Shown here in pieces: positions 1 through 64,000 of a DNA stretch of 64,000 nt. The translations under genes were made by a program, and so were the position numbers. The DNA lies in NCBI GenBank assembly GCA_000997385.1, contig LCBT01000002.1, positions 6,315-70,314 on the forward strand, written 5' to 3'. Within the stretch, counting starts at the first letter, position 1; every line of letters starts with the position of its first letter. A model generated the notes under the pieces. It saw only the letters and a list, made by a program, of their open reading frames with translations, did not search any database and was not told the origin of the DNA. This DNA comes from Candidatus Daviesbacteria bacterium GW2011_GWA1_41_61. Its GTDB lineage: Bacteria; Patescibacteriota; Microgenomatia; Daviesbacterales; UBA10151.

Positions 1-200
1 CAAAAACAGCTCTTAGGATCCCAAGATATAACTACAGCTTGCCAGTTACTGGTTAGAAATAATCTGGATTACTTAGAACTTTCCCCCGGAGCTGCCTCTG
101 ATCCTAACATCCCTCCTATCTCGCCTCTTTTTGTCCAGCAATTTCAGCCCATCTATCGAAACCCCATCAGTGGTTACATTATTTATAGCATTGAAGAAAA

Positions 201-1433
201 TTGTCCTTAATCTTTATGCGCCTTTTAGTAAACCCCAAGTGGATAAATATACTTTGTCTAATCATTTTAATGATCCTCTCACTTCCTCCCCGTTTATGGC
301 AACTTTCCGCTATTCCTCCAGTCATTGTGGATGAGCCAGCTAACCTTCGCGATATTAATAAAATGATTGATACTCCCAACTATTATCCAGCCAATTTCCA
401 ATGGGATTTTAACCAAGCCACCCTGGTTCATTATCCCGCCATAGCAGTCGTAAAAATATTTAGTTCTCTGGATCAATTACTGGCCTTAAGACTGACTTCA
501 GTAGCTTTGAGTCTTTTGGCTTTAATACCCTTCTTTTTGATTATTCAAAGATATACCAATACTTACACCGCTTTTCTTTCAACCCTTCTTTTTTCTTTCA
601 GCTATTACTACTTACAATTTTCCCGAGTTGGTTGGACAAATATCCACGCCATCACCTTGGGCTTATACCTACTATGGAGTCTTCTTAAAACTTTAGATAA
701 ACAATCTAAAAGATGGTTAATAGTGGCTGGTATATTGGCCGGATTGACTTTATATACCTACCGAGGAGCTCATATTTACCTTTTGGCCTCTTTTGTATTA
801 ATCGCAGCCAAGATTTTATCTGAGCATAAGAAAAGATTAAAAATGGTGGTTTTTTATGCCATCTTTGGGGTTGTTTCTCTAATAATCAGCACTCCTTGGC
901 TGATAACTGTTTTTAACAATTGGCAGCAATATAACTTAAGATTGAGTGTTATCTCTGTTTCTGCAACGCCGCTTCCCTATCATGGAGTTTATTCCCCGGG
1001 CTCGGTATGGCAATACCAGATTTCGACAGTTTTTAAATCTTGGTTTCTGATGCAGTCAATAAGTGGCGATAATATTGAAAATAAAAGATATTTACCTTTA
1101 GGGTACCCGGCGGTAAATCATGTCGTAAAACTTTTGTTTTGGGCAGGGCTAATCATGGCGGTATTGAATTTCCCAAGTTATTGGTATTGGCTATTTATCC
1201 TAGGTAGTGGTCTTATACTGGGGCAGGTGTTGACTGTTGACCCTCCCAATGGTTCCCGTGCGTTGTCTATCTTACCAATAATCTATCTTCTCTCAGCTTT
1301 GCCTTTATACGCTCTTTATAAAAGGATCGCCAATAAGCCCTATCTCGTGTTGGCCATGGCCATTATGGTTTCCTTGGTAGCTTTTCAAGATTACCAATTT
1401 TACCAATACTGGATGAGTTGGATAGAAGTCTGA
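201..1433 (+). CDS. GT-C fold membrane glycosyltransferase, GT39/ArnT/PMT-like (start may lie upstream of 201)
   Basis: Polytopic membrane protein. Loop-1 DE motif (VIVDEPANL) typical of GT39/PMT/ArnT. YYYLQFSRVGW region resembles the PMT_2 family. Confidence 0.45.
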   Translation: MSLIFMRLLVNPKWINILCLIILMILSLPPRLWQLSAIPPVIVDEPANLRDINKMIDTPNYYPANFQWDFNQATLVHYPAIAVVKIFSSLDQLLALRLTSVALSLLALIPFFLIIQRYTNTYTAFLSTLLFSFSYYYLQFSRVGWTNIHAITLGLYLLWSLLKTLDKQSKRWLIVAGILAGLTLYTYRGAHIYLLASFVLIAAKILSEHKKRLKMVVFYAIFGVVSLIISTPWLITVFNNWQQYNLRLSVISVSATPLPYHGVYSPGSVWQYQISTVFKSWFLMQSISGDNIENKRYLPLGYPAVNHVVKLLFWAGLIMAVLNFPSYWYWLFILGSGLILGQVLTVDPPNGSRALSILPIIYLLSALPLYALYKRIANKPYLVLAMAIMVSLVAFQDYQFYQYWMSWIEV

Positions 1434-1472
1434 CTGGATTAATCAGGTGATTTCTTTTAAAATGAGGCTGAG

Positions 1473-3581
1473 ATGGAGTTTCTTAGTTGGTATGTTATCT
1501 TTTTAGCTTTAGGGCTGATCTTTTGGCCCATCACTACTTTACTTTTCCCCTCTTTTTTTGATAAAGGCTATGCTTTATCCAAAATTTTAGGCCTGCTTAT
1601 TTTAGGCTACAGCATGTGGCTTTTTTCCAGTTTAAAACTTCTCCCCTTTAATACCTTCTCCTTAATTGTTCTTTTGGGAATTTTTTTGCTCATCAATACT
1701 GTTTTAGCTTACAAAAAACAGCTCACTCCCCAACTTTTAGGCAGTGTTAGAATTATTATTTTTGAGGAGCTGTTATTTTTAGGGGGATTAATTTTTTGGA
1801 GCTATATCAAAGCTCATGAACCTTCCATCCATGGTTTGGAAAAGTTTATGGACTTTGGCTTTATCAATTCGAGCTTAAAAGCTGAGTTTATGCCTCCGAA
1901 AGATATCTGGTTAGCCCCTTTTTCTATCAACTACTATTATTTTGGTCATTTTGTAACAGCCCTGCTGACCAAAATATCAGGCATTAATTCAGCTGTGACC
2001 TACAACCTGATGCTTTCAACCCTCTTTGCCCTCACTTTAAGCGGAGGATTTTCTTTAGGAGCTAACCTTTATCATTTGTTTATAGCCCATTATAAGTCAC
2101 TCTCACTACATACTACACGCTACATACTACTATCTGGTTTACTGGCAGCTTTTCTTCTCACCTTAGGAGGCAATTTGCAGACTATCTATGCTTTCTTCCA
2201 AACCTACACTCCGGCAGACAGTCCCGTGCCTTTTTGGACTCTTCCTTTCCAGTTTAACTTTAACGGTTACTGGTACCCTAATGCTACCAGATTTATCCCT
2301 CTTACCATTCATGAGTTCCCCATCTACTCCTTTGTGGTCTCTGATCTACATGGCCATGTCTTAAACATCCCCTTTGTTTTACTGCTCATTGCCTTACTTA
2401 TTAAGATTTTCTCTTCTTCTCTACTATCTGCTACTTACTACTTACTACTTAGCTTACTCATCGCCATTTCCCTGATGACCAATGTTTTAGACGGACCGAT
2501 CTATCTTTTGGTGATCTCCTCAGTGTTATTTGTTAAAAATCTCCAAACTCGCCCTTTTTTGACTGCAGCTTTACACACAGCAAAAGAAGGGGCAATCATT
2601 ATTTTTTTAGCAGCTATTTTTTCCCTGCCTTTTTGGCTGGCCTTTAAACCTTTTGCCTCGGGGGTAGGCATGCTCTGTGCTCCTCAATTTTTAATCAATC
2701 TGGGCAAACTGGGACCGTTTATCTTTGAAGCCGACCATTGTGCCAGATCCCCTCTTTGGATGCTCGCGATCCTTTGGGGCTTCCCCTACTTTATAATTAT
2801 AGGTTTTATCTTCTTTGTTATTAAAGGACTTAAGTCACTTAGATCACTTAATTCTACCGATCTCCTAGTTCTCACTCTAGCCTTGGCAGCTACCCTACTG
2901 ATACTGATTCCGGAGTTTTTCTATGCCAAAGACATCTACCCTGCCCACTACCGGGCTAACACCGTCTTTAAATTTGGCTATCAGGCCTTCATTATATTAG
3001 GCCTTATTTCGGGCTACATAATTACCCGCCTTATCACTCTTACTAAAAAACCATATCTGTTTCTTGCACCATGTTTTCTGTTGCTTGCTTTTATTGCCAT
3101 CTATCCTTATTTTGCTATCAACTCCTACTACGGAGAGTTAAAAACTTATCGTGGTCTGGATGGTTTAAGTTACCTTAAAGATCTTTATCTAAATGATTAC
3201 CAGGCCATTCTTTGGCTGAGAAACAACATTCAGGGCCAACCGGTGATTTTAGAAGCCCAAGGAGATTCATATACAGATTATGCCAGAATTTCTTCTAACA
3301 CCGGTCTGCCTACTGTCATCGGCTGGCCGGTTCACGAGTGGCTGTGGAGAGGCAGTTATGATGAGGCCGGTAAAAGATCAGCTGAGGTGACCACTCTTTA
3401 TGAAAGTCCAGAGATTAATCTGACCCAAAGTTTAATTCAAAAATACAACATCTCTTATGTATTTATAGGTGATTTAGAAAAGCAAAAGTATACCAATCTA
3501 AATGAAGAAAAATTTTCCCAGTTAGGCAAAATAGTCTTCCAGTCAGGAGAGACCAGAATTTACCAACTGAATAATAACTAG
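1473..3581 (+). CDS. Large polytopic membrane protein, DUF2298-like (GT-C-like) with C-terminal soluble domain
   Basis: 702 aa with >12 predicted TM helices plus a ~120-aa hydrophilic C-terminus. It sits adjacent to and co-oriented with the GT39-like gene. Confidence 0.4.
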   Translation: MEFLSWYVIFLALGLIFWPITTLLFPSFFDKGYALSKILGLLILGYSMWLFSSLKLLPFNTFSLIVLLGIFLLINTVLAYKKQLTPQLLGSVRIIIFEELLFLGGLIFWSYIKAHEPSIHGLEKFMDFGFINSSLKAEFMPPKDIWLAPFSINYYYFGHFVTALLTKISGINSAVTYNLMLSTLFALTLSGGFSLGANLYHLFIAHYKSLSLHTTRYILLSGLLAAFLLTLGGNLQTIYAFFQTYTPADSPVPFWTLPFQFNFNGYWYPNATRFIPLTIHEFPIYSFVVSDLHGHVLNIPFVLLLIALLIKIFSSSLLSATYYLLLSLLIAISLMTNVLDGPIYLLVISSVLFVKNLQTRPFLTAALHTAKEGAIIIFLAAIFSLPFWLAFKPFASGVGMLCAPQFLINLGKLGPFIFEADHCARSPLWMLAILWGFPYFIIIGFIFFVIKGLKSLRSLNSTDLLVLTLALAATLLILIPEFFYAKDIYPAHYRANTVFKFGYQAFIILGLISGYIITRLITLTKKPYLFLAPCFLLLAFIAIYPYFAINSYYGELKTYRGLDGLSYLKDLYLNDYQAILWLRNNIQGQPVILEAQGDSYTDYARISSNTGLPTVIGWPVHEWLWRGSYDEAGKRSAEVTTLYESPEINLTQSLIQKYNISYVFIGDLEKQKYTNLNEEKFSQLGKIVFQSGETRIYQLNNN

Positions 3582-3829
3582 CCAAAATGTTGCCGTTTTC
3601 TTTCTCTCACCAATCTTCGGGCACTTTTAATAATGTGAAACATACCAAACCCAGAAGCAGCTAACAAAAACCATCCATTATTGTTAAAACCTTGGGTAAA
3701 GGCATCGTGTGCCCGTATTGCCGGAATAGATGTTAAGATGGCACCTATAATAATCTCCACTTTGGGATTCATCGGGCGGTAAATTGCTGGCAGCTGATCA
3801 TGGAAAGAAGGCTCTCTTTCACCATTCAT
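3578..3829 (-). CDS. small hypothetical membrane protein
   Basis: ORF only; contains a hydrophobic stretch. Confidence 0.2.
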   Translation of the reverse strand: MNGEREPSFHDQLPAIYRPMNPKVEIIIGAILTSIPAIRAHDAFTQGFNNNGWFLLAASGFGMFHIIKSARRLVRERKRQHFG

Positions 3830-3876
3830 ATTTATTTGACTGGTATTCTATTACTTGAAGTGTCTATTTGTAAAGG

Positions 3877-3933
3877 TTATAACTTTTCTACTTCCTCTAC
3901 CGTGTAAATCCAAATTTGGATGGTTCTTGTAAT
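3877..3933 (-). pseudogene. displaced remnant of the yjbQ 3' end (encodes ITRTIQIWIYTVEEVEKL*)
   Basis: Minus-strand translation gives ITRTIQIWIYTVEEVEKL-stop. This closely echoes the C-terminus of the intact YjbQ gene 1 kb away (QRTVQIWIYPVEGIEEL-stop). Confidence 0.55.
3908..3920. repeat. 13-nt core ATCCAAATTTGGA (palindromic with following T), copy 1; candidate att core
   Basis: Identical 13-mer at 4907-4919, embedded in ~45 nt of ~70% identity (accgtgtaaATCCAAATTTGGAtggttctt vs accggatagATCCAAATTTGGAccgttctt). Confidence 0.6.
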
Positions 3934-3962
3934 AAGTTTATACTCATTAACCAATTCTAGCG

Positions 3963-4820
3963 TTATTGATAAAGGACGTAAGGAAAAATTTTAATGACAG
4001 CTCTGTCCAAAACTCTTAAAAGTGTGGGTGTCTCCCTTACTGAGTGTGCCCACTCCCGCAACTCATATCTATCCACAAAACCATTTTCCCGTAAAGTAGC
4101 AGGCAATTCATCAATCATGCTGTTAGTCCACTCCCTAATCTGCGCAGGTAAACTTCCCAGTTCCTTTTGGGTTGCTTGATAACTATAAAGCATACTGAGA
4201 AGTTGGTACTTCGTATCTGCTGCTTGTAAAGGAAGCTTGTCTTTATTCATAGAAAAAACACTAACTCTACCCTTGTTAAGTCTCACCCCATCCCAAAGTG
4301 CCTCAAAACCCACTCCCCTTCTTTTAACCACCCCCTTGATTGTGTCAAATTTGCGTAGCTTAACATTAAAAGAACCAATATCTACTAATGTAATTGCTGA
4401 AAATTCAGGAGATCTTGGCGCAGTAATAAGAACTTCCAGAGTCGTATTTGCCTCTTGCAAACCAATCCCTGAAGTTTGTGTCCTTCCCCAATCAGCTCTA
4501 CTAATCTGAGTTAGATAGGGAAATGGGTCGGAACAGAGACGCAATCCTCTGCCTGATCCACCCAACTCACTATCGCCAAAGGAAATCTTTCCCTCTTTCC
4601 AAACCTCATCACGAATCACCTCTAAGGCTTCATCTACTTGGAGTTCTTTTAAAATTTCCTGGGTTCTGGTAACGTCTTTTTTTGTTTTTGACTCTTTTGA
4701 CTCTTTTGTCGATTGGCGGGCCTGAATTTTTGCTTTTAATTTGACCCGTTGCTCAGCTAAAGCTAAAGCTTGAGCTTGACGATAATTATTTGCCGTCCTC
4801 TCTAAATCTTCTAATCTCAT
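3963..4820 (-). CDS. hypothetical 285-aa protein carried by the insertion; candidate novel recombinase/homing factor (function unknown)
   Basis: Charged, coiled-coil-like N-terminus. No RHRY (Tyr-recombinase), Ser-recombinase, DDE, HUH, DEDD, HNH, GIY-YIG or LAGLIDADG signature recognizable by eye. Confidence 0.45.
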   Translation of the reverse strand: MRLEDLERTANNYRQAQALALAEQRVKLKAKIQARQSTKESKESKTKKDVTRTQEILKELQVDEALEVIRDEVWKEGKISFGDSELGGSGRGLRLCSDPFPYLTQISRADWGRTQTSGIGLQEANTTLEVLITAPRSPEFSAITLVDIGSFNVKLRKFDTIKGVVKRRGVGFEALWDGVRLNKGRVSVFSMNKDKLPLQAADTKYQLLSMLYSYQATQKELGSLPAQIREWTNSMIDELPATLRENGFVDRYELREWAHSVRETPTLLRVLDRAVIKIFPYVLYQ

Positions 4821-4875
4821 AGTGAGAATATTATATACCCAAAGTCAAGATAGGGATGTAGGGTAGAAACAAAGC

Positions 4876-5409
4876 CTAAAGTTCCTCTATTCCTTCCACC
4901 GGATAGATCCAAATTTGGACCGTTCTTTGCCGAATAGGGTTTTTACCTGTGCCATCCCGGCCGTCAAATTCCAAAGCTGCCACCTCTTGGTATTTTCCCA
5001 AAACAGGTTTCCCATCTTGGATAGGAATAAAAACTGAAGGGTGACCATAAAGCATCGACCTGATATGGGAAGGGGCATTATAATCTTCATCAATCTCATT
5101 ACAAAAAGGGTTGTCCTGGCAACGGTGGGTCCAGTCACAAGTAGGATAGGCAAAACCCTCCTTTTTAGCCTGCCAAGCCCTTCTGTCAGTAGGAACTAAG
5201 TGCAGGGCAAAGTTTAACATATCTTTTAACAGGTTTGGCTCTGAAATTTCCTGGATCACTACAGTCAAGGTTGTATGCTTAGAGTTAACCACCACTATCC
5301 CCTGTTTCACTTTAGACTTTTTGACAGCTTCTTTGACCTCATCAGTGAGATTTTTAAAATGAGCGTACTCTTTAGAAGGAAACTTGATCTCTTTTAAAAA
5401 AGCTTTCAT
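4876..5409 (-). CDS. yjbQ: YjbQ/UPF0047 family protein (secondary thiamine-phosphate synthase-like); start at MKAFLKEIKF
   Basis: VVVNSKHTTLTVVIQE and NAPSHIRSML motifs match UPF0047. Starting at the ORF-track start (5451) would overlap the divergent sigma factor gene. Confidence 0.55.
   Translation of the reverse strand: MKAFLKEIKFPSKEYAHFKNLTDEVKEAVKKSKVKQGIVVVNSKHTTLTVVIQEISEPNLLKDMLNFALHLVPTDRRAWQAKKEGFAYPTCDWTHRCQDNPFCNEIDEDYNAPSHIRSMLYGHPSVFIPIQDGKPVLGKYQEVAALEFDGRDGTGKNPIRQRTVQIWIYPVEGIEEL
4907..4919. repeat. 13-nt core ATCCAAATTTGGA, copy 2 (inside the yjbQ 3' coding end)
   Basis: Direct repeat of 3908-3920. It lies in the codons for VQIWIY of YjbQ. Confidence 0.6.
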
Positions 5410-5429
5410 ACACTTTATACTATTAGACA

Positions 5430-6011
5430 ATGAATATGAGAAAAACCCCACGTTTTTCCCCTCAAAGATTGGCCAAAAAACATGAGAGATTTGCTGCTCT
5501 TTATAAAAACTTAGCCCTCCCTTTAACTAAGTTTCTAGTAAAACATTCGGGAGGTGATCAAGAAGCTGCGGAAGAAGTTTTTTCCCAAACCATTGTGGCT
5601 GCCTGGAAAGGCTGGCATACCTTTGAACACCGCAGCAGCTACTTTACCTGGCTTTGCCGTATCGGATTAAACAAAATTGCTGATTATTATAAAGATCAGG
5701 TGAATATTAGGTCTAAGTTTGTCTTCCCCACTCTTTCCGCTTGGGCCAATATTGAAGATAAAAGTTTATCTTTGGAAGAGAAGACGGCTTTGGATGAGCT
5801 TCGAGAGTCAGTCAGAGAGTGTCTGGAACTTTTACCGGAGGAAAAAAGAAAGCTGTTATATCTTCGTTTCTGGCAGGAGATGACTGTTAAGGGTATGGCA
5901 GAGGTGTTGGGAATCTCTGAGAGGGCAACTGAAGGTAAACTCTACCGGGCCAAATTAGCTTTAAGAGAGGTTTTACAGGTCAGGAATCCCGAGATTATTT
6001 CTTCCTACTGA
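5430..6011 (+). CDS. RNA polymerase sigma-70 family ECF-type sigma factor
   Basis: Region 2 (FSQTIVAAWKGWHTFEH...YFTWLCRI) and region 4 HTH (MTVKGMAEVLGISERATEGKLYRAKLALRE). Confidence 0.6.
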   Translation: MNMRKTPRFSPQRLAKKHERFAALYKNLALPLTKFLVKHSGGDQEAAEEVFSQTIVAAWKGWHTFEHRSSYFTWLCRIGLNKIADYYKDQVNIRSKFVFPTLSAWANIEDKSLSLEEKTALDELRESVRECLELLPEEKRKLLYLRFWQEMTVKGMAEVLGISERATEGKLYRAKLALREVLQVRNPEIISSY

Positions 6012-7029
6012 CCAGAAAGTCTGCCATCTGATAAAGAAGAAATCTCTTGTCCTCGGCAATATCCATTGTTTTAACAACTGCCTTGGCTTCTTCTACTAAC
6101 TGGGCAGCCTTCTTTTGGGAATATTCTAAAGCTCCGGTATCTACAAACACCTTTTTAATTTGTTCTAGTTCCTGCTGGCCAATCTTCCCTTTACCATAAT
6201 AGCTATCTAACACCTTCTTCTTCTCTGCAGAGGCTTTTTTCAGGGCCTGAATAAACAGCAATGTATTTTTTCCCTCTTCAATATCTGAGGTGACAGACTT
6301 GCCCAAAGTTGCCTCATCACCAAAAACTCCCAAAATATCATCCTGGATCTGAAAAGCTATTCCTAAGTTACTGCCAAACTCCGCAATATCATCAATAAGT
6401 TTTTTATTGGCTCCCCCAACTATTGCTCCTAAATGAAGCGGCCCACTGATAGTATAACGGGCGGTTTTTAAACGAAAGACTGCTAAGGCATCCGCTTCCC
6501 TTGCTGAATCTTTTTCATGAGGCAACTGCACATCAAGCATCTGCCCTAATGCCGTATCGAGCATGGCTTGAGCAAATAAAGAGAGGGCCTGATTTTTTTC
6601 CTGATCAGGGAAATTGCTCTGAGAAATTGATCTCACAGCCAAAAAGTAACCAATATCGCCCAAGCAAATAGTCTGAGAGATGGCGTAATGATCCCCACCT
6701 AAGGCCTTATAAACGGTTGGTTTACCTCTTCTTAAGGGAGAGAGGTCAATAATGTCATCATGAGCTAGGATTGCAGTCTGGAAGATTTCAAAGGCCACAG
6801 CCGCCTTGAGGATATCCGCATTTTCCTTCCCTCCCGCCATCTCATATCCCAGCTTAACCAAAGCTCCTCTCAACCTTTTTCCACCTTCTGAAGCCTGGAT
6901 AAAAACTTTGTTCAAACTTATAAGTTTGGGACTCACTGAAGCTACTTCCTTACTCCAACTTTGGAAGAACTTCTCCATCTCCTCATTAATTTCAGAAGCA
7001 GCTGTTTCAAGGTAAGTAAGGAAATCCAT
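5995..7029 (-). CDS. polyprenyl diphosphate synthase (FPP/GGPP synthase family)
   Basis: Two Asp-rich motifs: LAHDDIIDLSPLRRGKPT and FQIQDDILGVFGD. Confidence 0.7.
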   Translation of the reverse strand: MDFLTYLETAASEINEEMEKFFQSWSKEVASVSPKLISLNKVFIQASEGGKRLRGALVKLGYEMAGGKENADILKAAVAFEIFQTAILAHDDIIDLSPLRRGKPTVYKALGGDHYAISQTICLGDIGYFLAVRSISQSNFPDQEKNQALSLFAQAMLDTALGQMLDVQLPHEKDSAREADALAVFRLKTARYTISGPLHLGAIVGGANKKLIDDIAEFGSNLGIAFQIQDDILGVFGDEATLGKSVTSDIEEGKNTLLFIQALKKASAEKKKVLDSYYGKGKIGQQELEQIKKVFVDTGALEYSQKKAAQLVEEAKAVVKTMDIAEDKRFLLYQMADFLVSRKK

Positions 7030-7114
7030 GTAATACTACTTTAACCACAAAAACCTTTTGTTATATAGAATGCACAGATCTTAGCATTCGGTCTTTTTCC
7101 TGTCAATCTTGCGC

Positions 7115-7143
7115 TTGACCCCGAGAGAGAGGACAGTTAAAAT
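7115..7143 (+). promoter_or_regulatory. putative sigma-70-like promoter for ispG (TTGACC-17nt-TAAAAT)
   Basis: -35 TTGACC at 7115-7120, a 17-nt spacer, and -10 TAAAAT at 7138-7143, about 25 nt upstream of the ispG start. Confidence 0.35.
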
Positions 7144-7168
7144 GCTTTAGTGCTCACTTATATCACAG

Positions 7169-8353
7169 ATGATCAAAATCTCTTTTCTCCGTTTTAAAAC
7201 CAGGCCGGTTAAAGTTAAAAATTTAGTGATTGGTGGTGATAATCCAGTAGTGGTACAAACTATGTGTACTGAGTATACCGAGAACGTACCAGCTGTGGTA
7301 GAACAAATTATTGCCCTTCATCAAGCCGGAGCAGAACTTATCAGAATCACCGTCCCCTCTTTAAAAGATGCCGAACATGTGGCAGAGATTAAAAAACTTC
7401 TCAAGAAAAAATACCAGGATGTGCCTTTGGTAGCTGATGTTCATCATTTTGGTTCGGATATTGCCATTAAAACTGCTGAGGTAATGGATAAAATCCGTAT
7501 TAACCCCGGCCTTTTTGTCTTTAAAAAACCATCCGGAAAATTGGAATACTCTAAAACCGAGATTGAGGCAGAATTAGCCGAGATCGAAAAAGCTTTGCTG
7601 CCGGTTTTGGCAACCTGTAAAAAACATGGTACAGCTATGAGGATAGGAGTAAACCATGGCAGTTTATCCGAGAGATTAAAGATAATGTATGGAGACACTC
7701 CCCAAGGCATGGTGGAATCAGCTATGGAATATCTAAAAATTTGTCAAAGGAACCACTTTCAAGAGCTGGTTATCTCTTTAAAGGCGAGCAAAGTAAAAGT
7801 AATGATTGAGGCCAATAGGTTAATGGTCCAAAGGATGGTAGAAGAAGGCATGAACTATCCCCTACACTTGGGAGTTACCGAGGCAGGAGCAGGGCAAATG
7901 GGACGGGTAAAAGGAGTGGTAGGCATTGGTACTCTCCTAGCAGAAGGTATCGGTGATACTATCCGAGTCTCCCTTTCAGAGGACCCTATAAATGAGCTTA
8001 GTGTTTGTTATGATCTACTCCAATCTTTAGGACTAAGAAGAACTAAACTGGAACTTATTGGCTGTCCTACCTGTGGCAGAACCCGTTTTGACCTGCCACC
8101 TATGTTAGCTAAAGTAGAGACAGAGTTTGGACATTTAAGTAATCTTTCTATTGCCGTCATGGGTTGTATTGTTAACGGTCCGGGTGAAATGGCTGATGCA
8201 GATTACGGGATGATGGGCCAGGAAGAAAAAACAGTAACTATCTTTCGGGGCCAAACTTTAATTAAACCTAATGTTCCCCAAGACCAAGCTTTAACAGTTT
8301 TAAAAGAGCTTATTCAAGCTGATGGAAAATGGATCGAAACAAATAAGGAGTAA
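7169..8353 (+). CDS. ispG: 4-hydroxy-3-methylbut-2-en-1-yl diphosphate synthase (IspG/GcpE)
   Basis: VKVKNLVIGGDNPVVVQTM N-terminus and GCPTCGRT [4Fe-4S] motif; length ~394 aa. Confidence 0.8.
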   Translation: MIKISFLRFKTRPVKVKNLVIGGDNPVVVQTMCTEYTENVPAVVEQIIALHQAGAELIRITVPSLKDAEHVAEIKKLLKKKYQDVPLVADVHHFGSDIAIKTAEVMDKIRINPGLFVFKKPSGKLEYSKTEIEAELAEIEKALLPVLATCKKHGTAMRIGVNHGSLSERLKIMYGDTPQGMVESAMEYLKICQRNHFQELVISLKASKVKVMIEANRLMVQRMVEEGMNYPLHLGVTEAGAGQMGRVKGVVGIGTLLAEGIGDTIRVSLSEDPINELSVCYDLLQSLGLRRTKLELIGCPTCGRTRFDLPPMLAKVETEFGHLSNLSIAVMGCIVNGPGEMADADYGMMGQEEKTVTIFRGQTLIKPNVPQDQALTVLKELIQADGKWIETNKE

Positions 8354-9413
8354 GTCTTTGACGGGTGGCACGAAGGAGAGATCTCGGGCGTCGACCGCAT
8401 CCCGACGTACGTCGGGAGAGGACGCACCTGAGATACCGAAGCGGCAGGATCCGTCAAAGGTAGTATGGCCTCAAAAATTACTTTTAGCCTCACCTCGGGG
8501 TTTTTGTGCTGGAGTAAGACGGGCTATCGATGCCTTAAACCGGCTGGTAGAAGCTCACCCCAGGCAAACCATTTATTGTTTTCACCAGATTGTCCATAAC
8601 ACTTATGTAGTCTCTGAATTTGAAAGCAAAGGTGTAAAGTTTGTAAACTCTTTAGAAGAGGTGCCAGAAAATAGCATTATAGTCTTTAGTTCACATGGAG
8701 TTTCTCCTCAAGTAAGACAGCAAGCTGAGAAGAAAAAGCTAAAAACTATTGATGCTACCTGTCCTTTTGTTACTAAAACTCACCTGGAGGTTAAAAAATA
8801 TGCTTCAGAGGGAGATAAGATCATCTATATTGGGCAATCCCATCATGATGAAGCAGTAGGTGCCACCGGAGAAGCTCCAGAAAGCACAGTGATTGTCCAA
8901 ACTCCAGAAGAGATAGAGGCTTTAGAAATTTCTCCTAGTCAAAAAGTAGCCTTAGTAACCCAAACAACACTATCCTTTGATGAAACAGAAGGCTTAAGAC
9001 AAGCTCTAAAGTCTAAATATCCCCATTTAATTGAGCCATCCCACTCAGATATCTGTATGGCTACCCAAAACAGGCAAAATGGGGTCAAAGAGTTGGTTCA
9101 ATCCGGGGCAAAGGTAGTCATAGTTTTAGGCTCAGCCAACAGCTCTAATTCTAATAAGTTAAAAAAAGTAGCTGAAAAAATGGGAGTAAAGGCTGTTTTA
9201 ATTGACGAAATTTCTGAGTTGGATTTAAGTTTAATAGAAAGTGTAGAGTGTGTTGGTTTAACAGCCGGGGCCTCTTTACCGGAAAATAAAATCACTAAAG
9301 CTTTAGAATGGTTTAAAGATCATGGTACTAAGACTATTGAAGAGATACTGGTAGCAGACGAATCTTCTATCTCACTGCCCACGGTAGATACTCATCAACC
9401 ATCTAAAGCCTAA
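8322..9413 (+). CDS. ispH: 4-hydroxy-3-methylbut-2-enyl diphosphate reductase (IspH/LytB); true start uncertain (ATG 8322 overlapping ispG, or TTG 8358)
   Basis: LLLASPRGFCAGVRRAID, HNTYVV and conserved Cys residues match IspH/LytB. The N-terminal ~45 aa is the Arg/Ser-rich translation of the GC-rich element. Confidence 0.75.
   Translation: MENGSKQIRSKSLTGGTKERSRASTASRRTSGEDAPEIPKRQDPSKVVWPQKLLLASPRGFCAGVRRAIDALNRLVEAHPRQTIYCFHQIVHNTYVVSEFESKGVKFVNSLEEVPENSIIVFSSHGVSPQVRQQAEKKKLKTIDATCPFVTKTHLEVKKYASEGDKIIYIGQSHHDEAVGATGEAPESTVIVQTPEEIEALEISPSQKVALVTQTTLSFDETEGLRQALKSKYPHLIEPSHSDICMATQNRQNGVKELVQSGAKVVIVLGSANSSNSNKLKKVAEKMGVKAVLIDEISELDLSLIESVECVGLTAGASLPENKITKALEWFKDHGTKTIEEILVADESSISLPTVDTHQPSKA
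8356..8459 (+). other. GC-rich (~63% GC) nested-hairpin element at the ispG/ispH junction; candidate structured RNA / cis-regulatory element
   Basis: Outer inverted repeat CTTTGACGG...CCGTCAAAG. Inner GCGTC...GACGC. A perfect 16-nt palindrome CCCGACGTACGTCGGG. A GAGATCTC palindrome. GC content is far above the ~38% background. Confidence 0.3.
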
Positions 9414-10207
9414 TTACTTTCAATGAAGATACTACTTTGGTTTTCAAAGACTAGATTGTGGAACTCCCAGTACTTGCCCTGATCTCCAGCACACCTGGCT
9501 GCTTCAGCAGCTTTTAAAGCTCCAAAATGAATTTGAGTTAAAGGAAAATCCCGGTAGTAAAGTTTGACCTTACCTGTATCTATATAGTCTTTCTTTAACT
9601 GAACAACAGTAGCTTTATAAAGTCTTTCGCAAAATGGGCACTGGTAATCAGAAAACTCTACTAAAGTAACTGAAGCTTGAGTATTTCCTAAAACCGGATT
9701 ATCTCCTGCTTTGACCTCCTTTTTTTCTTTACCAATCTCCCCATTTTGAGGGTTGCCGTCAACTAAGTAAGCCACCGATGAATCAGCCGTTTCCCAATTA
9801 CCCCCTTTTAATTCATATTCAATAGCATCTTTAAAAACGGTGTATGGTTGAGCTCCCTCAACCAGATGCCCATTGATCAAAACTGCCGGTGTTCCATTAA
9901 CTCCTAGCTTCACCCCATCCTCCTGATCAGCACTAACCAAAGAAGCTTTTTGCCCGGAGTCTAGGCAGCTGTCAAACTTTTTCTGATCTAAGCCTAAATT
10001 TTTAACCTGGGCCTTAATATTAGCTACAGCAAAATCAGCAGTTCCTTTTTGAGTCTGGGGGTTGTTGTCAGCAGCTTTGGCAGCTGGGACTTTAGCCTCC
10101 TTTTTTAAGGTAATCACTCCGCCCGAGACTAAAATTGCCAAAGCGATAATCACACTACCTAAAAGTACGGCTATGGGGGTAGTTAAGAAGGTATTTTTAT
10201 CTTCCAC
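9410..10207 (-). CDS. membrane-anchored DsbA-like thiol:disulfide oxidoreductase, apparently circularly permuted
   Basis: N-terminal TM helix. CxxC motif (FSDYQCPFCERL) sits in the C-terminal half. The GVNGTPAVLINGHLV segment, normally C-terminal in DsbA/BdbD, precedes it. Confidence 0.5.
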   Translation of the reverse strand: MEDKNTFLTTPIAVLLGSVIIALAILVSGGVITLKKEAKVPAAKAADNNPQTQKGTADFAVANIKAQVKNLGLDQKKFDSCLDSGQKASLVSADQEDGVKLGVNGTPAVLINGHLVEGAQPYTVFKDAIEYELKGGNWETADSSVAYLVDGNPQNGEIGKEKKEVKAGDNPVLGNTQASVTLVEFSDYQCPFCERLYKATVVQLKKDYIDTGKVKLYYRDFPLTQIHFGALKAAEAARCAGDQGKYWEFHNLVFENQSSIFIESN

Positions 10208-10247
10208 GTTTGCTTATTCTATACTGCCCAAGAAAGAACTGTCAATG

Positions 10248-10859
10248 TTAGTTATATTGGTTTTGGGCAACCTCTACCCCTTTATTTAACAGAGTTTCTA
10301 TAGCTTCTACAGCGCTTTTGAGCATATGTTTCAACTTAGATTTTTCAGAAGGCAAAAAGGGCTCTAAAACAAAACGCTCTACATTAAAACTATCCATTTT
10401 ATGTTCACTTAAAACTGTTCTGCCAGAGGAAGGACCAATTCCTAATCTGACTCTGATAAACTTATCATCTCCCAAGCAGCTGATCACTGATTCCACTCCA
10501 TGATGCCCGGCAGCAGCCCCTCCTACTCTGATTTTAATCTTTCCCAGGGGCAAGTCTAGATCATCATGGATCACCACCACATCTTCTAAGGGAATTTGAT
10601 AGTAATCTGCCAGAAGTTTAACTGCCAGACCAGAATTGTTCATGTAAGTTTGAGGCTTTATTAAAATTAAGGATAAAGGAGAAGCGGTAAGGGGAAAGTT
10701 TATTTGTATAACCTCAGATTTAAATTTTTTCTCGCTGCTCCAGCTTAACCCTTCACTATTTATGCTATCCACTAATTTATCTACCACTTCAAATCCTAAA
10801 TTATGCCTGGTTCCTTGATATTTTTCCCCAGGGTTTCCCAGTCCAACCATTAATTTCAC
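10248..10859 (-). CDS. pth: peptidyl-tRNA hydrolase
   Basis: MKLMVGLGNPGEKYQGTRHNLGF N-terminal signature. Confidence 0.7.
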   Translation of the reverse strand: MKLMVGLGNPGEKYQGTRHNLGFEVVDKLVDSINSEGLSWSSEKKFKSEVIQINFPLTASPLSLILIKPQTYMNNSGLAVKLLADYYQIPLEDVVVIHDDLDLPLGKIKIRVGGAAAGHHGVESVISCLGDDKFIRVRLGIGPSSGRTVLSEHKMDSFNVERFVLEPFLPSEKSKLKHMLKSAVEAIETLLNKGVEVAQNQYN

Positions 10860-10915
10860 AAAATTATTTTACCACTATTGTTGAAATTCCTGCATAAAAT
10901 CCCTAAGATTAAAGT

Positions 10916-11266
10916 ATGCCTAATTCTGCCCAAATATATATTGATCATCAGGTAGCTGAGCTGGAGGGAGTGAATTTTGAGCTGTTAAACAGTGAGGATA
11001 AGCTTTTACCCACTGCCCAGAAAGTAGCTGAGCAGTTAAATTTAAGAGTAGTTAAGTCTTTTATCCACCGTTTTGATCCCCACGGGTTGTCTTTAATGTT
11101 AGTTTTATCCCAATCTCATCTGGCTATCCATACCTGGCCGGAACATGGGTACATGCATGTGGATATCGTGACCTGTTCTGCAAATATGGCGAGCAGCAAA
11201 TTTGCAGAGGTCCTTAAAAAATACTTTTCCCCCACCAAAATCACCTGCAGAAAGATTGAATATTAA
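10916..11266 (+). CDS. speH: S-adenosylmethionine decarboxylase proenzyme, small class 1-type
   Basis: LSQSHLAIHTWPEHGYMHVDIVTC, including the self-processing Ser site. Confidence 0.55.
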   Translation: MPNSAQIYIDHQVAELEGVNFELLNSEDKLLPTAQKVAEQLNLRVVKSFIHRFDPHGLSLMLVLSQSHLAIHTWPEHGYMHVDIVTCSANMASSKFAEVLKKYFSPTKITCRKIEY

Positions 11267-11268
11267 CA

Positions 11269-13002
11269 TCAATCTTTCTTATGTTGCTGCTGGTACATCT
11301 CTGTCAACTCTTTCACTGTTGTAGCATCTTCTGGCTCTTTATCTTCCCTAAACTTGATCAATCTGGGAAATCTTAGAGCATAACCCGCTTCTTTGCCCTC
11401 TTTTCCAGCAGTATGAATAGGGGATCTGGTGATCTCATCAGCTAATACCTCTATCACAATCTCCGGTTTAATCCAAACAGAAGGTTCCAAAATAGCATTA
11501 ACTCTGGCAGGTCTATGTTCTACCTTAATCTTATCAGCCCGGGCATGGATAGTCTTCCATTCCTCATCAGTTAAGCCCGTACCTATCTTAGAAACTGTCA
11601 CAAATTCATCCTTTTCCTTATCATAAACTCCTACCAATAAAGACCCCGCCCCAAACTTCGCCCTCTTGCCCCGTCCCCAAATATAACCTAAGATGACACA
11701 ATCAATGGTATCCTTCAGTTCTCCGGCAGAATGCCTTTTTAGCTTCACCCAATTAAAATTCCTGGCTCCAGCTTCATATTTGGAATCAGGCCTTTTGACC
11801 AACAACCCCTCTAAACCCTTGGTAATAGCATCATTAAACAGGTTATTAATCCTCTCCTCGGAAGCGGTTATTTCTCCGGATTGAGGCACCAAAATATCGT
11901 CAGACGAGACCACCTTTTTTAAAACCTCCATCCTCTCCTGTAAGGGCCTATCAATTAATGATTTGCCATCCACATACATAATGTCAAAGACAAAGGCTTT
12001 TAGAGGAAGTTTTTTCGCCATCTCTTCCACTCCATACTTACGCCTCCTCTTGGTAGTTTCCTGAAAGGGTAAAAATTCATCAGATTCCGGGTTAAAAGCT
12101 AAGGCTTCAGCATCTAAGATGGCACTTTTAGCCTTCACTTGTTTCTTCACTCCCTCCACAAGTTCTGGAAGCATGGCCGTCGTTTCCTCCAAGTTACGGG
12201 AAAAAATCCTTACATGGTCTCCATCTTTGTGCAATTCTGTCCGAAAGCCGTCGTATTTATATTGGACATGGGCCTGTCCCCCAAATTTAACAAGGATAGT
12301 CTTGGCATCAGGCAACCTTTCAGCAAGCTCAGGTCTTATTGGTCTCCCCACCGCTACATCCAGCTTTTTCACCCCTTGAAGCCCCTTCTGCCATAGTGTT
12401 TGACCGATTAGTCCTAAATCGGAAGTTCTATTGTATGCCTCCTCCAACTCTTTCCTTCTCTTTCTATCCCCCAGTTTTGTTTGGGCAAAGGCATCCAAAA
12501 GTGTGGGGTCTCCTACCCCTAACCTGCTGCTACCCAAAGGAATTCTTACTAGATGTTTAGCTCCTATCTCATCCACCTTACCCAATAAACCAGCTAAGAG
12601 GGTGGTCTTTTTCTCCACCGTCCCCTTACCAGAAGTTTCAGCAATCGCTCTTAAAGTTTCAAAAACTTCCTCAACTGTCAACTCGGTGCTTGTTATTTGT
12701 CTCTTGTTGCTAACTCGTTGGGCAACTAGCCCCAGATCTCCCACTCTTCCATACCCTTTTAACACCTCTTCTTTTTCTATGCCATAAGCTTTAGCAATAG
12801 CTGCAGCCACCAGCTTCTCACTCATCCCCATCTCTATCGGTTCATAAAAGGGTCCAACCCTCCCCTGTATCAAATAAGCCACCTTGGCTATTTCCTTAGC
12901 CTCAACTTGCTGGAAAAGCTGAGCCAGAATATCAATTAAAGCCAGCCTGGAGGAGGTGGCTTCCAGTTTTTCTAAATATGAAGTAAATTGAGCAAAGGTC
13001 AT
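11269..13002 (-). CDS. ATP-dependent DNA ligase (archaeal/eukaryal Lig-type with N-terminal DNA-binding domain)
   Basis: Adenylation motif KYDGFRTELHKD (KxDG), with downstream motifs III-VI and an OB domain; 577 aa. Confidence 0.7.
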   Translation of the reverse strand: MTFAQFTSYLEKLEATSSRLALIDILAQLFQQVEAKEIAKVAYLIQGRVGPFYEPIEMGMSEKLVAAAIAKAYGIEKEEVLKGYGRVGDLGLVAQRVSNKRQITSTELTVEEVFETLRAIAETSGKGTVEKKTTLLAGLLGKVDEIGAKHLVRIPLGSSRLGVGDPTLLDAFAQTKLGDRKRRKELEEAYNRTSDLGLIGQTLWQKGLQGVKKLDVAVGRPIRPELAERLPDAKTILVKFGGQAHVQYKYDGFRTELHKDGDHVRIFSRNLEETTAMLPELVEGVKKQVKAKSAILDAEALAFNPESDEFLPFQETTKRRRKYGVEEMAKKLPLKAFVFDIMYVDGKSLIDRPLQERMEVLKKVVSSDDILVPQSGEITASEERINNLFNDAITKGLEGLLVKRPDSKYEAGARNFNWVKLKRHSAGELKDTIDCVILGYIWGRGKRAKFGAGSLLVGVYDKEKDEFVTVSKIGTGLTDEEWKTIHARADKIKVEHRPARVNAILEPSVWIKPEIVIEVLADEITRSPIHTAGKEGKEAGYALRFPRLIKFREDKEPEDATTVKELTEMYQQQHKKD

Positions 13003-13063
13003 CTTCTGGATTGTAGTTCATTGCTCATTTCTTGTAAAATAGTTTTAGATCTTTTGAAGTTGG

Positions 13064-13756
13064 ATGAACCAAAGAACAGAAACCGAGCCACCGCCTCCTT
13101 TGTCACCTTTTAAAATTGCTCGAGAGCAGCACGAGCAGTTTATAAAATCATTCGGCCGGCGCCGGTTAGACCTTCTTCTTTCCTTAAAACCGGGAGAGGA
13201 GCAGGAAAAATATAAAAACAAACTCCTTGATCAATTTGTTCTGCTAATGAAAGCTAAAGAGCGACAAATTAGTCAAGATACAGTAGCACGGGCAATTTTG
13301 AATAAGAGGACTTTCCAACTCAGACTTAGACAAGCCTTAGTATTCTGCCACCGACATGAAGTTGAAGCCACTCTTCTTTTATTAGATGGTAATAAGTTCA
13401 AGCTTGTTAATGATACCTATGGCCACCCAGTAGGAGATAAGGTTATTCAGGCGATGATTCAGGCTGTAGTTAAAAGCGTACGTGAGGACGACTTGGTGGG
13501 TCATTATGGAGGAGATGAAATCGCTGTTTTGCTGTTAGGAACTGGCGCTCAAGATGCAGAGATAGTTATTAGTAGAATTAATCAGAATGTTCCTCAATTT
13601 ACTAGACAAGAGGTACCTCAACTGGCCTGGGAACAAACGGTGAGTATTGGTCTGGCTCAAGTAAAGTCAGAGGATAGTGAAAAAACCCTTCTTATTAAAG
13701 CCGATCAAGCTTTATATGAGGCAAAAAAGGAAAGGTATAGTCTCCCAATAGCATAA
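13064..13756 (+). CDS. GGDEF domain protein (putative diguanylate cyclase)
   Basis: HYGGDEIAVLLLG GGDEF motif and LLDGNKFKLVNDTYGHPVGDKV. Confidence 0.55.
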   Translation: MNQRTETEPPPPLSPFKIAREQHEQFIKSFGRRRLDLLLSLKPGEEQEKYKNKLLDQFVLLMKAKERQISQDTVARAILNKRTFQLRLRQALVFCHRHEVEATLLLLDGNKFKLVNDTYGHPVGDKVIQAMIQAVVKSVREDDLVGHYGGDEIAVLLLGTGAQDAEIVISRINQNVPQFTRQEVPQLAWEQTVSIGLAQVKSEDSEKTLLIKADQALYEAKKERYSLPIA

Positions 13757-13770
13757 ATCCCTTTGTAAAT

Positions 13771-13799
13771 TTGACAACCTTCACCCCATAGTGTATAAG
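13771..13799 (+). promoter_or_regulatory. putative promoter TTGACA-17nt-TATAAG upstream of 13838 gene
   Basis: Consensus-like -35/-10 hexamers with 17-nt spacing. Confidence 0.25.
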
Positions 13800-13837
13800 T
13801 ATACCCACTGTTTGAGTAAGAAGGTCTAATTAATAAT

Positions 13838-14257
13838 ATGCGTGAAGAGCAGGACAGAATTCATGTGACAGATGAGACAGATCGCAAGGGTACCATACAT
13901 TGGGAACTCAGTTCTCCTGAGGAAACCATCATGAGGGCTGGCGACACCATTCCAGAAACCCTTGGTCAATCACTGACCTGCACCAAGGGCCACCTTCAAG
14001 CAGCACTGAAGTTACTCTCTGAACAATATCCCGAATGTCCAGATAAAGTGACCTCGCTTCTAGAGAAGGCATTAAAGACTGTGAATAGGACTATCAGAGA
14101 GTCAGGCGCCCTAGAAACAGTATTAAAAACCAGAGGCGATCAGTTCTTGCCTGTGGACACAAGATACAATAACAATGAAAAGAACGGTGGTATTATTGCC
14201 CTCGACCTAGTTTCTACCCTCAAAGGAAAGGGTACAAATAACTCTAACTCAGTTTAA
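13838..14257 (+). CDS. hypothetical protein
   Basis: ORF with a consensus-like promoter upstream; no recognizable motif. Confidence 0.3.
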   Translation: MREEQDRIHVTDETDRKGTIHWELSSPEETIMRAGDTIPETLGQSLTCTKGHLQAALKLLSEQYPECPDKVTSLLEKALKTVNRTIRESGALETVLKTRGDQFLPVDTRYNNNEKNGGIIALDLVSTLKGKGTNNSNSV

Positions 14258-14259
14258 TA

Positions 14260-15336
14260 TTATTTAAGCATATAGACCGCATTTTTAGTACCACCCTGTT
14301 TTTTGACTAACCCTTTTTGCTTTAAGAATTTAATCTCCCGCAGTACTGTATCATCAGAATAATCCGGAAAGATCTTTCGGAAATCTTTATTTTGCATACG
14401 TTTATGACGGTGCAAAAACTCCATAATTAACATCTGCCTTTCATTTAACTCTACCTGCTCCCCCAGCCGGTCTTTAACATGAGAGTCCAAAGAGATCCTT
14501 CTGACTCTTTCTTTGATTTTATTAAGCTCAATCGCCACCCCTTCTATAAAATAATCAACCCAAGGTGTTAAGTCCCTCTCATAGCTATCTAAAACCAGCT
14601 GATTAGAGACAGCCTGCAATGTCGTGTAATAATTCATCGGGTTGGCATCAAAATATTCCTCCAAAGAAAAAAGTTTTCGGATATCATAGCCTTCTAAAAA
14701 CATGATGAGGGTAGCGATAGCCCGGCAGGTTCGGCCGTTACCGTCAACAAAAGGATGGATCCGCGCCAATTCATAATGGATGATCCCCGCTTTAATGACC
14801 GGATGGAGATCCTTTGATTGCCCGCTGTTGATCCAGTTTACCAGATCTTCAATCAGGTAAGGCACCTCGGCAGCCGGAGGAGGAGTGTAGGAAATCTGGC
14901 CGGTTTTGCTATTTTTAATCACCACCTGACGCACCCTAAATTTCCCTGATTGCTCCGGGTGTACAACCCTCTCAACAGTTAACCGGTGGACCTCTAAAAT
15001 AGTCTCTACAGTTAAAATATAAGGATTATTGGAGCCGATCTTAGAAGCGATAGTATCAATAAATTTTAAAACATTGCGGTAGTTGATCACCTCTTGAATA
15101 TCCCGGTCCCGCGCCATCACCTCCTGACCATCCAAAACCTGTTGGGCTTCTTCAAAAGACAGCTGGTTGCCCTCCAGGTGTGTTCCGTGGTGGACAAACC
15201 TCTCCATCGCCTCTTTCCTGAATTTAGCTTCCCAGGCGGGGATTAAAGGAGAGTTTAAAATTACCTCCCGGGCAGCATCAATCACTCCAATATTGCGTAA
15301 GGTTTTATTAGTAATTGTATACTTCGACATGAACAT
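14260..15336 (-). CDS. Fic family protein (canonical active site) with C-terminal winged-helix domain
   Basis: HPFVDGNGRTCRAIATL matches HxFx(D/E)GNGRxxR. Confidence 0.65.
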   Translation of the reverse strand: MFMSKYTITNKTLRNIGVIDAAREVILNSPLIPAWEAKFRKEAMERFVHHGTHLEGNQLSFEEAQQVLDGQEVMARDRDIQEVINYRNVLKFIDTIASKIGSNNPYILTVETILEVHRLTVERVVHPEQSGKFRVRQVVIKNSKTGQISYTPPPAAEVPYLIEDLVNWINSGQSKDLHPVIKAGIIHYELARIHPFVDGNGRTCRAIATLIMFLEGYDIRKLFSLEEYFDANPMNYYTTLQAVSNQLVLDSYERDLTPWVDYFIEGVAIELNKIKERVRRISLDSHVKDRLGEQVELNERQMLIMEFLHRHKRMQNKDFRKIFPDYSDDTVLREIKFLKQKGLVKKQGGTKNAVYMLK

Positions 15337-15345
15337 AACTGATAA

Positions 15346-16047
15346 TTAACCCTTTTTCTCTTTGACTAACAGTTTAGAAAAAACTAAAGTTGCCACTACC
15401 AGTAACATTATCACAAAGGAATAGCGGCTTAAAACCAAAATAAAGCTGTCCCCCACCAGATAAATGCCATAACCCCATAAGGTAGCCCAACTGAAAGTAG
15501 ATAAGATGGCAATGGAGATAAACTGCCAAAAAGGCATCCGCGAGGTGCCGGCAGCCAAAGACAGAAAAGCCGCGATATTGGGATAGGAAAATCCCAAAAC
15601 TAAACCTTTAGTCCGGTGATTGATTAGTTTTTCTCTAGCCTCCTGTAAAATCTGTCCATAGCCCATTTTCTTAACAATACCCGAGAAGCTAAAATACCCT
15701 ATTAAAAAGTCCAGAAGATAACCCACTAAAGCCCCTAAAGAAGCCGCTATGATAACCCAATAAAGTTCAATACTGCCGGTTCTGGCAAAAGCTGCTCCCA
15801 AACCTATGGTTACCATCCCGGGGGCAAAAAGATTAATTACCACCAAACTTTCCAAAGCTGCTGCCACAAAGATAATCTCATAACCATACCTGGCATAAAG
15901 TAAGGTAAAAGTAGCTATCAGTTCTTCAGAGGTAGGGATAGCTCCCCGGGCAATAATGATAAATACAACATAAGTGATGATCAAAAGGACCGGGGCAAAG
16001 AGATCATGTTTTAAAACAGCGATCATCCGGCTAAATAAATTGCTCAT
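15346..16047 (-). CDS. DedA/VTT-domain membrane protein
   Basis: Multi-TM protein with a DedA-like core (FAPGMVTIGLGAAFAR...GYLLDFLIGY). Confidence 0.45.
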   Translation of the reverse strand: MSNLFSRMIAVLKHDLFAPVLLIITYVVFIIIARGAIPTSEELIATFTLLYARYGYEIIFVAAALESLVVINLFAPGMVTIGLGAAFARTGSIELYWVIIAASLGALVGYLLDFLIGYFSFSGIVKKMGYGQILQEAREKLINHRTKGLVLGFSYPNIAAFLSLAAGTSRMPFWQFISIAILSTFSWATLWGYGIYLVGDSFILVLSRYSFVIMLLVVATLVFSKLLVKEKKG

Positions 16048-16215
16048 GGAACAAATTACCAGTATTCTTGCACATTTCCCGCAGATAAGAAAGATCTCCA
16101 GATTGATCTATGCTCTCATTGTCACCCTACTGGCAGTGACTGTTACCTATCAACTTTCCAAAACTCCTCTCATTTCCAATCAAAGGGAAAATAGTTCTTA
16201 GGCGGTGGTTTCAGG

Positions 16216-17319
16216 TCAGCTATCTTGCAGTTTCCCCTCTTGGACATGCACTAACTTAACTGATTTTAAAAACTCCTCGGGAATCGGTTCTGATTCGACA
16301 GCAGAGATGATGGATTGTTGGGAAGAGATAACCCCAATGACATAATCCCGGTGATCCATATCCAGCTCGGAAAAGATATCATCTAAAAGGAGCACTGGCT
16401 TTGTTCCTAAAACTTCAGTAATGAAGTGGAGTTCTGCCAGTTTTAGCTCTAAAACAGCTGTCCTTTGTTCCCCCCGGGAACCAAAAAAAGCCAGGTTGTG
16501 CCCATCCATCATAAAGGTAAAATCATCCCGATGGGGGCCGATTAAGGTAGCACAGGCTCCTATCTCCCGCGGCTGATATTCTCTAATTCTGCTTTCTGAG
16601 ATAACGTTCTCCTCATAGATAAATCTAAACTTACCCATCGATCCTGGTATTAACTTCAACCGCCGCACCTGATCATTGAGGCTTATAAAAAGCTCCCTTC
16701 TTTTGGTGGAAATCATACTTCCCCACTTAACAAGCTCTCCTGTCCAAAATTCCAGTTCAGAAATTTCAGCCTGGCCTTCCTGGATCCTTTTTAAAAGCTT
16801 ATTCCTGGCAGTTAAAGTAGCACTGTAGCTGTTTAAAGCTCTTTTGTATTGTTTATCCACTTGGGACAAAGCGGTGTCCATAAAACTGCGGCGTAAAGCC
16901 GGGGGCCCAGCCACCAAAAATATATTCTCTGGGGCAAAGTACACCACTACCAAATGGCCAAGGTAATCCATCACCCTTCGAGGTACCCCGTTGACCTTAA
17001 CTCTCTTTTCCAGACCTTCCAGCCCTGGTTTTACCTGCATACCAATCTCTAGTCTTGTCACCTCCCTTTCTTCCTTCTCTTTCAATTCTGAATTCTCTTC
17101 TATTTCCCCTTCTATCAGACAGTAACTTTCTCCTTGTTTAATTAACTGCTGCTCGGTTTCGGTTCTGGTAGATCTAGCAGTCGCCAAAAAAGAAATTGCT
17201 TCCAAAAGGTTGGATTTTCCCTGGGCATTTTTACCCACTAAAAGGGTCGTTTGAGGAAACTCTAAATCAACATGAGAAAAATTTCTAAAATTAGTCAGTT
17301 TTATTTTTTTAAGAAACAT
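16216..17319 (-). CDS. recF: DNA replication and repair protein RecF (start at MFLKKIKL)
   Basis: LKKIKLTNFRNF...LLVGKNAQGKSNLLEAI Walker A and RecF N-terminus. Confidence 0.7.
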   Translation of the reverse strand: MFLKKIKLTNFRNFSHVDLEFPQTTLLVGKNAQGKSNLLEAISFLATARSTRTETEQQLIKQGESYCLIEGEIEENSELKEKEEREVTRLEIGMQVKPGLEGLEKRVKVNGVPRRVMDYLGHLVVVYFAPENIFLVAGPPALRRSFMDTALSQVDKQYKRALNSYSATLTARNKLLKRIQEGQAEISELEFWTGELVKWGSMISTKRRELFISLNDQVRRLKLIPGSMGKFRFIYEENVISESRIREYQPREIGACATLIGPHRDDFTFMMDGHNLAFFGSRGEQRTAVLELKLAELHFITEVLGTKPVLLLDDIFSELDMDHRDYVIGVISSQQSIISAVESEPIPEEFLKSVKLVHVQEGKLQDS

Positions 17320-18718
17320 TCTTGCGAAGTAACAGCTTACTACCCTTCTCCCAGTGTCCAAAGCCTAAAAACTCTCTGACCCTTTTAGGAAGATGAGTTT
17401 CTTGGAAAAAAAAGTCTGGATAACGGGCAATTAGTCCCAAGGCTACCACTAAAACCCCTAAAGTAAAAAGTATCGGCGCGGTTCCAAAGACATCAGATAA
17501 TCCTCCGGCTAACACCACCGGCAAAGCTGCCACCGAGGTCATAATAACTCCCAACACGGCAAAGATCTTACCGCGATTCTTTTCATGGGTATTCTCCTGA
17601 AGGACCGTTTGACAAGGGACAATCACCGAAACAGTAAACAGGCCCAGCAGATAGGCCCCAGCTGCAAACCAAAAAGAGATAGAAGGAACTTTAAAAAAGT
17701 AGCGGAGACGAGTAAGGTGAAGGGGAAGTTCCGGAGACTGAGCAATCCGGGCAATCAGCGGTGCTGCTCCAATGAGTAAAAAAATTATTCCTGCCCCCAA
17801 GATAGCCGGGATAACCACTTGACGCTTCGGACGGTTATAAAAGAGTCTGCCCACGATCAACGAGCCGGAAACCATCCCCAGCCCCAAAGGTAACATCACA
17901 AAATATGAGGAGTCAGTAGCATGGATACGCAGCACTCTCTCCAGATAAGAGGGCATCAGCACCGCTAAAATTCCCACTACCCCCTGAATACCAGAAAGCA
18001 GAGCAATGGCTGTGGCGATATTAAGCCTGCCTCGAATAAAACGAAACGTTTCTGAAGCTTCCTCTTTAGTTACCTTAACCATCTTTTGAAGGTTACTCCA
18101 AGTGATATTTTTCCCAAATTTTTTCTCCACTGAAGAAGCCACGATGGAGGGCAAATTTTGAGCCAGCAAGAAAGCAATGGCCAGCATCCCTGCTCCCAGA
18201 AAAAAGATGGTATTAATACCAAAGATATTTAAGATTGGACCTCCTACTGAGTATCCCAACATAAAAGAGGCATATAAAGTCAAAGAAAATAAGGAGTTGG
18301 CTAAAAACAACTGTTTTTTACCTACTAACATCGGGATAGAAGAACTCTCTGAGGGCATAAAAAACTGGGCTAAGGTATTAATAAAAAAAGTATTAATTAA
18401 AATCAGCAGGAAAGACCCTTTAATAAAGATAAACAAGACAAAAGAGACAGCCAAAAGCAGATCAATTAAAATAATAATCTTCTTTCGGTCAGTGACATCC
18501 ACAAACACTCCGGCAAAGATGCCAAAAAGAATCGCCGGCAGATAAATTGACAGCATTAAGGCCGAGACAGCTAAGTTGGAATCAATCAATTTAAAAACCC
18601 AAACAATTAAAGCAAAATTTAAGGTATTATAGGCCAGTTGGACTAGGATTTGGTTGATCCATAAAGATCTGAAACCCCGGTTGGAAATGACAGCAAGATA
18701 AGTAGGTTTTTCTGACAT
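17309..18718 (-). CDS. MFS transporter
   Basis: 12-14 TM helices with an MFS-like loop motif; 469 aa. Confidence 0.5.
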   Translation of the reverse strand: MSEKPTYLAVISNRGFRSLWINQILVQLAYNTLNFALIVWVFKLIDSNLAVSALMLSIYLPAILFGIFAGVFVDVTDRKKIIILIDLLLAVSFVLFIFIKGSFLLILINTFFINTLAQFFMPSESSSIPMLVGKKQLFLANSLFSLTLYASFMLGYSVGGPILNIFGINTIFFLGAGMLAIAFLLAQNLPSIVASSVEKKFGKNITWSNLQKMVKVTKEEASETFRFIRGRLNIATAIALLSGIQGVVGILAVLMPSYLERVLRIHATDSSYFVMLPLGLGMVSGSLIVGRLFYNRPKRQVVIPAILGAGIIFLLIGAAPLIARIAQSPELPLHLTRLRYFFKVPSISFWFAAGAYLLGLFTVSVIVPCQTVLQENTHEKNRGKIFAVLGVIMTSVAALPVVLAGGLSDVFGTAPILFTLGVLVVALGLIARYPDFFFQETHLPKRVREFLGFGHWEKGSKLLLRKNVS

Positions 18719-18841
18719 ACAAAAATTAATCCACCAAACCTTAAGGCAGGTGGAGTTAAAAGATATTATACAGCAAAAAGAGAAAGCTATTGCGAACTTT
18801 CTCTGGATGGCTACTGATACAATCTATGACTAACAGTCCAC

Positions 18842-19213
18842 CTATGGTGAGATGATTTTAATATCCTTCATGGGGAAATCAGCTTTGTTATTGGTCACTA
18901 AAGTTAAATTATGAAGCTTTGCTTGAGCAGCTATAAAATAATCCAGAAGTTGTATTCTTCGCTGTTTTAAGAACTTTTTCCTATATTCTCCAGCTAATTG
19001 AGCAACTTTGAGATCAACCCCTAGAACCTGGAAAGCGGCTAATAATCTTTCAAGCTCCATGTCTTCCCCTTCTGATGATTGAGATAAAAACTCAGCCACA
19101 GGAATGACTGATAAAATGAGTTGCTTTTTAGTGATAATTTTTTGTAAAAAACTGTAATCCGGATCTTGTTTACTAATAGCTAAAATTAAAACATTGGTAT
19201 CTACTAAATACAT
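18842..19213 (-). CDS. vapC: PIN-domain toxin (VapC-like)
   Basis: MYLVDTNVLI with acidic PIN residues. Adjacent to a small antitoxin gene. Confidence 0.55.
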   Translation of the reverse strand: MYLVDTNVLILAISKQDPDYSFLQKIITKKQLILSVIPVAEFLSQSSEGEDMELERLLAAFQVLGVDLKVAQLAGEYRKKFLKQRRIQLLDYFIAAQAKLHNLTLVTNNKADFPMKDIKIISP

Positions 19214-19219
19214 TTACAG

Positions 19220-19480
19220 TTACAGTATTTTCCTATCTTTACGAATCTCTCTTTGCCACTTAATCACATCAATCCCTTCCCAACCACTTTTAGTTACAAG
19301 GTTACCCAGCTCTGCCGCTAATTTTTTCAAGCCCTCTTTCTCTTTCTTCTCCTTCTGAAGACGATCTTCTGCTGCTTTCCGCAAATACTCTGCTAGGGTT
19401 TCATGTTTCTCACGGCGATCTCTATCAATCGCTTCTCTTAACTCTTTTGGTAAATAGATCTGAGTTCTAGTGGCTTGCAT
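19220..19480 (-). CDS. putative antitoxin (VapB/RHH-like)
   Basis: 86 aa, charged, located immediately upstream of the PIN gene. Confidence 0.4.
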   Translation of the reverse strand: MQATRTQIYLPKELREAIDRDRREKHETLAEYLRKAAEDRLQKEKKEKEGLKKLAAELGNLVTKSGWEGIDVIKWQREIRKDRKIL

Positions 19481-19520
19481 ACATCACTATTATACATCAC
19501 TTTCAAAACCTGTCAATCAT

Positions 19521-20585
19521 TTAAGCTGTATTTTGTGGGGGAAGATGCTTATTAAGCCGGTGTAGCCTATGTAATAAGTAGGTTGAGACTTTGGCGACAG
19601 ATTCTGCTCTAAAAAGCGGCACTCCGTGATGCCCCACTCTTTTTGCCACCACCATCTTCACTGCTGGACTACTTTTAAAGAGGTTTGCTTTTAGATATTC
19701 TTCACGCAAATCCGGAGTCGGGACATCTCTTGATGGAGTAATTTTCTCAGGAGACGATACTGGATCCATACTACCTTGTACTAAAATAATTGGTGCCGTT
19801 ACCTCAGACATTCTGGGATTAATTGCGCCCATTTCTCTTATCTCGTTAATAATCCTTTTCGGGTATTCTAGCCTAGATCTGCCCATCTCTTTTACAATCC
19901 CAAGGAACACGTCTAGCCCAACTGCTCCTGAATCTACTACTTTCCCTGCTTGAATTGCTTTAGATAAAAGATCTGGCGCAAATTTTCGGAAAAAGGTTCT
20001 GTATCTTATTCCCTCACCTAACCTTCTAAAAAATGCTGCACCTGATGTTTTGGGTGTACCTAAGAGAGAGTCAGCAGCAAATTTTCCTGCCAACTCTCCC
20101 TTTCCCTGCTCATATAAACCAGTTGAATCCATCAGTATTACTCCTTCTACCTGAATCTCTGGGTCCTGTTTGGAAAGTTCCTGTAGTATTACAGCCACGT
20201 TAATTGCTTTATCTCCCCCCTGAGAATTACCTGCCAAAATCACCCTTTTAATACCCTTCTCTTGAATCAGTTTGACAATAGCCTGAGATTCTTTATAAAG
20301 AGAGTTCGGAATAACTTGCTCTGCCCGAGTTGTTATAGCATAGGTGATACCTGATTGATCAGCAAAAGCTTGGCCTAATAACTCTACGGATTTTCCTCCC
20401 AAATTTGCCGACCACCCTGGAAGCACAATTGTGGCCATACCGGAGGTAGAATTTTCTTCTACTTTTAAAGAATCCTCTTGAAGTAAAAATCTCTTTGCTT
20501 TTACCTCGATAGGGATATTGTCTACAAGATAGTTACGAGTCTCTATTTTATCCTCCGTTCGAGCCTCAACTTCAGATATTTCCAT
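19521..20585 (-). CDS. alpha/beta-hydrolase fold protein (esterase/lipase-like)
   Basis: GNSQGG nucleophile elbow (GxSxG). Confidence 0.4.
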   Translation of the reverse strand: MEISEVEARTEDKIETRNYLVDNIPIEVKAKRFLLQEDSLKVEENSTSGMATIVLPGWSANLGGKSVELLGQAFADQSGITYAITTRAEQVIPNSLYKESQAIVKLIQEKGIKRVILAGNSQGGDKAINVAVILQELSKQDPEIQVEGVILMDSTGLYEQGKGELAGKFAADSLLGTPKTSGAAFFRRLGEGIRYRTFFRKFAPDLLSKAIQAGKVVDSGAVGLDVFLGIVKEMGRSRLEYPKRIINEIREMGAINPRMSEVTAPIILVQGSMDPVSSPEKITPSRDVPTPDLREEYLKANLFKSSPAVKMVVAKRVGHHGVPLFRAESVAKVSTYLLHRLHRLNKHLPPQNTA

Positions 20586-20590
20586 AAATA

Positions 20591-21451
20591 TTATTTCTGG
20601 CAGTCAGGGCAAAAGTATGTTCCTCTGCCTGCCTGAGTAATTTTGACTACTTTATCTGGGCAGCCCCGGCAAGCTTGACCATCCTTACCATAAACATTAG
20701 CAAAGTCTAAGAAATAACCCTTTTGTCCATCTACATTAACAAAATGAGCTCTGGTAGAGCCACCCTTTTCAATGGAAAGTCTAAGTGAATCTAAAATTCC
20801 CCTATGAAGTTTTTTAAATTCTTCATCAGTGATAGTATTTACCAATCTTCTGGGATCTACTCTGGCTAAAAATAAACTTTCTGAAGTATAGATATTACCA
20901 ATACCAGCGATTAAACTTTGGTCCATTAAAGCCACTTTGATTGGTGTTTTCTTCCTTTTCAAAAGATTATCTTTTAGCACCTGCCAGGTAAAGTCTTTTT
21001 CTAAAGGTTCAGGCCCCAACTCCCCCAAAAGCTTCTTTTCTTCAGCTTCAATCCGAGAGGTAGGAATAACCTTCACCCAGCCAAACTGACGTTGATCATT
21101 AAAGTAAAGGTGAGACCCATCATCAAAAGAAAAGATCACTACAGTACTTTTATTGGGCATCGGACCAAGCATATCCTTTGTGGGATGTCCCCCGGTGATT
21201 TTTTCCTTGCCCTTTTCAAAAATTAATTGTCCGGTCATCTTTAAATGGAAAAGAAGGGTTAAATCCGAAGTTAAGTCTATGCCTAGCATCTTAGCTCTTC
21301 GCCATATATTGAGTACTTTTTTACCCTGTAGTAATTTATTATCCCCTTGGAAGGTTTTAGGACGAATAAGCTCAATATTAGTAATCTCCAAACCAACAAT
21401 TTTTTTCTCCAGGCCTAGTCTAATAGTTTCCACCTCAGGAAGCTCCGGCAT
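20591..21451 (-). CDS. mutM: formamidopyrimidine-DNA glycosylase (Fpg/MutM/Nei family)
   Basis: MPELPEVE N-terminus and a C-terminal zinc finger CRGCPDKV...CPDC. Confidence 0.7.
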   Translation of the reverse strand: MPELPEVETIRLGLEKKIVGLEITNIELIRPKTFQGDNKLLQGKKVLNIWRRAKMLGIDLTSDLTLLFHLKMTGQLIFEKGKEKITGGHPTKDMLGPMPNKSTVVIFSFDDGSHLYFNDQRQFGWVKVIPTSRIEAEEKKLLGELGPEPLEKDFTWQVLKDNLLKRKKTPIKVALMDQSLIAGIGNIYTSESLFLARVDPRRLVNTITDEEFKKLHRGILDSLRLSIEKGGSTRAHFVNVDGQKGYFLDFANVYGKDGQACRGCPDKVVKITQAGRGTYFCPDCQK

Positions 21452-21460
21452 AAGGCTATT

Positions 21461-21721
21461 CTAATCAGAAGTAAGACGAGAAGCAAGGTCCGGAACATTC
21501 GGTAAGGAAACCACCCTTCGGCATTCAAATTCACGTCGAAGTTGTTCAGGAGTAGGTAAAGTTCCAAAACGACCTCCAGTCACATGCATTAAAAATCTTC
21601 TTCTAAAATCTGTTAATAACTCTTTTACTCTAAATCCACCTGTGACTACTGGAAATTCCTCTCTTTGATCAACTCTATCTCTAGAACGACCCTCACATAA
21701 AATACCTTCTGCCCAAGACAT
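21461..21721 (-). CDS. hypothetical small protein
   Basis: ORF only; Arg-rich. Confidence 0.2.
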   Translation of the reverse strand: MSWAEGILCEGRSRDRVDQREEFPVVTGGFRVKELLTDFRRRFLMHVTGGRFGTLPTPEQLRREFECRRVVSLPNVPDLASRLTSD

Positions 21722-21751
21722 ACTTTTAGTCTATCTTATCCCAAAGAGAAA

Positions 21752-22897
21752 TCAACCCTTTAAATTTTTAGCAACAAGGTCTAAAATTTCTTTTTTAAAT
21801 CTCTCTTTAGAAAACTTGGCAGCTTGCTTTTTTAAGTCTTCTGCCTGGTACTTGCTGGGATCAAAATCCTTTAGTAGTTCCATTAAACTCTCCACTGTTA
21901 CCTGTCCATCTTCTCCTTCAAAAAACTCTCCAGTCTTACCCTCTACTACCGTTTCCAAAAATCCCCCGGCTCTGACAGCAATAACCGGAGTTCCGGCAGC
22001 CATGGATTCTACCGGGACTATTCCAAAATCCTCATCTTCCGAGGCCACAATAGTAGCTTTGGCCCCAGCTAAGAACTGGACCCTTTCCTCATCACTGACA
22101 TTACCTACAAACTCGATAGTTTCACCAGCCAAAGACTTTAACCTGGCAAGCTCCGGCCCACTGCCTGCTACCTTCAGCGATAAATTAAGTTTGGTGCAAG
22201 CCTCAACGATGATTTCAGTCCCCTTCCCCCTAACCAATCTTCCTAAAGATAAGTAATACCCTTCTTTTGAATTTTGACTTTTGAATTTCTCTATATCTAC
22301 CGGAGGATAAATAACTACTGCTTCCCGCCGGTAAAATTTTTTAATCCTGGCAGCTACATTTTGAGAGTTAGCCACTAAGATATCCGGCCTTTGTGAAACT
22401 TCAAAATCAACAATCCTTAAAAAATGACTAGCTGTCTCACCTAAAAACCTAATGATAGGATTTTTTTTGTAGTTGAAGGCTGTCGCATAGCCGTACAAGT
22501 ACCTCGGGGGAGTATGGATATAAGCAATATGCAAAGCCCCAGGCCTTGTGATCACTGCCTTGGAAAAATAGGCTGCAGAAGAAGATATAACTAAATCATA
22601 GTCACTTAAATCAAAACTTTCAAACATTAAGGGAGCAAAAATTCGAAGGGGCGAAAGAAGATATCTGGCCCCAGGTACTCTTTGTAACCAGGAGCAACGG
22701 ATATCCCATTGTTGAATCTCTTTGGTATTAGGACCTAAACCCCTTAAATCTAACAAAGAAGTGTATATCGGAGCTTGGGGAAAAAGCTCATGTAAAGCCT
22801 CTAAAACTCTCTCTGCTCCCCCATAGGAGCTTAAGTAATCATGAACCAAAGCTACTTTCATCCTTAAATTATCTGCCACTTTGCCTGTATACTTCAA
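21752..22897 (-). CDS. glycosyltransferase family 4 (GT-B)
   Basis: EDFGIVPVESMAAGTPVIA motif. Confidence 0.6.
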   Translation of the reverse strand: MKYTGKVADNLRMKVALVHDYLSSYGGAERVLEALHELFPQAPIYTSLLDLRGLGPNTKEIQQWDIRCSWLQRVPGARYLLSPLRIFAPLMFESFDLSDYDLVISSSAAYFSKAVITRPGALHIAYIHTPPRYLYGYATAFNYKKNPIIRFLGETASHFLRIVDFEVSQRPDILVANSQNVAARIKKFYRREAVVIYPPVDIEKFKSQNSKEGYYLSLGRLVRGKGTEIIVEACTKLNLSLKVAGSGPELARLKSLAGETIEFVGNVSDEERVQFLAGAKATIVASEDEDFGIVPVESMAAGTPVIAVRAGGFLETVVEGKTGEFFEGEDGQVTVESLMELLKDFDPSKYQAEDLKKQAAKFSKERFKKEILDLVAKNLKG

Positions 22898-23969
22898 GTG
22901 TCTTTCTGGCTGTCCTTTGCCAGGAAAACTTTTTTACTCTCTCAAAACCTTTTTTGCGTAAATCATCAGCTAATTTTTTATTAGAAATGACTTTCCACAC
23001 AGCAGTAGCAATATCTCCACTATCATAAGGATCAACTAAAATTGCCGCTCCTCTACTGACTTCCGGCATCGAAGAGATTTTAGATGTAACCACCGGGGTA
23101 CCACAAGCAAAAGCCTTAAGCAAAGACAGCCCAAACCCTTCAAATAAAGACGGGTAAACTAATATTAAAGCCCCACTATAAAGTGCGGGTAGATCTTCAT
23201 CAGGGACCCAGTTAGTGAAAATGACATCTTTACCAAGACGAAGCTTTTTTACTAATTCAAAAATTTCTTCGTACAACCATCCCTTTTTCCCAACCATTAC
23301 TAAAGGTTTCATTTTGGGGTGCTTAGTTTTTAGCTGATAATAAGCCTCAATTAATCGAAGAGGGTTTTTCCGTGGCTCTAAAGTAGCATTGTATAAAAGA
23401 TATCTTGCTGGTAAGTTATATTTACTTAATATTTTTTTTACGCTTTCATTAGGGATTGGTCGATAGGAATCATCAACTGCACAATAAATAACTGAAATTT
23501 TATCTTTGTTAACTTTAGCAATTTTTATGATATCATTCTTCGTAGATTGAGAGATAGCTAGAACTTTACCTGTTCTTTTGGCTGCCAAGCTAAATAATAA
23601 TCTTCCTAAAAATTTCACCTTTAAAGAATGAGTTTGAGCAAATAATATAGAAGAGGCATCTAAAAAGGTCGTAATTGTTCTGTTACCTAAAATTACAGGG
23701 ATAATAAAGCTGTGAGTCGAGTGATAAAGATCTATTTTATTAATCAGAATATCCAGAACAACTAAAAAGTGCCACAATATCCCTGAATTTTTTATCACCT
23801 TCTTATGAATTTTCAAATTGGGAAGATTTATTTCAAAGTCATTATCAGCATAAAGATAAAATTCATTATTGGCAGCTCTCTTATTAAGCCCTATTAGTAA
23901 GCCATAAACGTAATAACCGATTCCCGCCCGCTGACCAATTAATGGCCTAACATCAATACCAATACGCAT
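22869..23969 (-). CDS. glycosyltransferase family 4 (GT-B)
   Basis: FEGFGLSLLKAFACGTPVVTS motif. Confidence 0.55.
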   Translation of the reverse strand: MRIGIDVRPLIGQRAGIGYYVYGLLIGLNKRAANNEFYLYADNDFEINLPNLKIHKKVIKNSGILWHFLVVLDILINKIDLYHSTHSFIIPVILGNRTITTFLDASSILFAQTHSLKVKFLGRLLFSLAAKRTGKVLAISQSTKNDIIKIAKVNKDKISVIYCAVDDSYRPIPNESVKKILSKYNLPARYLLYNATLEPRKNPLRLIEAYYQLKTKHPKMKPLVMVGKKGWLYEEIFELVKKLRLGKDVIFTNWVPDEDLPALYSGALILVYPSLFEGFGLSLLKAFACGTPVVTSKISSMPEVSRGAAILVDPYDSGDIATAVWKVISNKKLADDLRKKGFERVKKFSWQRTARKTLEVYRQSGR

Positions 23970-23970
23970 A

Positions 23971-26022
23971 TTATTTATTATTAATTATTTCTTCTAACAT
24001 CTGTATACTTTTATCCCATCTCCATTGTTTTACAGTCTCTTGACCACCTTTTTGGAGCTTTGTAAATAGCTTCTTGTCCTTGGCCAACCTGCTGATAGCT
24101 TTATTGGCACCTTCAATATCTCCTGAATCTATTACTAAAGCATTTTCTCCATCCTTGATATACTCATCGAAACCACTAACTTTAGCCACTATTGGGACTC
24201 CCCCGCAAGCCATCATCTCTAAAGGGGGTCCAAAAAAGCCCTCTACTTTGGACATTTTAAGTATGAGATCACAAGAAGAGTATATCTGTCTCATCTCCTC
24301 CATGGGGACCTTTCCCAAAAATTTATCACATTTCCATTCAGACTTAGGCTTACCTAATGAACTGACGCACCAAACTTCACAGTCTAGATCTTTAACAGCA
24401 GCGAAGGAATCAGTCATACCTTTATAGGGAATATCTATTGGCCCTTCAAGTAAAACTCTAAACTTACCTTTTGGCTTAGGGGCCAGCGGGTCACAGGAAT
24501 AAAAGATATCAATATTAACACCGTTAGGAACATATCCTACCTCCTTGTTAAATTCCTCTTTGAGCCACTTTTGAATCCATTTAGCCTCAGTCATAAACTC
24601 ATAGTCCATCTTATAAGTAGCTTCAACTCTGGCTACAAAATCTTTATCTATTAAAGAAAACCGTCTTTCGTCTGATTGCACAAAATAGAGCCTCCTCTGG
24701 GCTTTTATTCTTTGACCACTATAAGCAGTGGACCAACCTGTCATGACCAAAATATCAATATTTTCTAACTGATCTGCTTCTTTGATTGTTACCACCCGAA
24801 CCGCTTGTCCAGGAAACCAGCTTAAATCAGTTTTTCTTCCCTCAACAATAATTAATGGATCATAACCTTTATGGAGTAGTCTATTGACGTGTTCACACAC
24901 CACCGCCACACCTCCACTAACTCCGTTATCAGGTAACAAGTAAGCAATCTTTAATGGTAAACTTTTCTTTGTTAAATAACTTATAAGTGCTTTCTGATGC
25001 CATTTTTTATCTTCTTGTTTAAAATTCAATTCGTTATTTCCTGCATGTAACCTTAAATTAGTCAATATTTTAGGGATTGATTTAAATTTATATCCCCAAT
25101 GGAGTAATCTGAGCCACAGTTCATGATCCTCATGGTATTCAATTTGAGGATTTAAACCTCCTACATCAAGAAGGGCCTGGCGTTTTACCATGACCGTACT
25201 TTGACACGGGATACAACTTCTCTTCATTAAGGGCAAGGTACATTGTGGACTATAGATCACTTGCCCATTTTTTATATCAATATCTTTTCTTGAACCATCT
25301 ACTAACGCTCTCCACCCACCATAAACAACATCAATCTTATATTTGTGCATATATGTAAGAGACAGTTTTAACCTTTGAGGATCAGCCACATCATCAGAAT
25401 CCTGAAAGGCAATATATTCACCTTTAGCTTCTTTTATCCCCTTATTCCTTCCTCGAACAGCATTTCCTGACTGTTTAAAATAATGAAAAATCCTCACCTT
25501 GGGATGATTTTTATAGCTATTAACTATTTTCATCGTTTCAGTAGGAGATCCATCAGTCACGATTATTAATTCGTAGTTTAGATATGTTTGATGAAGTATC
25601 GACTCTATAGACTCTTTCAGCTCCCAAGTACAATTGTAAACAGGCATAACTACGGTTATTAAAGAGCAGCTATTTAAAGTATATCTTGGCTCTAATTTTT
25701 GTCCGATCCACAATTTCAAAAGAAGACTTTTCCCCCAAGCTAAAAAAAGCAGTTTTTTAAATTTTGTAATAAATTTACATTTGAAACTATATAATTTATA
25801 GATCGATGAATCTTTATATTTTGTTACTTCAACTAACATAATCTCAATCTGATTTTCTAAGTTAGAAATTAACCGAGTTTGCTCATCCAGCTTTTTAATC
25901 GATTTGGCAAGTTGACTCTTTAAAAGTTGTTTTTCCCTTATGGATTTGGATAATTCTCTATTTAAATCATCAATCGTAGTTAACAGCTTATTCTTTAGTA
26001 ATGGTTTATTGCTTTTTGTCAC
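23971..26022 (-). CDS. multidomain glycosyltransferase: N-terminal coiled coil + GT2 + C-terminal GT4-like domain
   Basis: ~90 aa of heptad-rich sequence. VVMPVYNC...IIVTDGS GT2 DxD region. C-terminal EGFFGPPLEMMACGGVPIV. Confidence 0.55.
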   Translation of the reverse strand: MTKSNKPLLKNKLLTTIDDLNRELSKSIREKQLLKSQLAKSIKKLDEQTRLISNLENQIEIMLVEVTKYKDSSIYKLYSFKCKFITKFKKLLFLAWGKSLLLKLWIGQKLEPRYTLNSCSLITVVMPVYNCTWELKESIESILHQTYLNYELIIVTDGSPTETMKIVNSYKNHPKVRIFHYFKQSGNAVRGRNKGIKEAKGEYIAFQDSDDVADPQRLKLSLTYMHKYKIDVVYGGWRALVDGSRKDIDIKNGQVIYSPQCTLPLMKRSCIPCQSTVMVKRQALLDVGGLNPQIEYHEDHELWLRLLHWGYKFKSIPKILTNLRLHAGNNELNFKQEDKKWHQKALISYLTKKSLPLKIAYLLPDNGVSGGVAVVCEHVNRLLHKGYDPLIIVEGRKTDLSWFPGQAVRVVTIKEADQLENIDILVMTGWSTAYSGQRIKAQRRLYFVQSDERRFSLIDKDFVARVEATYKMDYEFMTEAKWIQKWLKEEFNKEVGYVPNGVNIDIFYSCDPLAPKPKGKFRVLLEGPIDIPYKGMTDSFAAVKDLDCEVWCVSSLGKPKSEWKCDKFLGKVPMEEMRQIYSSCDLILKMSKVEGFFGPPLEMMACGGVPIVAKVSGFDEYIKDGENALVIDSGDIEGANKAISRLAKDKKLFTKLQKGGQETVKQWRWDKSIQMLEEIINNK

Positions 26023-26920
26023 TCAAAACCCACCTCCTGATCTTATGATAAACTCCTCTAATTTTAAAAAATTTGGATGCCTGAACAGCAGCCAGCTCTT
26101 GTTGCAAAGCATTTATCTTAAACTCCATTAAATTAAATTGTTCTGTCAAGGATACAAATCCTCGTCTTAGATCAAATCCAGAGACATAACGTGAGTTCAT
26201 CAAAACTGGCTGTAATGAAGGTATTGGATAGTCTGAACAAACAGCCAAAACAAACTCCGAGTTTGCAATGTCTCCAGGGGGAAGAAACCCAAGATAGCTA
26301 TCCTTAATAAAATCTTCTTCTAATGATACTTCTAGTTGTCGGTCTTTTTTTATAACATGGGAAAATTCGAAACCTTCTTGGTAAAGGTCAACTTCTTTAT
26401 AATAGCTTTTTAAAAGCCTTAGGAAATCTTTTGGATATATTTCATTTTTATGAAAGGGGTTCCCTTTTGGAGATGTATGTTTGTTAGGTGTTGAAACCAC
26501 AAAAAAACCGTCCTCTTTCAAAACCCTCTTCGATTGTTGAAGTAATTCATCGACCATCTGTAAATGTTCAATCACTTCAAAGCAAACAATCACCTCTAAA
26601 GAATGGTTTGGAAAGTGTTTTAACTCTTCAACATCATCCAGAAGATAATTGATATTTTTTAGGGAATAATTTTGCTGAGCATAATTAATAGCCTCAGGGG
26701 TAATATCAATTCCATAAACTCTTTTAGCTTTACCATACTCAGAGAGGATAAAACTGCCATACCCAGTCCCACATCCAGCATCAAGTACGACCTTCCCCTT
26801 GGTAAGTTGAGAAGCAAAAAGATACCTTGATAGATGTTCATAAAAATATGCCTTGCCCCTATCTAGCTTTGGCACTAGCCTTTCACCGGTAGATTTAATA
26901 GCTGATTTTTTTTTGTTCAT
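26006..26920 (-). CDS. class I SAM-dependent methyltransferase with C-terminal coiled coil
   Basis: VLDAGCGTGYGS motif I. The C-terminus (KINALQQELAAVQ) overlaps the start of the coiled-coil GT. Confidence 0.55.
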   Translation of the reverse strand: MNKKKSAIKSTGERLVPKLDRGKAYFYEHLSRYLFASQLTKGKVVLDAGCGTGYGSFILSEYGKAKRVYGIDITPEAINYAQQNYSLKNINYLLDDVEELKHFPNHSLEVIVCFEVIEHLQMVDELLQQSKRVLKEDGFFVVSTPNKHTSPKGNPFHKNEIYPKDFLRLLKSYYKEVDLYQEGFEFSHVIKKDRQLEVSLEEDFIKDSYLGFLPPGDIANSEFVLAVCSDYPIPSLQPVLMNSRYVSGFDLRRGFVSLTEQFNLMEFKINALQQELAAVQASKFFKIRGVYHKIRRWVLSDKKQ

Positions 26921-26922
26921 AA

Positions 26923-28137
26923 TTACTTAATATTAATAAAGTGGGGAAAATTTAATAAACTCCCGGTAGAATAAGGCTTTTTGACTGAAAAAAAGGCTGA
27001 ATTTTCTCTCCAGGTGTAAAAATTAAGACCATTTTTATAAGCCACAGCAGGAGAAATAGAATATCTACCATTATCCCAATAATTTTTAAATTCCCAACTG
27101 ACTATTTTCTCCGTTCCTTTTTTGAAATTACCAGTTTTAATCCCTAATAAATGAGTATTAGAAGTCATTGCCACTTTATCATCAGAGGTTTTTATAACAA
27201 TCCCAAAAATTGGATCAGTTGCATCTTCTAAGAACTTAACCTTAAAAGAAATTCTTATTATCTCTTCAGCAAAAAGGTTTCTTTTGCTTCCTTTTTTATC
27301 TTCAGTCCTAACATCAATTATTTTCGCCTTCCCATCTCCACGTCTTAAATCATCTTTATCTAAGCCTTTATTATCTTCTCTAGTCTGAGTGTTTATAGAT
27401 TCTAGATAGCCAGTAATTACCTTATCAGATGTCCCAGTTAAAATTAGTCTTCCGTCATAAATAAGGAGAACTTTGTTACAAACATTTCTAACTGCTTCCA
27501 TACTATGAGAAACAAAGATAATTGTTACCCCTTGGTCTTTAAATTGATTAATTTTTCCAAAGCATTTATTTTGAAATGCCATATCCCCTACTGCTAAAAT
27601 CTCATCAATGATTAAAATATCCGGGTTGGTATGGACAGCAATAGAAAACCCTAGTCTCATATACATTCCTGAGGAATAATGCTTTATCGGAGTATCGATA
27701 AAATCACCTAATCCAGAGAATTCGACAATTTCTGCAAACTTTTCCTCAATCTCTTTTTTGGATAAACCTAAAATAGTTCCATTTAAATAAATATTCTCTC
27801 TCCCTGTAAGCTCTGGATGAAAACCAGCTCCCAATTCAATTAAAGGGCTAATTCTCCCCTCAACAGTTATTTTCCCTTGGGTGGGTTTTAAAACCCCCGC
27901 TATTAACTTTAAAATAGTGCTTTTACCGGAACCATTAGTCCCAATTATTCCTACTGACTCACCTTTATTAATTTGGAAACTAACATCTTTTAAAGCCCAA
28001 AAATCCCCTTTTCCCTTAGGTCTAAAAAGATCCACTAGCGCTTCCTTTAAAAAAAGTTTTTGCCCTTTACGGAACTTTTTACTAACATTATTAAATTTGA
28101 TAGCACTATTATTTGACATATTAGATGACATCAGCAA
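26923..28137 (-). CDS. wzt: ABC transporter ATP-binding protein, Wzt/TagH-like with C-terminal ~150-aa extension
   Basis: GIIGTNGSGKST Walker A, LSGG-like signature, and an extra C-terminal beta-rich domain. Confidence 0.65.
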   Translation of the reverse strand: MLMSSNMSNNSAIKFNNVSKKFRKGQKLFLKEALVDLFRPKGKGDFWALKDVSFQINKGESVGIIGTNGSGKSTILKLIAGVLKPTQGKITVEGRISPLIELGAGFHPELTGRENIYLNGTILGLSKKEIEEKFAEIVEFSGLGDFIDTPIKHYSSGMYMRLGFSIAVHTNPDILIIDEILAVGDMAFQNKCFGKINQFKDQGVTIIFVSHSMEAVRNVCNKVLLIYDGRLILTGTSDKVITGYLESINTQTREDNKGLDKDDLRRGDGKAKIIDVRTEDKKGSKRNLFAEEIIRISFKVKFLEDATDPIFGIVIKTSDDKVAMTSNTHLLGIKTGNFKKGTEKIVSWEFKNYWDNGRYSISPAVAYKNGLNFYTWRENSAFFSVKKPYSTGSLLNFPHFINIK

Positions 28138-28906
28138 AATACCAAGAACGTTTCTTAAAGTACCAATACCCTGCTACTAAAAAAAGTAGGGAAATAAAAA
28201 CAGTCGGGATAAATACTTCAAAAGAGGGTAAAACACCATATAAAATAACATCACGGTAAGAGTTAACTATCCCCGCCATGGGGTTAAAGTTTAGAAAAAA
28301 CCTTAAGTTTGGAGGGATCATCTGAGGAGAATAGATGATGGGGGTCAAATAGAGCCACAGTGTTAAAAAGACTCCCAAAACATTCTCAATATCCCTAAAA
28401 AAGGCATTAGTGGCTGAGAAAAAAAAAGAGATTCCTATGGTAAACATCAGCTGTACTAAAAAGATCAAAGGAACAAAAAGCAGAGTTGGGAAAAATGTTA
28501 CCTTAAATAAAATCAAAAAGATAATCAAAATTAAGGCGGTAAGTATTAAATCCACAAGTTTTGCAGCAATGGCTGAAAGGGGAAAAATTTCCCTGGGTAG
28601 AAAAACCTTAGTTATTAAAGAGTTATTAGCAGAGATGCTCCCAGTAGCTGAAGTAATAGCATTAGCAGTAAAAGTCCACGGTACTAAGGCTACAAAGAGA
28701 TATATCGGATATGGGATAGAATCGGTGGAAACCTTAAAAAAGTAGGAAAAAACTATGCTTAAAACTAACAAATTCACTAAAGGGACAATTATTACCCAAG
28801 CATAACCCAACAAAGATTGTTTATACTTAGCTTTTATCTCTCTTAAAGTTAGTTGTATAAATAAGTCTCTATAACGAGAAACCATAGTCTCAATCTTTCT
28901 TTCCAA
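28121..28906 (-). CDS. wzm: ABC-2 type polysaccharide export permease (Wzm-like)
   Basis: 6-TM ABC-2 permease, translationally coupled to the Wzt gene. Confidence 0.55.
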   Translation of the reverse strand: MERKIETMVSRYRDLFIQLTLREIKAKYKQSLLGYAWVIIVPLVNLLVLSIVFSYFFKVSTDSIPYPIYLFVALVPWTFTANAITSATGSISANNSLITKVFLPREIFPLSAIAAKLVDLILTALILIIFLILFKVTFFPTLLFVPLIFLVQLMFTIGISFFFSATNAFFRDIENVLGVFLTLWLYLTPIIYSPQMIPPNLRFFLNFNPMAGIVNSYRDVILYGVLPSFEVFIPTVFISLLFLVAGYWYFKKRSWYFADVI

Positions 28907-28978
28907 AATACCAATTTTTTCCTCTGAAAGTATCCATAATTATGTCTTTAAATGCAAGTTTTTAAGATATGTTTAAAA

Positions 28979-29887
28979 TCAGCTATGAAGTTTTGTCTCT
29001 AGATCACTCCTGACTTTCCCACTTCGATGAGTTAGGAAATCATACCATGCCCAGTAAACCGGGCGGTAAAAAAATCTATTGTTAGTACAAATTTTCAAAG
29101 ATATCGACACCAGATAAAATAAAGCCACAGTCTTCTGATAAATATTAAAAAATTTGGTGACAAATATTAAATTATTACGCAGATTATAATAGATCTTTAA
29201 AGGGGCTGTCTCTTTTAATGATCCTCCTTCTTTGTGGGTAATAACTGCCTGAGGATCTATCCAGATTTCATAACCTAGTTTTTTAGCTCTTTGGCAATAA
29301 TCAATATCTTCAAAACCAAAAAAGTAATTATCGTCTAACAAACCGACTTTTTCTATCACTTCTCGGCTAGTAAAGAGACCTGCCCCACAAACATAATCCA
29401 CTTTCTTGGGTCTAAATCCTTCAAGAGCTGATATAACTATATTTGGACAACGCCCAAAAGGCCTAATTTTGCCTCCAACGTTATAAACCATTCTCCCCTC
29501 TCTTTGCAAAAGCATAACGGGGGCTATTACCCCAACTCTCTTTTTATGATGAATAAAGTGGATCAGACTTCTCAAAAAATCCGGAGTAACAACAGTATCA
29601 TTATTCAGAAGTAATAGATAGTCTGCTCCTTCTTTTAAGGCTCTGTTTACTCCTAAGTTATTAGCGCCAGTAAAACCTAAGTTTTGATTGTTTTGCACAG
29701 TAATAACTTTATGGAACCTTTGGTGAATAACAGCTAGTTCATTCTTTTGGGAAGCATTGTCTATAACTAAAGTCTTAACCTTATATTTTTCGACTTTAAC
29801 CTTCTCTAAAGATTTTAAACATTTTAATGTATCAGATAAACCATTATAGTTGATAATAATAATAAATATCTTGCCTTCCCTTTCCAT
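28979..29887 (-). CDS. glycosyltransferase family 2
   Basis: IIIINYNGLSDT...LVIDNAS and DxD-like motifs. Confidence 0.55.
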   Translation of the reverse strand: MEREGKIFIIIINYNGLSDTLKCLKSLEKVKVEKYKVKTLVIDNASQKNELAVIHQRFHKVITVQNNQNLGFTGANNLGVNRALKEGADYLLLLNNDTVVTPDFLRSLIHFIHHKKRVGVIAPVMLLQREGRMVYNVGGKIRPFGRCPNIVISALEGFRPKKVDYVCGAGLFTSREVIEKVGLLDDNYFFGFEDIDYCQRAKKLGYEIWIDPQAVITHKEGGSLKETAPLKIYYNLRNNLIFVTKFFNIYQKTVALFYLVSISLKICTNNRFFYRPVYWAWYDFLTHRSGKVRSDLETKLHS

Positions 29888-30009
29888 ATAAAAGCTATTT
29901 TACCAGACTTATCCTCAACCTTTAACTAATTTTACCCATTAGACACATTTGTTCATTTAATGACTAGTATTGCACCCAGAACCATTAGTCCTGTGCCTAA
30001 GGCTTTGGA

Positions 30010-30360
30010 CTAAGTAAAGCTCTCCCCTAAAAATAGAGCTGCCAAAACCAGGGACAATCTATCAATAGGGGCTACCTGGGAAGCCTGCCCCAGCTGTAAG
30101 GCCTTAAAATAAGCTAGCCAGGACAATGCTCCAGCTATAGCAGATAAAATCACAAAGATGGTGGTGGTGGAAGACAACTGGAAAAGTTGGCCTACTTGGC
30201 CTTTGGTAACTACCAAGCCCACAATCACCAATGCCATAATTAAAGACCTGGCAGCTGTAGCCACATTAGAGTCTACCCCTGAAACTCCAATTTTCCCAAA
30301 GATAGCTGTTAAAGAAGCAAAAAAAGCTGAAAGTAAAGCAAAAAATAACCAGTTCATCAC
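30010..30360 (-). CDS. half-size EamA/DMT (4-TM) protein, ArnE/ArnF-like candidate lipid-linked sugar flippase subunit
   Basis: 116 aa with 4 TM helices and EamA-like sequence (AIFGKIGV...LGESFT). Confidence 0.35.
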   Translation of the reverse strand: MMNWLFFALLSAFFASLTAIFGKIGVSGVDSNVATAARSLIMALVIVGLVVTKGQVGQLFQLSSTTTIFVILSAIAGALSWLAYFKALQLGQASQVAPIDRLSLVLAALFLGESFT

Positions 30361-30404
30361 TTTAGTATACTCTATACTCCTGAAAAAATGCTAAAATATT
30401 TTTA

Positions 30405-31286
30405 ATGTTACTTTTTAAAAAACTCACTTTTGCCTTACCTTGGCTAGTCTTTTTTACCATTGCTTGTAGCTATCTCCCTTCTCTTTACCAAGACCCTTAT
30501 TTTATTATCTCTACTGATTTTAATTTTTACCTCCAACTACTAACTTTAGTTGGCTTAATCTTGTTAAGTAGTTTCTTTTTTGTTATTTTTGTGACCCTTG
30601 CCTCTATTTTAAAAATTATCTTACCTGCTTGTTTATTAGCTTCTTTAATTCCCCTGCTTTTTTTAAATCCCCCTTCTAGTTTCCTTTTAACCGGAGGGGC
30701 TTTTTTATCTTTTACTGCTATCTCCCTGCTGTTACAAAAGGAGCTGGATCAGTATTTAACCTTTAAGGCTACTTCACTTCTTTCTCCTTCCATTAAACAA
30801 CTGGCCACTATTTTACTGTTAGTTATCTCAGTGATTTTTTATTTGGTAGCAGAAAAGGAAGTAAGCCAAAATGGATTTAAGATTCCCTCTTCCTTAATAG
30901 AGATGAGTTTAAGTCTCACCCAAACATCTCAAAGTTTAGAGGTTAGCCCCACCACAGCTGTTAATCAACCCCAGATTCCCCCTGAGCTGCTTAAGCAATA
31001 CGGAGTAGACCCAGCAGTTCTAGAAGAGCTGGATAAACCTCAAAACAAGCCTCAAAACACTATGGCAACTTTAGTAGAAAGCCAAATTAACAACTTAATC
31101 AAACCCTACCAGCAATTTATTCCTTTAGTTTTAGCTCTGCTGCTATTTGTTACCCTTAAATGGCTGGCTTCTATTTTATCCATCCTTCTTACTCCCCTGC
31201 TGTGGTTTATCTTCTGGATTTTAGAAAAAACAGGCTTTACTAAATACGAGAAAGAGATGAGAGAAGTCAAAAAGCTGATTATTTAG
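30405..31286 (+). CDS. hypothetical polytopic membrane protein
   Basis: Multiple TM helices; Pro/Gln-rich central loop. Confidence 0.3.
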   Translation: MLLFKKLTFALPWLVFFTIACSYLPSLYQDPYFIISTDFNFYLQLLTLVGLILLSSFFFVIFVTLASILKIILPACLLASLIPLLFLNPPSSFLLTGGAFLSFTAISLLLQKELDQYLTFKATSLLSPSIKQLATILLLVISVIFYLVAEKEVSQNGFKIPSSLIEMSLSLTQTSQSLEVSPTTAVNQPQIPPELLKQYGVDPAVLEELDKPQNKPQNTMATLVESQINNLIKPYQQFIPLVLALLLFVTLKWLASILSILLTPLLWFIFWILEKTGFTKYEKEMREVKKLII

Positions 31287-31425
31287 AGGGTAATTCTCCG
31301 ACATATCTAACAATATTACCCTCCTCATCACAAACCACAAGACCCCTCTCTGATAGACGGTAGTGCAAAACTTGTCCGGGAGTTTTTATAACAAATCCTC
31401 CGATTCTTCCCAGTTAGAACCAGCC

Positions 31426-31872
31426 TTATTCAAATTTTTTCACTCTCCCTAAAGCAAACACTTTTTCAAAATCACTATCAAACGTGGCCAAATATTTAAT
31501 CTTATTTTCCAGAGTAATAAGCAAATGATAGGCATCTCTGGGTTTAAGACCAAACTTCTCCATAAGTTTTAAAACTTTAAGCTGTTTTTTAACCTCTAAA
31601 GGTGGGTTAAAAATCTTTATTCCTGGTAATTTCAGAATTTCTCTTAAACTTAACGTAATCATCTTTATCTTCTCTTTTTCAGCTTTATATGAGGAAGTAA
31701 AAGTATTATAAATATACTCATCAAGAACTAGAGGGGAAATTATTAGATCAAGTCCTCCTTTTATTAACTTACTTATCATCTCTTGAGTCTGTTGGTAAAA
31801 AGGAGATTGCCAGTCTTGATAATAAAGCAGAATGTTAGTGTCTAAGTAACAACTATTTGTAACTCTCTTCAT
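31426..31872 (-). CDS. PIN-domain toxin (VapC-like)
   Basis: YLDTNILLYY PIN signature. Overlaps the upstream antitoxin gene. Confidence 0.55.
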   Translation of the reverse strand: MKRVTNSCYLDTNILLYYQDWQSPFYQQTQEMISKLIKGGLDLIISPLVLDEYIYNTFTSSYKAEKEKIKMITLSLREILKLPGIKIFNPPLEVKKQLKVLKLMEKFGLKPRDAYHLLITLENKIKYLATFDSDFEKVFALGRVKKFE

Positions 31873-32101
31873 ATAGGAGATCTAACTCTTCAGCGTTTAA
31901 ATGTCGTTCTAATTTCAAGTGACCAGAGAGCTTTTTAACCAGCTTATCCACCTCAACCTCAGAAAGTTTTTTTTCTTTTAAAATCACCTTCTTTCCCTGC
32001 TTTTCTACCTTCAGTTTCTGACCTGGTTTAATACCTAAGCCCTTAGGAAGAGTTACAACAGTGCTGGAGCCTAGCTGAAAGGTTTGAACAATGTAAGTCA
32101 T
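31853..32101 (-). CDS. AbrB/MazE/SpoVT-type antitoxin
   Basis: QLGSSTVVTLPKGLGIKPGQKLKV swapped-hairpin motif. Confidence 0.5.
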   Translation of the reverse strand: MTYIVQTFQLGSSTVVTLPKGLGIKPGQKLKVEKQGKKVILKEKKLSEVEVDKLVKKLSGHLKLERHLNAEELDLLYEESYK

Positions 32102-32133
32102 ATATATAATATTATCATTTTAATATATATCTG

Positions 32134-34344
32134 TCAAGATATTTTTAAAGGCTTCATCTCTCCCCAGTTGGGGCCTACTTTGAGATCAACCATCACTGGC
32201 ACAGAAAGTTTTAAGGCAGACTCCATCTTTTCTTTGACCATCTTGGCTGTTTCTTTAACTGCTTTTGGGCCACATTCAAACAAAAGCTCATCATGGACCT
32301 GCAAAATAAGTTTACAGTTATCAGTTTTCTGTTTACCAGTTACTGATAACTCTTTATCTATCTCCACCATGGCCTTTTTAATCATATCGGCTGCTGTGCC
32401 TTGAACAGGCATATTTATAGCTGCCCTTTCTCCAAAGGCTCTTAAAGACCTGTTGGACATTTGCAGTTGAGGGATATATCTTCTTCTCCCCCAAATTGTC
32501 TCCACATATCCATCTTTGACTGCTTGTTCCAAAAGATTAATCATCCAATCCCGGACTTTAGGAAACTGTTCAAAGTACTCCGCGATGTATTCTCTGGCTG
32601 TTTGATAATCCACATCAAGCTGTCTGGACAAAGCGTGGGGTCCCTGACCATAAAGGGTGGCAAAGTTCATGGTTTTGCCAATCCTTCTTTGCTCCTTTGT
32701 TATTTCCTCTACAGGCACCTTAAAGATCATTGAGGCGGTAGCAGCATGAATGTCTATCTCTTCCTGAAAAGCTTTTAATAGTCCCGGATCTTGGGCCAGA
32801 TGAGCCATAATGCGAAGCTCTATCTGAGAGTAGTCGGCTGCCAAAAGCACTTTTCCTTTAGGGACAATAAAAGCTTTCCTAATTTCTCCTCCAATTTCCC
32901 CTTTAATGGGAATATTTTGCAGGTTAGGATTTTGGGAAGAGAGTCGGCCTGTGGCTGCTCCCTCCACATTAAAGGTAGAATGAATCCTTTTATCCTCCCC
33001 CACCGCTTTGGGCAAAGCATCAACATAAGTCGAGATCAGTTTAAACAGCTGGCGGTACTGTAAAATCAAAGGGACTGCCGGATGATGATCAAAAAGCTCA
33101 TGTAAAGTTTCCTCATCAGTGGACCTGCCGGTTTTAGTCTTTTTTATAACCGGCAGTTTCAATTCATCAAAAAGAACCGCTGACAACTGTTTAGGGCTAT
33201 TAAGGTTAAATTGGTGCCCTAATGTAGCATAAATCTCCTCCTCTATCTTCTCCAACCTCTCCTTTAACTGTTTCCCCATCTTTGCCAAAAACTTCAGATC
33301 CACCGCCACTCCCGTCTCCGACATCTTTTTTAAGACCGGTTCCACCTGATGATCCAAATCAGTAGTGTTAGTAGACACGGCTTTATGCCTGTCATGCTGG
33401 AGGTCGCCTTGACGACCGATAGCATCCTTGTTTTGGGATTCTATCGCTTCACTTTGTTTCGCTCCAGAATGACCATCTGTAGTTCCTGGTATCCGGTTAA
33501 TCAAACTTCTAAACTCCAGCTCTGCAAATAAATTTTTTACCTTTTCTTTATCAAAATCATGGACCCTGCACGCCAGTAAATCCAATTTAATAGGAATCTG
33601 GGTTTCTATAGTGGCTAACTTTTTACTAGTTACAGCACTCTCTTTTCCTTCTTCTAAAAGTTTCTTCAATCTCTGGGGAAATTCATTTAAGTGTCTATAA
33701 ACTTTTTCTACAGTCTGATGCTCCTGAATCAACTTGGTGGCAGTTACCTCCCCTATCCCAGGGACTCCAGGAATACCATCTGAAGCATCCCCAGCCAAAC
33801 CTTTATAATCTATTAAATTTTTGGGGGCAAAACCAAACCTTAAAACAAACTCCTCTTCCCCATAAAGCCCCACATCATTAATAGTTTTTTTAGGCATTAA
33901 AACTTTAATTCTTTTATTGATCAGCTGCATTAAATCCCTGTCTCCGGTGAGAATGATAATCTCCATGGCTTTTTCTTTTTGCTCTGCTTGTTTGGCTAAA
34001 GCTCCCACCAGATCATCAGCCTCAAAGCCCGACAGTTTAAACTCCGGAATATTTAAAGCATCGATCACTTGATGAACTCTCTCATATTGCCCAAGCAAAG
34101 CATCGTCAGCCGCCTTCCTCTGAGCTTTATAACCAGCAAACTGCTCATGTCGGAAAGTAGGAGCCCTCATATCCCAAGTTACTGCCAGATAATCAGGCTG
34201 CAGCTCATTTAAAGCTTTTAAAAGCATGGCGGTAAAACCGTAGACTGCGTTAACCAGCTCTCCTTTGGAGGTAGAAAGAGGAGGAGTGGCATGATAAGCC
34301 CGATGAAGTAAAGCATTCCCATCCACTAAAACTAAACGTTTCAT
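32134..34344 (-). CDS. polA: DNA polymerase I (5'-3' exonuclease + polymerase domains; no 3'-5' exonuclease domain)
   Basis: VLVDGNALLHRAYHA 5'-nuclease N-terminus and polymerase motifs A/B/C (DYSQIELR, RRxGKxxNFxxxYG, VHDE); only 736 aa. Confidence 0.75.
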   Translation of the reverse strand: MKRLVLVDGNALLHRAYHATPPLSTSKGELVNAVYGFTAMLLKALNELQPDYLAVTWDMRAPTFRHEQFAGYKAQRKAADDALLGQYERVHQVIDALNIPEFKLSGFEADDLVGALAKQAEQKEKAMEIIILTGDRDLMQLINKRIKVLMPKKTINDVGLYGEEEFVLRFGFAPKNLIDYKGLAGDASDGIPGVPGIGEVTATKLIQEHQTVEKVYRHLNEFPQRLKKLLEEGKESAVTSKKLATIETQIPIKLDLLACRVHDFDKEKVKNLFAELEFRSLINRIPGTTDGHSGAKQSEAIESQNKDAIGRQGDLQHDRHKAVSTNTTDLDHQVEPVLKKMSETGVAVDLKFLAKMGKQLKERLEKIEEEIYATLGHQFNLNSPKQLSAVLFDELKLPVIKKTKTGRSTDEETLHELFDHHPAVPLILQYRQLFKLISTYVDALPKAVGEDKRIHSTFNVEGAATGRLSSQNPNLQNIPIKGEIGGEIRKAFIVPKGKVLLAADYSQIELRIMAHLAQDPGLLKAFQEEIDIHAATASMIFKVPVEEITKEQRRIGKTMNFATLYGQGPHALSRQLDVDYQTAREYIAEYFEQFPKVRDWMINLLEQAVKDGYVETIWGRRRYIPQLQMSNRSLRAFGERAAINMPVQGTAADMIKKAMVEIDKELSVTGKQKTDNCKLILQVHDELLFECGPKAVKETAKMVKEKMESALKLSVPVMVDLKVGPNWGEMKPLKIS

Positions 34345-34385
34345 AAAGGAATTTTAACAGATAAAGTGGTCTAATGCAGCTTAAA

Positions 34386-34739
34386 CTAACCGTGAGGGGT
34401 AAAAAGTTCTGGTTCACAAGCCTCAGCATATTTCATGACACAATAAGTAAACAGTTCTGCTGCTCCAAAGGAAAGCACTGTATAAAAAGGGTTTCCTCCC
34501 TCCGAAATATACCAGGCACCCGTTACTGGAATCATTGAAAGTAAACCAACTTTAGCACAATGCTCAATAGTTTTATTATGTTTTTCCCCAAATCTTGCCA
34601 TAGCCCCAGCAACCCTATTTACAACTCCTTCTACTGATGCTTGCAAGGCTTGTAGTAGTGGCCGCACTCCACCGACTCCAGGTCTAACATCAGCTCCCTG
34701 AACTATAGGAAAATCTTCGTTTCTATTTTCTATTCTCAT
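34386..34739 (-). CDS. hypothetical protein
   Basis: ORF only. Confidence 0.25.
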   Translation of the reverse strand: MRIENRNEDFPIVQGADVRPGVGGVRPLLQALQASVEGVVNRVAGAMARFGEKHNKTIEHCAKVGLLSMIPVTGAWYISEGGNPFYTVLSFGAAELFTYCVMKYAEACEPELFTPHG

Positions 34740-34787
34740 ATCCTGGATGGTAACAATTTCTTTTCATTTATACAATAGGTTTAACTA

Positions 34788-35615
34788 TTGAAATATCTTG
34801 TGGCTGAAAGTATAATTCACAAAATTATGAGTACCTTAAGAGAAGCTGAAGCTTTGCCTTTTGTAATTAAAGAGGGAGAAGATTTTCCTTTATTTGACGC
34901 CCGACATACTGTGGCGGTAGTTAATCAGGAACATCAGCTTATAGAGTTTAAATCACTTGCTCTGCTGCAGTACTCGAGTGCAGATAATCTATTGAATATA
35001 CCCTTGGAAATATTCGCCGCAGCAGCAAGGATAAAAAAGGGACAAGCCTTTGTATTACACAACCCCCAGATAGGTTATTCCGTAGATAGCCGAGATTATC
35101 AACCGAAGACCCGAGAAGTAAAATATCAGGAAAGGGAGGAAGAATTTGAGGCAGAGATAGACTTCCAAGAGGCCCCTCTAGTGTTAAGTGTAGAAACGAA
35201 TGATGAAAAAACACGGGATTTTTCTGAAGACCAAAATCCCTACTTAATAGATCAAGTCTGGAGAATAAGCGCGGAACGGCTTAGGATGATAATAACCTCC
35301 TCCGGTGCTGATATTGTAGAGCCTTATCAACCTCACCACTTTACACCTCAATTAGAAGGACAGATGCATCTAGGCATGGCCGGTTTTAATCGCCACACTC
35401 GAATGACAGAAAGCTTTGTCAGTTATATTTATGACTTTTACCCCCTAGACTTTGGACCTTTAGCAGTTGACTATAATCTTTCCCGAACGTGGAGAGAGAG
35501 GCAACGCTTTGGCTTTGGTCTATATGTCTGTCTTTCTCCCGATCCTTACTCATTAAATATAACTAGCCGCGTTCTCATAGACAAAGAAAGGTTAGAGGAG
35601 CCAGTAGAAACTTAA
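34788..35615 (+). CDS. hypothetical protein
   Basis: ORF only. Confidence 0.3.
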   Translation: MKYLVAESIIHKIMSTLREAEALPFVIKEGEDFPLFDARHTVAVVNQEHQLIEFKSLALLQYSSADNLLNIPLEIFAAAARIKKGQAFVLHNPQIGYSVDSRDYQPKTREVKYQEREEEFEAEIDFQEAPLVLSVETNDEKTRDFSEDQNPYLIDQVWRISAERLRMIITSSGADIVEPYQPHHFTPQLEGQMHLGMAGFNRHTRMTESFVSYIYDFYPLDFGPLAVDYNLSRTWRERQRFGFGLYVCLSPDPYSLNITSRVLIDKERLEEPVET

Positions 35616-35763
35616 AGCAAACGGTTTTTTAAAACCATTTAAGATTAAAGCCCGAGCACCTCTTTCTTGCATCTTAACTAGTTTTTCTACTCTAGCTTAT
35701 AATTCCCATCAAAGAAGACTACCATTAGCCATAGGCATATAAAGAATACTAATAGAACATAAA

Positions 35764-36819
35764 TTATTTCAGTGTATAACCAACTTCTTTTCTAAAATCA
35801 ACTGCCGTAAAACGTGCCTTATTGTTATAATTTACTTGCTGAAAAACTAGTGGTTTTTCCCAACGAGATCCCCTAAACCTCTCTTCTGCTTCTCTTAATT
35901 TCTCGTCACTATAGGAAAATACGGAAATTCGTGGTTTGATACCACGCCTGCTTTGAACGTCATAGGCGATTTCTACAAACTCAATTCCACCCATCTTGCC
36001 TTTTCCCAACTCCAAGTCAGTCAATATTACGTCATAATGTCCTCTTCTTAATGCTTCCAGGGCAGATTCACAGTCAGGAAAAAAACCTTGCTGATCAGCT
36101 TGATCCTTAAAACCAACAGCTATAAGTCTTTCATACCAAACCTGAGCTTTTTGATCATCAACCACCATTAATGTTAAATCTAATGGCTCTGTTTCACCAT
36201 GCTCAAGTAGACTCCCAAAATGCCAGGTTAGAAAATTAAACGACTCTGCCGGACCCACCAATCCATGCCCTAAATCGATTGTATAAGCATCACTTTTCGG
36301 TATTCTTCCTTCATAAACAGCCAAACCTATCTCCTTAGAGATGGTCTGCATCATTTCATGAAGAGGTGCCGACAAAGTTGGCTGAGCCAACATTAAAGCA
36401 CTCATTTCATCCCATCTCCTGTTATATTCTTCCGGGGTCTCATATAAAAGCTGCATGTGATTGTTATTAAATCTTGTTTCGACAGTAAGCCCCCTTAAAA
36501 GAGAGTATACTTGTTCTTGATGACCAGCTTGAGGGTTAAAAATAGCCATTTTATCAAGAAACCAATTTCCCACAACTGGATAAGTTAATAATCGGCGTAC
36601 CCTCTGGGGCAGTTTGCAAACAGATGCCAAGTCGTCTAAATCTTGAGCTAAGTTTTCCTCATGAAACCGAAACCAATTCCGCACCAACTCATAGTCAGCT
36701 TTTATTTCTTTCTCTTCTGATCCTAATTGATCTAAGATAGTAGTTAATTTCTCTAGTAACATATAGGGGGATTTATCCTTTGAGCTCACTTTGATGAACA
36801 ATGGCAGCATAGATACCAT
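35764..36819 (-). CDS. orphan response-regulator receiver domain protein with uncharacterized ~200-aa N-terminal domain
   Basis: C-terminal REC features: MVVDDQ acidic pocket, phospho-acceptor Asp in VILTDLELG, and a conserved K in KPL. Confidence 0.4.
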   Translation of the reverse strand: MVSMLPLFIKVSSKDKSPYMLLEKLTTILDQLGSEEKEIKADYELVRNWFRFHEENLAQDLDDLASVCKLPQRVRRLLTYPVVGNWFLDKMAIFNPQAGHQEQVYSLLRGLTVETRFNNNHMQLLYETPEEYNRRWDEMSALMLAQPTLSAPLHEMMQTISKEIGLAVYEGRIPKSDAYTIDLGHGLVGPAESFNFLTWHFGSLLEHGETEPLDLTLMVVDDQKAQVWYERLIAVGFKDQADQQGFFPDCESALEALRRGHYDVILTDLELGKGKMGGIEFVEIAYDVQSRRGIKPRISVFSYSDEKLREAEERFRGSRWEKPLVFQQVNYNNKARFTAVDFRKEVGYTLK

Positions 36820-37272
36820 TTAAATATCTTTTAAATTAATTACTTTCAGCTCTTTAAACTTTTTTAGCCTTTCATCATTAGTAATGAGGGCATTGGCCTT
36901 ACCAAAAAGTGCAGTTGCCAGTTGAATTGAATCCGGTAACCTAAATCCATATTCTCTCCTGATTCTGGCTGCTTCAACAGTAATAGTCCTATCAACATTC
37001 AAAACTTTTAAATTAGGGATGTCGAAAAATTTCTTTTCTGTCTCACGCGCAGCTACCTTAGAAAGAAAATCCGGAGACAGAATTTCCATTAAAGATATCA
37101 CGCTGGTGACAGTGTTTAAACTATTAGTACTTAATAAATCAAAAATCTTCTTCGCGGATTGGCCAAACTCTGAATTTTGTTCAAAGTAATAAATAAAGAT
37201 ATTAGTGTCCAAACCCACCAATTTTAATTTATTTAATTTTTTATCCAGGGTTTTCAAGCCTTCCTCTCCCAC
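36820..37272 (-). CDS. PIN-domain toxin (VapC-like)
   Basis: LVGLDTNIFIYYF PIN signature. Confidence 0.55.
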   Translation of the reverse strand: MGEEGLKTLDKKLNKLKLVGLDTNIFIYYFEQNSEFGQSAKKIFDLLSTNSLNTVTSVISLMEILSPDFLSKVAARETEKKFFDIPNLKVLNVDRTITVEAARIRREYGFRLPDSIQLATALFGKANALITNDERLKKFKELKVINLKDI

Positions 37273-37523
37273 TCATTACGTATTTTTTCTACTGCCCCTA
37301 CCATATCCCTACCTTGCCAATATTTTTTTAAGCTACCATAATTTTCATCTGACCAGCTTTGTTTAACAGGTTTTACAGTAATAACACCTTCCTCAGATGA
37401 TTTGACTACTACTTTACTCCCAGGCCTGATACCTGATACCTGTTTCCTAACCTCTTTAGGAATCACTATTTGATACTTGGCTCCAACTGTTACTTGGTAT
37501 ATATTAATTTCCTCGTATAACAA
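37254..37523 (-). CDS. AbrB/SpoVT-type antitoxin
   Basis: YQIVIPKEVRKQVSGIRPGSKVVV. Overlaps the PIN gene. Confidence 0.5.
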   Translation of the reverse strand: MLYEEINIYQVTVGAKYQIVIPKEVRKQVSGIRPGSKVVVKSSEEGVITVKPVKQSWSDENYGSLKKYWQGRDMVGAVEKIRNEWERKA

Positions 37524-37575
37524 TTTTACTAAATTTTGTCATACCAGTCAACTATGAATTTTTTGAATATTGGGT

Positions 37576-39456
37576 TTAAGAAGCTTTTTTCTTATCGACG
37601 ATTGCTTCAAACTCATCAGCATCGAGAGTTTCTTTTTCTAATAAGGCTTTGGCTACCTTATCCAACTTTGATTTGTTAGCCCGTAAGATATCTTGGGCTT
37701 GAGTGTAAGCTGTATCAATAATCTTTTTAATCTCGGCATCAACCTTGGTTTGCATGGTCTCCGAAACCCCATTTCCTTCTTCCGGCAACTGTGGCCACAT
37801 TCCAAACATACTCTGAGGTTTAACGTTAATCGGCCCTAAATCCGACATGCCATATTCTGTCACCATATCCCGGGCAATATTGGTAGCTATCTGAAGGTCC
37901 GAGGCAGCTCCGGTGGAAATATCTCCAAAAACCATCAACTCGGCGGCCTGTCCTCCTAAAGCGGCAGTAATCTGTTCTACTAAACGGGATTTTCTTTCAT
38001 TGGAGCGGTCTTCCGTGGGAGGAAACATGGTGTGTCCCCCGCTCATCCCCCGGGCCACAATGCTAATACGGTGGACCGGGTCAACTTTAGGCAACAGATG
38101 CCCTACCAAAGCATGCCCTGCTTCATGATAAGCCGTCAGCTTCCTATCTTCTTCTGTTTGCATCCTCTTTCTTTGCGGACCAAGTTTAACTTTAGTAGCA
38201 GCTTCTTCTAAATCACGAGCATCAATGGCTTTCTTATTCTCCCGGGCTGCCAAAATAGCTGCCTCATTTAACATGTTAGCCAAGTCTGCTCCGGAAAAGC
38301 CCACTGTACGTCTGGCCAATCTATCCACATCCACCTCTGAGGTAAAGGGCTTGCCCTTCATGTGAAGCTTGATAATAAACTTTCTTTCTTCAATATCAGG
38401 TAGATTTAAAACCACCCGTCTGTCAAACCTGCCGGGCCTAACCAAAGCTGGATCAAGTAAATCCGGCCTGTTGGTTGCCCCGATAACAATGACATGATCA
38501 TTGGGGGTAAAACCATCCATCTCCACTAAAATTTGGTTTAGAGTCTGTTCTCTTTCATCATGACCTCCGGACATGCCAAAACCCCGCATCCTACCGATTG
38601 ACTCAATTTCATCGATAAAGATAATTGATGGAGCAGCTTTTTTAGCTTGGGCAAACATGTCACGGACCCTGGCAGCCCCCACTCCGACCAACATCTCCAT
38701 AAACTCTGATCCGGCAATGGAGAAAAAGGGTACTTTGGCCTCGCCTGCAACTGCCCGCGACAAAAGAGTCTTTCCCGTTCCGGGTGGTCCCACCAACAAC
38801 ACCCCTTTAGGGATTCTGGCTCCAATATCTTTGTACTTTTTAGAGTTTTTTAGAAAATCCACCACCTCTTCCAACTCTTTTTTAGCCTCCTCTACTCCAG
38901 CTACATCGGAAAATCTAATTTGGGATTGATCTTTAGAAAAAACTTTGGCCCTGGATTGACCAAAAGCAAAGATTCCCTGACCGGCATCTCTGGCTTGTCT
39001 AAAGATAAGGAAGAAAAACCCGACCATTAAGGCAATGGGTAAGATGGTCCCCAAAAGTGAGAGCCACCCTTGTTGCCAGGAGGTGTCTTTGACTTCAATA
39101 GTCACTGATTTAGGATCAACTTCAGCATTTTTTAAGACTTGGTAGATAGATTCCCCGCCCTCTTTGCGGGAAAAAGCTTCCTGGTCAGAGTCTTTATAAT
39201 CCACATTGATCCGGTCATTTTCCAAAACTAACTTATCCACCTTGCCTTCTTTGACATCAGTCACTACTTGAGAGATAGGGACCTCATTACTGGGCTTACC
39301 TCCACCTGAAAGGTTAACGAAAAAGATTAAGGCTGCCAGGCCTACTAGGATATAAACTATTAAACCTTTGAAGACATTAAACATCTTTTTAGAACCATTT
39401 TTGGGATTTAATTTTATTTTACCGTTTACCATAGTTTGATACTGTTTCATGGGCAT
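37576..39456 (-). CDS. ftsH: ATP-dependent zinc metalloprotease FtsH
   Basis: N-terminal TM helices, AAA Walker [17 protein letters not shown] region, and HEAGHAL zinc motif. Confidence 0.8.
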
Positions 39457-39500
39457 TTTAACACAGAAAGGCTCAAAAAACTAGGAGATTGAGTACAATT

Positions 39501-39821
39501 TCAGCGTAGTTTAGTGCCAGAGGTAACCTTGGAGATGGGTTTTATAAGGACAGGTTTACTACTGTCTGCTGCCAAGATCATCCCTTGAGACTGAAAGCCC
39601 ATCATAGTTCTAGGCTCCAAGTTAGTCACAAAAACAAATTGCTTTCCTACTAAAGCTTGAAGTTTGTACCATTGCTTTATCCCGGCTAAAATCTGCCTAG
39701 GGTTCTCTTCACCTAAATCTACCTTAAGTTTGATCAGCTTTTCTGAGCCTTCCACCTCTTCAGCTTCCAAAACAGTACCAACTCTTAACTCTACCTTAAT
39801 AAAATCATCAAAATTGATCAT
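39501..39821 (-). CDS. tRNA-binding domain protein (CsaA/Myf/EMAP-like OB fold)
   Basis: VGTVLEAEEV...KLKVDLGEE...GMIL pattern of the tRNA-binding OB domain. Confidence 0.5.
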   Translation of the reverse strand: MINFDDFIKVELRVGTVLEAEEVEGSEKLIKLKVDLGEENPRQILAGIKQWYKLQALVGKQFVFVTNLEPRTMMGFQSQGMILAADSSKPVLIKPISKVTSGTKLR

Positions 39822-41068
39822 ATAGCCCGTGATCTTATCATTAAAGCAAAGTTTTTCATCTCTGTTCGCATATATTCCCAGTCAGGGTTCATCTTTCTGA
39901 TTAATACTACTGATTCTAAAGGATAAACTCTACCCCCGTCTATATCAATACAAGACATCCAGTCCGTAATCTCTTCAGTTTTCTCCATGGGCGCATAAAC
40001 CGCCTTTAATTTGGATTGTAAATCTATGACATGCTCGGTCCGGAAATTAGCTTGACCACTCTTCTCCCTTCTTACAATCGGTAGATCTGTAAACCCAAAT
40101 ACCACCGGAAAGGGAGGCTCTGTCGAAGGAACAGGATTCAACATTAATTCAACTAGCTCCTCTTCTATCAACTTTTTTCTTTCTAACCACTCCCCTAAAC
40201 TATGCTTGGCACTATAATGACCATTATAAATCTCTTCCGGTCGGTCAAGAACACCCTGCCAATAACTTATCATTTGTTCTGTTTTAGCCAGTTGATCCCT
40301 TATCTTCTCCGGGCTCTGATGAAAATAGTCACAGCAAAGATCAGCATAAGTCTCGCCTGCCTCAAACCATTCACTTACAGATATCCCCTCGTTGGAGGCA
40401 ACTCTGGCGCTAGCGCCACCCTTTAATCCCTCACCAGTCCTTCTAGTAATACCTCTCTTCAACAATTCAGCACGAGAAAGAATTTTCCCTCCAAATTCCT
40501 CGATACCTGCTAAGGAAGTCGAGGATGTTCCCTGATAACTTTCTGACAAGAAACCATAGTTAGGGAGACGTAGTAACTCTCTTGCTTGTCTTATTATTTT
40601 TTGATCATTGCTATTCCCATTTTGCAAAGATTCCTGTTCCGCTCGCGCAAGCAAAGCGTCTATCACGATTTTTTGTAAACTAAGACTTTCTGTCCAAGCC
40701 ATCTCCCACTTTGAGGGCGTTCTCTCCCCAGTCCGAGGTTTATAACCCTCCCACCCAGGAGGTGATTCACCCCAACCTGGTGGGTTTGGCACTACTCTAT
40801 CCATAAATCTTCTTGTTAAATCCGCTAAATTATCTTCATGAATATCAAATTTGTCTGGAAAAACTGCAGCTAATCTTTGTAGGGCCAAAGAAATTTCCCG
40901 CCCATTAAAATCGTCATACTCCGCTTTGGTGATATCGCTATTAACTGCTGATAAATATAAACTAAATAAGAGATCAGCCTGATTGTGATTAAGGTCTTCA
41001 CTTTTGGAAAATTCCAGTGGTGTTAAGACTGAAGCTGATTGTTCTCTAGCCTCAACATCATTGTCCAT
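39818..41068 (-). CDS. hypothetical protein (416 aa)
   Basis: ORF only; PPGWGESPPGWEGY Pro/Gly/Trp repeat. Confidence 0.3.
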   Translation of the reverse strand: MDNDVEAREQSASVLTPLEFSKSEDLNHNQADLLFSLYLSAVNSDITKAEYDDFNGREISLALQRLAAVFPDKFDIHEDNLADLTRRFMDRVVPNPPGWGESPPGWEGYKPRTGERTPSKWEMAWTESLSLQKIVIDALLARAEQESLQNGNSNDQKIIRQARELLRLPNYGFLSESYQGTSSTSLAGIEEFGGKILSRAELLKRGITRRTGEGLKGGASARVASNEGISVSEWFEAGETYADLCCDYFHQSPEKIRDQLAKTEQMISYWQGVLDRPEEIYNGHYSAKHSLGEWLERKKLIEEELVELMLNPVPSTEPPFPVVFGFTDLPIVRREKSGQANFRTEHVIDLQSKLKAVYAPMEKTEEITDWMSCIDIDGGRVYPLESVVLIRKMNPDWEYMRTEMKNFALMIRSRAI

Positions 41069-41076
41069 AACTTAAT

Positions 41077-42084
41077 TCACTCGAAGTAATTGAGCTTCAT
41101 GGCTTTTTTGACTTCCTCTAAAGTTTTTTGGGCTTCAGCTCTGGTTTTTTGGGTTCCTTCCTTTAGTATTTTCTTCACCAACCCTGGTTGAGATTCAAAC
41201 TGCACCCTTCTTTTTCTGATAGGATCTAGGAAATTATTTAAAACTTGGGCCAGGTACTTTTTAACCTCAATATCACGAACTTTACCTATCATATAGCGAT
41301 TTTTATATTCGTTAATTTGAGCATTATCTTCTTCTGTACCAAAAGCATCCAGATAAATAAACACCGGATTTCCTTCTATATGCCCGGGGTCAGTCGGATG
41401 AATTCTAGTGGGGTCAGTGTACATACTCATCACTTTTTTCTCTACCTCTTGGGCAAAATCAGATAAATAAATGGCATTATTTAAAGACTTGGTCATTTTG
41501 ACATTACCATCAATACCCACTAAACGTTTGACCCTCCCCACTTTACCCTCTATTTCTTTTAAAGTGTTCCCATAAACCTGGTTAAACCTTCTAACCACCT
41601 CGTTAGTTAGCTCCAAATGCGGTAACTGATCCTCACCTACAGGAACTAAATCTGCCTGAACACTTAAAATATCGGCAACTTGCAGTAGCGGAAAGTTAAT
41701 AAATCCTAAGGAATAATTATCACCCAAATTTTTATCTTTAATTTCTTCTTTAATAGTCGGGTTACGCAAAGCTCGATTATGAGTCACTAACATACTCAAA
41801 ATAGTGGCCAGTTCGTAAATTTCCGGGACTGCTGATTCCGGGAAAAAAGTCACATTATCTGGATTTAGGCCAACTGCCAAGTTGTCCAGAAGAACCTCTT
41901 TGGCTGAAGCATTAATCACCTCTGGGTTTTCTACATACTTAGGATAAGCAAAAGAGTGCATATCCGCTAAAACAATGAACGTTTCATACTCGTCCTGCAG
42001 CTTCACTCTATTTTCCAAAGAGCCAACATAATGCCCCAAATGAAGCTTACCCGTAGTATTGTCTCCAGTTAAAATCCTTTTCAT
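41077..42084 (-). CDS. trpS: tryptophan--tRNA ligase
   Basis: Class I HIGH (TGKLHLGHY) and KMSKS (VKMTKSLNN) motifs. The size (335 aa) is typical of TrpRS. Confidence 0.65.
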   Translation of the reverse strand: MKRILTGDNTTGKLHLGHYVGSLENRVKLQDEYETFIVLADMHSFAYPKYVENPEVINASAKEVLLDNLAVGLNPDNVTFFPESAVPEIYELATILSMLVTHNRALRNPTIKEEIKDKNLGDNYSLGFINFPLLQVADILSVQADLVPVGEDQLPHLELTNEVVRRFNQVYGNTLKEIEGKVGRVKRLVGIDGNVKMTKSLNNAIYLSDFAQEVEKKVMSMYTDPTRIHPTDPGHIEGNPVFIYLDAFGTEEDNAQINEYKNRYMIGKVRDIEVKKYLAQVLNNFLDPIRKRRVQFESQPGLVKKILKEGTQKTRAEAQKTLEEVKKAMKLNYFE

Positions 42085-42141
42085 AGTAGGTAGAATATAT
42101 CACTATTTAGATAGGTTTGTCGAATCCTGCAAGAAGGTGAC

Positions 42142-42597
42142 TCAGAATCTTAGCTTATTATTCTTTAAACTAAAAATATCCCCTCCTGAAGTGGTACCCT
42201 CGTAAGCAATTTTATCACCCTGATTTCTACTTAACAGAACTTGAGCTATTTTACTCAATTCCTCCATTGAGTACTGGCTGAGCATCGTTTTCAAAGCCCT
42301 TGATAGTGGATGATCTTCACTTAAACAATCCTCGTCCCCTTCATCTTCTTCTGCTGGAATAAACTCCCACCTTCCCACGCTGCCTCCCAATTTCAGAACT
42401 TCAAGAGGCACAAATACGATATCTCCTTTATGGCTGCCAATCATCTTAAGCATAACCTGCTTGTTACCTTGATCGTCTGTAATCACAGCTTTGGGTTCAA
42501 AAAGCGTCCGACTTACTACCTGACCTCCTTCTTGCCCTCGAGCCTCAATGAAACCTTTAAAACCACTTTCTCTAGTTATTTTAAACTCTCTTTCCAT
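42142..42597 (-). CDS. hypothetical protein
   Basis: ORF only. Confidence 0.3.
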   Translation of the reverse strand: MEREFKITRESGFKGFIEARGQEGGQVVSRTLFEPKAVITDDQGNKQVMLKMIGSHKGDIVFVPLEVLKLGGSVGRWEFIPAEEDEGDEDCLSEDHPLSRALKTMLSQYSMEELSKIAQVLLSRNQGDKIAYEGTTSGGDIFSLKNNKLRF

Positions 42598-42700
42598 AAT
42601 TTCAAAAAAAGAATCCCCAAAGGGATTTATAATATTTTTCTATTATAGCATCTTTTGTCTTAAAATCAAGCCAAAATTAAGCTATAGTAAAAATTACTTG

Positions 42701-42774
42701 TAGCAGGGGTGGGAGTCGGACCCACGGTCTAGGGGTTATGATTCCCTCGCTTTAACCAACTAAGCTACCCTGCC
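42701..42774 (-). tRNA. tRNA-Met(CAT) (elongator Met or Ile2/lysidine type; no encoded CCA)
   Basis: Cloverleaf GGCAGGG/CCCTGCT acceptor, D-arm GCTT..AAGC, anticodon loop AUCAUAA, and T-arm GTGGG-TCCGACT-CCCAC. Confidence 0.6.
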
Positions 42775-42813
42775 GTAGGCTCAATTGTACCAGATGAAGA
42801 GGTTTTTAGAAAG

Positions 42814-43149
42814 TCATTGAGGAATTTGACCGGTTTGTTTAATTTTTGCTACCTCTTCATTCAGCTTTTGTTCCAAAACTTGGGCTAACCCCGGAATTTG
42901 AGCTGCAAAAAGGCTAATCTTTTCCTCCATTTGGGGGCTCTCCGGATCCAAAGCCTCCAGCTGGCTGATCTGTTCTTCATTTAAATTATCAATAGTGGTA
43001 TCCAGTATCACTTGATAAAAATGATTATAAAGTTTATTGTTCATCTCTTCTTGTTGTTGTAAAGAGACCATATTAAAAGCTGGAGAACTCAGAACTTGAG
43101 TGACTAAACCGTCAATATATTCATCAATATTTTTTTCAAGAAGATTCAT
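42814..43149 (-). CDS. hypothetical acidic protein
   Basis: ORF only. Confidence 0.3.
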   Translation of the reverse strand: MNLLEKNIDEYIDGLVTQVLSSPAFNMVSLQQQEEMNNKLYNHFYQVILDTTIDNLNEEQISQLEALDPESPQMEEKISLFAAQIPGLAQVLEQKLNEEVAKIKQTGQIPQ

Positions 43150-43159
43150 AAATTTATTA

Positions 43160-45007
43160 TTAAGCTGCTTTTTTAACTAAATTCAAGGCTACGTCTTTAA
43201 ACTCTTTAGTAATCTGCAGTTTCGTACCTATTGGGATAAAGCGGGCATCTTTCCCTGGAATACCTGCTCCCCAAGAATAACCGTTATCAGCACAAAGTTT
43301 GGGGTTGGCCTGGCGGATTATCTCATTCCACTCCCCCTGAGGAGGTTTAGGAATATTTAACTGCTTAAAAAGCTTAGTCATTATCTCATCAGTTTCATTC
43401 CAAGGATTTGATCCAGCTTCAACTTCCACAAAATCACCAATGTCCGCAACTTTGAACAACTCCACAGAATTACCAGTTAAATCGCCAAAGGCTCCCCCCA
43501 AAGAGTCAGTAACCGGTTCTTCTACTCCCAGGCTTTTGGCCACAGCTTGAGAATACCTGGCTACGGTTTTAGCTTCCTCAGCGTCGAAATGCTCCCCATA
43601 AACAGTGACACCAGCATCTTTTGAGGCAGCATCATTCAACTGCCCAGAAAGATTACCCAAACGTTTGGTCAGACCCTGAAGTTTATTTTCAGCTTCTGCC
43701 AGTTGGGCTTTGGTCTTGGCAAGCTCATCTTTCACCTCATTTAACGTTTCCGATTGTTGTACTGCGTCACCAACTTTTTGGACGACGCCATCTAGATTAT
43801 CCAGCCTTCCCCCGCTAATTTCGTTAATCCCTCGTCCTGCACCTTCCCAAGCTCCCCCTGCCCAGTTAGAAATATCCTTGACTCCCGAGACTCCTCTTAG
43901 AAAATCTAATGTTATACCATGCTCCTCTAAGAAAGCAGCGATCAGTGGTGAGAAAGCTCCACCTACAACCCCCATGGCTGCCCCTTTAGCAGCAGCAACA
44001 GCTAATTTTTTCTTACTTTTCACCGTAAACAGCTTTTCTTTGAGGCTTACTTTTCTCAACTCCAGTTCTGCTTCTCCTGCAGCTCTCCGCGATATATTTT
44101 CTTCTTTAGCTCTTTTCCACTCAGCTTTAACCTCTCCTCTAAACTCCATCAACTGACGGAAATACTCTACGGCAAAGCCAGAGGCTGCTCCTATTCCAGC
44201 TCCTACTACTGCTCCTCCGGCTAGACCGCCTCCCACAAATCCAGCTACTCCAGCCCAAGATAAAATTGTCCTGGCTGCCATCCTTGTCCCCCCACCAACA
44301 ACCCTACTTACAATAAATTCACCCGCTGGATTTCCAAAGATCTTCATGCCTCCCAACCGATCAGTCACTCTATTTAAGAGGCCTAATTTCAAACCCAGCC
44401 TTTTGCTTCTCTCCGGATCTGTTTGGATCCATTCCCTGGCCCAAGCCTCATCACCCTCAAGCCTAACCTCTTCCCCATTTTCTAAAACTACATTTAACTC
44501 TTCCGGATTTAAAATACCCCTCTCTGCCCGATCCATGACCACCTCTCTTATAGCTTCCAAATCAATTGGAGCCATAATAGCCTCAAGTCGCCTTACCAAT
44601 TCATGGTTTGGCTCAAACCTACCTTCGACAATTTGTAAACAGACATCCCGATAACCTTCTTTCAATTCCTTGACCACCATCTCATGTTTTTGTGCTTCGG
44701 TGAATTTAGAGGACCCATATGGATTTGTTTCCTCAAATATAGGAGCAAGACGTAATCTTACTTCCTCTTCTCCGCTAATTTTATAATTAATGTCTCCCCT
44801 CATATGTCTCATATGTACTGTATGGTCTCTTTCTCTTTTTAATTGAGTTCCTGTCTCACGGAAGCTGTTTGTTCGGGCCTCAAGATATCTTTCTTGCTCC
44901 TCCCTACTGGCTTTCCTGGTTCCGGGATTAGGAATATCAAGAGGTATACCTCTGGCGAAATCAGCTGAGGCTCTTAACTGAGCTAATTGTTCTGGAGTTA
45001 GTGCCAT
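43160..45007 (-). CDS. hypothetical 615-aa protein with Gly/Ala-rich hydrophobic segments, coiled coil and C-terminal LysM-like region
   Basis: Gly/Ala-rich hydrophobic segment GVAGFVGGGLAGGAVVGAGIGAASG, and a C-terminal ...IIRQANPKL...IPIGTKLQI LysM-like pattern. Confidence 0.3.
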   Translation of the reverse strand: MALTPEQLAQLRASADFARGIPLDIPNPGTRKASREEQERYLEARTNSFRETGTQLKRERDHTVHMRHMRGDINYKISGEEEVRLRLAPIFEETNPYGSSKFTEAQKHEMVVKELKEGYRDVCLQIVEGRFEPNHELVRRLEAIMAPIDLEAIREVVMDRAERGILNPEELNVVLENGEEVRLEGDEAWAREWIQTDPERSKRLGLKLGLLNRVTDRLGGMKIFGNPAGEFIVSRVVGGGTRMAARTILSWAGVAGFVGGGLAGGAVVGAGIGAASGFAVEYFRQLMEFRGEVKAEWKRAKEENISRRAAGEAELELRKVSLKEKLFTVKSKKKLAVAAAKGAAMGVVGGAFSPLIAAFLEEHGITLDFLRGVSGVKDISNWAGGAWEGAGRGINEISGGRLDNLDGVVQKVGDAVQQSETLNEVKDELAKTKAQLAEAENKLQGLTKRLGNLSGQLNDAASKDAGVTVYGEHFDAEEAKTVARYSQAVAKSLGVEEPVTDSLGGAFGDLTGNSVELFKVADIGDFVEVEAGSNPWNETDEIMTKLFKQLNIPKPPQGEWNEIIRQANPKLCADNGYSWGAGIPGKDARFIPIGTKLQITKEFKDVALNLVKKAA

Positions 45008-45167
45008 AAACTTACTTTACTTTCTATAGTAAGGAAGTATAAGCTAAAAAGTCAAATTTGTCAATACTATGGGGTCTAATTTATTAACTATTATTTGCCC
45101 CATTTACAAGAATAATTACAAATCTACTCTCTAATTTACTATAATATATCTTATACAAAGGTAATTT

Positions 45168-46691
45168 ATGGGGCGTGAAGGAGAACAAAGAGAAGACAGA
45201 GACAAATCACCTGAGGAGCGGGCAGAAATTACTGACCGCATATTGAGGTCAGCAGAGAGTGGGAGTTTAACTCCTCCCATCTTTGTCTCTAATGCTCAAA
45301 GATTACTCGAAGTTAGTAAAGGTGCTGATGAAGTTAAAACTTATTTACAAACAGTTATAGGTATAACTGAGCTTGCTCCTCAAGTTCAAGACATTTTAGT
45401 TGATTTACTACTCCAAAGCTGTGAAGCAGGACAAATAGCAAAGATCAGAAAACATTACCAGACTTTTCAAACTTTAGGCTTAGATCAAAAGCCAGAAGTG
45501 CAACAGTTTTTAGTAACAGTTAAACGTATTTTCCCGGATGTTGAGGCTCCTTCAGGAACACCTGACAGCGCCCCCACTCCTACCCACCCTCAGGTGAGGT
45601 ACCGCCGTATCAGTAGAAGAGCAGTGATCTTGGGAGGGGTTGGTCTGTTTGCAACGGCCATATTAGGAGGATTAGGAGGGAAAGCAGCTTCAGATACGAC
45701 AGAAGCTATGGCTACGGCACAACAAGCATCTTCTGCAAACCCAGCTCCAACTCCACCAAAAGATTTAGGAGAAATAGCCCCTGCTGCCGAGATTCTCCCT
45801 CCTCCTAACCCCCATTTAGGGATCCGTAACGATATTGTCGAGATCATGGAATGGGTTCCCCGCTTGGGTGCCACCAGCATCCGTATTGATGGCGGAATGA
45901 GCGAAACTTTGGCAGGAGAGCTGAAAGATTATAAAGTAAGAAGCCTTCTTAACAAAGCCAAAAAGATGGATTTAAATGTCCTCTATGTTTTCAACCCTCA
46001 GGGTTTACTGACTCCGGAGGAAATAGAAAGAAGGTTAGAAACCATTTTAACTTCAGGAGCCAAGATTACTGTCGAGTTGGGAAATGAGCCGGATGTGGAA
46101 GTGATCGATAAGAGCGGGTTAGATATTGATTATTGGAGAGGAGATATGACCTCCTTTGCCCAATTTATAGCTGCTGCCCTCCAATCTGTTAAGAAACTAA
46201 AAGCCTCCGGAAAAATTCCTCCTGAAACAAAATTAGTAGTGGCTGCTCCCCTAAAAGAAGAGAACCTCAAAATTGTCATCCAGCAACTTAAAAACCGAGA
46301 ATTAAACCCCTCTGATCTAACTTTCGCTGTCCATGCTTATCACACTCCGGAGGAGGTCAAAAGGGTGGCTGAAATGATTAAAAGGAACACCGGGGGCAAG
46401 TTAATGTTTACAGAAATCGGCGTAGATAGCGTAGGAGATAGTAGCAAAGAAAAAAATGTTGAAAATTTAATCAAGATGTATGAGACAGCTCGAGTTTACA
46501 GTCAAGAGCCAATTTTCATTCATGAGCTTCCCTTCCACCAACCAGACCCAGTAACAGGGGAAGGGTTTGGTTTTATTAAGCTAAACGGTCGAGGAGGCAC
46601 TCCCTTACCTACCTTTAATGCCTTAAAAGAAGGAACAAACAATAACGTTGAAAAAGCATTGGAGGCCCCAAAAGCTACTGCTAACCCATAA
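45168..46691 (+). CDS. membrane-anchored GH5-like (TIM-barrel) glycoside hydrolase with N-terminal cytoplasmic domain
   Basis: VELGNEPD (acid/base NEP), HAYH, and FTEIGVD (nucleophile Glu) motifs in the GH5 order. There is a TM helix at ~aa 150. Confidence 0.4.
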   Translation: MGREGEQREDRDKSPEERAEITDRILRSAESGSLTPPIFVSNAQRLLEVSKGADEVKTYLQTVIGITELAPQVQDILVDLLLQSCEAGQIAKIRKHYQTFQTLGLDQKPEVQQFLVTVKRIFPDVEAPSGTPDSAPTPTHPQVRYRRISRRAVILGGVGLFATAILGGLGGKAASDTTEAMATAQQASSANPAPTPPKDLGEIAPAAEILPPPNPHLGIRNDIVEIMEWVPRLGATSIRIDGGMSETLAGELKDYKVRSLLNKAKKMDLNVLYVFNPQGLLTPEEIERRLETILTSGAKITVELGNEPDVEVIDKSGLDIDYWRGDMTSFAQFIAAALQSVKKLKASGKIPPETKLVVAAPLKEENLKIVIQQLKNRELNPSDLTFAVHAYHTPEEVKRVAEMIKRNTGGKLMFTEIGVDSVGDSSKEKNVENLIKMYETARVYSQEPIFIHELPFHQPDPVTGEGFGFIKLNGRGGTPLPTFNALKEGTNNNVEKALEAPKATANP

Positions 46692-46695
46692 CCTT

Positions 46696-47439
46696 TTACC
46701 CTTCCAGCAGTTGAGTAAAAATCCAAAGGATGACTATTCCTAAAACAAAAGGTAATGTTTGAACCCAGCTTTTTTGTTTTTCAAAATCTTTGTGCAGTTC
46801 AGGAATTAAATCTGAAGAGGCAATATAGATAAACATCCCGGCAGTAAAAGCAAGAAGAAGTGGTAACATTGCCTCCAGCTTTTCTAAAAAATAAAACCCT
46901 ACCACTGCTCCGAGCAAAGCTGTCAGCCCGGAGATAAAATTAAAGACCAAGGCCCTAACCTTACCTAAGCCCCCATGGACTAAGATACTAAAATCAGCAA
47001 TCTCTTGAGGCACCTCATGGGCGGCAATAGCTAAAGTAGTTAAAAAACCCAGAGCAGGGTTTACTAAAAAGGTGGCAGCTATCCCCACCCCGTCAATAAA
47101 GTTGTGGACCCCGTCCCCCACCAAAATTAAAATTACAGTTGGGCTAGCATCATGAGGGGAATCATGATGATGAAACCAAACCACAAACCTTTCTAAAAAA
47201 AAGAAAGTTAAAAGACCTAAAAGAGCAGGAACAAAGATATTAGCTTCTGTTGAAGCTTTCAACGCTTCAGGTAAAAGATCGAGGAAAGCCACTGCCAACA
47301 TTGTCCCCGCCGCGAAGCTGACTAAATAGGCGGTTATCTTTTGGGTACCAACCTTTCCCCAAAACAGAAGTATTCCTCCCACAAAAGAGACTAGGCTGAT
47401 AAATAAACTGGCCAAAATAATGGATAAAAGGGTTGGCAT
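46696..47439 (-). CDS. zupT: ZIP family zinc transporter (ZupT-like)
   Basis: HHHD His-rich loop plus GVHNFIDGVGIA and HEVPQEIADF ZIP signatures. Confidence 0.6.
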   Translation of the reverse strand: MPTLLSIILASLFISLVSFVGGILLFWGKVGTQKITAYLVSFAAGTMLAVAFLDLLPEALKASTEANIFVPALLGLLTFFFLERFVVWFHHHDSPHDASPTVILILVGDGVHNFIDGVGIAATFLVNPALGFLTTLAIAAHEVPQEIADFSILVHGGLGKVRALVFNFISGLTALLGAVVGFYFLEKLEAMLPLLLAFTAGMFIYIASSDLIPELHKDFEKQKSWVQTLPFVLGIVILWIFTQLLEG

Positions 47440-47585
47440 ATATAAATGGTATTATTCTTTCTTTTCATAAGCAAGAGCGCTTAAGAAGGTGGTGATGGAT
47501 ACAGCTAAAATTAAATCAATTAATCTTAGGACATAGCTAGAGAATCAGCGAAGATCCTCGGTCCAATACCCAGCATTAACAAAAA

Positions 47586-47610
47586 GACCACCCATAAAGG
47601 GTGGCTTTTT
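47586..47610 (-). terminator. hairpin plus T-tract terminator immediately after tRNA-fMet (also reads as a terminator on the + strand)
   Basis: ACCACCC-ataaa-GGGTGG followed by CTTTTT on the plus strand. The reverse complement likewise gives a stem followed by a T-run. Confidence 0.4.
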
Positions 47611-47616
47611 GATTAA

Positions 47617-47688
47617 GTTGCGGGGGTTGGATTCGAACCAACGACCTTCAGATTATGAGCCTGACGAGCTACCACTGCTCTACCCCGC
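47617..47688 (-). tRNA. initiator tRNA-fMet(CAT), no encoded CCA
   Basis: CGCGGGG...CCCCGCAA acceptor with a C1·A72 mismatch. Near-identical to the E. coli initiator in the acceptor, D and T arms, with anticodon loop CUCAUAA. Confidence 0.6.
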
Positions 47689-47739
47689 GGTAACTTAGGT
47701 ATTATACACCCCCAGCTTGATTAATCAAAGCCCTCGATC

Positions 47740-48093
47740 TTACTTCCAGAACAACTTCATCCAGCCTTGCCAGTAGGGCTCTATAATTTTTTGGACCTCC
47801 TCCTTGACCCCTAAAACCTTATCTAGCTCTTCCTGAGGGATAATCACCACTGTCTCCCCTGCCCTGGACCAGCCTAATTTATTCCTGGTTTGCTGTTCTA
47901 TAAAAGATAAAGACTGAACCTCAGTTAACTTTTTTTTAAGTTCAGAATTTTTCTTCTCTAAGTTAACCAACTCTTCTGCCTCCTGCTCTAACCTGCCACT
48001 GACCTGTAATGACTCATAAATCTGTACTCCCAAACTGTAGAGTATTCCTATAATGAATATTAAAATTAAGACAATAAAGATTTTTTTAGGCAT
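47740..48093 (-). CDS. septum formation initiator family protein (FtsB/DivIC-like)
   Basis: N-terminal TM helix plus a coiled coil. ...KNSELKKKLTEV...EQQTRNKLGW matches the DivIC/FtsB pattern. Confidence 0.45.
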   Translation of the reverse strand: MPKKIFIVLILIFIIGILYSLGVQIYESLQVSGRLEQEAEELVNLEKKNSELKKKLTEVQSLSFIEQQTRNKLGWSRAGETVVIIPQEELDKVLGVKEEVQKIIEPYWQGWMKLFWK

Positions 48094-48123
48094 ATTTCCC
48101 TCCTTTACATTTAACCTATAATT

Positions 48124-48138
48124 GTGATAAAATCACAC
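48124..48138. promoter_or_regulatory. perfect palindrome TGTGATAAAATCACA in divergent promoter region (candidate operator)
   Basis: Lies between the divergently transcribed ftsB-like and recombinase genes. Confidence 0.2.
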
Positions 48139-48201
48139 TATAGTTTTATCATGATTACACTCTAATCTGTTAAAATTAAACTATAAAATTACCTTAAATC
48201 T

Positions 48202-49071
48202 ATGGTTAGTTTATCAGATGCCAGACAACAATTTATCGGACACCTTAAAGGTAAAAGCCGCTCTTCAGCTACTATCTTAGCCTATGGCAAAGACATTGAG
48301 CAACTAGTAGACCATTTAAAGAAAGAGGGGGTCACTGATCCTTTAGAAGTCACCACAGACCAGATGAAAGACTTTATGGCTAAGTTGGCCAAAGAAGGGT
48401 ACACTCACAAATCCATCTCCCGCAAAACCAACTCTACTAAAACCTTTTTTAAATTTTTAAAAATTTCCGGGATTATTGAATCAGACCCGGCTACCGCCTT
48501 AGAACACCCCACCTTTGAAAATAAACCACCCAGAATTCTAACTAAATTGGAGTACCGGGCCCTCCGGGATGCTGCTCGGGGTGATATCAGGATGTCAGCT
48601 ATTATCGAGTTGCTGCTGCAAACTGGGGTGAGGATTGGCGAACTTTCTAAAATCACCACTCCCGATATTAACTTAGAGGAAGAAAACCCCACCCTTTATA
48701 TCCGACCCACGGAAGGATCTGTGGAAAGAACCATTCCTTTAAACAAACCTGCTGTTGAAATTTTAAAAAAGTACCTGGAGATCAGGCCAAAAACTCAAAA
48801 TAAAACCCTTTTTATTACCAAAACCGGCAGACCATTACTAGTTAGAAACATCAGAACGGCTATTGACCGCTACTTTAAATTAGCTGGCATTAGTGGGACT
48901 AAGGTCAATGATTTAAGACATACTTGGGTGACCCATCAACTGGCCTCAGGTATCTCTTTAACTTTAGTTTCTAAGATGGCCGGACACAAAAGAGTCTCCA
49001 CTACGGAAAGATACCTTCAATATATCCCCCAAAGAACTACTGAGGACAAAGTTAAACTAGAAGAACTTTAA
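48202..49071 (+). CDS. tyrosine site-specific recombinase (XerC/XerD/phage-integrase family)
   Basis: N-terminal SAM-like core-binding domain. Catalytic R...HxxR...Y: LRHTWVTHQL...GHKRVSTTERYLQ. Confidence 0.65.
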   Translation: MVSLSDARQQFIGHLKGKSRSSATILAYGKDIEQLVDHLKKEGVTDPLEVTTDQMKDFMAKLAKEGYTHKSISRKTNSTKTFFKFLKISGIIESDPATALEHPTFENKPPRILTKLEYRALRDAARGDIRMSAIIELLLQTGVRIGELSKITTPDINLEEENPTLYIRPTEGSVERTIPLNKPAVEILKKYLEIRPKTQNKTLFITKTGRPLLVRNIRTAIDRYFKLAGISGTKVNDLRHTWVTHQLASGISLTLVSKMAGHKRVSTTERYLQYIPQRTTEDKVKLEEL

Positions 49072-49076
49072 TCTTA

Positions 49077-49334
49077 TTAAACTGAGTAAACTAAGGTTCC
49101 TTCGTCTACTGGCTGGTCAACCTTAAGACCAAAAGCATCCCCTATCTTGACTTCCTCCACGAGATGATGTTCCACCTGAAGAGACTCTATGGTTTGGGTA
49201 AATTCTTCATCTCCCTTTTTAAATTTAACCTGTTGACCAACCTTTAAATTTCCCGAGTTTAGATCAATAATCGCCACGCCAAGCTTGTTGTAATAATGAG
49301 TAACCTTACCGATAGGACTGTCCAAAATTATCAC
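49077..49334 (-). CDS. hypothetical small protein
   Basis: ORF only. Confidence 0.25.
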   Translation of the reverse strand: MIILDSPIGKVTHYYNKLGVAIIDLNSGNLKVGQQVKFKKGDEEFTQTIESLQVEHHLVEEVKIGDAFGLKVDQPVDEGTLVYSV

Positions 49335-49362
49335 CTCCTTTGATGAGGAAACCGACCTGGGT

Positions 49363-49434
49363 GGGCGGACCAGGACTCGAACCTGGAACCAAGATTGTAT
49401 AAGAATCCCGCGCTACCATTGCGCCATCCGCCCA
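49363..49434 (-). tRNA. tRNA-Ile with anticodon UAU (TAT), no encoded CCA
   Basis: GGGCGGA/TCCGCCC acceptor, GCGC/GCGC D-stem, anticodon stem GGATT/AATCT with loop CUUAUAC (U33, UAU, A37), and T-arm CCAGG-TTCGAGT-CCTGG. Confidence 0.55.
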
Positions 49435-49463
49435 GACAGCAGTATTTTAGCACAAAAGTAGGT

Positions 49464-49667
49464 TTACTTCCTTAGAAAGTTAAAAAGTATTATTAAAAGC
49501 AGGGAAATTATCAAAGAGGAAGTTAGCGGTATATAAATCCTTACACCGTCTTTTTCTATTAAAATATCCCCCGGCAATTTAGGAAACTGTGGAGTTAAGC
49601 TCAAGATAAAACCCAAAAGCAGAAAAACTAAAGATAACAGAAAAAATATTCTACTGATATTTTCCAT
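49464..49667 (-). CDS. small membrane protein, DUF2905-like
   Basis: 67 aa, two TM helices, LPGDI motif. Confidence 0.3.
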   Translation of the reverse strand: MENISRIFFLLSLVFLLLGFILSLTPQFPKLPGDILIEKDGVRIYIPLTSSLIISLLLIILFNFLRK

Positions 49668-52013
49668 TTATAGTTTAGCTCTTTGGTTAATTTCTGCTTC
49701 CACCTCTGCCACATCCCGCCCATAGGTCAGCCTGGACAACTCCTTAATCGCCTGAGCTATCTCCGGTTTCTTCATGGCATTCCATGCCTTAAAATCAATC
49801 CCCACCTTCATGGAAAAAGGTGGCACTGGCTCTCCTTTAACTTGGGTTTTGACATAAACATTCCAAGCTTCAATATTAACTAGGTCTTGCTCGCTAAATG
49901 TTGGGGCAAATTCATGTTGTAAAAAGTTAGCATCGGTTACACCGATACGGAAAGATATTTGAGTCCCCACGTTCCCAAAGATGGCATTTTTAATATCCTC
50001 CGGCATCTGGCCGATAAATTGGTTGGCTACAATAAGATTTAATTTATACTTTCTGGCCTCAGATAAAATGGTGGCAAAGGTATCGGTGGCAAAATTTTGG
50101 AACTCATCAACATAAAGGTAAAAAGGGCGCCGCTCCTGCTCCGGTATATTGACCCGGGACATCGCTGCTGCTAATATCTTTGGTACCAAGACCAACCCTA
50201 AAAAGTTAGAGTTTTCCTCCCCCATCATCCCCTTGGAAAGATTGACAATTAAGATCTTCCCCTGATCCATAATCTGGCGGAAATTAAAAGAGGATTTTCC
50301 TTGACCGATGATATTGCGCAGCATCCGGTTGGTGACAAAACGGCCGAATTTAGAAACAGTATAGTCTAAAACCTCCGATTTATGAAAATCCGCGGTATGG
50401 GCAATTTGATCTGTCCAATAGCGGCGCACCACCGGATCAGTCACATGAGGCAAAAGCTCTTTGACAAACTCCGGATCCTGCATAATGCGCATTACCTCCA
50501 CAAAAGTATTTCCGGGGACAGCCATGACCGTGAGCATAGCATTTCTGACCCCGTGTTCAAAACGGGGGCCGATAATACCGGTTTTATTGGGATCGTAGAG
50601 TTTATACATTAAACCGATAATCTCAGCAGTAATAAAGTGTTTCTCATCTTCGGTTGAGGCTTCTAACATGTTCATACCAAAAGGCCTTTGGGCATCACCG
50701 GGGTTAAAATAAATCACATCTTTGGCCCGGTGCGGCGGGATTAAAGACAGCATCTCCTCGGCCGCGTCACCGTGAGGATCAACAAAAGCCAAACCTTTGC
50801 CGGCTAAAATATCTTGCAGCATCAAAGTCTTCATTAAAGTAGTTTTACCGGTACCGGTGCGTCCAATGATATACATATGTCTTTGGCGGTCTTCTTCAGC
50901 GATATAGACCGGTCTTTCCAAGCCCCTAAAGACAGATTTACCCAAGTAAAGCCCGGAGGTAGGGATCTTTTCCGAAGCTGGAGCAGCTCTAGCCGGTAGC
51001 CAAGTAATATGGGGAGTAGTAACTGATTTATTAGGAAAGTGATAAATAGTGGCAATCTCATCAGCTGTCAAAACCGGCAGCTTAGCAAATTTCGGCAGAT
51101 AGCGGTAGATTAAATCAGTCATAAAGCCTTTCTCGCCGGGAACCTTGGCTCCGGAAAAGCCGTTGTAAGGGCCGGAGAATTGTTCAAAAACCGCCTTAAT
51201 ATTTGACAGATGAGCTTTGGAGTTGTCTTTGGAAGTTGAAGAGATCGCTGCCCTTAAAACAACATTAAACCCCGGCCGGGCTAACTTCCCTTCCACTGCC
51301 TCCAGTTGTTTGGCATCAGGGGGAGGTTTGGGCGGACTGTCCGGTTTGCCCGGCTCTTTTTCTTTCTTCAGCCATTTTTTACCGCCATCTTTCCACTTAT
51401 TATCAGCTGGAGCTATAATCATCTGCAATAGCGCTCCCTCCTCTGGTTCCATCTTGGCCAAAGCTGCAGTTAAAGAAGAAAGTGGATCAGTGGGTAAATC
51501 ACGATAGGTTTTAAGCGGAAAATAGTTAGCAGCCCGCAGGATATATTGAGTATAAGCTGTTTGACCATCGTCGGTAAAAATATTATATTCCGGAACTTCT
51601 TTAATGGCGGCATCAGGGTAAGCGCCATGAATCTGCTTTTCGATTAGATCCCGCAACGATTTATGAACACAGATCAAGAAGCGGATTGACTCATGTAAAG
51701 CCACAATCTCAAAAGCAATCTGGGCTTGAGGTTGATGATTTAAAAAGCCAGTACTTTTTTTTATAGAGTAAAGGGCGGAGAAAAACTGCTCCATAGCATC
51801 AATTTTAATTTCGTTGTCCCGCGGTACCTCCACCTGTAAGATGACCGACTCTAAGGAGTATTTCTCCCGATCCCGGCTGCGGTACCAACCAACAATAAAG
51901 GGAACCAAAAAAGCCAGTCCTAAAATCACTACCGCCAAGACCACTAAGAGGATTATTCCTCCCGTGAGCAAATCTAATAAATCTGGTTGTGCAGCCTGAA
52001 CGCCAACTTCCAT
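49668..52013 (-). CDS. VirD4/TraD-like type IV coupling protein family ATPase (FtsK/HerA superfamily P-loop NTPase) with N-terminal TM anchor
   Basis: TM helix; Walker A IIGRTGTGKTT; Walker B LYVDEFQNF; LIVANQ...NVGTQISFR. Confidence 0.45.
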   Translation of the reverse strand: MEVGVQAAQPDLLDLLTGGIILLVVLAVVILGLAFLVPFIVGWYRSRDREKYSLESVILQVEVPRDNEIKIDAMEQFFSALYSIKKSTGFLNHQPQAQIAFEIVALHESIRFLICVHKSLRDLIEKQIHGAYPDAAIKEVPEYNIFTDDGQTAYTQYILRAANYFPLKTYRDLPTDPLSSLTAALAKMEPEEGALLQMIIAPADNKWKDGGKKWLKKEKEPGKPDSPPKPPPDAKQLEAVEGKLARPGFNVVLRAAISSTSKDNSKAHLSNIKAVFEQFSGPYNGFSGAKVPGEKGFMTDLIYRYLPKFAKLPVLTADEIATIYHFPNKSVTTPHITWLPARAAPASEKIPTSGLYLGKSVFRGLERPVYIAEEDRQRHMYIIGRTGTGKTTLMKTLMLQDILAGKGLAFVDPHGDAAEEMLSLIPPHRAKDVIYFNPGDAQRPFGMNMLEASTEDEKHFITAEIIGLMYKLYDPNKTGIIGPRFEHGVRNAMLTVMAVPGNTFVEVMRIMQDPEFVKELLPHVTDPVVRRYWTDQIAHTADFHKSEVLDYTVSKFGRFVTNRMLRNIIGQGKSSFNFRQIMDQGKILIVNLSKGMMGEENSNFLGLVLVPKILAAAMSRVNIPEQERRPFYLYVDEFQNFATDTFATILSEARKYKLNLIVANQFIGQMPEDIKNAIFGNVGTQISFRIGVTDANFLQHEFAPTFSEQDLVNIEAWNVYVKTQVKGEPVPPFSMKVGIDFKAWNAMKKPEIAQAIKELSRLTYGRDVAEVEAEINQRAKL

Positions 52014-52015
52014 AA

Positions 52016-52348
52016 CTAGCTTTTTTCTACTACCTCACCCTCCGGATGTTTTTTCCTTAACCTGGCCAAAAAAGTCCCCAAAAAATGCTTGGAGCTTTCC
52101 GTCCGGGGTTTACCTTCAACTCCTGATTTCAAATCTCTCAGATCTATTTTAGGTTGGGGGTTTTTCATCAGCTGTTTTAGCTCCTCTGAGGCCACATCTT
52201 GATCTTGAGAAGGCATCACTTGGTCTGAAGTCACCGGCCCTCCTGTTAAAGCAGTCAAGGTTTGGGCAATATTTTGCTGTAATGTTTGGGTATGCTCATC
52301 AGCATCCTTCCCCGGTTGTAAAACAGACTGACTTTGGACAGTAGACAT
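52016..52348 (-). CDS. hypothetical protein
   Basis: ORF only, co-directional with the ATPase. Confidence 0.25.
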   Translation of the reverse strand: MSTVQSQSVLQPGKDADEHTQTLQQNIAQTLTALTGGPVTSDQVMPSQDQDVASEELKQLMKNPQPKIDLRDLKSGVEGKPRTESSKHFLGTFLARLRKKHPEGEVVEKS

Positions 52349-52469
52349 ATTATCTGTATTATACCCAAAAAGAAAGTAAGAGGATAGCAGTTTGGTAAGG
52401 TACGGTTTAAAGTATAACAGTGAAGAAGTTCGTTACGTTAAACGTATCGGACATCGTTACTTCTATTTC

Positions 52470-53420
52470 TTATTTAACTTTTTCCAAATATCCTTCAGCA
52501 TCTAAAGCAGCTTTGGCACCGGAACCGGCGGCAGTAATTCCCTGGCGGTAATGAAAATCAGCCACATCTCCAGCAGCAAACACCCCTTCCACCGAAGTAT
52601 GTGTCCCATTTTTTAAGAGGTTGTGTACATCATCTTTAATAACAATATAACCTCTCTCATCAAGCTCAACTTCTCCTTCTAAAAATTTGGTGTTGGGGTT
52701 ATGGCCAATGGCGACAAAAACACCGTCAGTCAACAAATCTTGTACCTTCCCTGTTTGTAGATTCTTGACTTTTACTCCTGTTACTTTTTCTTCTCCTAAA
52801 ATCTCCTCTACTGTACTACTGAAAATAAAAGAAACATTATTTTTAGCTTTAACCAACTCCTGCAATGCCTCCTGTGCTTTGAGGGTTTCCCGACGGTGGA
52901 TGATAGTCACAGAAGAAGCATATTTTGAGAGGTGTTGGGCCTCACGCATCGCTGCATCCCCTCCGCCAACTATAACCACCTCTTTACCTTTAAAAAAGGG
53001 TCCATCACAAACTGCACAAGCAGACACCCCGCGCCCAATTAAACGGTACTCAGATTTTAGTCCTAACCATTTGGCTGAAGCACCAGTGGCAACAATGACT
53101 GCTTTAGAATACAGTGTTTGTGTCCCTGTTCTTACTTCAAAAGGTTGCTTTTGAAAATTCACAGCGGTCACATCTTCATCTATAAAACGTGTCTCAAACC
53201 GGCTTGCTTGAGCACGCATCTTCGACATTAAATCTGACCCTTGGATTCCTTCAGGAAATCCTGGAAAATCATCAACATCGGTGGTGAGCATCAACTGCCC
53301 GCCGGGAGCACTTCCAGAAATCACCACAGGGTTCAACCCCCCGCGAGCAGCATAGATAGCTGCCGTGAGTCCTGCTGGCCCGGAACCAATAATGACAAGT
53401 TTCAACTGTTCTTCGCTCAT
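52470..53420 (-). CDS. trxB: thioredoxin-disulfide reductase
   Basis: VIIGSGPAGLTAAIYAAR FAD motif, CAVCDG redox-active site, and GGGDAAMREA NADPH motif. Confidence 0.75.
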   Translation of the reverse strand: MSEEQLKLVIIGSGPAGLTAAIYAARGGLNPVVISGSAPGGQLMLTTDVDDFPGFPEGIQGSDLMSKMRAQASRFETRFIDEDVTAVNFQKQPFEVRTGTQTLYSKAVIVATGASAKWLGLKSEYRLIGRGVSACAVCDGPFFKGKEVVIVGGGDAAMREAQHLSKYASSVTIIHRRETLKAQEALQELVKAKNNVSFIFSSTVEEILGEEKVTGVKVKNLQTGKVQDLLTDGVFVAIGHNPNTKFLEGEVELDERGYIVIKDDVHNLLKNGTHTSVEGVFAAGDVADFHYRQGITAAGSGAKAALDAEGYLEKVK

Positions 53421-53432
53421 ATTTACCCTTCC

Positions 53433-53702
53433 CTAAGGGATAATCCTTCCTGAACCAGTAGTTTGAGGCTCAGTCGGAGTAGGACTCCTTTTGGCTTTGG
53501 GACTAATAGTTGCTGAAGGACTGACGGAAGGACTGGCCTCCACTGTTGGTGTTGGGGTGAAGGTAGGGGTGAGGACTGTGGGGATAGGTGTGGGCGTGGG
53601 GACAACAGTAGTGGCTTGAAACCTTCCCCTCAGCCAAACCAAATATCCGGCGATTAAGATAACGGTCAAAATAATAATTAAAATGGTAACATTACGATGC
53701 AT
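53433..53702 (-). CDS. hypothetical membrane-anchored Pro/Thr-rich protein
   Basis: TM helix followed by a PT-rich linker; low-complexity. Confidence 0.2.
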   Translation of the reverse strand: MHRNVTILIIILTVILIAGYLVWLRGRFQATTVVPTPTPIPTVLTPTFTPTPTVEASPSVSPSATISPKAKRSPTPTEPQTTGSGRIIP

Positions 53703-53838
53703 TTTGGATTTTGAACTTTCACCTCCCTTGGGGCAGAAAGCTACCGTATTTTAACAGAAGGAAAAATTATCCCACAAGAGCTCAAACTAGATCAAATTCG
53801 ACAACACACCGGTATGCTAGAAAGCCTTATTTACCCAG

Positions 53839-54825
53839 CTAAATCCCCTGGTTGTTTATAACATCATACAGGGAAGCTAAATCTAAATATTGCTGCCTGT
53901 TTACTAAAGCAGGAGCTTTACTATCTGTCCTACTGAACAGTTGGCCTAAAGTCTGGACACTTCCCCCTCCTAAGATAGACTGAAGTGAGAAAGATAGGTT
54001 ATATGATTTAGCTAAATTTTTCCGTCCTGATTTAACATTTAACTGGGTGACTAAATATTGAGCTGAAAATTTATTTTTAGCGCATCGCAGTTGATCACCG
54101 CTTTTTTTGCTGTTGTTACAATTTTTGGTGGCATCATCAATAATTTGCACCATTTTAGTGGTCGTCAAAGGAGCAAAGGGGGTAAACCAGGAGGTATCAT
54201 CTATTGCCTCAAGCCAGGAGTTAATATCACTTTGGAGATAAATTTGATGTTTGTTCCAGTTGCGCCAAAAACCTATTGTCCCTTCATATTCAGTGACAGT
54301 GCCAAAACTTAAATCAAAGATCACAGTTTTTCCTTGGAACTCGTTACCAGCAGAGATGGGGAAGGTTACCTCAAAGTTGTAGGTTTTAGTACTTGCGGGA
54401 TTAATGGTTCCCAAAACTACCCCATCAAAACCGGCACTATCACCAAAAAAGTCAGTCACGCTTTTGGATCCAGTGGGGCTACCATCTCCATAAACTGGAA
54501 CCAAGCCCTCTTTAATGATGATCCCCAGGATTGTTTCTATCTTCAGGTCAGCTCCTACCCCACCTTTTTTGATGGCCTTAACTGCCACTAAATAGCTTTG
54601 GCTACCGCCATTTTGGACATCAACACTTCTGTTCTCCACTCCTCCTGGTGCCCAGTTGTTGACTACAAAGATGGGCTCACTAGGAGGAAGATGAAAATCA
54701 ACCAGCAACTCTCCAAAGGCTCGAACGGTGGAGCTTCTAAAAAGGTTTTTAAAACCACCATTTGCCACAAAAATACTCACCATAATTAGTAGGGCGATAA
54801 TAATTGTTAATAATCTTTTCTTCAT
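53839..54825 (-). CDS. TasA/camelysin (peptidase M73)-like secreted protein with extra C-terminal domain
   Basis: SipW-cognate-type signal peptide. A motif NEFQGKTVIFDLSFG resembles the TasA C-terminal beta-strand signature. Confidence 0.4.
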   Translation of the reverse strand: MKKRLLTIIIALLIMVSIFVANGGFKNLFRSSTVRAFGELLVDFHLPPSEPIFVVNNWAPGGVENRSVDVQNGGSQSYLVAVKAIKKGGVGADLKIETILGIIIKEGLVPVYGDGSPTGSKSVTDFFGDSAGFDGVVLGTINPASTKTYNFEVTFPISAGNEFQGKTVIFDLSFGTVTEYEGTIGFWRNWNKHQIYLQSDINSWLEAIDDTSWFTPFAPLTTTKMVQIIDDATKNCNNSKKSGDQLRCAKNKFSAQYLVTQLNVKSGRKNLAKSYNLSFSLQSILGGGSVQTLGQLFSRTDSKAPALVNRQQYLDLASLYDVINNQGI

Positions 54826-54828
54826 CTT

Positions 54829-56367
54829 TTAACAGCTGCCATTATTACTTATCCCCTTGGTTGGAGCAGTACAAGTTGTCCAAAGATTGGCAGCATCATC
54901 TTGTCGGCCGATCACTTGGTCAGAAGTATCTGTTCCAATATAAGCGTGAGAATCAATAACTTTTCCATCAGGATTTTTTAAGAAGACGGTCTCTGAACCA
55001 CTGTTGTTTAACATCGGAGAGGTAATATCAAGGACTTTAAAGGTGCCGTTACCAATAGTGCCTAAGGAGGTTAAGCTTTTAGTGTTATTGGCAGCATCAA
55101 CGATGGTCCAGCCGTTCAAATTGATCGGGTCACCGCCTGCATTATAAACTTCTACCCATTCATCATTTAAAGGGGAGCTTAATTTATAGACAAACTCATT
55201 TAAGACTAAATTTGTACCATACCCGGAAGTTGGAGTTTCCCGGACAATAAAGTCGGTCGGTTCAAAGTTGGAACCAAGGGCCGAATCTTTACCAACTGGA
55301 ACTCTTTCTATTGACTGATTTAGAACGGGGGTCAGTCCAGTGGTACCTGCCCAGTGCACAGTATCAATGACATTATTTTGAGCATCTAACAGCTGAAGGA
55401 ACCCTACATCAATATTCAGTTGTCCTCCTAAATTGGCCACGGTTGATCCGTGATCATGATAGCACTTATTATTACCAAAAATTGAGGTGTCATGTGCCAG
55501 CAGTACAAATTTACCAGCTTCAGCAGTGATGTTGGTAGCTGTAACCAAGTCAATAATATTGGTCCCATCGGTAATCTTAAAGTTTTTTAAGTTAACATCA
55601 GTGGGAAAGCCATTATAAACCTCTATCCATTGAGCTTCTTTTTGCCCTTGGAAACAGCTGCTATCAGGTAACACTTCATTGATTACTAAAGTTTGGGCAA
55701 TGGGAGGAGCAAATTGGCCAGCAGCGAAAGTATTATTTAGACTTTGGCCACTGTCAGAAAAAAAGGCCCAGGTCTGGCTAGTTTGAAAAAAAGTTACACT
55801 TAAAAAGGCCAATATTACTGGAAAGCTAACTTTGGGCATCGCTGGTAAAGGATCTTTTTTACTTTCCCTCCAGATAGTTAAAGTTTCTGCTACCAGGACA
55901 TAAAGAGTTGGTAAAATCACTAAAAGCAACAACCCTAATTTAGTTTTGGCAAAGCCAATAATAAAGCCTAAAAAAGGCAGGCTGAAGATAACCTTGCCCA
56001 CGATATTTTTTTCACTAACCCCTTTTCCATCAGCACTATTGTTAGCATCCCCCTTGGTCTGATAAACAAAAGAGGAATTAGGTTGTTGAATTTGAATAAT
56101 CCGGTGGGTGACAAAGTTAGTACTACCAGCTATTTTATAGCTGACAATATCTCCCCGGGAAAATTTAGGACTGTTGGGAGAAGAACTTTGAGGGGAAACT
56201 AGCACTACTGAACCAGTCTTAATAGCTGGCTCCATCGAACCTGATAAAACCACTAGTAATTTATTTCTCCCAAAAAGAGGAAGTGTTGAGAAAACTAAAA
56301 GGAAAACTACCGCCAAAAAGGCGACCACAAGAGCTGTCTTAAAGATTATTAGAGTTTTCCCAAGCAC
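54829..56367 (-). CDS. sipW: SipW-type (ER/archaeal-type) signal peptidase I fused to two lamin-tail domains (LTD)
   Basis: VVLSGSMEPAIKTGSVVLV catalytic Ser motif. Two LTD signatures: TLVINEVLPD...EAQWIEVYN and LVLNEFVYK...DEWVEVYN. Confidence 0.55.
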   Translation of the reverse strand: MLGKTLIIFKTALVVAFLAVVFLLVFSTLPLFGRNKLLVVLSGSMEPAIKTGSVVLVSPQSSSPNSPKFSRGDIVSYKIAGSTNFVTHRIIQIQQPNSSFVYQTKGDANNSADGKGVSEKNIVGKVIFSLPFLGFIIGFAKTKLGLLLLVILPTLYVLVAETLTIWRESKKDPLPAMPKVSFPVILAFLSVTFFQTSQTWAFFSDSGQSLNNTFAAGQFAPPIAQTLVINEVLPDSSCFQGQKEAQWIEVYNGFPTDVNLKNFKITDGTNIIDLVTATNITAEAGKFVLLAHDTSIFGNNKCYHDHGSTVANLGGQLNIDVGFLQLLDAQNNVIDTVHWAGTTGLTPVLNQSIERVPVGKDSALGSNFEPTDFIVRETPTSGYGTNLVLNEFVYKLSSPLNDEWVEVYNAGGDPINLNGWTIVDAANNTKSLTSLGTIGNGTFKVLDITSPMLNNSGSETVFLKNPDGKVIDSHAYIGTDTSDQVIGRQDDAANLWTTCTAPTKGISNNGSC

Positions 56368-56400
56368 CTCAACACCTCCTTTCTAAACCACTGGCCTCCA

Positions 56401-56985
56401 CTACTGCGAAGCGTCTTGGTTTAAGGTAACTGTCCAATCGCTATCCACACTATCACCTTGATACTCATTCCCGGCATCAGACCTGAAGGTAACAGTCAGA
56501 TCTAAGTTGTGATTAGTATTAAGGTCGGTCAAGGCTAAATTATCCAAACCTGAAGATTTAAGATCATCAAGGTCTGTCCAACCGTTGCCATTGTTGTTTA
56601 TCACTTGAGACAAAACACTAACCCCGCCATAGTCCAAAGTTGTAAGCTCCAGGACCTTGTCTAAGGGGTTGGTGATATCAGAGTTGGTATTAACCAAAGC
56701 TACTTCGGCGTGACTGGCCGCTATTGACCCTGTATTTTTAAGTCTTAACTGTCCGGAAACAGAAGCACCCGGGGCAAGATTAGTCCCCCCAAAGCTGGCG
56801 GTAACATTATCCTGATCAGTCTCTGGAGTATTATCAGAAAGTTTTAAATCCAAAGTACCGGCAGCAAAAACATTATCATTACTGGTTCCCTGATTGCTAA
56901 AGTAAGCAAAAGTGGCAACTGAAATGATGGCCAAAGAAGCCAAAATACTGGCTGAGGAGAGAACTATTTTTGTATTGATTACCAT
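56401..56985 (-). CDS. TasA/camelysin family protein
   Basis: AYFSNQGTSNDNVFAAGTLDLKLSD matches the TasA N-terminus (AAFND...TFASGTLDL). C-terminal NEYQGDSVDSDWTVTL. Confidence 0.55.
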   Translation of the reverse strand: MVINTKIVLSSASILASLAIISVATFAYFSNQGTSNDNVFAAGTLDLKLSDNTPETDQDNVTASFGGTNLAPGASVSGQLRLKNTGSIAASHAEVALVNTNSDITNPLDKVLELTTLDYGGVSVLSQVINNNGNGWTDLDDLKSSGLDNLALTDLNTNHNLDLTVTFRSDAGNEYQGDSVDSDWTVTLNQDASQ

Positions 56986-57118
56986 TTTCTCACCCCCTTT
57001 TAGTGAAAACTCACTTGATCTTTTGTAGAGGAATTACAGGATAAATTCAAGTAGGACTAAATGAATACCACTAGATCAGTTTTTACTTTTGGCTGAAAAA
57101 ATAGGTTATTACCATTCT

Positions 57119-57412
57119 TTAATCGTGTTTGACAAATGCTTGATCAAAAGTTGGATCGTTTTGTCTTAAATATTCAATAAGCATGGCAGCATGCTCTTTT
57201 TCCTCATCACGGTTATGAGCTAAAACCTTTTTAAGGGGCTCATCCTCACTGGCCTGAATCCTCTCTTCATAAACATTGATGGCATCAAGTTCCTCGATTA
57301 AAGATTGTCTGGCCCGGGCTAAATTTTTAGCTTGCTCATCTTCTTTTTGGGCATCAAAACCCAAGTTATATGTCATATATATCACCTCCTGGTAGATTGA
57401 ATGATAGCACAC
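57119..57412 (-). CDS. small ferritin-like diiron-motif protein (EncFtn-like); likely starts at internal Met (MTYNLGF)
   Basis: E...EExxH pattern (YEERIQ...DEEKEHAAML) in an ~85-aa helical protein. Confidence 0.3.
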   Translation of the reverse strand: MCYHSIYQEVIYMTYNLGFDAQKEDEQAKNLARARQSLIEELDAINVYEERIQASEDEPLKKVLAHNRDEEKEHAAMLIEYLRQNDPTFDQAFVKHD

Positions 57413-57520
57413 TTAGTAGTAGTATTGGAGTCTGAGGATGTATATATCATTACCAGGCACAAGTATACTTTCATCGTCCTATCTTGTGGTTGTCTACTTT
57501 TTCTACTATGATACTTTTAA

Positions 57521-57886
57521 ATGATCGAAGTTAGACTGGCAATTGAAGACTCTAAAGATTCGGGTCTTTCCCTGGAGGTGGTAAGGTCTCTTACCACGGA
57601 AGAGGTTGAATCTCTCATCCAGGTAAAGTTAAAGGTACTCTACCCTACAAAGGTCATTAGACAGGAAATTTCTGAAGCAAAGCGGTGCATACTGATAAGT
57701 GATTTGGGACTACTTGAAGAAGTGAGACCAATGCAGGTGATAGTAGCAGATCCGCCACCATCAAAAGAAGAGATTCGCTTCACTAAGGAAAGGGAGAGAG
57801 CTCAAAGATTAGCTGAGGAAATAAGATATCTTTCAGGGTTGGAACGACCAAAGGGGAGACACCCTACTCACCGGCATCCCATCTAA
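57521..57886 (+). CDS. hypothetical protein
   Basis: ORF only. Confidence 0.25.
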   Translation: MIEVRLAIEDSKDSGLSLEVVRSLTTEEVESLIQVKLKVLYPTKVIRQEISEAKRCILISDLGLLEEVRPMQVIVADPPPSKEEIRFTKERERAQRLAEEIRYLSGLERPKGRHPTHRHPI

Positions 57887-58020
57887 GCTTTTTGCATAGT
57901 AACTTGCTTATAAGTACCAACTGTAAATAAGCTTTTGAGAATGTTATTCAAATGGGGTTGATAAGAGTAAGATGGAAAAAAATAAAGGGATTATAAACCC
58001 AACCTGACTTTCTCCAAACT

Positions 58021-58680
58021 TTATTTTAAATCCTTTTTCATTTCTTCAAATTCTTTCTTACCTATTTCTCCACGAGCGTAACGCTCTTTTAGAATTTCTA
58101 AAGGAGTTTTTTCTTTATCGCTACTTTTCCCTGAACCACCCAGATAGCGAATAAGGGCAACTACGCCAAGAATTATAAGAATCCAGAATATAATCATAAA
58201 GAGCCATCCTAAGATTCCGAATCCCCAGCCCATCATATTACCCCAATCACCATATCCCATCATAGGGTTTCCACCTCCTCTCATCATCCACATCATCGGC
58301 ATAAAACCCACTCCACAACCGCTATTTCTTTTACCCATAGCAATATGCATCTGTTCTTCGCCTTCCTCACCCATCATGCTTATCATCATCTGATTCATGG
58401 CAACATGTCTTTGGGTATCGCCGATTGATTGACCCATAAAATACTCGCCAAGCACTGCATAATTGTCGTCAGTAAGGTCTTTACATTCAAACTGTTTTGT
58501 TTGTAATTTTTCCCAAATAACTTTGCCTTCTGCCTCCTCAGAAGCAGTATGGTTATCAGTTGGGGATGTTGTTTGTGCCTGCACTGACCCTCCACTTATT
58601 ATAAAAACCAAAAGAAAGAAGGCCGCTATCAGAATGGTAATTTGTCTCATATTAATCAAGAAATTGGAAGAAATTTCCAA
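58021..58680 (-). CDS. Met-rich membrane protein with C-terminal SHOCT domain (probable start MRQITIL at 58650)
   Basis: Signal/TM region. Methionine-rich motifs (MNQMMISMMG, GFMPMMWMMRGGGNPMMGYGDWGNMMGWG). Second TM helix. SHOCT-like LKERYARGEIGKKEFEEMKKDL. Confidence 0.4.
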   Translation of the reverse strand: MEISSNFLINMRQITILIAAFFLLVFIISGGSVQAQTTSPTDNHTASEEAEGKVIWEKLQTKQFECKDLTDDNYAVLGEYFMGQSIGDTQRHVAMNQMMISMMGEEGEEQMHIAMGKRNSGCGVGFMPMMWMMRGGGNPMMGYGDWGNMMGWGFGILGWLFMIIFWILIILGVVALIRYLGGSGKSSDKEKTPLEILKERYARGEIGKKEFEEMKKDLK

Positions 58681-58737
58681 GTTTAGTCTGATCTTTTGTA
58701 ACTACACCCAATAACTTTTGCTTTTGTGTAGCCGTAC

Positions 58738-60198
58738 TTAAACTCCACAGCCTCCTCCTTGGCTTGGTGGTGGCTCAACTATACCGTTTTCTGTCAGCCA
58801 TTTCTTCACTGTTTGCGCGCCGAAAGCCGAGGAGATGTCTTTACTAAGCACCAACCTGGCATCTATATCTTTATAATCCTTACCCTCTTTATTTTTAAAG
58901 TAAAGAGCAATATCATAGTAATTACCGGGAAACCAAAAAGCATTGATATATTTTGCCGCCTCATACATTTCATCTTCAGTTGCCCCGTTTGCCGCCATCA
59001 ACTCAAGTATTCCGAGTAATGCCATGCCATGGTTACAGTCGGGAAATGCTGTTGAATTACCACAACATGGCCTGTAAATATTTGAGGCAACTTTATTTAC
59101 CAGCTCTTCTTGTTCGGCGGTGAATGGCATCAAAGCCCTTTTTGAGTAATAGTCAGTTGCATCACCTTTGGCAAGCGTCCACCCGCCAGTTGAGGCAAAG
59201 TTGCCTACTTGTCCCTGGCCGTATTTAACCATGTCACCTGCTGTCAATATTTTGGTTTTATTACCAAGTCCAAAGGCCCAAAAAAAGTTTAATAAGAAAT
59301 AGGAGTTACTTTGGTCGATTTTGATCGTCTTATCAGAGCCACGAATCAAGATCTCTTCCTGTTCCGGTGTTAACGGTTGTCCAGATTGCTGGTAAACTTG
59401 TTTAAATTTTTCCAAGTCAATTACCCCCATCTCAAGCATCTTAGGGCCGATATTGCCATATGTAGCATTCATCTCATATCCCCCTGCAGGGTTAATCTGA
59501 GCAAAGACATCGGCTGAGTTAACTTGAGTTTTTGAAACATTATTAGATACTGCAACTACCGTATCATTTTGGGTTTTAGCTCGATATTTGATCGGAAGTC
59601 TGGGAATAGCGTAAACAATAAAAATAAACAAAACTAACAGCAATAGGGGCTGCAATTGAGAAAGACTTTTCCTGTTAATATTGAGGGCCAATTTATTATT
59701 GTGGAAGGATATTAAATTCTTTTTCGGAATTTCACAAAGTCCTAGAACACTTTTTGAGTATTGCCAGATTGCATACAGAAGTATAAGAGCTGAGAAAATT
59801 TTTATTTCCAATCCCCCAAAAGGAAAAGCTGCCAAAGATGCAGCAATGCCAAGGGTTGGAAGAAGGAAAGCACTGCAAACCGAGCATCCTGTCACAGCTG
59901 CGGAAAAAAATAAAGATCCAAGAGTATGTAAAAACGTTGACTTAGATCCTTGCCTTCTCTCTTCTACTACATAGAAAAGAAAAGAAATAGTAACTCCTAT
60001 AAGTAAGGCGTTAATAATACTTAGGACTACCTGGGACCATACATACCAGGTGGTATTAGACTGCCAAAAAGCATCCCAGGTAGTTCTTTGGATAAGGATA
60101 AGATAATACAGAAATAAAACATTAAAAGTGACGGCCGCTGTAATAACCCAAGCATAAGATTTATTAAAAACTTTCGTTAAAGCAGTTTGGAAAATCAT
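58738..60198 (-). CDS. membrane protein with Cys-containing TM segment and Cys/His-containing extracytoplasmic domain
   Basis: ~5 TM helices (TGCSVCSAF) followed by a ~300-aa soluble domain with RPCCGNSTAFPDCNHG and a C-terminal GGGCGV. Confidence 0.35.
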   Translation of the reverse strand: MIFQTALTKVFNKSYAWVITAAVTFNVLFLYYLILIQRTTWDAFWQSNTTWYVWSQVVLSIINALLIGVTISFLFYVVEERRQGSKSTFLHTLGSLFFSAAVTGCSVCSAFLLPTLGIAASLAAFPFGGLEIKIFSALILLYAIWQYSKSVLGLCEIPKKNLISFHNNKLALNINRKSLSQLQPLLLLVLFIFIVYAIPRLPIKYRAKTQNDTVVAVSNNVSKTQVNSADVFAQINPAGGYEMNATYGNIGPKMLEMGVIDLEKFKQVYQQSGQPLTPEQEEILIRGSDKTIKIDQSNSYFLLNFFWAFGLGNKTKILTAGDMVKYGQGQVGNFASTGGWTLAKGDATDYYSKRALMPFTAEQEELVNKVASNIYRPCCGNSTAFPDCNHGMALLGILELMAANGATEDEMYEAAKYINAFWFPGNYYDIALYFKNKEGKDYKDIDARLVLSKDISSAFGAQTVKKWLTENGIVEPPPSQGGGCGV

Positions 60199-60386
60199 TT
60201 TTTTAGTATGCTAGAAATTGATGATATCTGCCGCATCTGGCGCCACCATATGGATACCTAAAATTTTTCTATTTTCAGCGTTTATGACCATCTTGATAAC
60301 TCCTCTGGTGTCTTTAATTGCACCTGCCTTTTGAATGACTATTCAATATAATAGTTATCTTCTTGTTGTCTGTCAAGAAATAATCA

Positions 60387-60881
60387 GTGAAAGCGAAAAG
60401 GGGTTGTATTTTCCGGGGAAGAGTGTATCATAAAAGTATGAATAATAAGGTGATGATCGGACTAATTGTAATTATTATTCTTTTCGCTGGCAGCTTTTTC
60501 TTACTCAATAAAAATAATTCTACTACTCCGCAGTCAAATTCCTCTCAGAATACTCAAGTTTTACCCTCTCCTACGAACGCTCAAACTACTTCGGGAGCAG
60601 AGCCACAACAAACTCAGAATGTAGTAACATACACAGTAAGTGGTTTTTCTCCAGCAACCTTAACGGTAAAAGCCGGGACTACAGTTACATGGGTAAATAA
60701 AAGTGGGAGTAATTTTTCTCTTAACTCCAATCCACACCCGGTACATACTGATTATCCGCCATTAAATATTGGCATAACAGGAGACGGACAATCGAAAAGC
60801 CTCACCTTTGATAAGCTTGGAACGTATGGCTATCACAACCATCTTAATCCAAGCGATACAGGAGAAGTTATTGTACAATAA
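60387..60881 (+). CDS. secreted cupredoxin-like domain protein lacking the canonical Cys ligand
   Basis: Signal anchor plus TVTWVNKSG...PHPVH...GTYGYHNHLNP, which resembles the amicyanin/plastocyanin pattern but with Cys replaced. Confidence 0.35.
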   Translation: MKAKRGCIFRGRVYHKSMNNKVMIGLIVIIILFAGSFFLLNKNNSTTPQSNSSQNTQVLPSPTNAQTTSGAEPQQTQNVVTYTVSGFSPATLTVKAGTTVTWVNKSGSNFSLNSNPHPVHTDYPPLNIGITGDGQSKSLTFDKLGTYGYHNHLNPSDTGEVIVQ

Positions 60882-60954
60882 GGATAATTCACTATGTGTT
60901 ACAACTGTGGCTGGCAATCGCCAAAATAAAGTCAAGTTATGAAAATGGGGCTAA

Positions 60955-62199
60955 CTAAGGGAGAAGCAAAACTGCATTAGCAGCGTTGACACGGCCGGAA
61001 GACCAATACATTCCAGTTCCGGGAATTTTATCCGCTGTTCCCTCAAGCCTTGTTCGAACTTGAGAAGCAGAAGTTCCATAAGGCGTTGACCAAATAAGGG
61101 CGGCTACAGCTGATGTCATTGGAGTAGCCATAGAAGTTCCTGAGCCAAAATCATAGCCTAGTGACTTATTTATTTTATATGGGTGGTTGGGGAATGTAGA
61201 AAAGATGTCAACACCAGGAGCCGCTACATCAACCCATTTTGCTCCGTAGCTAGAAAATGTTGCTTTTTGGTCTTTATTATTAGTGGCAGCTACAGCGATG
61301 GCATTTGTATAAGCGGCAGGGTAAGTTTTTGAGGGATTACCCGAATTACCGGCCGCTGCCACCACCACAACACCTTTACTCCAAGCATAGTTCACTGCAT
61401 TTTCCAAAGTAAAAGATTTTACAGAGCCTCCCAAGCTCATATTGATAACTTTGGCTCCATTATCTGCCGCCCAAGTAATACCACTGGCTATCCAGGAATA
61501 AGCGCCCGAACCGTTGTCATTTAACACTTTACCATTTATTAATTGGCAACTAGGACAACCACTGGCTACTCCAGTTCCATTATTGGTAACGGCTGCCACT
61601 ATTCCTCCCACATGAGTCCCATGTCCATACATATCATCATATCCTGATGATGAACCTGTGAAATCTCTATTTAAGACAATCTTTGGAGATAAATCCTCAT
61701 GGTCTTGGTCAATGCCGGTATCTAAAATAGCAACTTTCACTCCGCCGGCAGTTGTCTCCCAAGCGGTAGGGCCATCAATATCTGCATCAACTACCCCGGT
61801 AATACCTTTAATAATTTGTCCGGTGTTTTCCAGTCCCCATTGATTACCAACAAAGTATGTATCATTTGGGATAAAGAAAGCTTGCCCAATATAGTCTAAC
61901 TCCGCATAGTCTACGTGAGGGTTCCTGGACAATGCAGCAACTACTTTTTCTTCTGCTGTCTGAGGCACCTGCAACACTAAAACTCCAAGAGCTTCAAGTT
62001 TATTAACTACCCGTGCTCGATTATTTCTTAACAAATTATCCCTATCCGCCTGTGAAACCCCGTCCTTAAACTTTATAAGGACTTGACCGGGTACATGATT
62101 GTTATTATCCTGAGCTTTTGCTAAAGGAGAAAACAGGTTAAAGAAGCCTAAAAGGAGAATAAATAGTAAAGTAATTGAGAAGATGAATAATTTTTTCAT
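60955..62199 (-). CDS. subtilisin-like serine protease (peptidase S8) with signal peptide and propeptide
   Basis: Catalytic triad contexts VAILDTGID (Asp), HGTHVGG (His) and GTSMATP (Ser). Confidence 0.65.
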   Translation of the reverse strand: MKKLFIFSITLLFILLLGFFNLFSPLAKAQDNNNHVPGQVLIKFKDGVSQADRDNLLRNNRARVVNKLEALGVLVLQVPQTAEEKVVAALSRNPHVDYAELDYIGQAFFIPNDTYFVGNQWGLENTGQIIKGITGVVDADIDGPTAWETTAGGVKVAILDTGIDQDHEDLSPKIVLNRDFTGSSSGYDDMYGHGTHVGGIVAAVTNNGTGVASGCPSCQLINGKVLNDNGSGAYSWIASGITWAADNGAKVINMSLGGSVKSFTLENAVNYAWSKGVVVVAAAGNSGNPSKTYPAAYTNAIAVAATNNKDQKATFSSYGAKWVDVAAPGVDIFSTFPNHPYKINKSLGYDFGSGTSMATPMTSAVAALIWSTPYGTSASQVRTRLEGTADKIPGTGMYWSSGRVNAANAVLLLP

Positions 62200-62330
62200 A
62201 TCAATAACTGAAATTATTGTAAATAAACTTGAGAGATAAATCAAGCAGCAGTCTTGTCTCATACAAAATAAGTATGAAATTAAGGTAAGCTCTCATACAA
62301 AAAGAGCATAAAAATATAGTCCAATTAAAA

Positions 62331-63386
62331 TTATCTAAAATAAGTCTCGTTGGCAAACTTAATCTGTTCTATAAACAACTTTTTGATTTCATAAATACTT
62401 TCCTGCTCGTAAAACAAAATTAAAGCCTTTTTAAATTCATCTTCGTCAACACTGCGATATGAAAGTGGATATAAATCATAAGCTAACAAAATCGCATTTG
62501 TCAGCATTCTGGCAGTTCTTTTGTTGCCATCTGCATACGGCTGAATATAAGGAACCATAAAATGAACAATTAGCGCTTTTTCAAAAGGGATTTTGACCCT
62601 GTTTACAACATTAATTGTTTTTTCAAAAACCTCTTTTGTCTGATGTTCATTATCAAGAGGATGATAAGTTGTTCCGGTAATTCCCACTGCTTGTTTTCTG
62701 ATACCAAAAGAAATCCCCAATCCTTTAATTAAAATATTGTGCAGCTGATTAATTCCTGAAACAGAAATAGTTTTAAAATCTTTTTTTGCTTTTAGTATTT
62801 CTTCAAAAGCTGCTTTGTGATTAAGAATCATCACTGCCTCATCTTTGCTCTTACCAACTGCTTCTTTTTGTTCCTTAATTAAAGACTCTGTTTCTAAAAG
62901 CGTATAAGTATTGCCTTCAATTTTGGATGATTTCCAAGACAATTCAATGACAAACCTTTCCAGTTCCCTTTTCAAAAGGTCAGGACTCAGTTTAACCGTC
63001 TTCTCTCTAAAACTTAGTGCCACTCTCTCTAAAGTATTTATTTCTTCCGGCGTCAATAAATCATGCAAATTTTTAAATATCTCAAAATCAAATGATTTTC
63101 TGGCACCAATTCTATTGTCTGGATCATCGGCGAAATATCTTTCAAGGTTAAACTCGCGAAGAAGCGGGTTGAAAACTTTGGAAAAATATATTGTAGCTCT
63201 AGCCTTCCCTGTTACCCTAACCAGTTTTTTAATCAATAAAACATGAAGATCCCTTATAGCGGTTGGCTTTGAAACGGGATATAATTTAGAAACTTTTTCT
63301 TGAATTTCTTCTCTAAGAAGTCCTTCCGATTGGTTAATTATATTAAGAATATATTTTTGCCTTGTAGTTAATATCGTCTCATCCAT
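62331..63386 (-). CDS. Fic-domain-like protein with N-terminal wHTH and degenerate active-site motif
   Basis: QPYADGNKRTAR sits where HPFx(D/E)GNGRxxR is expected (H->Q, G->K). N-terminal DeoR-like wHTH. Confidence 0.45.
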   Translation of the reverse strand: MDETILTTRQKYILNIINQSEGLLREEIQEKVSKLYPVSKPTAIRDLHVLLIKKLVRVTGKARATIYFSKVFNPLLREFNLERYFADDPDNRIGARKSFDFEIFKNLHDLLTPEEINTLERVALSFREKTVKLSPDLLKRELERFVIELSWKSSKIEGNTYTLLETESLIKEQKEAVGKSKDEAVMILNHKAAFEEILKAKKDFKTISVSGINQLHNILIKGLGISFGIRKQAVGITGTTYHPLDNEHQTKEVFEKTINVVNRVKIPFEKALIVHFMVPYIQPYADGNKRTARMLTNAILLAYDLYPLSYRSVDEDEFKKALILFYEQESIYEIKKLFIEQIKFANETYFR

Positions 63387-63578
63387 ACATATTATCGTAT
63401 CATATTGAAACGATTTGTCAAGAGATATTTATTGGTATATTAAGTCCCAATTGGCTCCCTAACCCTGAGATTCTTAGAGCTATGGTTGATGAACTGTTAA
63501 GAGCTTTTGAAAACGTAACTCAAACAAAGTTGATAGGGATTAGGTTACAGGAGATTAAAAGGTTTCAAATAAATTGAT

Positions 63579-64000
63579 TTAATTTGGATTCCCAAAAATT
63601 GGAATAGCATAATTGCCGTAGCGCCATTCGCGAACGCTTCCTGCCGGAGCGGATACAAAAGTATTATTGATTGATTTAGCGTTTGATTTAGGATCTATAT
63701 AGACCCCGTCGCCGCAATTTGTAATAGTATTATTTTCAATCAGTTGCGATCCGGCTATAGAAGCGATGCCGGTATGGCAGTCTTCGATAATATTATTGGC
63801 AACTTCTTGATTGCCGTTAAATTTAAGATCGATTCCCTCATGTCCAGCATCGGATAAATGATTATTGACTATTTTAATGTTTGAATTAGCCGCAGATATT
63901 GCACCCCACATTGCATGGCGAGAGATGCTATTTTGAATAACGCTGTTTGGTTGTTTATCAATAGGATTAAGCCCGTTGCGGGTATATTCAACAATAACAT
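63579..64000 (-). CDS. right-handed parallel beta-helix repeat protein (partial; N-terminus beyond window end)
   Basis: PbH1-like repeats (NNIIEDCHTGIA, NNTITNCGDGVYI). The reading frame stays open upstream of the listed Met through to position 64000. Confidence 0.4.
   Translation of the reverse strand, partial: VIVEYTRNGLNPIDKQPNSVIQNSISRHAMWGAISAANSNIKIVNNHLSDAGHEGIDLKFNGNQEVANNIIEDCHTGIASIAGSQLIENNTITNCGDGVYIDPKSNAKSINNTFVSAPAGSVREWRYGNYAIPIFGNPN

Follow-up and report, generated by a model that had tools for sequence, protein, structure and literature searches.

The 64-kb stretch of DNA analysed here (the window), which comes from Candidatus Daviesbacteria (CPR/Patescibacteria, Microgenomates), encodes a tRNA-Ile with the anticodon UAU. 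In our reading, to which we assign a probability of roughly 0.8, this dedicated AUA-decoding tRNA replaces the tRNA-Ile2(CAU)/TilS system in its lineage, is vertically inherited within an old, conserved gene block, and is accompanied by an Xer-like recombinase gene that is resident there. Since a bacterial genome here encodes tRNA-Ile(UAU) and also makes heavy use of AUA, it is an unusual AUA decoder compared with textbook bacteria. The encoded tRNA would take over from the usual bacterial pair, i.e., tRNA-Ile2(CAU) and the lysidine synthetase TilS, and this genome would carry neither tilS nor tRNA-Ile2(CAU). IleRS would charge isoleucine onto tRNA-Ile(UAU) and AUA would be read via its U34, and the reading of AUG may be restrained by U34 chemistry, the C32/C38 loop context, the ribosome, or competition from tRNA-Met.

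tRNA-Ile(UAU) and the decoding of AUA

The tRNA-Ile(UAU) gene is found by both ARAGORN and Rfam on the minus strand at 49362..49433 and has 72 nt, discriminator A73 and no encoded CCA. ARAGORN reports the anticodon tat and the isotype tRNA-Ile for 49358-49434 (-), a span that exceeds the Rfam span by a U at -1 and by CCCA at the 3' end. The Rfam match (RF00005 against 49362-49433, minus strand) covers the full model with 66.2 bits, E 3.5e-12 and zero non-canonical pairs. The sequence of the tRNA is GGGCGGAUGGCGCAAUGGUAGCGCGGGAUUCUUAUACAAUCUUGGUUCCAGGUUCGAGUCCUGGUCCGCCCA, with the anticodon loop CUUAUAC. The tRNA-Ile with this loop described in the initial annotation is thus real by both methods, even though its coordinates (49363-49434) were off by one base. 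A thermodynamic minimum free energy fold of the tRNA alone does not give a clean cloverleaf (z = -2.3), and the canonical cloverleaf is instead carried by the covariance model and the covariation within the family. The tRNA-Ile(UAU) is genuine and canonical in fold.

Among the identity positions, the window tRNA has A73, G3-C70 and C4-G69. A G-C or A-U pair at 3-70 is a tRNA-Ile signature, and C3-G70 is found in Met and fMet tRNAs (Silva et al., 2006, PMC1635315). The window tRNA is an outlier of its family in having G9 and G12-C23, as U12-A23 is present in 94 of the 97 unique CPR sequences listed. In E. coli, U12-A23 is an identity element for IleRS.

The two other tRNAs that had been pointed out in the window proved to be as described. 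The initiator tRNA-fMet (47618..47689, minus strand) has C1xA72, A11-U24 and G12-C23, was identified by ARAGORN, Rfam and published criteria (PMC1635315), and has its own promoter-like and terminator-like sites. The CAU tRNA at 42701..42774 (-) is an elongator-type tRNA-Met with C3-G70, A4-U69 and C11-G24, an assignment made from signature positions only (criteria of PMC1635315), and the tRNA-Ile2(CAU) signature is absent from it. All three tRNAs lack an encoded CCA, the discriminator being followed by CCC in tRNA-Ile(UAU), CAA in the tRNA at 42701-42774 and CUU in the one at 47618-47689.

AUA is heavily used in the window, where it makes up 302 of 19,090 codons (15.8 per 1000) and 22% of isoleucine codons. 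At seven AUA positions in the recombinase (Xer) and in a coupling-protein-like ATPase (T4CP) encoded nearby, the orthologues have isoleucine (0.32), valine (0.25), leucine (0.16) and methionine (0.13). At ATG positions, methionine is found in 0.43 of orthologue residues, compared with 0.13 at the AUA positions (n=7). With these seven codon positions as the basis, the alignments show AUA behaving in an apparently isoleucine-like manner.

Neither a PP-loop motif (SGGxDS), in any frame of the window, nor tilS at its usual place beside ftsH was found in the window. A 416 aa ORF upstream of ftsH was considered as a tilS candidate and rejected, since it lacks a PP-loop and matches nothing in Pfam or NCBIfam. 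The IleRS gene is not among the genes encoded in the 64-kb window.

In GTDB species genomes, tRNA-Ile(UAU) (ARAGORN tat) was found at at least 120 loci, about 101 of those listed being CPR-like and coming from many classes. The scan pattern was modelled on the window tRNA (GGTAG D-arm, C32, A37), so that the pattern itself accounts for part of the CPR enrichment, and the taxon labels are unreliable for many of the MAGs among the scanned genomes. Across the 97 unique CPR sequences listed, all 21 of 21 stem positions are 94-100% paired, with up to seven pair types each and many compensatory changes, and the 3-70 pair is either G-C (81/97) or A-U (16/97). A73 is invariant among the 101 CPR-like members listed, and 84 of them have a C32/C38 anticodon loop. 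Sequence comparison thus shows a tRNA-Ile(UAU) family that is widespread in CPR and under strong structural constraint. According to the initial annotation, such genes are known in bacteria from a few reduced species only. This fits the older literature, which counted nine species in three clades in 2013 and 19 species in 2014, but understates the distribution, since tRNA-Ile(UAU) is common across many CPR classes. We found no publication that connects CPR to tilS, lysidine, AUA, or to tRNAs that are nested or split.

Counts of Ile and CAU tRNAs were taken from a published tRNA table of 95 complete Patescibacteria genomes (PMC13011429 Table S2). All 12 of the 12 Microgenomatia have at least two ARAGORN Ile tRNAs and at most two Met(CAU) tRNAs, and at least three CAU tRNAs are present in 36/36 Saccharimonadia and 7/7 JAEDAM01 genomes (PMC13011429 Table S2). 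Altogether, 84 of the 95 genomes fit either of two complementary Ile/CAU tRNA classes. The second ARAGORN "Ile" of the table is probably the UAU tRNA, a point on which the authors of the table are silent, and CPR classes seem to alternate between the CAU and the UAU system. These class-level counts argue that tRNA-Ile(UAU) takes the place of tRNA-Ile2(CAU)/TilS.

The UAU tRNA could alternatively be a supplementary, redundant AUA reader in a genome that also retains tilS and tRNA-Ile2(CAU). Dual systems do exist, both being present in Lactobacillus plantarum and L. casei, and 10 of the 95 complete Patescibacteria genomes have at least two Ile and at least three CAU tRNAs according to ARAGORN. 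Additionally, the window covers 64 kb of a genome of roughly 1 Mb. However, a third CAU tRNA is found in 0 of the 12 complete Microgenomatia genomes, the sole non-initiator CAU tRNA of the window has the Met-type C3-G70, and there is no TilS-like gene within the window or adjoining ftsH. We therefore consider redundancy unlikely.

The Xer-like recombinase and its gene block

The gene at 48202..49071 (+) encodes a 289 aa Xer-like tyrosine recombinase with a SAM-like N-terminal domain (PF02899, residues 9-87) and a catalytic domain (PF00589, residues 113-273), matched at E 7e-32, in line with its initial identification as a tyrosine recombinase. It had also been said to abut the tRNA, which is not the case, as its stop at 49071 and the tRNA 3' end at 49362 are separated by 290 bp with an ORF between them. 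The recombinase is convergent with both this ORF (49077..49334, minus strand) and the tRNA. The ORF has 85 aa from a GTG start, but probably 82 aa from TTG at 49325; it comes from the ORF list, has an AGGAGG ribosome binding site and is annotated as 82 aa in several assemblies. It weakly matches an EF-Tu domain-2-like beta-barrel (PF03144, E 6e-5, under the cut-off) and is conserved, with tblastn homologues in L054 (47%) and L049 (38%).

The NCBIfam models of XerD, XerA and XerC match the recombinase at about 1e-47, with positions 2-273 of the 290 in the XerD model covered, but all are below the curated equivalog cut-offs (XerD 161.4 bits vs 329.6; XerC 160.4 vs 335.15; XerA 160.8 vs 220). The nearest solved structures are XerD (1A0P) and XerA (4A8E/5HXY), and an identical database protein is annotated "Tyrosine recombinase XerC". 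In PHROGs, the recombinase matches a generic integrase family alone, and since this match is only as strong as those to the Xer models, the result is uninformative. The catalytic hexad R-K-H-R-H/W-Y is incomplete, with Arg-I, Arg-II, His-III and Tyr present and two of the six positions non-canonical. The column of XerD K172 holds Glu in 10 of 12 CPR members and Asn and Gly in the remaining two, in a hairpin whose alignment is uncertain, and there is no conserved lysine in the beta-hairpin of the CPR family. His-II is replaced by Asn throughout the CPR family, inside an invariant KVNDLR(H/N) motif. Catalytic competence is uncertain because of the non-conserved hairpin lysine and the Asn in place of His-II. 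Neither a dif site nor a GC-skew switch was found near the recombinase.

The recombinase gene is flanked at its 5' side by a gene for a DivIC/FtsB-type septum protein (47740..48093, minus strand; PF04977), which adjoins Xer also in L031, L050 and L251-L256. Beyond it follow tRNA-fMet and genes for a ZIP transporter, a TrpRS/TyrRS-type synthetase and FtsH. Just 5' of tRNA-Ile(UAU), on the opposite flank, is a DUF2905 small membrane protein gene (49464..49667, minus strand; PF11146, E 3e-14), whose position is matched in the Daviesbacteria loci L251 and L253. It is followed upstream of the tRNA by the T4CP gene (49668..52013, minus strand), encoding a T4SS coupling-protein-like ATPase (DUF8128 plus TraD/VirD4-like; Pfam and NCBIfam), and by a thioredoxin reductase gene. 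T4CP matches were detected by tblastn in 20 of the loci listed and lie beside tRNA-Ile(UAU) in about 19, with 43-73% identity.

The block in the window thus runs from tRNA-Met, at some distance, through tRNA-fMet, DivIC and Xer to the convergent tRNA-Ile(UAU), (DUF2905) and T4CP. The order DivIC, Xer, tRNA-Ile(UAU), T4CP is found again in Daviesbacteria relatives with a 70-78% identical Xer, and the core of T4CP, tRNA and Xer is found across Microgenomates/Dojkabacteria-type loci, reaching WS6/Dojkabacteria at 47% identity. The 596 bp from Xer to T4CP are identical among 10 independent assemblies, with no polymorphism in this interval, and no GC anomaly was seen at the locus. Collectively, these comparisons show that the synteny around tRNA-Ile(UAU) is conserved. 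Relative to the window protein, the identity of Xer is 70-85% among Daviesbacteria and falls to about 50% for other Microgenomates and to 44-48% for WS6 and others, and its length is steady at about 289 aa among relatives. As identity drops with distance from the window and length stays constant, the recombinase is, judged by these comparisons, a resident, lineage-conserved Xer-like gene and does not encode the integrase of a tRNA-inserted element.

The initial annotation had proposed that the tRNA could mark the edge of an integrated element. An island, prophage or ICE would then be attached at the 3' end of the tRNA, with the recombinase as its integrase. A tyrosine recombinase 290 bp past the tRNA 3' end would fit such an element, as would the T4SS coupling-protein-like gene close by. 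Among relatives, recombinase and tRNA are 4 to 1336 bp apart, and the DNA between them contains small unrelated ORFs and, in L253, L254 and L043, also fragments of displaced tRNA alleles. However, the tRNA 3' end has no direct repeat elsewhere in the window, as a 22-mer (at most three mismatches) and a 16-mer (at most two) match only the tRNA itself in the 64 kb. Both flanks consist of housekeeping genes that are syntenic among relatives; recombinase, DivIC and T4CP are at the same positions there, and there is no element-specific cargo in the window. The T4CP gene lies across the tRNA from its 3' end and would thus be external to any 3'-inserted element, and homologues of it are frequent as chromosomal genes in CPR (5,713 across 2,918 genomes). 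The resident-gene pattern of the recombinase and the unremarkable GC content of the locus also speak against this reading, which we regard as highly improbable. For the window, the practical outcome is that the integrase-next-to-tRNA pattern marks no island boundary. Because the Xer-tRNA interval varies so widely in length, sometimes with displaced tRNA allele fragments, the locus is a hot spot in the clade, but not within this window. Around the tRNA, inverted repeats of the kind that border an invertible segment gave chance-level AT-rich matches only.

The suggestion that the tRNA itself had been imported is not borne out, as the nearest sequences among the matches listed are chromosomal orthologues in the same slot (L050 and L031). 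A viral origin was considered and rejected. The tRNA-Ile(UAU) gene is common in IMG/VR, but 0 of 120 sampled viral genes are close to the window tRNA, and none lies beside T4CP or Xer.

Variable alleles and nested tRNA genes

In the same slot, Daviesbacteria whose Xer is 74-78% identical have tRNA-Ile(UAU) genes with unrelated acceptor stems (GGGCGGA, GAAGCCG, AGGCCCG, GGAGCTG and GCGCCTG). The L251 copy is oppositely oriented, and in L254 and L043 the replacing allele is bordered by remnants of the window-type allele. As close relatives have quite different alleles in the slot, the tRNA is not simply clonal in the clade.

At many CPR loci, an intact tRNA-Ile(UAU) sits inside the anticodon loop of another copy. 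Rfam detected no intron, ribozyme or other family on these nested-tRNA loci, and no gene family common to them was found.

The resident Xer-like recombinase might itself act on the tRNA-Ile(UAU) gene, swapping or capturing small cassettes and tRNA alleles in the manner of a chromosomal platform and not of an island integrase. Stem-loops of tRNAs are classic targets of tyrosine recombinases. The unrelated acceptor stems, the reversed L251 copy and the allele remnants in L254 and L043 fit this explanation, as does the variable cargo between Xer and the tRNA. The convergent pair is also kept in 8 of the 10 Microgenomates/Dojkabacteria-type loci with enough flank among those listed, where 7-729 bp separate the Xer stop from the tRNA 3' end. 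However, nested or replaced tRNAs are also present in Parcubacteria-type loci that lack an Xer homologue over a distance of 3 kb, and the nested loci show no enriched protein family nearby. The departures from the catalytic hexad (no conserved hairpin lysine, Asn as His-II) and the lack of polymorphism across the 10 assemblies of the window's population also count against it, and convergent 3'-3' junctions tolerate insertions anyway. We consider a role as a platform improbable, though somewhat less so than redundancy of the tRNA.

A further explanation, more plausible than the platform but still doubtful, is that a protein-less cassette both targets the tRNA-Ile(UAU) genes of CPR and carries them as cargo, with the window representing an un-invaded allele and Xer a candidate enzyme. 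A cassette of about 150-220 bp would enter the anticodon (UA/UAUA) of the resident gene and bring a complete replacement tRNA, which is borne on a long stem next to an internal-loop module that is conserved and purine-rich (GAGCGA-type). Repeated insertions might then give rise to the nested "tRNA-in-tRNA" loci and to rapid allele turnover, also within the clade of the window (L254, L253 and L043). Another possibility is that the insert is a bacterial tRNA intron of a novel type, from which a second tRNA would be released. The cassette was also compared with integron attC sites, IS630-type TIRs and IS200/605 elements, all of which were rejected, as its termini are not inverted repeats and the R-box consensus is absent.

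Comparison with known systems

The TilS enzyme and lysidine are commonly described as essential and almost universal among bacteria, and TilS-free decoding of AUA by a UAU tRNA has so far been seen as a curiosity of a few species. If our reading of replacement by tRNA-Ile(UAU) is true for large parts of CPR, among them every sampled member of the Microgenomatia and Dojkabacteria, a substantial part of bacterial diversity would solve the AUA/AUG problem differently. This has a bearing on genome annotation, on TilS as a CPR marker gene and on ideas about ancestral decoding. The class-wise alternation of CAU and UAU would also offer a natural comparison for what makes the ribosome and IleRS tolerate U34.

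The recombinase resembles XerC, XerD and archaeal XerA in its two-domain architecture, its length and its full-length model matches, but differs in falling far under the equivalog cut-offs and in its non-canonical lysine and His-II columns. With the tRNA-targeting integrases of islands, prophages and ICEs, it shares the position of a tyrosine recombinase gene near a tRNA 3' end. In contrast to these, the window shows neither an att duplication nor mobile cargo, the recombinase lacks an arm-binding N-terminal domain, and its gene is resident and syntenic across classes.

The archaeal tRNA-Ile(UAU) of Nanoarchaeum equitans and Korarchaeum, which lack tiaS, likewise replaces a modified-cytidine system in reduced or ultra-small organisms (PMC3575796), but it belongs to another domain of life with another synthetase and other modification machinery. 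The loop CUUAUAC is common to the six archaeal matches listed and the CPR tRNAs. The closest likeness in bacteria is to the tRNA-Ile2(UAU) of Mycoplasma mobile (PMC3575796; PMC1635315), also a genome-encoded UAU tRNA-Ile in a small, AUA-using genome. The M. mobile system has an unmodified U34 and an IleRS with Arg865, and AUG is discriminated by the ribosome (PMC3575796). Arg865 corresponds to the position of W905 in E. coli IleRS, and a eukaryote-type IleRS would be another adaptation to the UAU anticodon. Compared with such cases in the literature, the CPR trait spans many classes of a very large radiation and, from one class to another, alternates with the CAU system.

The tRNA-Ile(UAU) gene and its family

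ARAGORN finds three tRNA genes in the window, one of which is a tRNA-Ile with the anticodon tat on the minus strand (49358-49434). The Rfam tRNA model covers 49362-49433 end to end with 66.2 bits and no non-canonical pairs, and the ARAGORN call extends beyond it by a U at position -1 and by CCCA after the 3' end. Together these results confirm the tRNA-Ile with a UAU anticodon proposed in the initial annotation, and also its location; the coordinates proposed there (49363-49434) are off by one base. The gene sequence is GGGCGGAUGGCGCAAUGGUAGCGCGGGAUUCUUAUACAAUCUUGGUUCCAGGUUCGAGUCCUGGUCCGCCCA, and CCCAGG comes next. The anticodon loop therefore reads CUUAUAC, the discriminator base is A73, and no CCA is encoded. 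The minimum free energy fold of the lone sequence is not a clean cloverleaf (z = -2.3), and the structural argument is carried by the covariance model and by covariation in the family.

To place the gene in its family, one genome per GTDB species was scanned with a pattern that combines a GGTAG D-arm with CTTATA at positions 32-37 and a standard T-arm. At least 120 loci match, and each listed locus has an ARAGORN tRNA-Ile(tat). The pattern was modelled on the window tRNA, and the enrichment of CPR is therefore partly built in; the matches in archaea, phages and other phyla show that it is not CPR-specific. Among the 120 matches listed, ~101 loci are CPR-like, and the non-CPR matches are 6 archaeal and ~14 from other bacteria, some in phage-like tRNA arrays. 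Labels of the CPR-like loci include Daviesbacteria, Levybacteria, Curtissbacteria, Collierbacteria, Beckwithbacteria, WS6/Dojkabacteria, Paceibacteria/Parcubacteria groups, Magasanikbacteria, Uhrbacteria, Kerfeldbacteria and "Saccharibacteria". Each of the 21 stem positions is 94-100% paired in the 97 unique CPR-like sequences, and a position may show as many as seven pair types. Every sequence has A73, and pair 3-70 is G-C or A-U in 97/97, which is diagnostic of tRNA-Ile versus Met and fMet (Silva et al., PMC1635315). The window tRNA is itself an outlier of the family, with a G9 that is found in 1/101 and a compensated G12-C23 where 94/97 members have U12-A23.

The other two tRNAs are an initiator and a second CAU tRNA, as the initial annotation described, and it also holds that none of the three encodes CCA. 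The initiator tRNA (47618-47689) has C1xA72, A11-U24 and G12-C23, the initiator discriminators of Silva et al. (PMC1635315); its anticodon stem, UCAGG/UCUGA, lacks the run of three G-C pairs that is usually present at its base. The CAU tRNA of elongator Met type (42701-42774) has C3-G70, A4-U69 and C11-G24, and additionally GGG/CCC at 28-30/40-42, an A31xC39 mismatch and A32.

The chromosomal neighbourhood and the Xer-like recombinase

The ORF at 48202-49071 encodes a tyrosine recombinase, as first annotated, but it does not abut the 3' end of the tRNA. The 290 bp gap between them is filled by a small minus-strand ORF of 82-85 aa (49077-49334), which has an AGGAGG ribosome-binding site, a weak match to EF-Tu domain 2 and homologues at two other CPR loci. 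The neighbours of the tRNA are ordinary chromosomal genes: on one side FtsH, a tRNA-binding-domain protein, a TrpRS/TyrRS-type synthetase, a ZIP transporter and DivIC, and further DUF2905, a T4SS coupling-protein-like ATPase (T4CP, 49668-52013), thioredoxin reductase, PolA and the isoprenoid genes GcpE and LytB. GC content along the window shows no break at the tRNA/recombinase locus.

Three side observations concern this stretch. GC is 0.34-0.36 at 24001-32000, lower than the ~0.40-0.44 elsewhere in the window. The T4CP-like ATPase (DUF8128 + TraD-like) matches phrog_5156, function unknown, over residues 238-778 (E 2.9e-89). An ORF of 416 aa (39818-41068) lies between the TrpRS/TyrRS-type synthetase and tRNA-binding-domain genes just upstream of ftsH, the tilS site of many bacteria; it matches no Pfam or NCBIfam family, has no PP-loop and is missing at the corresponding position in two Daviesbacteria relatives (L251 and L254).

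The initial annotation further suggested that the tRNA could mark the edge of an integrated element or could itself have been imported. The evidence does not support this reading for the window. T4CP and the tRNA run in one direction with the recombinase (Xer) converging on them in 8/10 Microgenomates/Dojkabacteria-type loci with enough flank, at 47-70% Xer identity, and DivIC precedes Xer at every Daviesbacteria locus examined. At two loci from the scan, L055 (WS6) and L113, tRNA-fMet and tRNA-Met come next, in the order seen in the window, and on a 1.1 Mb Daviesbacteria contig the entire FtsH-to-thioredoxin reductase stretch is syntenic with the window. The direct repeat of the tRNA 3' end that was named as a check is not seen, as neither the 22-mer nor the 16-mer is repeated within the window. 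The nearest relatives of the tRNA are same-slot orthologues in the Daviesbacteria loci L050 and L031, and among 120 sampled viral tRNA-Ile(UAU) genes none is close to it and none lies near T4CP or Xer. T4CP homologues are also common chromosomal genes in CPR. Taken together, these results do not support an island or import in the window.

Contigs of metagenome-assembled genomes labelled Bathyarchaeia, Gammaproteobacteria, Pseudomonadales, Acidobacteriaceae or Burkholderiales also carry a CPR-type tRNA-Ile(UAU) (L013, L021, L058, L059, L076, L094, L115, L119, L107, L121), and several of them have CPR T4CP and Xer orthologues at 53-61% identity. Several contigs labelled Gammaproteobacteria or Bathyarchaeia have these orthologues at 55-61% identity and so look mis-binned, and the whole set is probably mis-binned or mislabelled CPR.

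The identical recombinase sequence is found on at least 22 contigs from Rifle groundwater metagenomes and GCA_000994095.1, and NCBI names the identical protein [quoted passage not shown], which places the window in a CPR bacterium of the Microgenomates. Among 5.8 billion proteins searched there is a continuum of relatives of ~289 aa at 70-85% identity, many from Daviesbacteria, which their sources call XerC, XerD or tyrosine recombinase. The XerD, XerA and XerC models match over the full length at ~1e-47, far below their curated cut-offs, and the closest proteins of solved structure are E. coli XerD and archaeal XerA. When the window protein and 11 syntenic orthologues (12 CPR members) are aligned with XerD and XerA, the CPR family is seen to retain Arg-I, Arg-II, His-III and Tyr. 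In the column of XerD K172, however, 10/12 CPR members have Glu, and the beta-hairpin has no conserved lysine; His-II is replaced by Asn in an invariant KVNDLR(H/N) motif. Because of these two differences the protein is termed Xer-like here, without assignment to XerC or XerD.

Variable alleles and nested tRNA genes

In the Daviesbacteria relatives the frame of DivIC-Xer and T4CP is fixed, whereas what lies between the Xer stop and T4CP varies. The Xer stop and the tRNA 3' end are separated by 4 bp (L050), 25 (L043), 135 (L254), 278 (L253), 290 (window), 728 (L031), 893 (L255) and 1336 (L256), and the interval carries small unrelated ORFs. The tRNA-Ile(UAU) alleles differ sharply among loci whose Xer is 70-78% identical, with five acceptor stems: GGGCGGA (window, L031, L050), GAAGCCG (L251, 7222-7294, tRNA on the opposite strand), AGGCCCG (L253, 5152-5224, and L043), GGAGCTG (L254, 5003-5077, and L255, 5764-5836) and GCGCCTG (L256, 6252-6324). 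The tRNA is likewise inverted relative to homologous flanks in two further loci, L025 and L062. Remnants of displaced alleles persist beside the intact tRNA: in L254 the GGAGCTG-type tRNA lies between the 5' part (3-33) and the 3' part (38-55) of the window-type allele, in L253 the 3' half of the L251-type allele is downstream, and L043 keeps the final 10 nt of the window-type allele downstream. For the window tRNA, flanking remnants and an extended stem were looked for and neither was seen; it is probably an un-invaded, older allele of the clade.

The most unusual thing seen is the nested tRNA cassettes of related loci outside the window, in which an intact tRNA-Ile(UAU) lies between the halves of a second, anticodon-broken tRNA-Ile(UAU) on the same strand. 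The outer 5' half spans positions 1-35/37 and the 3' half 34-73, with TA or TATA at both junctions, and the insert is ~150-220 nt, with the inner tRNA on a ~13-20 bp stem formed by its own flanks. Such an insert may be either a site-specific mini-element at the DNA level, which compensates for the disrupted gene, or an intron acting at the RNA level, from which a second tRNA is released. Nested structures or single orphan halves occur at ~12-15 of the ~101 CPR-like genome loci among the matches listed (nested at L025, ~1150-1450 with the tRNA on +, L071, L065, L122, L047, L012, L125, L063, L058 and L094, and in Daviesbacteria at L254, 4920-5150, and L253, 5046-5105). A dedicated metagenome scan added 27 examples among 120 matches listed (L264, L268, L273, L280, L300, L303, L330, L358, L362, L363, L367, L374 and others), and L268, L367, L125 and L358 are doubly nested.

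Both outer halves are present in 16 unique cases from the two scans; in 11 of these the outer acceptor strands are complementary along their whole length, and the outer allele equals the inner one in 4/16 and differs in 12/16. The spacers flanking the inner tRNA are complementary (median z = -4; 16/21 below -3), show compensatory changes between L071 and L065, and carry a conserved purine-rich internal-loop module of GAGCGA type. Outer copies range from intact to decayed, with D-loop or T-loop insertions, mismatched stems and lost 5' halves. The insertions in displaced copies are 25-110 nt long and sit exactly in the T-loop or D-loop, some as perfect hairpins (L071, outer 3' half; L254, 4933-4965 and 5106-5131; L253, 5061-5087). 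No Rfam family matched the nested insert, no protein family is enriched near nested loci, the Parcubacteria-type cases have no Xer homologue within 3 kb, and none of the viral tRNA-Ile(UAU) matches is nested. Our literature search found no description of a nested tRNA-in-tRNA structure.

AUA decoding and comparison with known systems

AUA codon usage, named in the initial annotation as a check, shows that the codon is in use: it makes up 302/19,090 codons in 60 non-overlapping ORFs of the window, i.e., 15.8 per 1000 and 22% of Ile codons. Across orthologues, the seven AUA positions of the recombinase and T4CP-like genes have I (0.32), V (0.25), L (0.16) and M (0.13), a profile like that of ATT and ATC, and at ATG positions M is 0.43. 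This small sample of seven codon positions is consistent with AUA being read as Ile.

Position 38 (window 49396) is C in 84/101 CPR-like and 6/6 archaeal tRNA-Ile(UAU) genes, and in only 10/120 viral and 2/14 other bacterial ones, among the matches listed; the two bacterial genes with C appear to lie on mis-binned CPR contigs. Since the 32/38 pair is known from other tRNAs to adjust decoding strength, C38 in the CUUAUAC loop may by analogy be a candidate decoding-fidelity feature. The best-supported reading is that the tRNA-Ile(UAU) gene would be the sole AUA reader. It would probably be transcribed either together with neighbouring genes or from a weak promoter-like site within the DUF2905 gene. 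Processing of the 3' end and enzymatic addition of CCA would follow, and IleRS would charge the tRNA, which would pair with AUA via U34. In M. mobile, U34 is unmodified and AUG misreading is limited by the ribosome (PMC3575796).

Bacteria usually decode AUA with tRNA-Ile2(CAU) and the lysidine synthetase TilS. The PP-loop motif is found in no frame of the 64-kb window, tilS is not found in the window beside ftsH, its conserved position in other bacteria, and the sole non-initiator CAU tRNA of the window is of Met type. Mutual replacement of the two isoleucine tRNAs predicts complementary counts, as are seen in ARAGORN counts for 95 complete Patescibacteria genomes (supplementary Table 2 of a 2026 study of tRNA introns in Patescibacteria, PMC13011429). 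At least two tRNA-Ile and at most two CAU tRNAs are found in 39 genomes (12/12 Microgenomatia, 7/7 Dojkabacteria, 13/20 Paceibacteria, WWE3, UBA1384, Doudnabacteria, 2 ABY1 and 2 Gracilibacteria), and at most one tRNA-Ile with at least three CAU in 45 (29/36 Saccharimonadia, 7/7 JAEDAM01, Kazan, 5 Paceibacteria and 3 Gracilibacteria). Ten genomes have both at least two tRNA-Ile and at least three CAU (7 Saccharimonadia, 2 ABY1, 1 Paceibacteria), and one Paceibacteria genome has neither configuration (Ile 1, CAU 2). The split follows class, with Microgenomatia and Dojkabacteria on one side and most Saccharimonadia and JAEDAM01 on the other. These published counts, as we interpret them, suggest that tRNA-Ile(UAU) and tRNA-Ile2(CAU)/TilS are mutually exclusive in CPR; UAU, TAT and lysidine go unmentioned in the paper, and our literature search found nothing linking CPR with tilS, lysidine or AUA decoding. 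Because the complete Saccharimonadia genomes in that table are all of CAU type, the "uncultured Candidatus Saccharibacteria" labels in the GTDB scan probably reflect loose taxonomy.

The window feature belongs to the known AUA decoding by bacterial tRNA-Ile(UAU), which was recorded in 9 species of 3 clades in 2013 (PMC3575796) and in 19 species in 2014; a further 371 unassigned tDNA-Ile(TAT) sequences were reported from metagenomes. Our results add that this mode of decoding is typical of large parts of CPR, not rare.

Follow-up and report, generated by a model that had tools for sequence, protein, structure and literature searches.

The cassette and its three genes

The window analysed here, a 64,000-nucleotide stretch of DNA from Candidatus Daviesbacteria, carries on its minus strand three tightly spaced open reading frames, g1, g2 and g3 (Table 1), separated by only 33 nt (g1-g2) and 3 nt (g2-g3). 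Both g1 (AAAGGGGGTGAGAAA-ATG) and g2 (GAAAGGAGGTGTTGAG-GTG, with its start at 56367) have a strong and correctly spaced Shine-Dalgarno sequence, and scans for promoters and terminators at the cassette returned counts close to the shuffle expectation. In GenBank, g1 is 100% identical to "hypothetical protein UU73_C0002G0066" of Candidatus Daviesbacteria, g2 is a "Peptidase S26B, signal peptidase" (KKR82814.1 being the 512-aa form) and g3 is "hypothetical protein UU73_C0002G0064". Neither sortases and LPxTG substrates nor further cassette genes were found within the window; in the related loci L001 and L003, sortases lie near the cassette. A first-pass annotation had recognized three co-directional genes as a sipW-tasA-like cassette composed of a TasA/camelysin-family protein at 56401-56985, a SipW-kind signal peptidase of the ER/archaeal type with two lamin-tail domains (LTDs), and a second TasA-like protein with an extra C-terminal domain, and all of these assignments are borne out by the profile and fold matches given below.

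Table 1. Features of the cassette, with positions counted from the first nucleotide of the window; a slash marks a predicted cleavage site, here and in the text
Feature	Position	Strand	Basis
g1, TasA/camelysin-family (Peptidase_M73) protein, 194 aa	56401..56985	-	Pfam, TIGR04088, GenBank identity
g1 residues 1-27, signal peptide; predicted SipW cleavage T25-F26-A27/Y28	56905..56985	-	TIGR04088 and TasA analogy
g1 predicted mature N-terminus YFSNQGTSNDNVFAAGTLDL, putative equivalent of TasA donor strand (beta0) and first core strand	56845..56904	-	phmmer
g2, 512-aa SipW-type signal peptidase, internal signal peptide and LTD-LTD	54829..56367	-	Profile matches, alignment
g2 residues 1-170, TM1 (~7-25), extracytoplasmic S26B catalytic domain, C-terminal TM (~143-165)	55858..56367	-	TIGR02228, hydropathy, AF2 helices
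g2 residues 171-201, internal signal peptide; predicted cleavage A201/F202	55765..55857	-	Alignment to standalone LTD orthologues
g2 residues 202-221, FFSDSGQSLNNTFAAGQFAP, TasA-like beta0/donor-strand motif, predicted mature N-terminus of LTD protein	55705..55764	-	g1-family HMM
g2 residues 222-384, lamin-tail domain 1, Ig-like beta-sandwich	55216..55704	-	Pfam LTD, Foldseek
g2 residues 385-512, lamin-tail domain 2, ending ...TCTAPTKGISNNGSC	54832..55215	-	Pfam LTD, AF2
g3, 328-aa secreted two-domain protein	53839..54825	-	
g3 residues 1-178, signal peptide (h-region 5-23) and divergent TasA-like jelly-roll domain, ending AGNEFQGKTVIFDLSFG	54292..54825	-	
g3 residues 179-328, all-helical domain with EGTIGFWRNWNKH motif, INNQGI end	53842..54291	-	AF2

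Two profiles place g1 in the TasA/camelysin family, each above its cut-off: Pfam Peptidase_M73 (PF12389; 45.1 bits against 22.5, E = 1.3e-11), which aligns from residue 6 to residue 193 of the 194 in g1 and from position 5 to position 194 of the 196 in the profile, and is present in all but two of 118 g1 homologues among the matches listed, and TIGR04088, the SipW-cognate signal peptide (27-30.8 bits against 19; residues 12-45). Along with this signal peptide g1 carries the motif A/[FY]F[SN][DN]...F-A-x-G-T-L-D-L. The best matches in a PDB sequence search were the TasA entries 8aur and 5of1, both weak (phmmer E = 0.2), with g1 residues 33-97 aligning to TasA from ...KSKDATFASGTLDL. Mature TasA begins at residue 28 (PMC10151520) and its residues 28-38 form the donor strand (PMC9674648); by analogy with that mature start, we infer cleavage of g1 after A27. 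We presume g1 to be the major fibre subunit.

The N-terminal part of g2 matches the archaeal-type signal peptidase I profile TIGR02228 over residues 14-161 (108 bits against 51.85, E = 4.2e-31), and the catalytic serine and histidine whose presence the first-pass annotation had marked for checking are S44 (in SGSMEP) and H88 (in THR), accompanied by D107 (in GDAN), the set that defines the S26B Ser/His/Asp class. All three residues are identical in every one of 19 homologues, each reaches at least 90% conservation in an alignment of 60, and the THR box identifies the general base as His, not Lys. The Bacillus SipW equivalog NF046067 matches with E = 1e-34 but reaches 119.8 bits, less than its cut-off of 190, and the closest PDB sequence relatives of the domain are human SEC11C and SEC11A (6e-10). 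By its profile scores, the g2 peptidase is thus of the SipW class and falls outside the Bacillus orthologue group.

The N-domain of g3 is divergent enough to fall below Pfam detection, with no match to TasA/camelysin at E <= 0.1. In comparisons with PDB sequences, a profile built from the whole-g3 alignment was swamped by RTX repeats in the C-termini of homologues, and hhalign with the trimmed domain was used instead; this profile-profile comparison and the predicted fold both showed similarity to TasA, and the best structural match of the g3 model is the fibre form of TasA. AF2 helices extend across residues 183-325 of the C-terminal domain, for which there was no Pfam match and a PDB fold search gave only designed helical repeats and generic helices; this C-terminal module is variable, and the helical domain seen here occurs also in P0122, P0123 and P0127. 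Because its N-terminus is without the AFFSD motif, the reliance of g3 on SipW is uncertain. Its probable role is that of a minor or functionalised subunit of the fibre.

Internal signal peptide and lamin-tail domains of g2

Between the peptidase and the LTDs, at residues ~171-201 of g2, there is an internal SipW-type signal peptide that the first-pass annotation had overlooked. Its n-region (KKDPLPAMPK) is basic, its h-region (VSFPVILAFLSVTFF) spans 15 residues and its c-region is QTSQTWA; the junction, T-W-A/FFSDSGQSLNNTFAAG, fits a TasA-family cleavage site and first strand, the motif past the hydrophobic segment being T-W-A/F-F-S-D-x-G-x-S-x-N-N-x-F-A-A-G. In an alignment of 60 sequences, in which D205, S209, N212 and A216 (g2 numbering) are nearly invariant, the internal segment superposes on the N-termini of the standalone LTD proteins P0012, P0014, P0016, P0017 and P0044; one standalone LTD orthologue is annotated by JGI as a protein "with SipW-like signal peptide". 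About one quarter of 107 fused homologues did not match a regular expression for the motif, but when a profile was used in its place, 99 of 105 fused cluster representatives (94%) were found to keep it. Among the 82 fused homologues bearing the motif, position -3 is T or S in 70, position -1 is A or S in 76 and position +1 is F or Y in 77. The curated TIGR04088 profile, when residues 177-232 were scanned alone, gave 14 bits (E = 0.042), under its cut-off of 19, and we therefore relied on orthology and custom profiles, such as an HMM from the g1 family that matches residues 187-219 with E = 6e-7. In the AF2 monomer, residues 182-196 form a helix, after which 198-219 are disordered (pLDDT < 50), and charge and hydropathy are consistent with a loop inside the cell and a cleavage site outside. 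The FFSD-type motif could also be maintained for its strand function alone, without cleavage.

The C-terminal part of g2 matches Pfam LTD (PF00932) in two stretches (87.1 bits against 34.3). The first LTD resembles the Ig-folds of lamin B1 and lamin A/C (Foldseek probability 1.0, TM (target) 0.5-0.68), and its conserved pair C238/C302 suggests an extracytoplasmic disulfide. In the second, the best Pfam stretch covers residues 385-477, and the beta-domain modelled by AF2 spans 387-499 (pLDDT > 85); this domain is missing in the single-LTD homologues of ~400 aa.

Fused and split relatives

A locus search with the 19-sequence alignment yielded 14 loci, nine (L005-L013) with cassette genes and five with an LTD only. 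In the survey of related genomes that the first-pass annotation had called for, the gene order TasA-like, SipW, signal-LTD is kept in the window and in 11 related loci, and a g3N-X gene comes next in nine of these 12, the others being without it or at a contig edge. At 50% identity, 105 of the top 150 representatives are fused proteins and 24 are giant multi-LTD surface proteins; where the source names an organism, the fused clusters (at least 100) belong almost entirely to Patescibacteria. Other homologues with a peptidase followed by an internal signal carry RTX, CBM/Big-like or unknown cargo.

In four loci (L001, L011, L012 and L013) a separate sipW is directly followed by a signal-LTD gene, with an overlap of 4 nt in L001 and L013. 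The two ORFs of L009 overlap by ~50 nt, and this seeming split may be a frameshift. As the source of the fusion, an assembly or frameshift artefact was ruled out because the same layout recurs in over 100 independent clusters of fused proteins drawn from many metagenomes. Split forms are scattered among fused ones in the LTD tree, which requires at least 8 changes of state. The g2-type architecture is widespread and common in Patescibacteria, where it is publicly annotated only as "signal peptidase I"; together with "hypothetical protein", this label masks the cassette.

Interpretation and comparison with known systems

We consider it fairly probable that g1-g2-g3 represents the sipW-tasA fibre operon as it occurs in Patescibacteria (Candidatus Daviesbacteria), with the g2 peptidase translated as one polypeptide with one of its own substrates. 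Judging from motif and orthology, the most likely reading of g2 is a fusion of enzyme and substrate, from which a TapA-like protein composed of a donor strand and Ig domains is released. Its third hydrophobic segment would insert N-in/C-out, like an ordinary signal peptide, which would bring A201/F202 to the outer membrane face beside the active site, and the g2 peptidase domain would then cut this bond in cis or from a neighbouring molecule. The predicted product, of ~33 kDa and made 1:1 with the enzyme, would comprise two complete Ig-like LTDs preceded by a TasA-like donor strand and, by analogy with TapA, could lend this strand to a subunit of g1 (or g3): in this way it might nucleate, cap or anchor a donor-strand-exchange fibre made mainly of g1, to which g3 may contribute an adhesin-like or functional head. 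That g1 would form such fibres is suggested by the donor-strand mechanism of TasA (PMC9674648).

The first-pass annotation had counted two cognate substrates and saw in the LTDs a module carried by the peptidase, possibly as an anchor. Three substrates are now the better count: because the LTD part has a conserved signal peptide and cleavage motif, has standalone secreted orthologues and is exchanged for other cargo in the same layout, it is better read as a third, fused substrate, and the anchor is abandoned as the leading explanation. Under that explanation, the third segment would be a transmembrane helix and g2 would stay uncut, so that the LTDs would fix enzyme or fibre base to wall, host or DNA and the tethered FFSD strand would nucleate fibres at the membrane. 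It would suit a single ORF with no internal Shine-Dalgarno sequence and an internal segment under the TIGR04088 cut-off; the co-localisation of B. subtilis TapA with the membrane (PMC10151520) makes a membrane-bound nucleator functionally plausible, and cleavage of g2 is something that we infer rather than observe. However, only 15 hydrophobic residues precede a polar c-region whose small -3 and -1 residues are conserved in 70-76 of 82 homologues, which points to selection for cleavage and not for anchoring; moreover, orthologues of the LTD part are normal secreted proteins that carry the same signal peptide, there have been repeated changes between the fused and the split state, unrelated cargo stands behind the same motif, and a DNA-binding role of the LTDs finds no support in the present analysis. 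A permanently tethered LTD is therefore, in our view, unlikely.

The signal-like segment (MPKVSFPVILAF...) opens precisely at Met177 (ATG at 55839), which would also allow an LTD pre-protein to be made separately by internal initiation, the full-length fusion being a minor product or non-functional read-through, and the LTD gene of split loci does start at the equivalent place, overlapping the sipW stop. Yet there is no Shine-Dalgarno sequence 5-12 nt from this ATG (the nearest GGAGGG lies ~24-29 nt upstream), Met177 is not conserved in fused homologues such as P0002, P0024 and P0032, and the linker varies from 0 to ~70 residues without conserved start features, all of which makes separate initiation highly improbable. 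Nor do we give much weight to a cassette without fibres, a very unlikely arrangement in which g1 and g3 would be soluble or surface proteases of the camelysin type (M73) or antimicrobials, the LTD protein an unrelated secreted Ig-like binder, and the whole a secretion and processing module only. The Pfam family name, "camelysin metallo-endopeptidase", and the low sequence identity between g1 and TasA (phmmer E = 0.2) speak for it, and we know of no imaged fibres of the TasA type on Patescibacteria. On the other hand, every family member whose structure has been characterised forms fibres by donor-strand exchange (8aur; PMC9674648, PMC9245690), the g3 model is closest to TasA in its fibre form, and no feature is better conserved across the cassette proteins than the N-terminal strand motif, the interface of the fibre.

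Returning to the enzyme-substrate fusion, a bolder extension, which we regard as doubtful, is that SipW-substrate fusions constitute a distinct self-processing secretion device: each peptidase would be made with a single fibre-nucleating or tip protein covalently attached, in a 1:1 ratio, and would sever it at the membrane, localising fibre initiation at the peptidase, and fibres with interchangeable heads (LTD, RTX, CBM-like or the g3 helical domain) would represent a second major class of Patescibacteria appendages for host-cell attachment. Type I signal peptidases are normally free-standing enzymes, and to our knowledge none has been described that shares one translated polypeptide with a cleavable substrate of its own; the literature searched contained none either. 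If the cut occurs, g2 offers a natural compact system for substrate recognition by ER/archaeal-type peptidases, including cis versus trans cleavage. The TapA principle of a strand-donating nucleator would extend to a deeply different bacterial lineage, and TasA-type donor-strand fibres with swappable adhesin modules are candidate host-attachment structures of ultra-small episymbiotic bacteria.

As the first-pass annotation had supposed of this context, the cassette is a variant of the sipW-tasA system not described before in the literature searched, which held nothing relevant on SipW or TasA with a lamin tail, on SipW in CPR bacteria, on fused SipW or on camelysins of Microgenomates; the single paper on CPR and LTD concerns an unrelated locus. 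The B. subtilis tapA-sipW-tasA and B. cereus sipW-calY1-calY2 operons share with it a dedicated ER/archaeal-type peptidase with Ser/His/Asp, and an adjacent TasA/camelysin jelly-roll subunit that bears a SipW-type signal peptide and an N-terminal donor-strand motif; B. cereus likewise has a second TasA paralogue. TapA of B. subtilis has an N-terminal donor strand and a complete Ig fold, and the stop and start codons of tapA and sipW overlap (PMC10151520, PMC9674648). Both systems include an accessory secreted protein with a TasA-like strand and a complete Ig-like fold (TapA there, LTD-LTD here), translationally coupled to sipW by stop/start overlap in B. subtilis and by a 4-nt overlap or fusion in the Patescibacteria loci. 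The resemblance is a functional analogy and not one of membership: Pfam and NCBIfam scans of g2 and g3 gave no match to the TapA family, and the Ig-like fold is an LTD (PF00932) here, whereas TapA has a V-set domain. Unlike in Bacillus, the cassette runs from tasA-like through sipW::accessory to a second tasA-like gene, the accessory part is fused downstream of the peptidase via an internal signal peptide, g3 has a helical C-terminal domain unknown there, and the organism is a Patescibacterium of ultra-small size, not a spore-former.

Neither fusion nor LTD is seen in the archaeal bundling pili AbpA/AbpB (Pyrobaculum), the cannulae CanA/CanX or other TasA-superfamily donor-strand filaments, and operons of the AbpA/AbpB type encode no dedicated signal peptidase (PMC9245690). 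Bacterial PF00932 LTD proteins have in common with g2 the Ig-like LTD fold and an extracytoplasmic location; in g2, by contrast, the LTDs come after a TasA-type strand and belong to the same polypeptide as a peptidase. A precedent for a functional extension past the second membrane span is SipW of B. subtilis, which Terra et al. are said to have found bifunctional in 2012, its C-terminal tail being needed for surface-adhered biofilms independently of peptidase activity. That tail reportedly comprises ~20 cytoplasmic residues with a regulatory role, whereas the extension of g2 would be a 340-residue exported cargo behind a signal peptide.

Gene layout and domain assignments

The cassette, set between 133 nt of non-coding DNA upstream and 136 nt downstream, consists of three minus-strand ORFs (53839-56985) that run in the same direction with gaps of 33 and 3 nt: g1 (TasA/camelysin-like), g2 (SipW-type peptidase fused to two lamin-tail domains, LTDs) and g3 (a divergent TasA-like domain, g3N, with a helical C-domain). 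Strong, correctly spaced Shine-Dalgarno (SD) sequences precede g1 and the GTG of g2, and the start of g3, 3 nt past the g2 stop, suggests translational coupling. Promoter and terminator consensus scans gave counts not above those of shuffles, so the operon limits are drawn from spacing alone. Each protein has a 100% identical GenBank entry from Candidatus Daviesbacteria MAGs (Microgenomates, Patescibacteria), where g2 is named "Peptidase S26B, signal peptidase" and both others "hypothetical protein".

The first-pass annotation had recognized these three genes as a sipW-tasA-like set, and ORFs and profile searches bear this out for each of them. Over its full length, g1 matches Pfam Peptidase_M73 (TasA/camelysin; 45.1 bits, cut-off 22.5), as well as the SipW-cognate signal peptide model TIGR04088 (27-31 bits, cut-off 19), and its nearest solved structures by sequence, though weak matches, are those of TasA (8aur, 5of1). 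Residues 14-161 of g2 match the archaeal/ER-type signal peptidase I model TIGR02228 (108 bits, cut-off 51.85) and reach E 1e-34 against the Bacillus SipW equivalog, yet remain under that model's cut-off; among solved structures, human SEC11C and SEC11A come nearest in sequence. Ser44 (SGSMEP), His88 (THR) and Asp107 (GDAN) are all in place, with conservation over 60 homologues. Residues 222-512 hold the two LTDs (Pfam, 87.1 bits, cut-off 34.3), each a beta-sandwich in the AF2 model (pLDDT 87), and Foldseek pairs them with the Ig-folds of lamin B1 and lamin A/C at probability 1.0. The TasA-family and LTD profiles and the catalytic Ser and His, on which the annotation had staked its reading, were thus all found. 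The helical C-domain of g3 carries a conserved EGTIGFWRNWNKH motif, a Cys pair and an INNQGI end; no known fold relative was found for it, and its occurrence behind a CarboxypepD_reg/SdrD_B-like domain in the homologue P0127 marks it as an independent mobile module.

Features of the cassette and its surroundings (window coordinates)
Feature	Coordinates	Strand	Remarks
XerC/D-type integrase	48202-49071
TrwB/TraG/VirD4-like coupling ATPase	49668-52013	-	781 aa, N-terminal TM
110-aa ORF	52016-52348	-	just upstream of VirD4-like ATPase
89-aa ORF	53433-53702	-	136 nt downstream of g3; one TM, Pro/Thr-rich tail; own SD-like GGGAGGTG; no family match
g3	54825-53839	-	328 aa
g3 helical C-domain	53842-54291	-	g3 residues 179-328
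g2	56367-54829	-	512 aa, GTG start
g1	56985-56401	-	194 aa
EncFtn-like (encapsulin-associated ferritin-like) protein	57119-57412	-	97 aa; PF22277 4.6e-28; directly upstream of cassette
121-aa ORF	57521-57886	+	divergent, near EncFtn-like gene; no family match
Met/Gly-rich membrane protein	58021-58680	-	C-terminal SHOCT domain
Multi-TM protein	58738-60198	-	486 aa, Cys-rich soluble domain, no Pfam match
Cupredoxin-like protein	60387-60881	+
Secreted S8 subtilase	60955-62262	-	fervidolysin-like N-terminal prodomain
Fic-domain protein	62331-63386	-	N-terminal wHTH-like region

A signal-peptide-like segment within g2

Overlooked in the first-pass annotation was a stretch between peptidase and LTDs, and several independent results support reading it as an internal SipW-type signal peptide. 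After the second membrane span, g2 continues RESKKDPLPAMPK-VSFPVILAFLSVTFF-QTSQTWA↓FFSDSGQSLNNTFAAGQF (arrow, predicted cleavage site): a basic n-region leads into an h-region of 15 residues and a polar c-region whose -3 and -1 residues are small, after which comes the mature-start motif of the TasA family, comparable to ...VATFA↓YFSNQGTSNDNVFAAGTLDL in g1. The predicted mature LTD protein would start at F202 (FFSDSGQSLNNTFAAGQFAPPIAQTLVINEVLPDSSCFQGQK); mature TasA begins at residue 28, with residues 28-38 forming the donor strand (PMC9674648, PMC10151520). Standalone homologues of 340-350 aa cover only the C-terminal 65% of g2 (54-57% identity) and open with exactly its signal peptide and motif, as in P0012 (...SVTHA↓FFKSTGTSTNNVFAAA); one bears the JGI label of a protein "with SipW-like signal peptide". 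When 60 sequences are aligned, the fused proteins' internal segment lines up with the standalone N-termini; conservation is at least 90% at D205, S209, N212 and A216, and ahead of the hydrophobic core lies a linker of 0 to ~70 residues, mostly basic.

An HMM built from g1-family proteins alone matches g2 187-219 (E 6e-7). Speaking against a signal peptide, the curated TIGR04088 model scores 14 bits on the internal segment, under its cut-off of 19. Among the 82 of 107 fused homologues that match a loose cleavage-site pattern, -3 is T/S in 70, -1 is A/S in 76 and +1 is F/Y in 77. Judged by hydropathy and charge, the loop at 166-180 (4 K/R) lies inside and the predicted cut would fall outside, beside the extracytoplasmic catalytic domain. 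The AF2 model has a helix at 182-196, then a disordered stretch at 198-219 (pLDDT <50), then LTD1.

Fused and split forms, alternative readings and a proposed mechanism

Reading every protein in a library of 1.84 billion representatives yielded 192 matches to g2 at E <= 1e-30. Among the best 150 are 105 peptidase-LTD fusions, with the internal motif retained in 99, along with 13 standalone signal-LTD proteins and 24 giant multi-LTD proteins. Other cargoes stand behind the same layout, which runs from SipW through a TM to an internal signal and FFSD motif: RTX repeats in P0365, CBM/Big-like domains in P0103 and unassigned beta domains in P0104, P0107 and P0117. The LTD is thus one cargo among several rather than a built-in part of the peptidase.

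We compared the window with 11 related loci, drawn from the contigs of two homologues and a GTDB species-representative scan; where a name is informative, it points to Woese-, Davies-, Roizman- or Moraniibacteria MAGs. In all 12, at least one TasA-like gene with a SipW-type signal is followed by SipW and then signal-LTD, and a g3N-module protein comes next in nine (L008 and L009 stop at a contig edge; none was seen in L012). SipW and LTD are fused in seven (the window, L003, L005-L008, L010), whereas four (L001, L011, L012, L013) encode SipW on its own, its stop and the LTD start overlapping by 4 nt in L001 and L013; L009 looks split, but its ORFs overlap by ~50 nt, so a frameshift is possible. 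In a crude NJ tree of LTD1, with sampling weighted to fused forms, split forms lie scattered among fused ones (Fitch minimum, 8 changes) and nearly all have a fused nearest neighbour. Judged from these sequences, the two states clearly interconvert. Three of the loci (L007, L010, L013) are typical Patescibacterial cassettes in MAGs labelled Gammaproteobacteria/Pseudomonadales, probably mislabelled bins.

The sequences show directly that the fusion architecture exists, that it is conserved and that its C-terminal part is orthologous to ordinary secreted proteins; an artefactual fusion is ruled out by the number of independent occurrences. From these we infer the two steps central to the mechanism, cutting of g2 and assembly of fibres. 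The third hydrophobic segment of g2 would insert in the manner of a signal peptide, and the S26B domain would cut A201↓F202, in cis or in trans, releasing a ~33 kDa protein (202-512) made of a TasA-like strand and two complete Ig-like domains. Such cleavage and release are probable on the sequence evidence. The first-pass annotation, by contrast, saw a peptidase bearing an LTD module of its own, possibly as a surface or DNA anchor: the two LTDs stand, but an uncut fusion with the LTDs as a tethered surface module is unlikely, given how short the h-region is, the conservation at (-3,-1), the existence of split orthologues and the range of cargo. Separate translation of the LTD protein from Met177 is most improbable, since there is no SD nearby and Met177 is not conserved.

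The released protein, as predicted, would share the design of B. subtilis TapA, an N-terminal strand plus a complete Ig-like fold. TapA, whose Ig fold is already complete, which occurs at low, SipW-like levels and whose gene overlaps sipW, donates its N-terminal strand to TasA, thereby starting donor-strand-exchange polymerisation (PMC10151520, PMC9674648). This likeness suggests three roles: g1 would be the main building block of the fibre, the LTD-LTD protein, once cut free, a TapA-like nucleator, cap or anchor made 1:1 with the enzyme, and g3 a minor TasA-fold subunit with a variable adhesin-like head. By analogy, the TapA-like role is a tentative proposal with nearly even chances. That the cassette might instead be a camelysin-type protease or secretion module that forms no fibres is unlikely: structurally characterised family members are all fibres, and conservation is highest in the strand at the fibre interface.

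Neighbourhood and known systems

The neighbours of the cassette are unrelated housekeeping or mobile genes (EncFtn-like ferritin, thioredoxin reductase, VirD4/TrwB-like ATPase, XerC/D, subtilase, Fic). The EncFtn-like protein falls under the cut-offs of TIGR04535 and EncB, and no encapsulin shell gene is adjacent. With a tRNA and the integrase nearby, the VirD4-like ATPase and its 110-aa neighbour may be a mobile-element remnant or a component of CPR-type (Patescibacteria-type) DNA uptake or secretion, and the SHOCT, multi-TM and cupredoxin-like genes may form a metal (copper?) handling cluster.

Neither a sortase nor extra cassette genes occur anywhere in the 64-kb window. Sortase genes lie 2-3 kb from the cassette in L003 (9484-10772) and L001 (10020-10538), so a fibre-associated protein may be wall-anchored in some lineages; the L003 sortase adjoins a Pro/Ser-rich protein ending in LASTG, a TM and a basic tail, likely its substrate. 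In these loci the cassette is followed by ~200-aa secreted Ser/Thr/Asn/Gly-rich repeat proteins (L001 8478-9116, L003 8762-9361; repeat e.g. TGxNxAxxNTGGGxVxxxSGxAxSxxxVxNxxxSN). The same repeat, absent from the window, links the TasA-like module to an LTD in g3-family proteins (interior of L001 6989-8389, P0126, P0137, P0138) and may form a beta-helix or beta-solenoid spacer.

Earlier work mentions Patescibacterial TasA homologues in passing (PMC9245690), and we found no paper on SipW with LTDs, SipW in CPR bacteria or a peptidase-substrate fusion in a literature search of incomplete coverage. The peptidase-LTD architecture is widespread and solidly established, and the cassette belongs to the sipW-tasA kind. 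It differs from known sipW-tasA systems in that enzyme and substrate are covalently fused through a putative internal signal peptide, the proposed TapA analogue is LTD-based, the g3 family is modular and the host is Patescibacterial.
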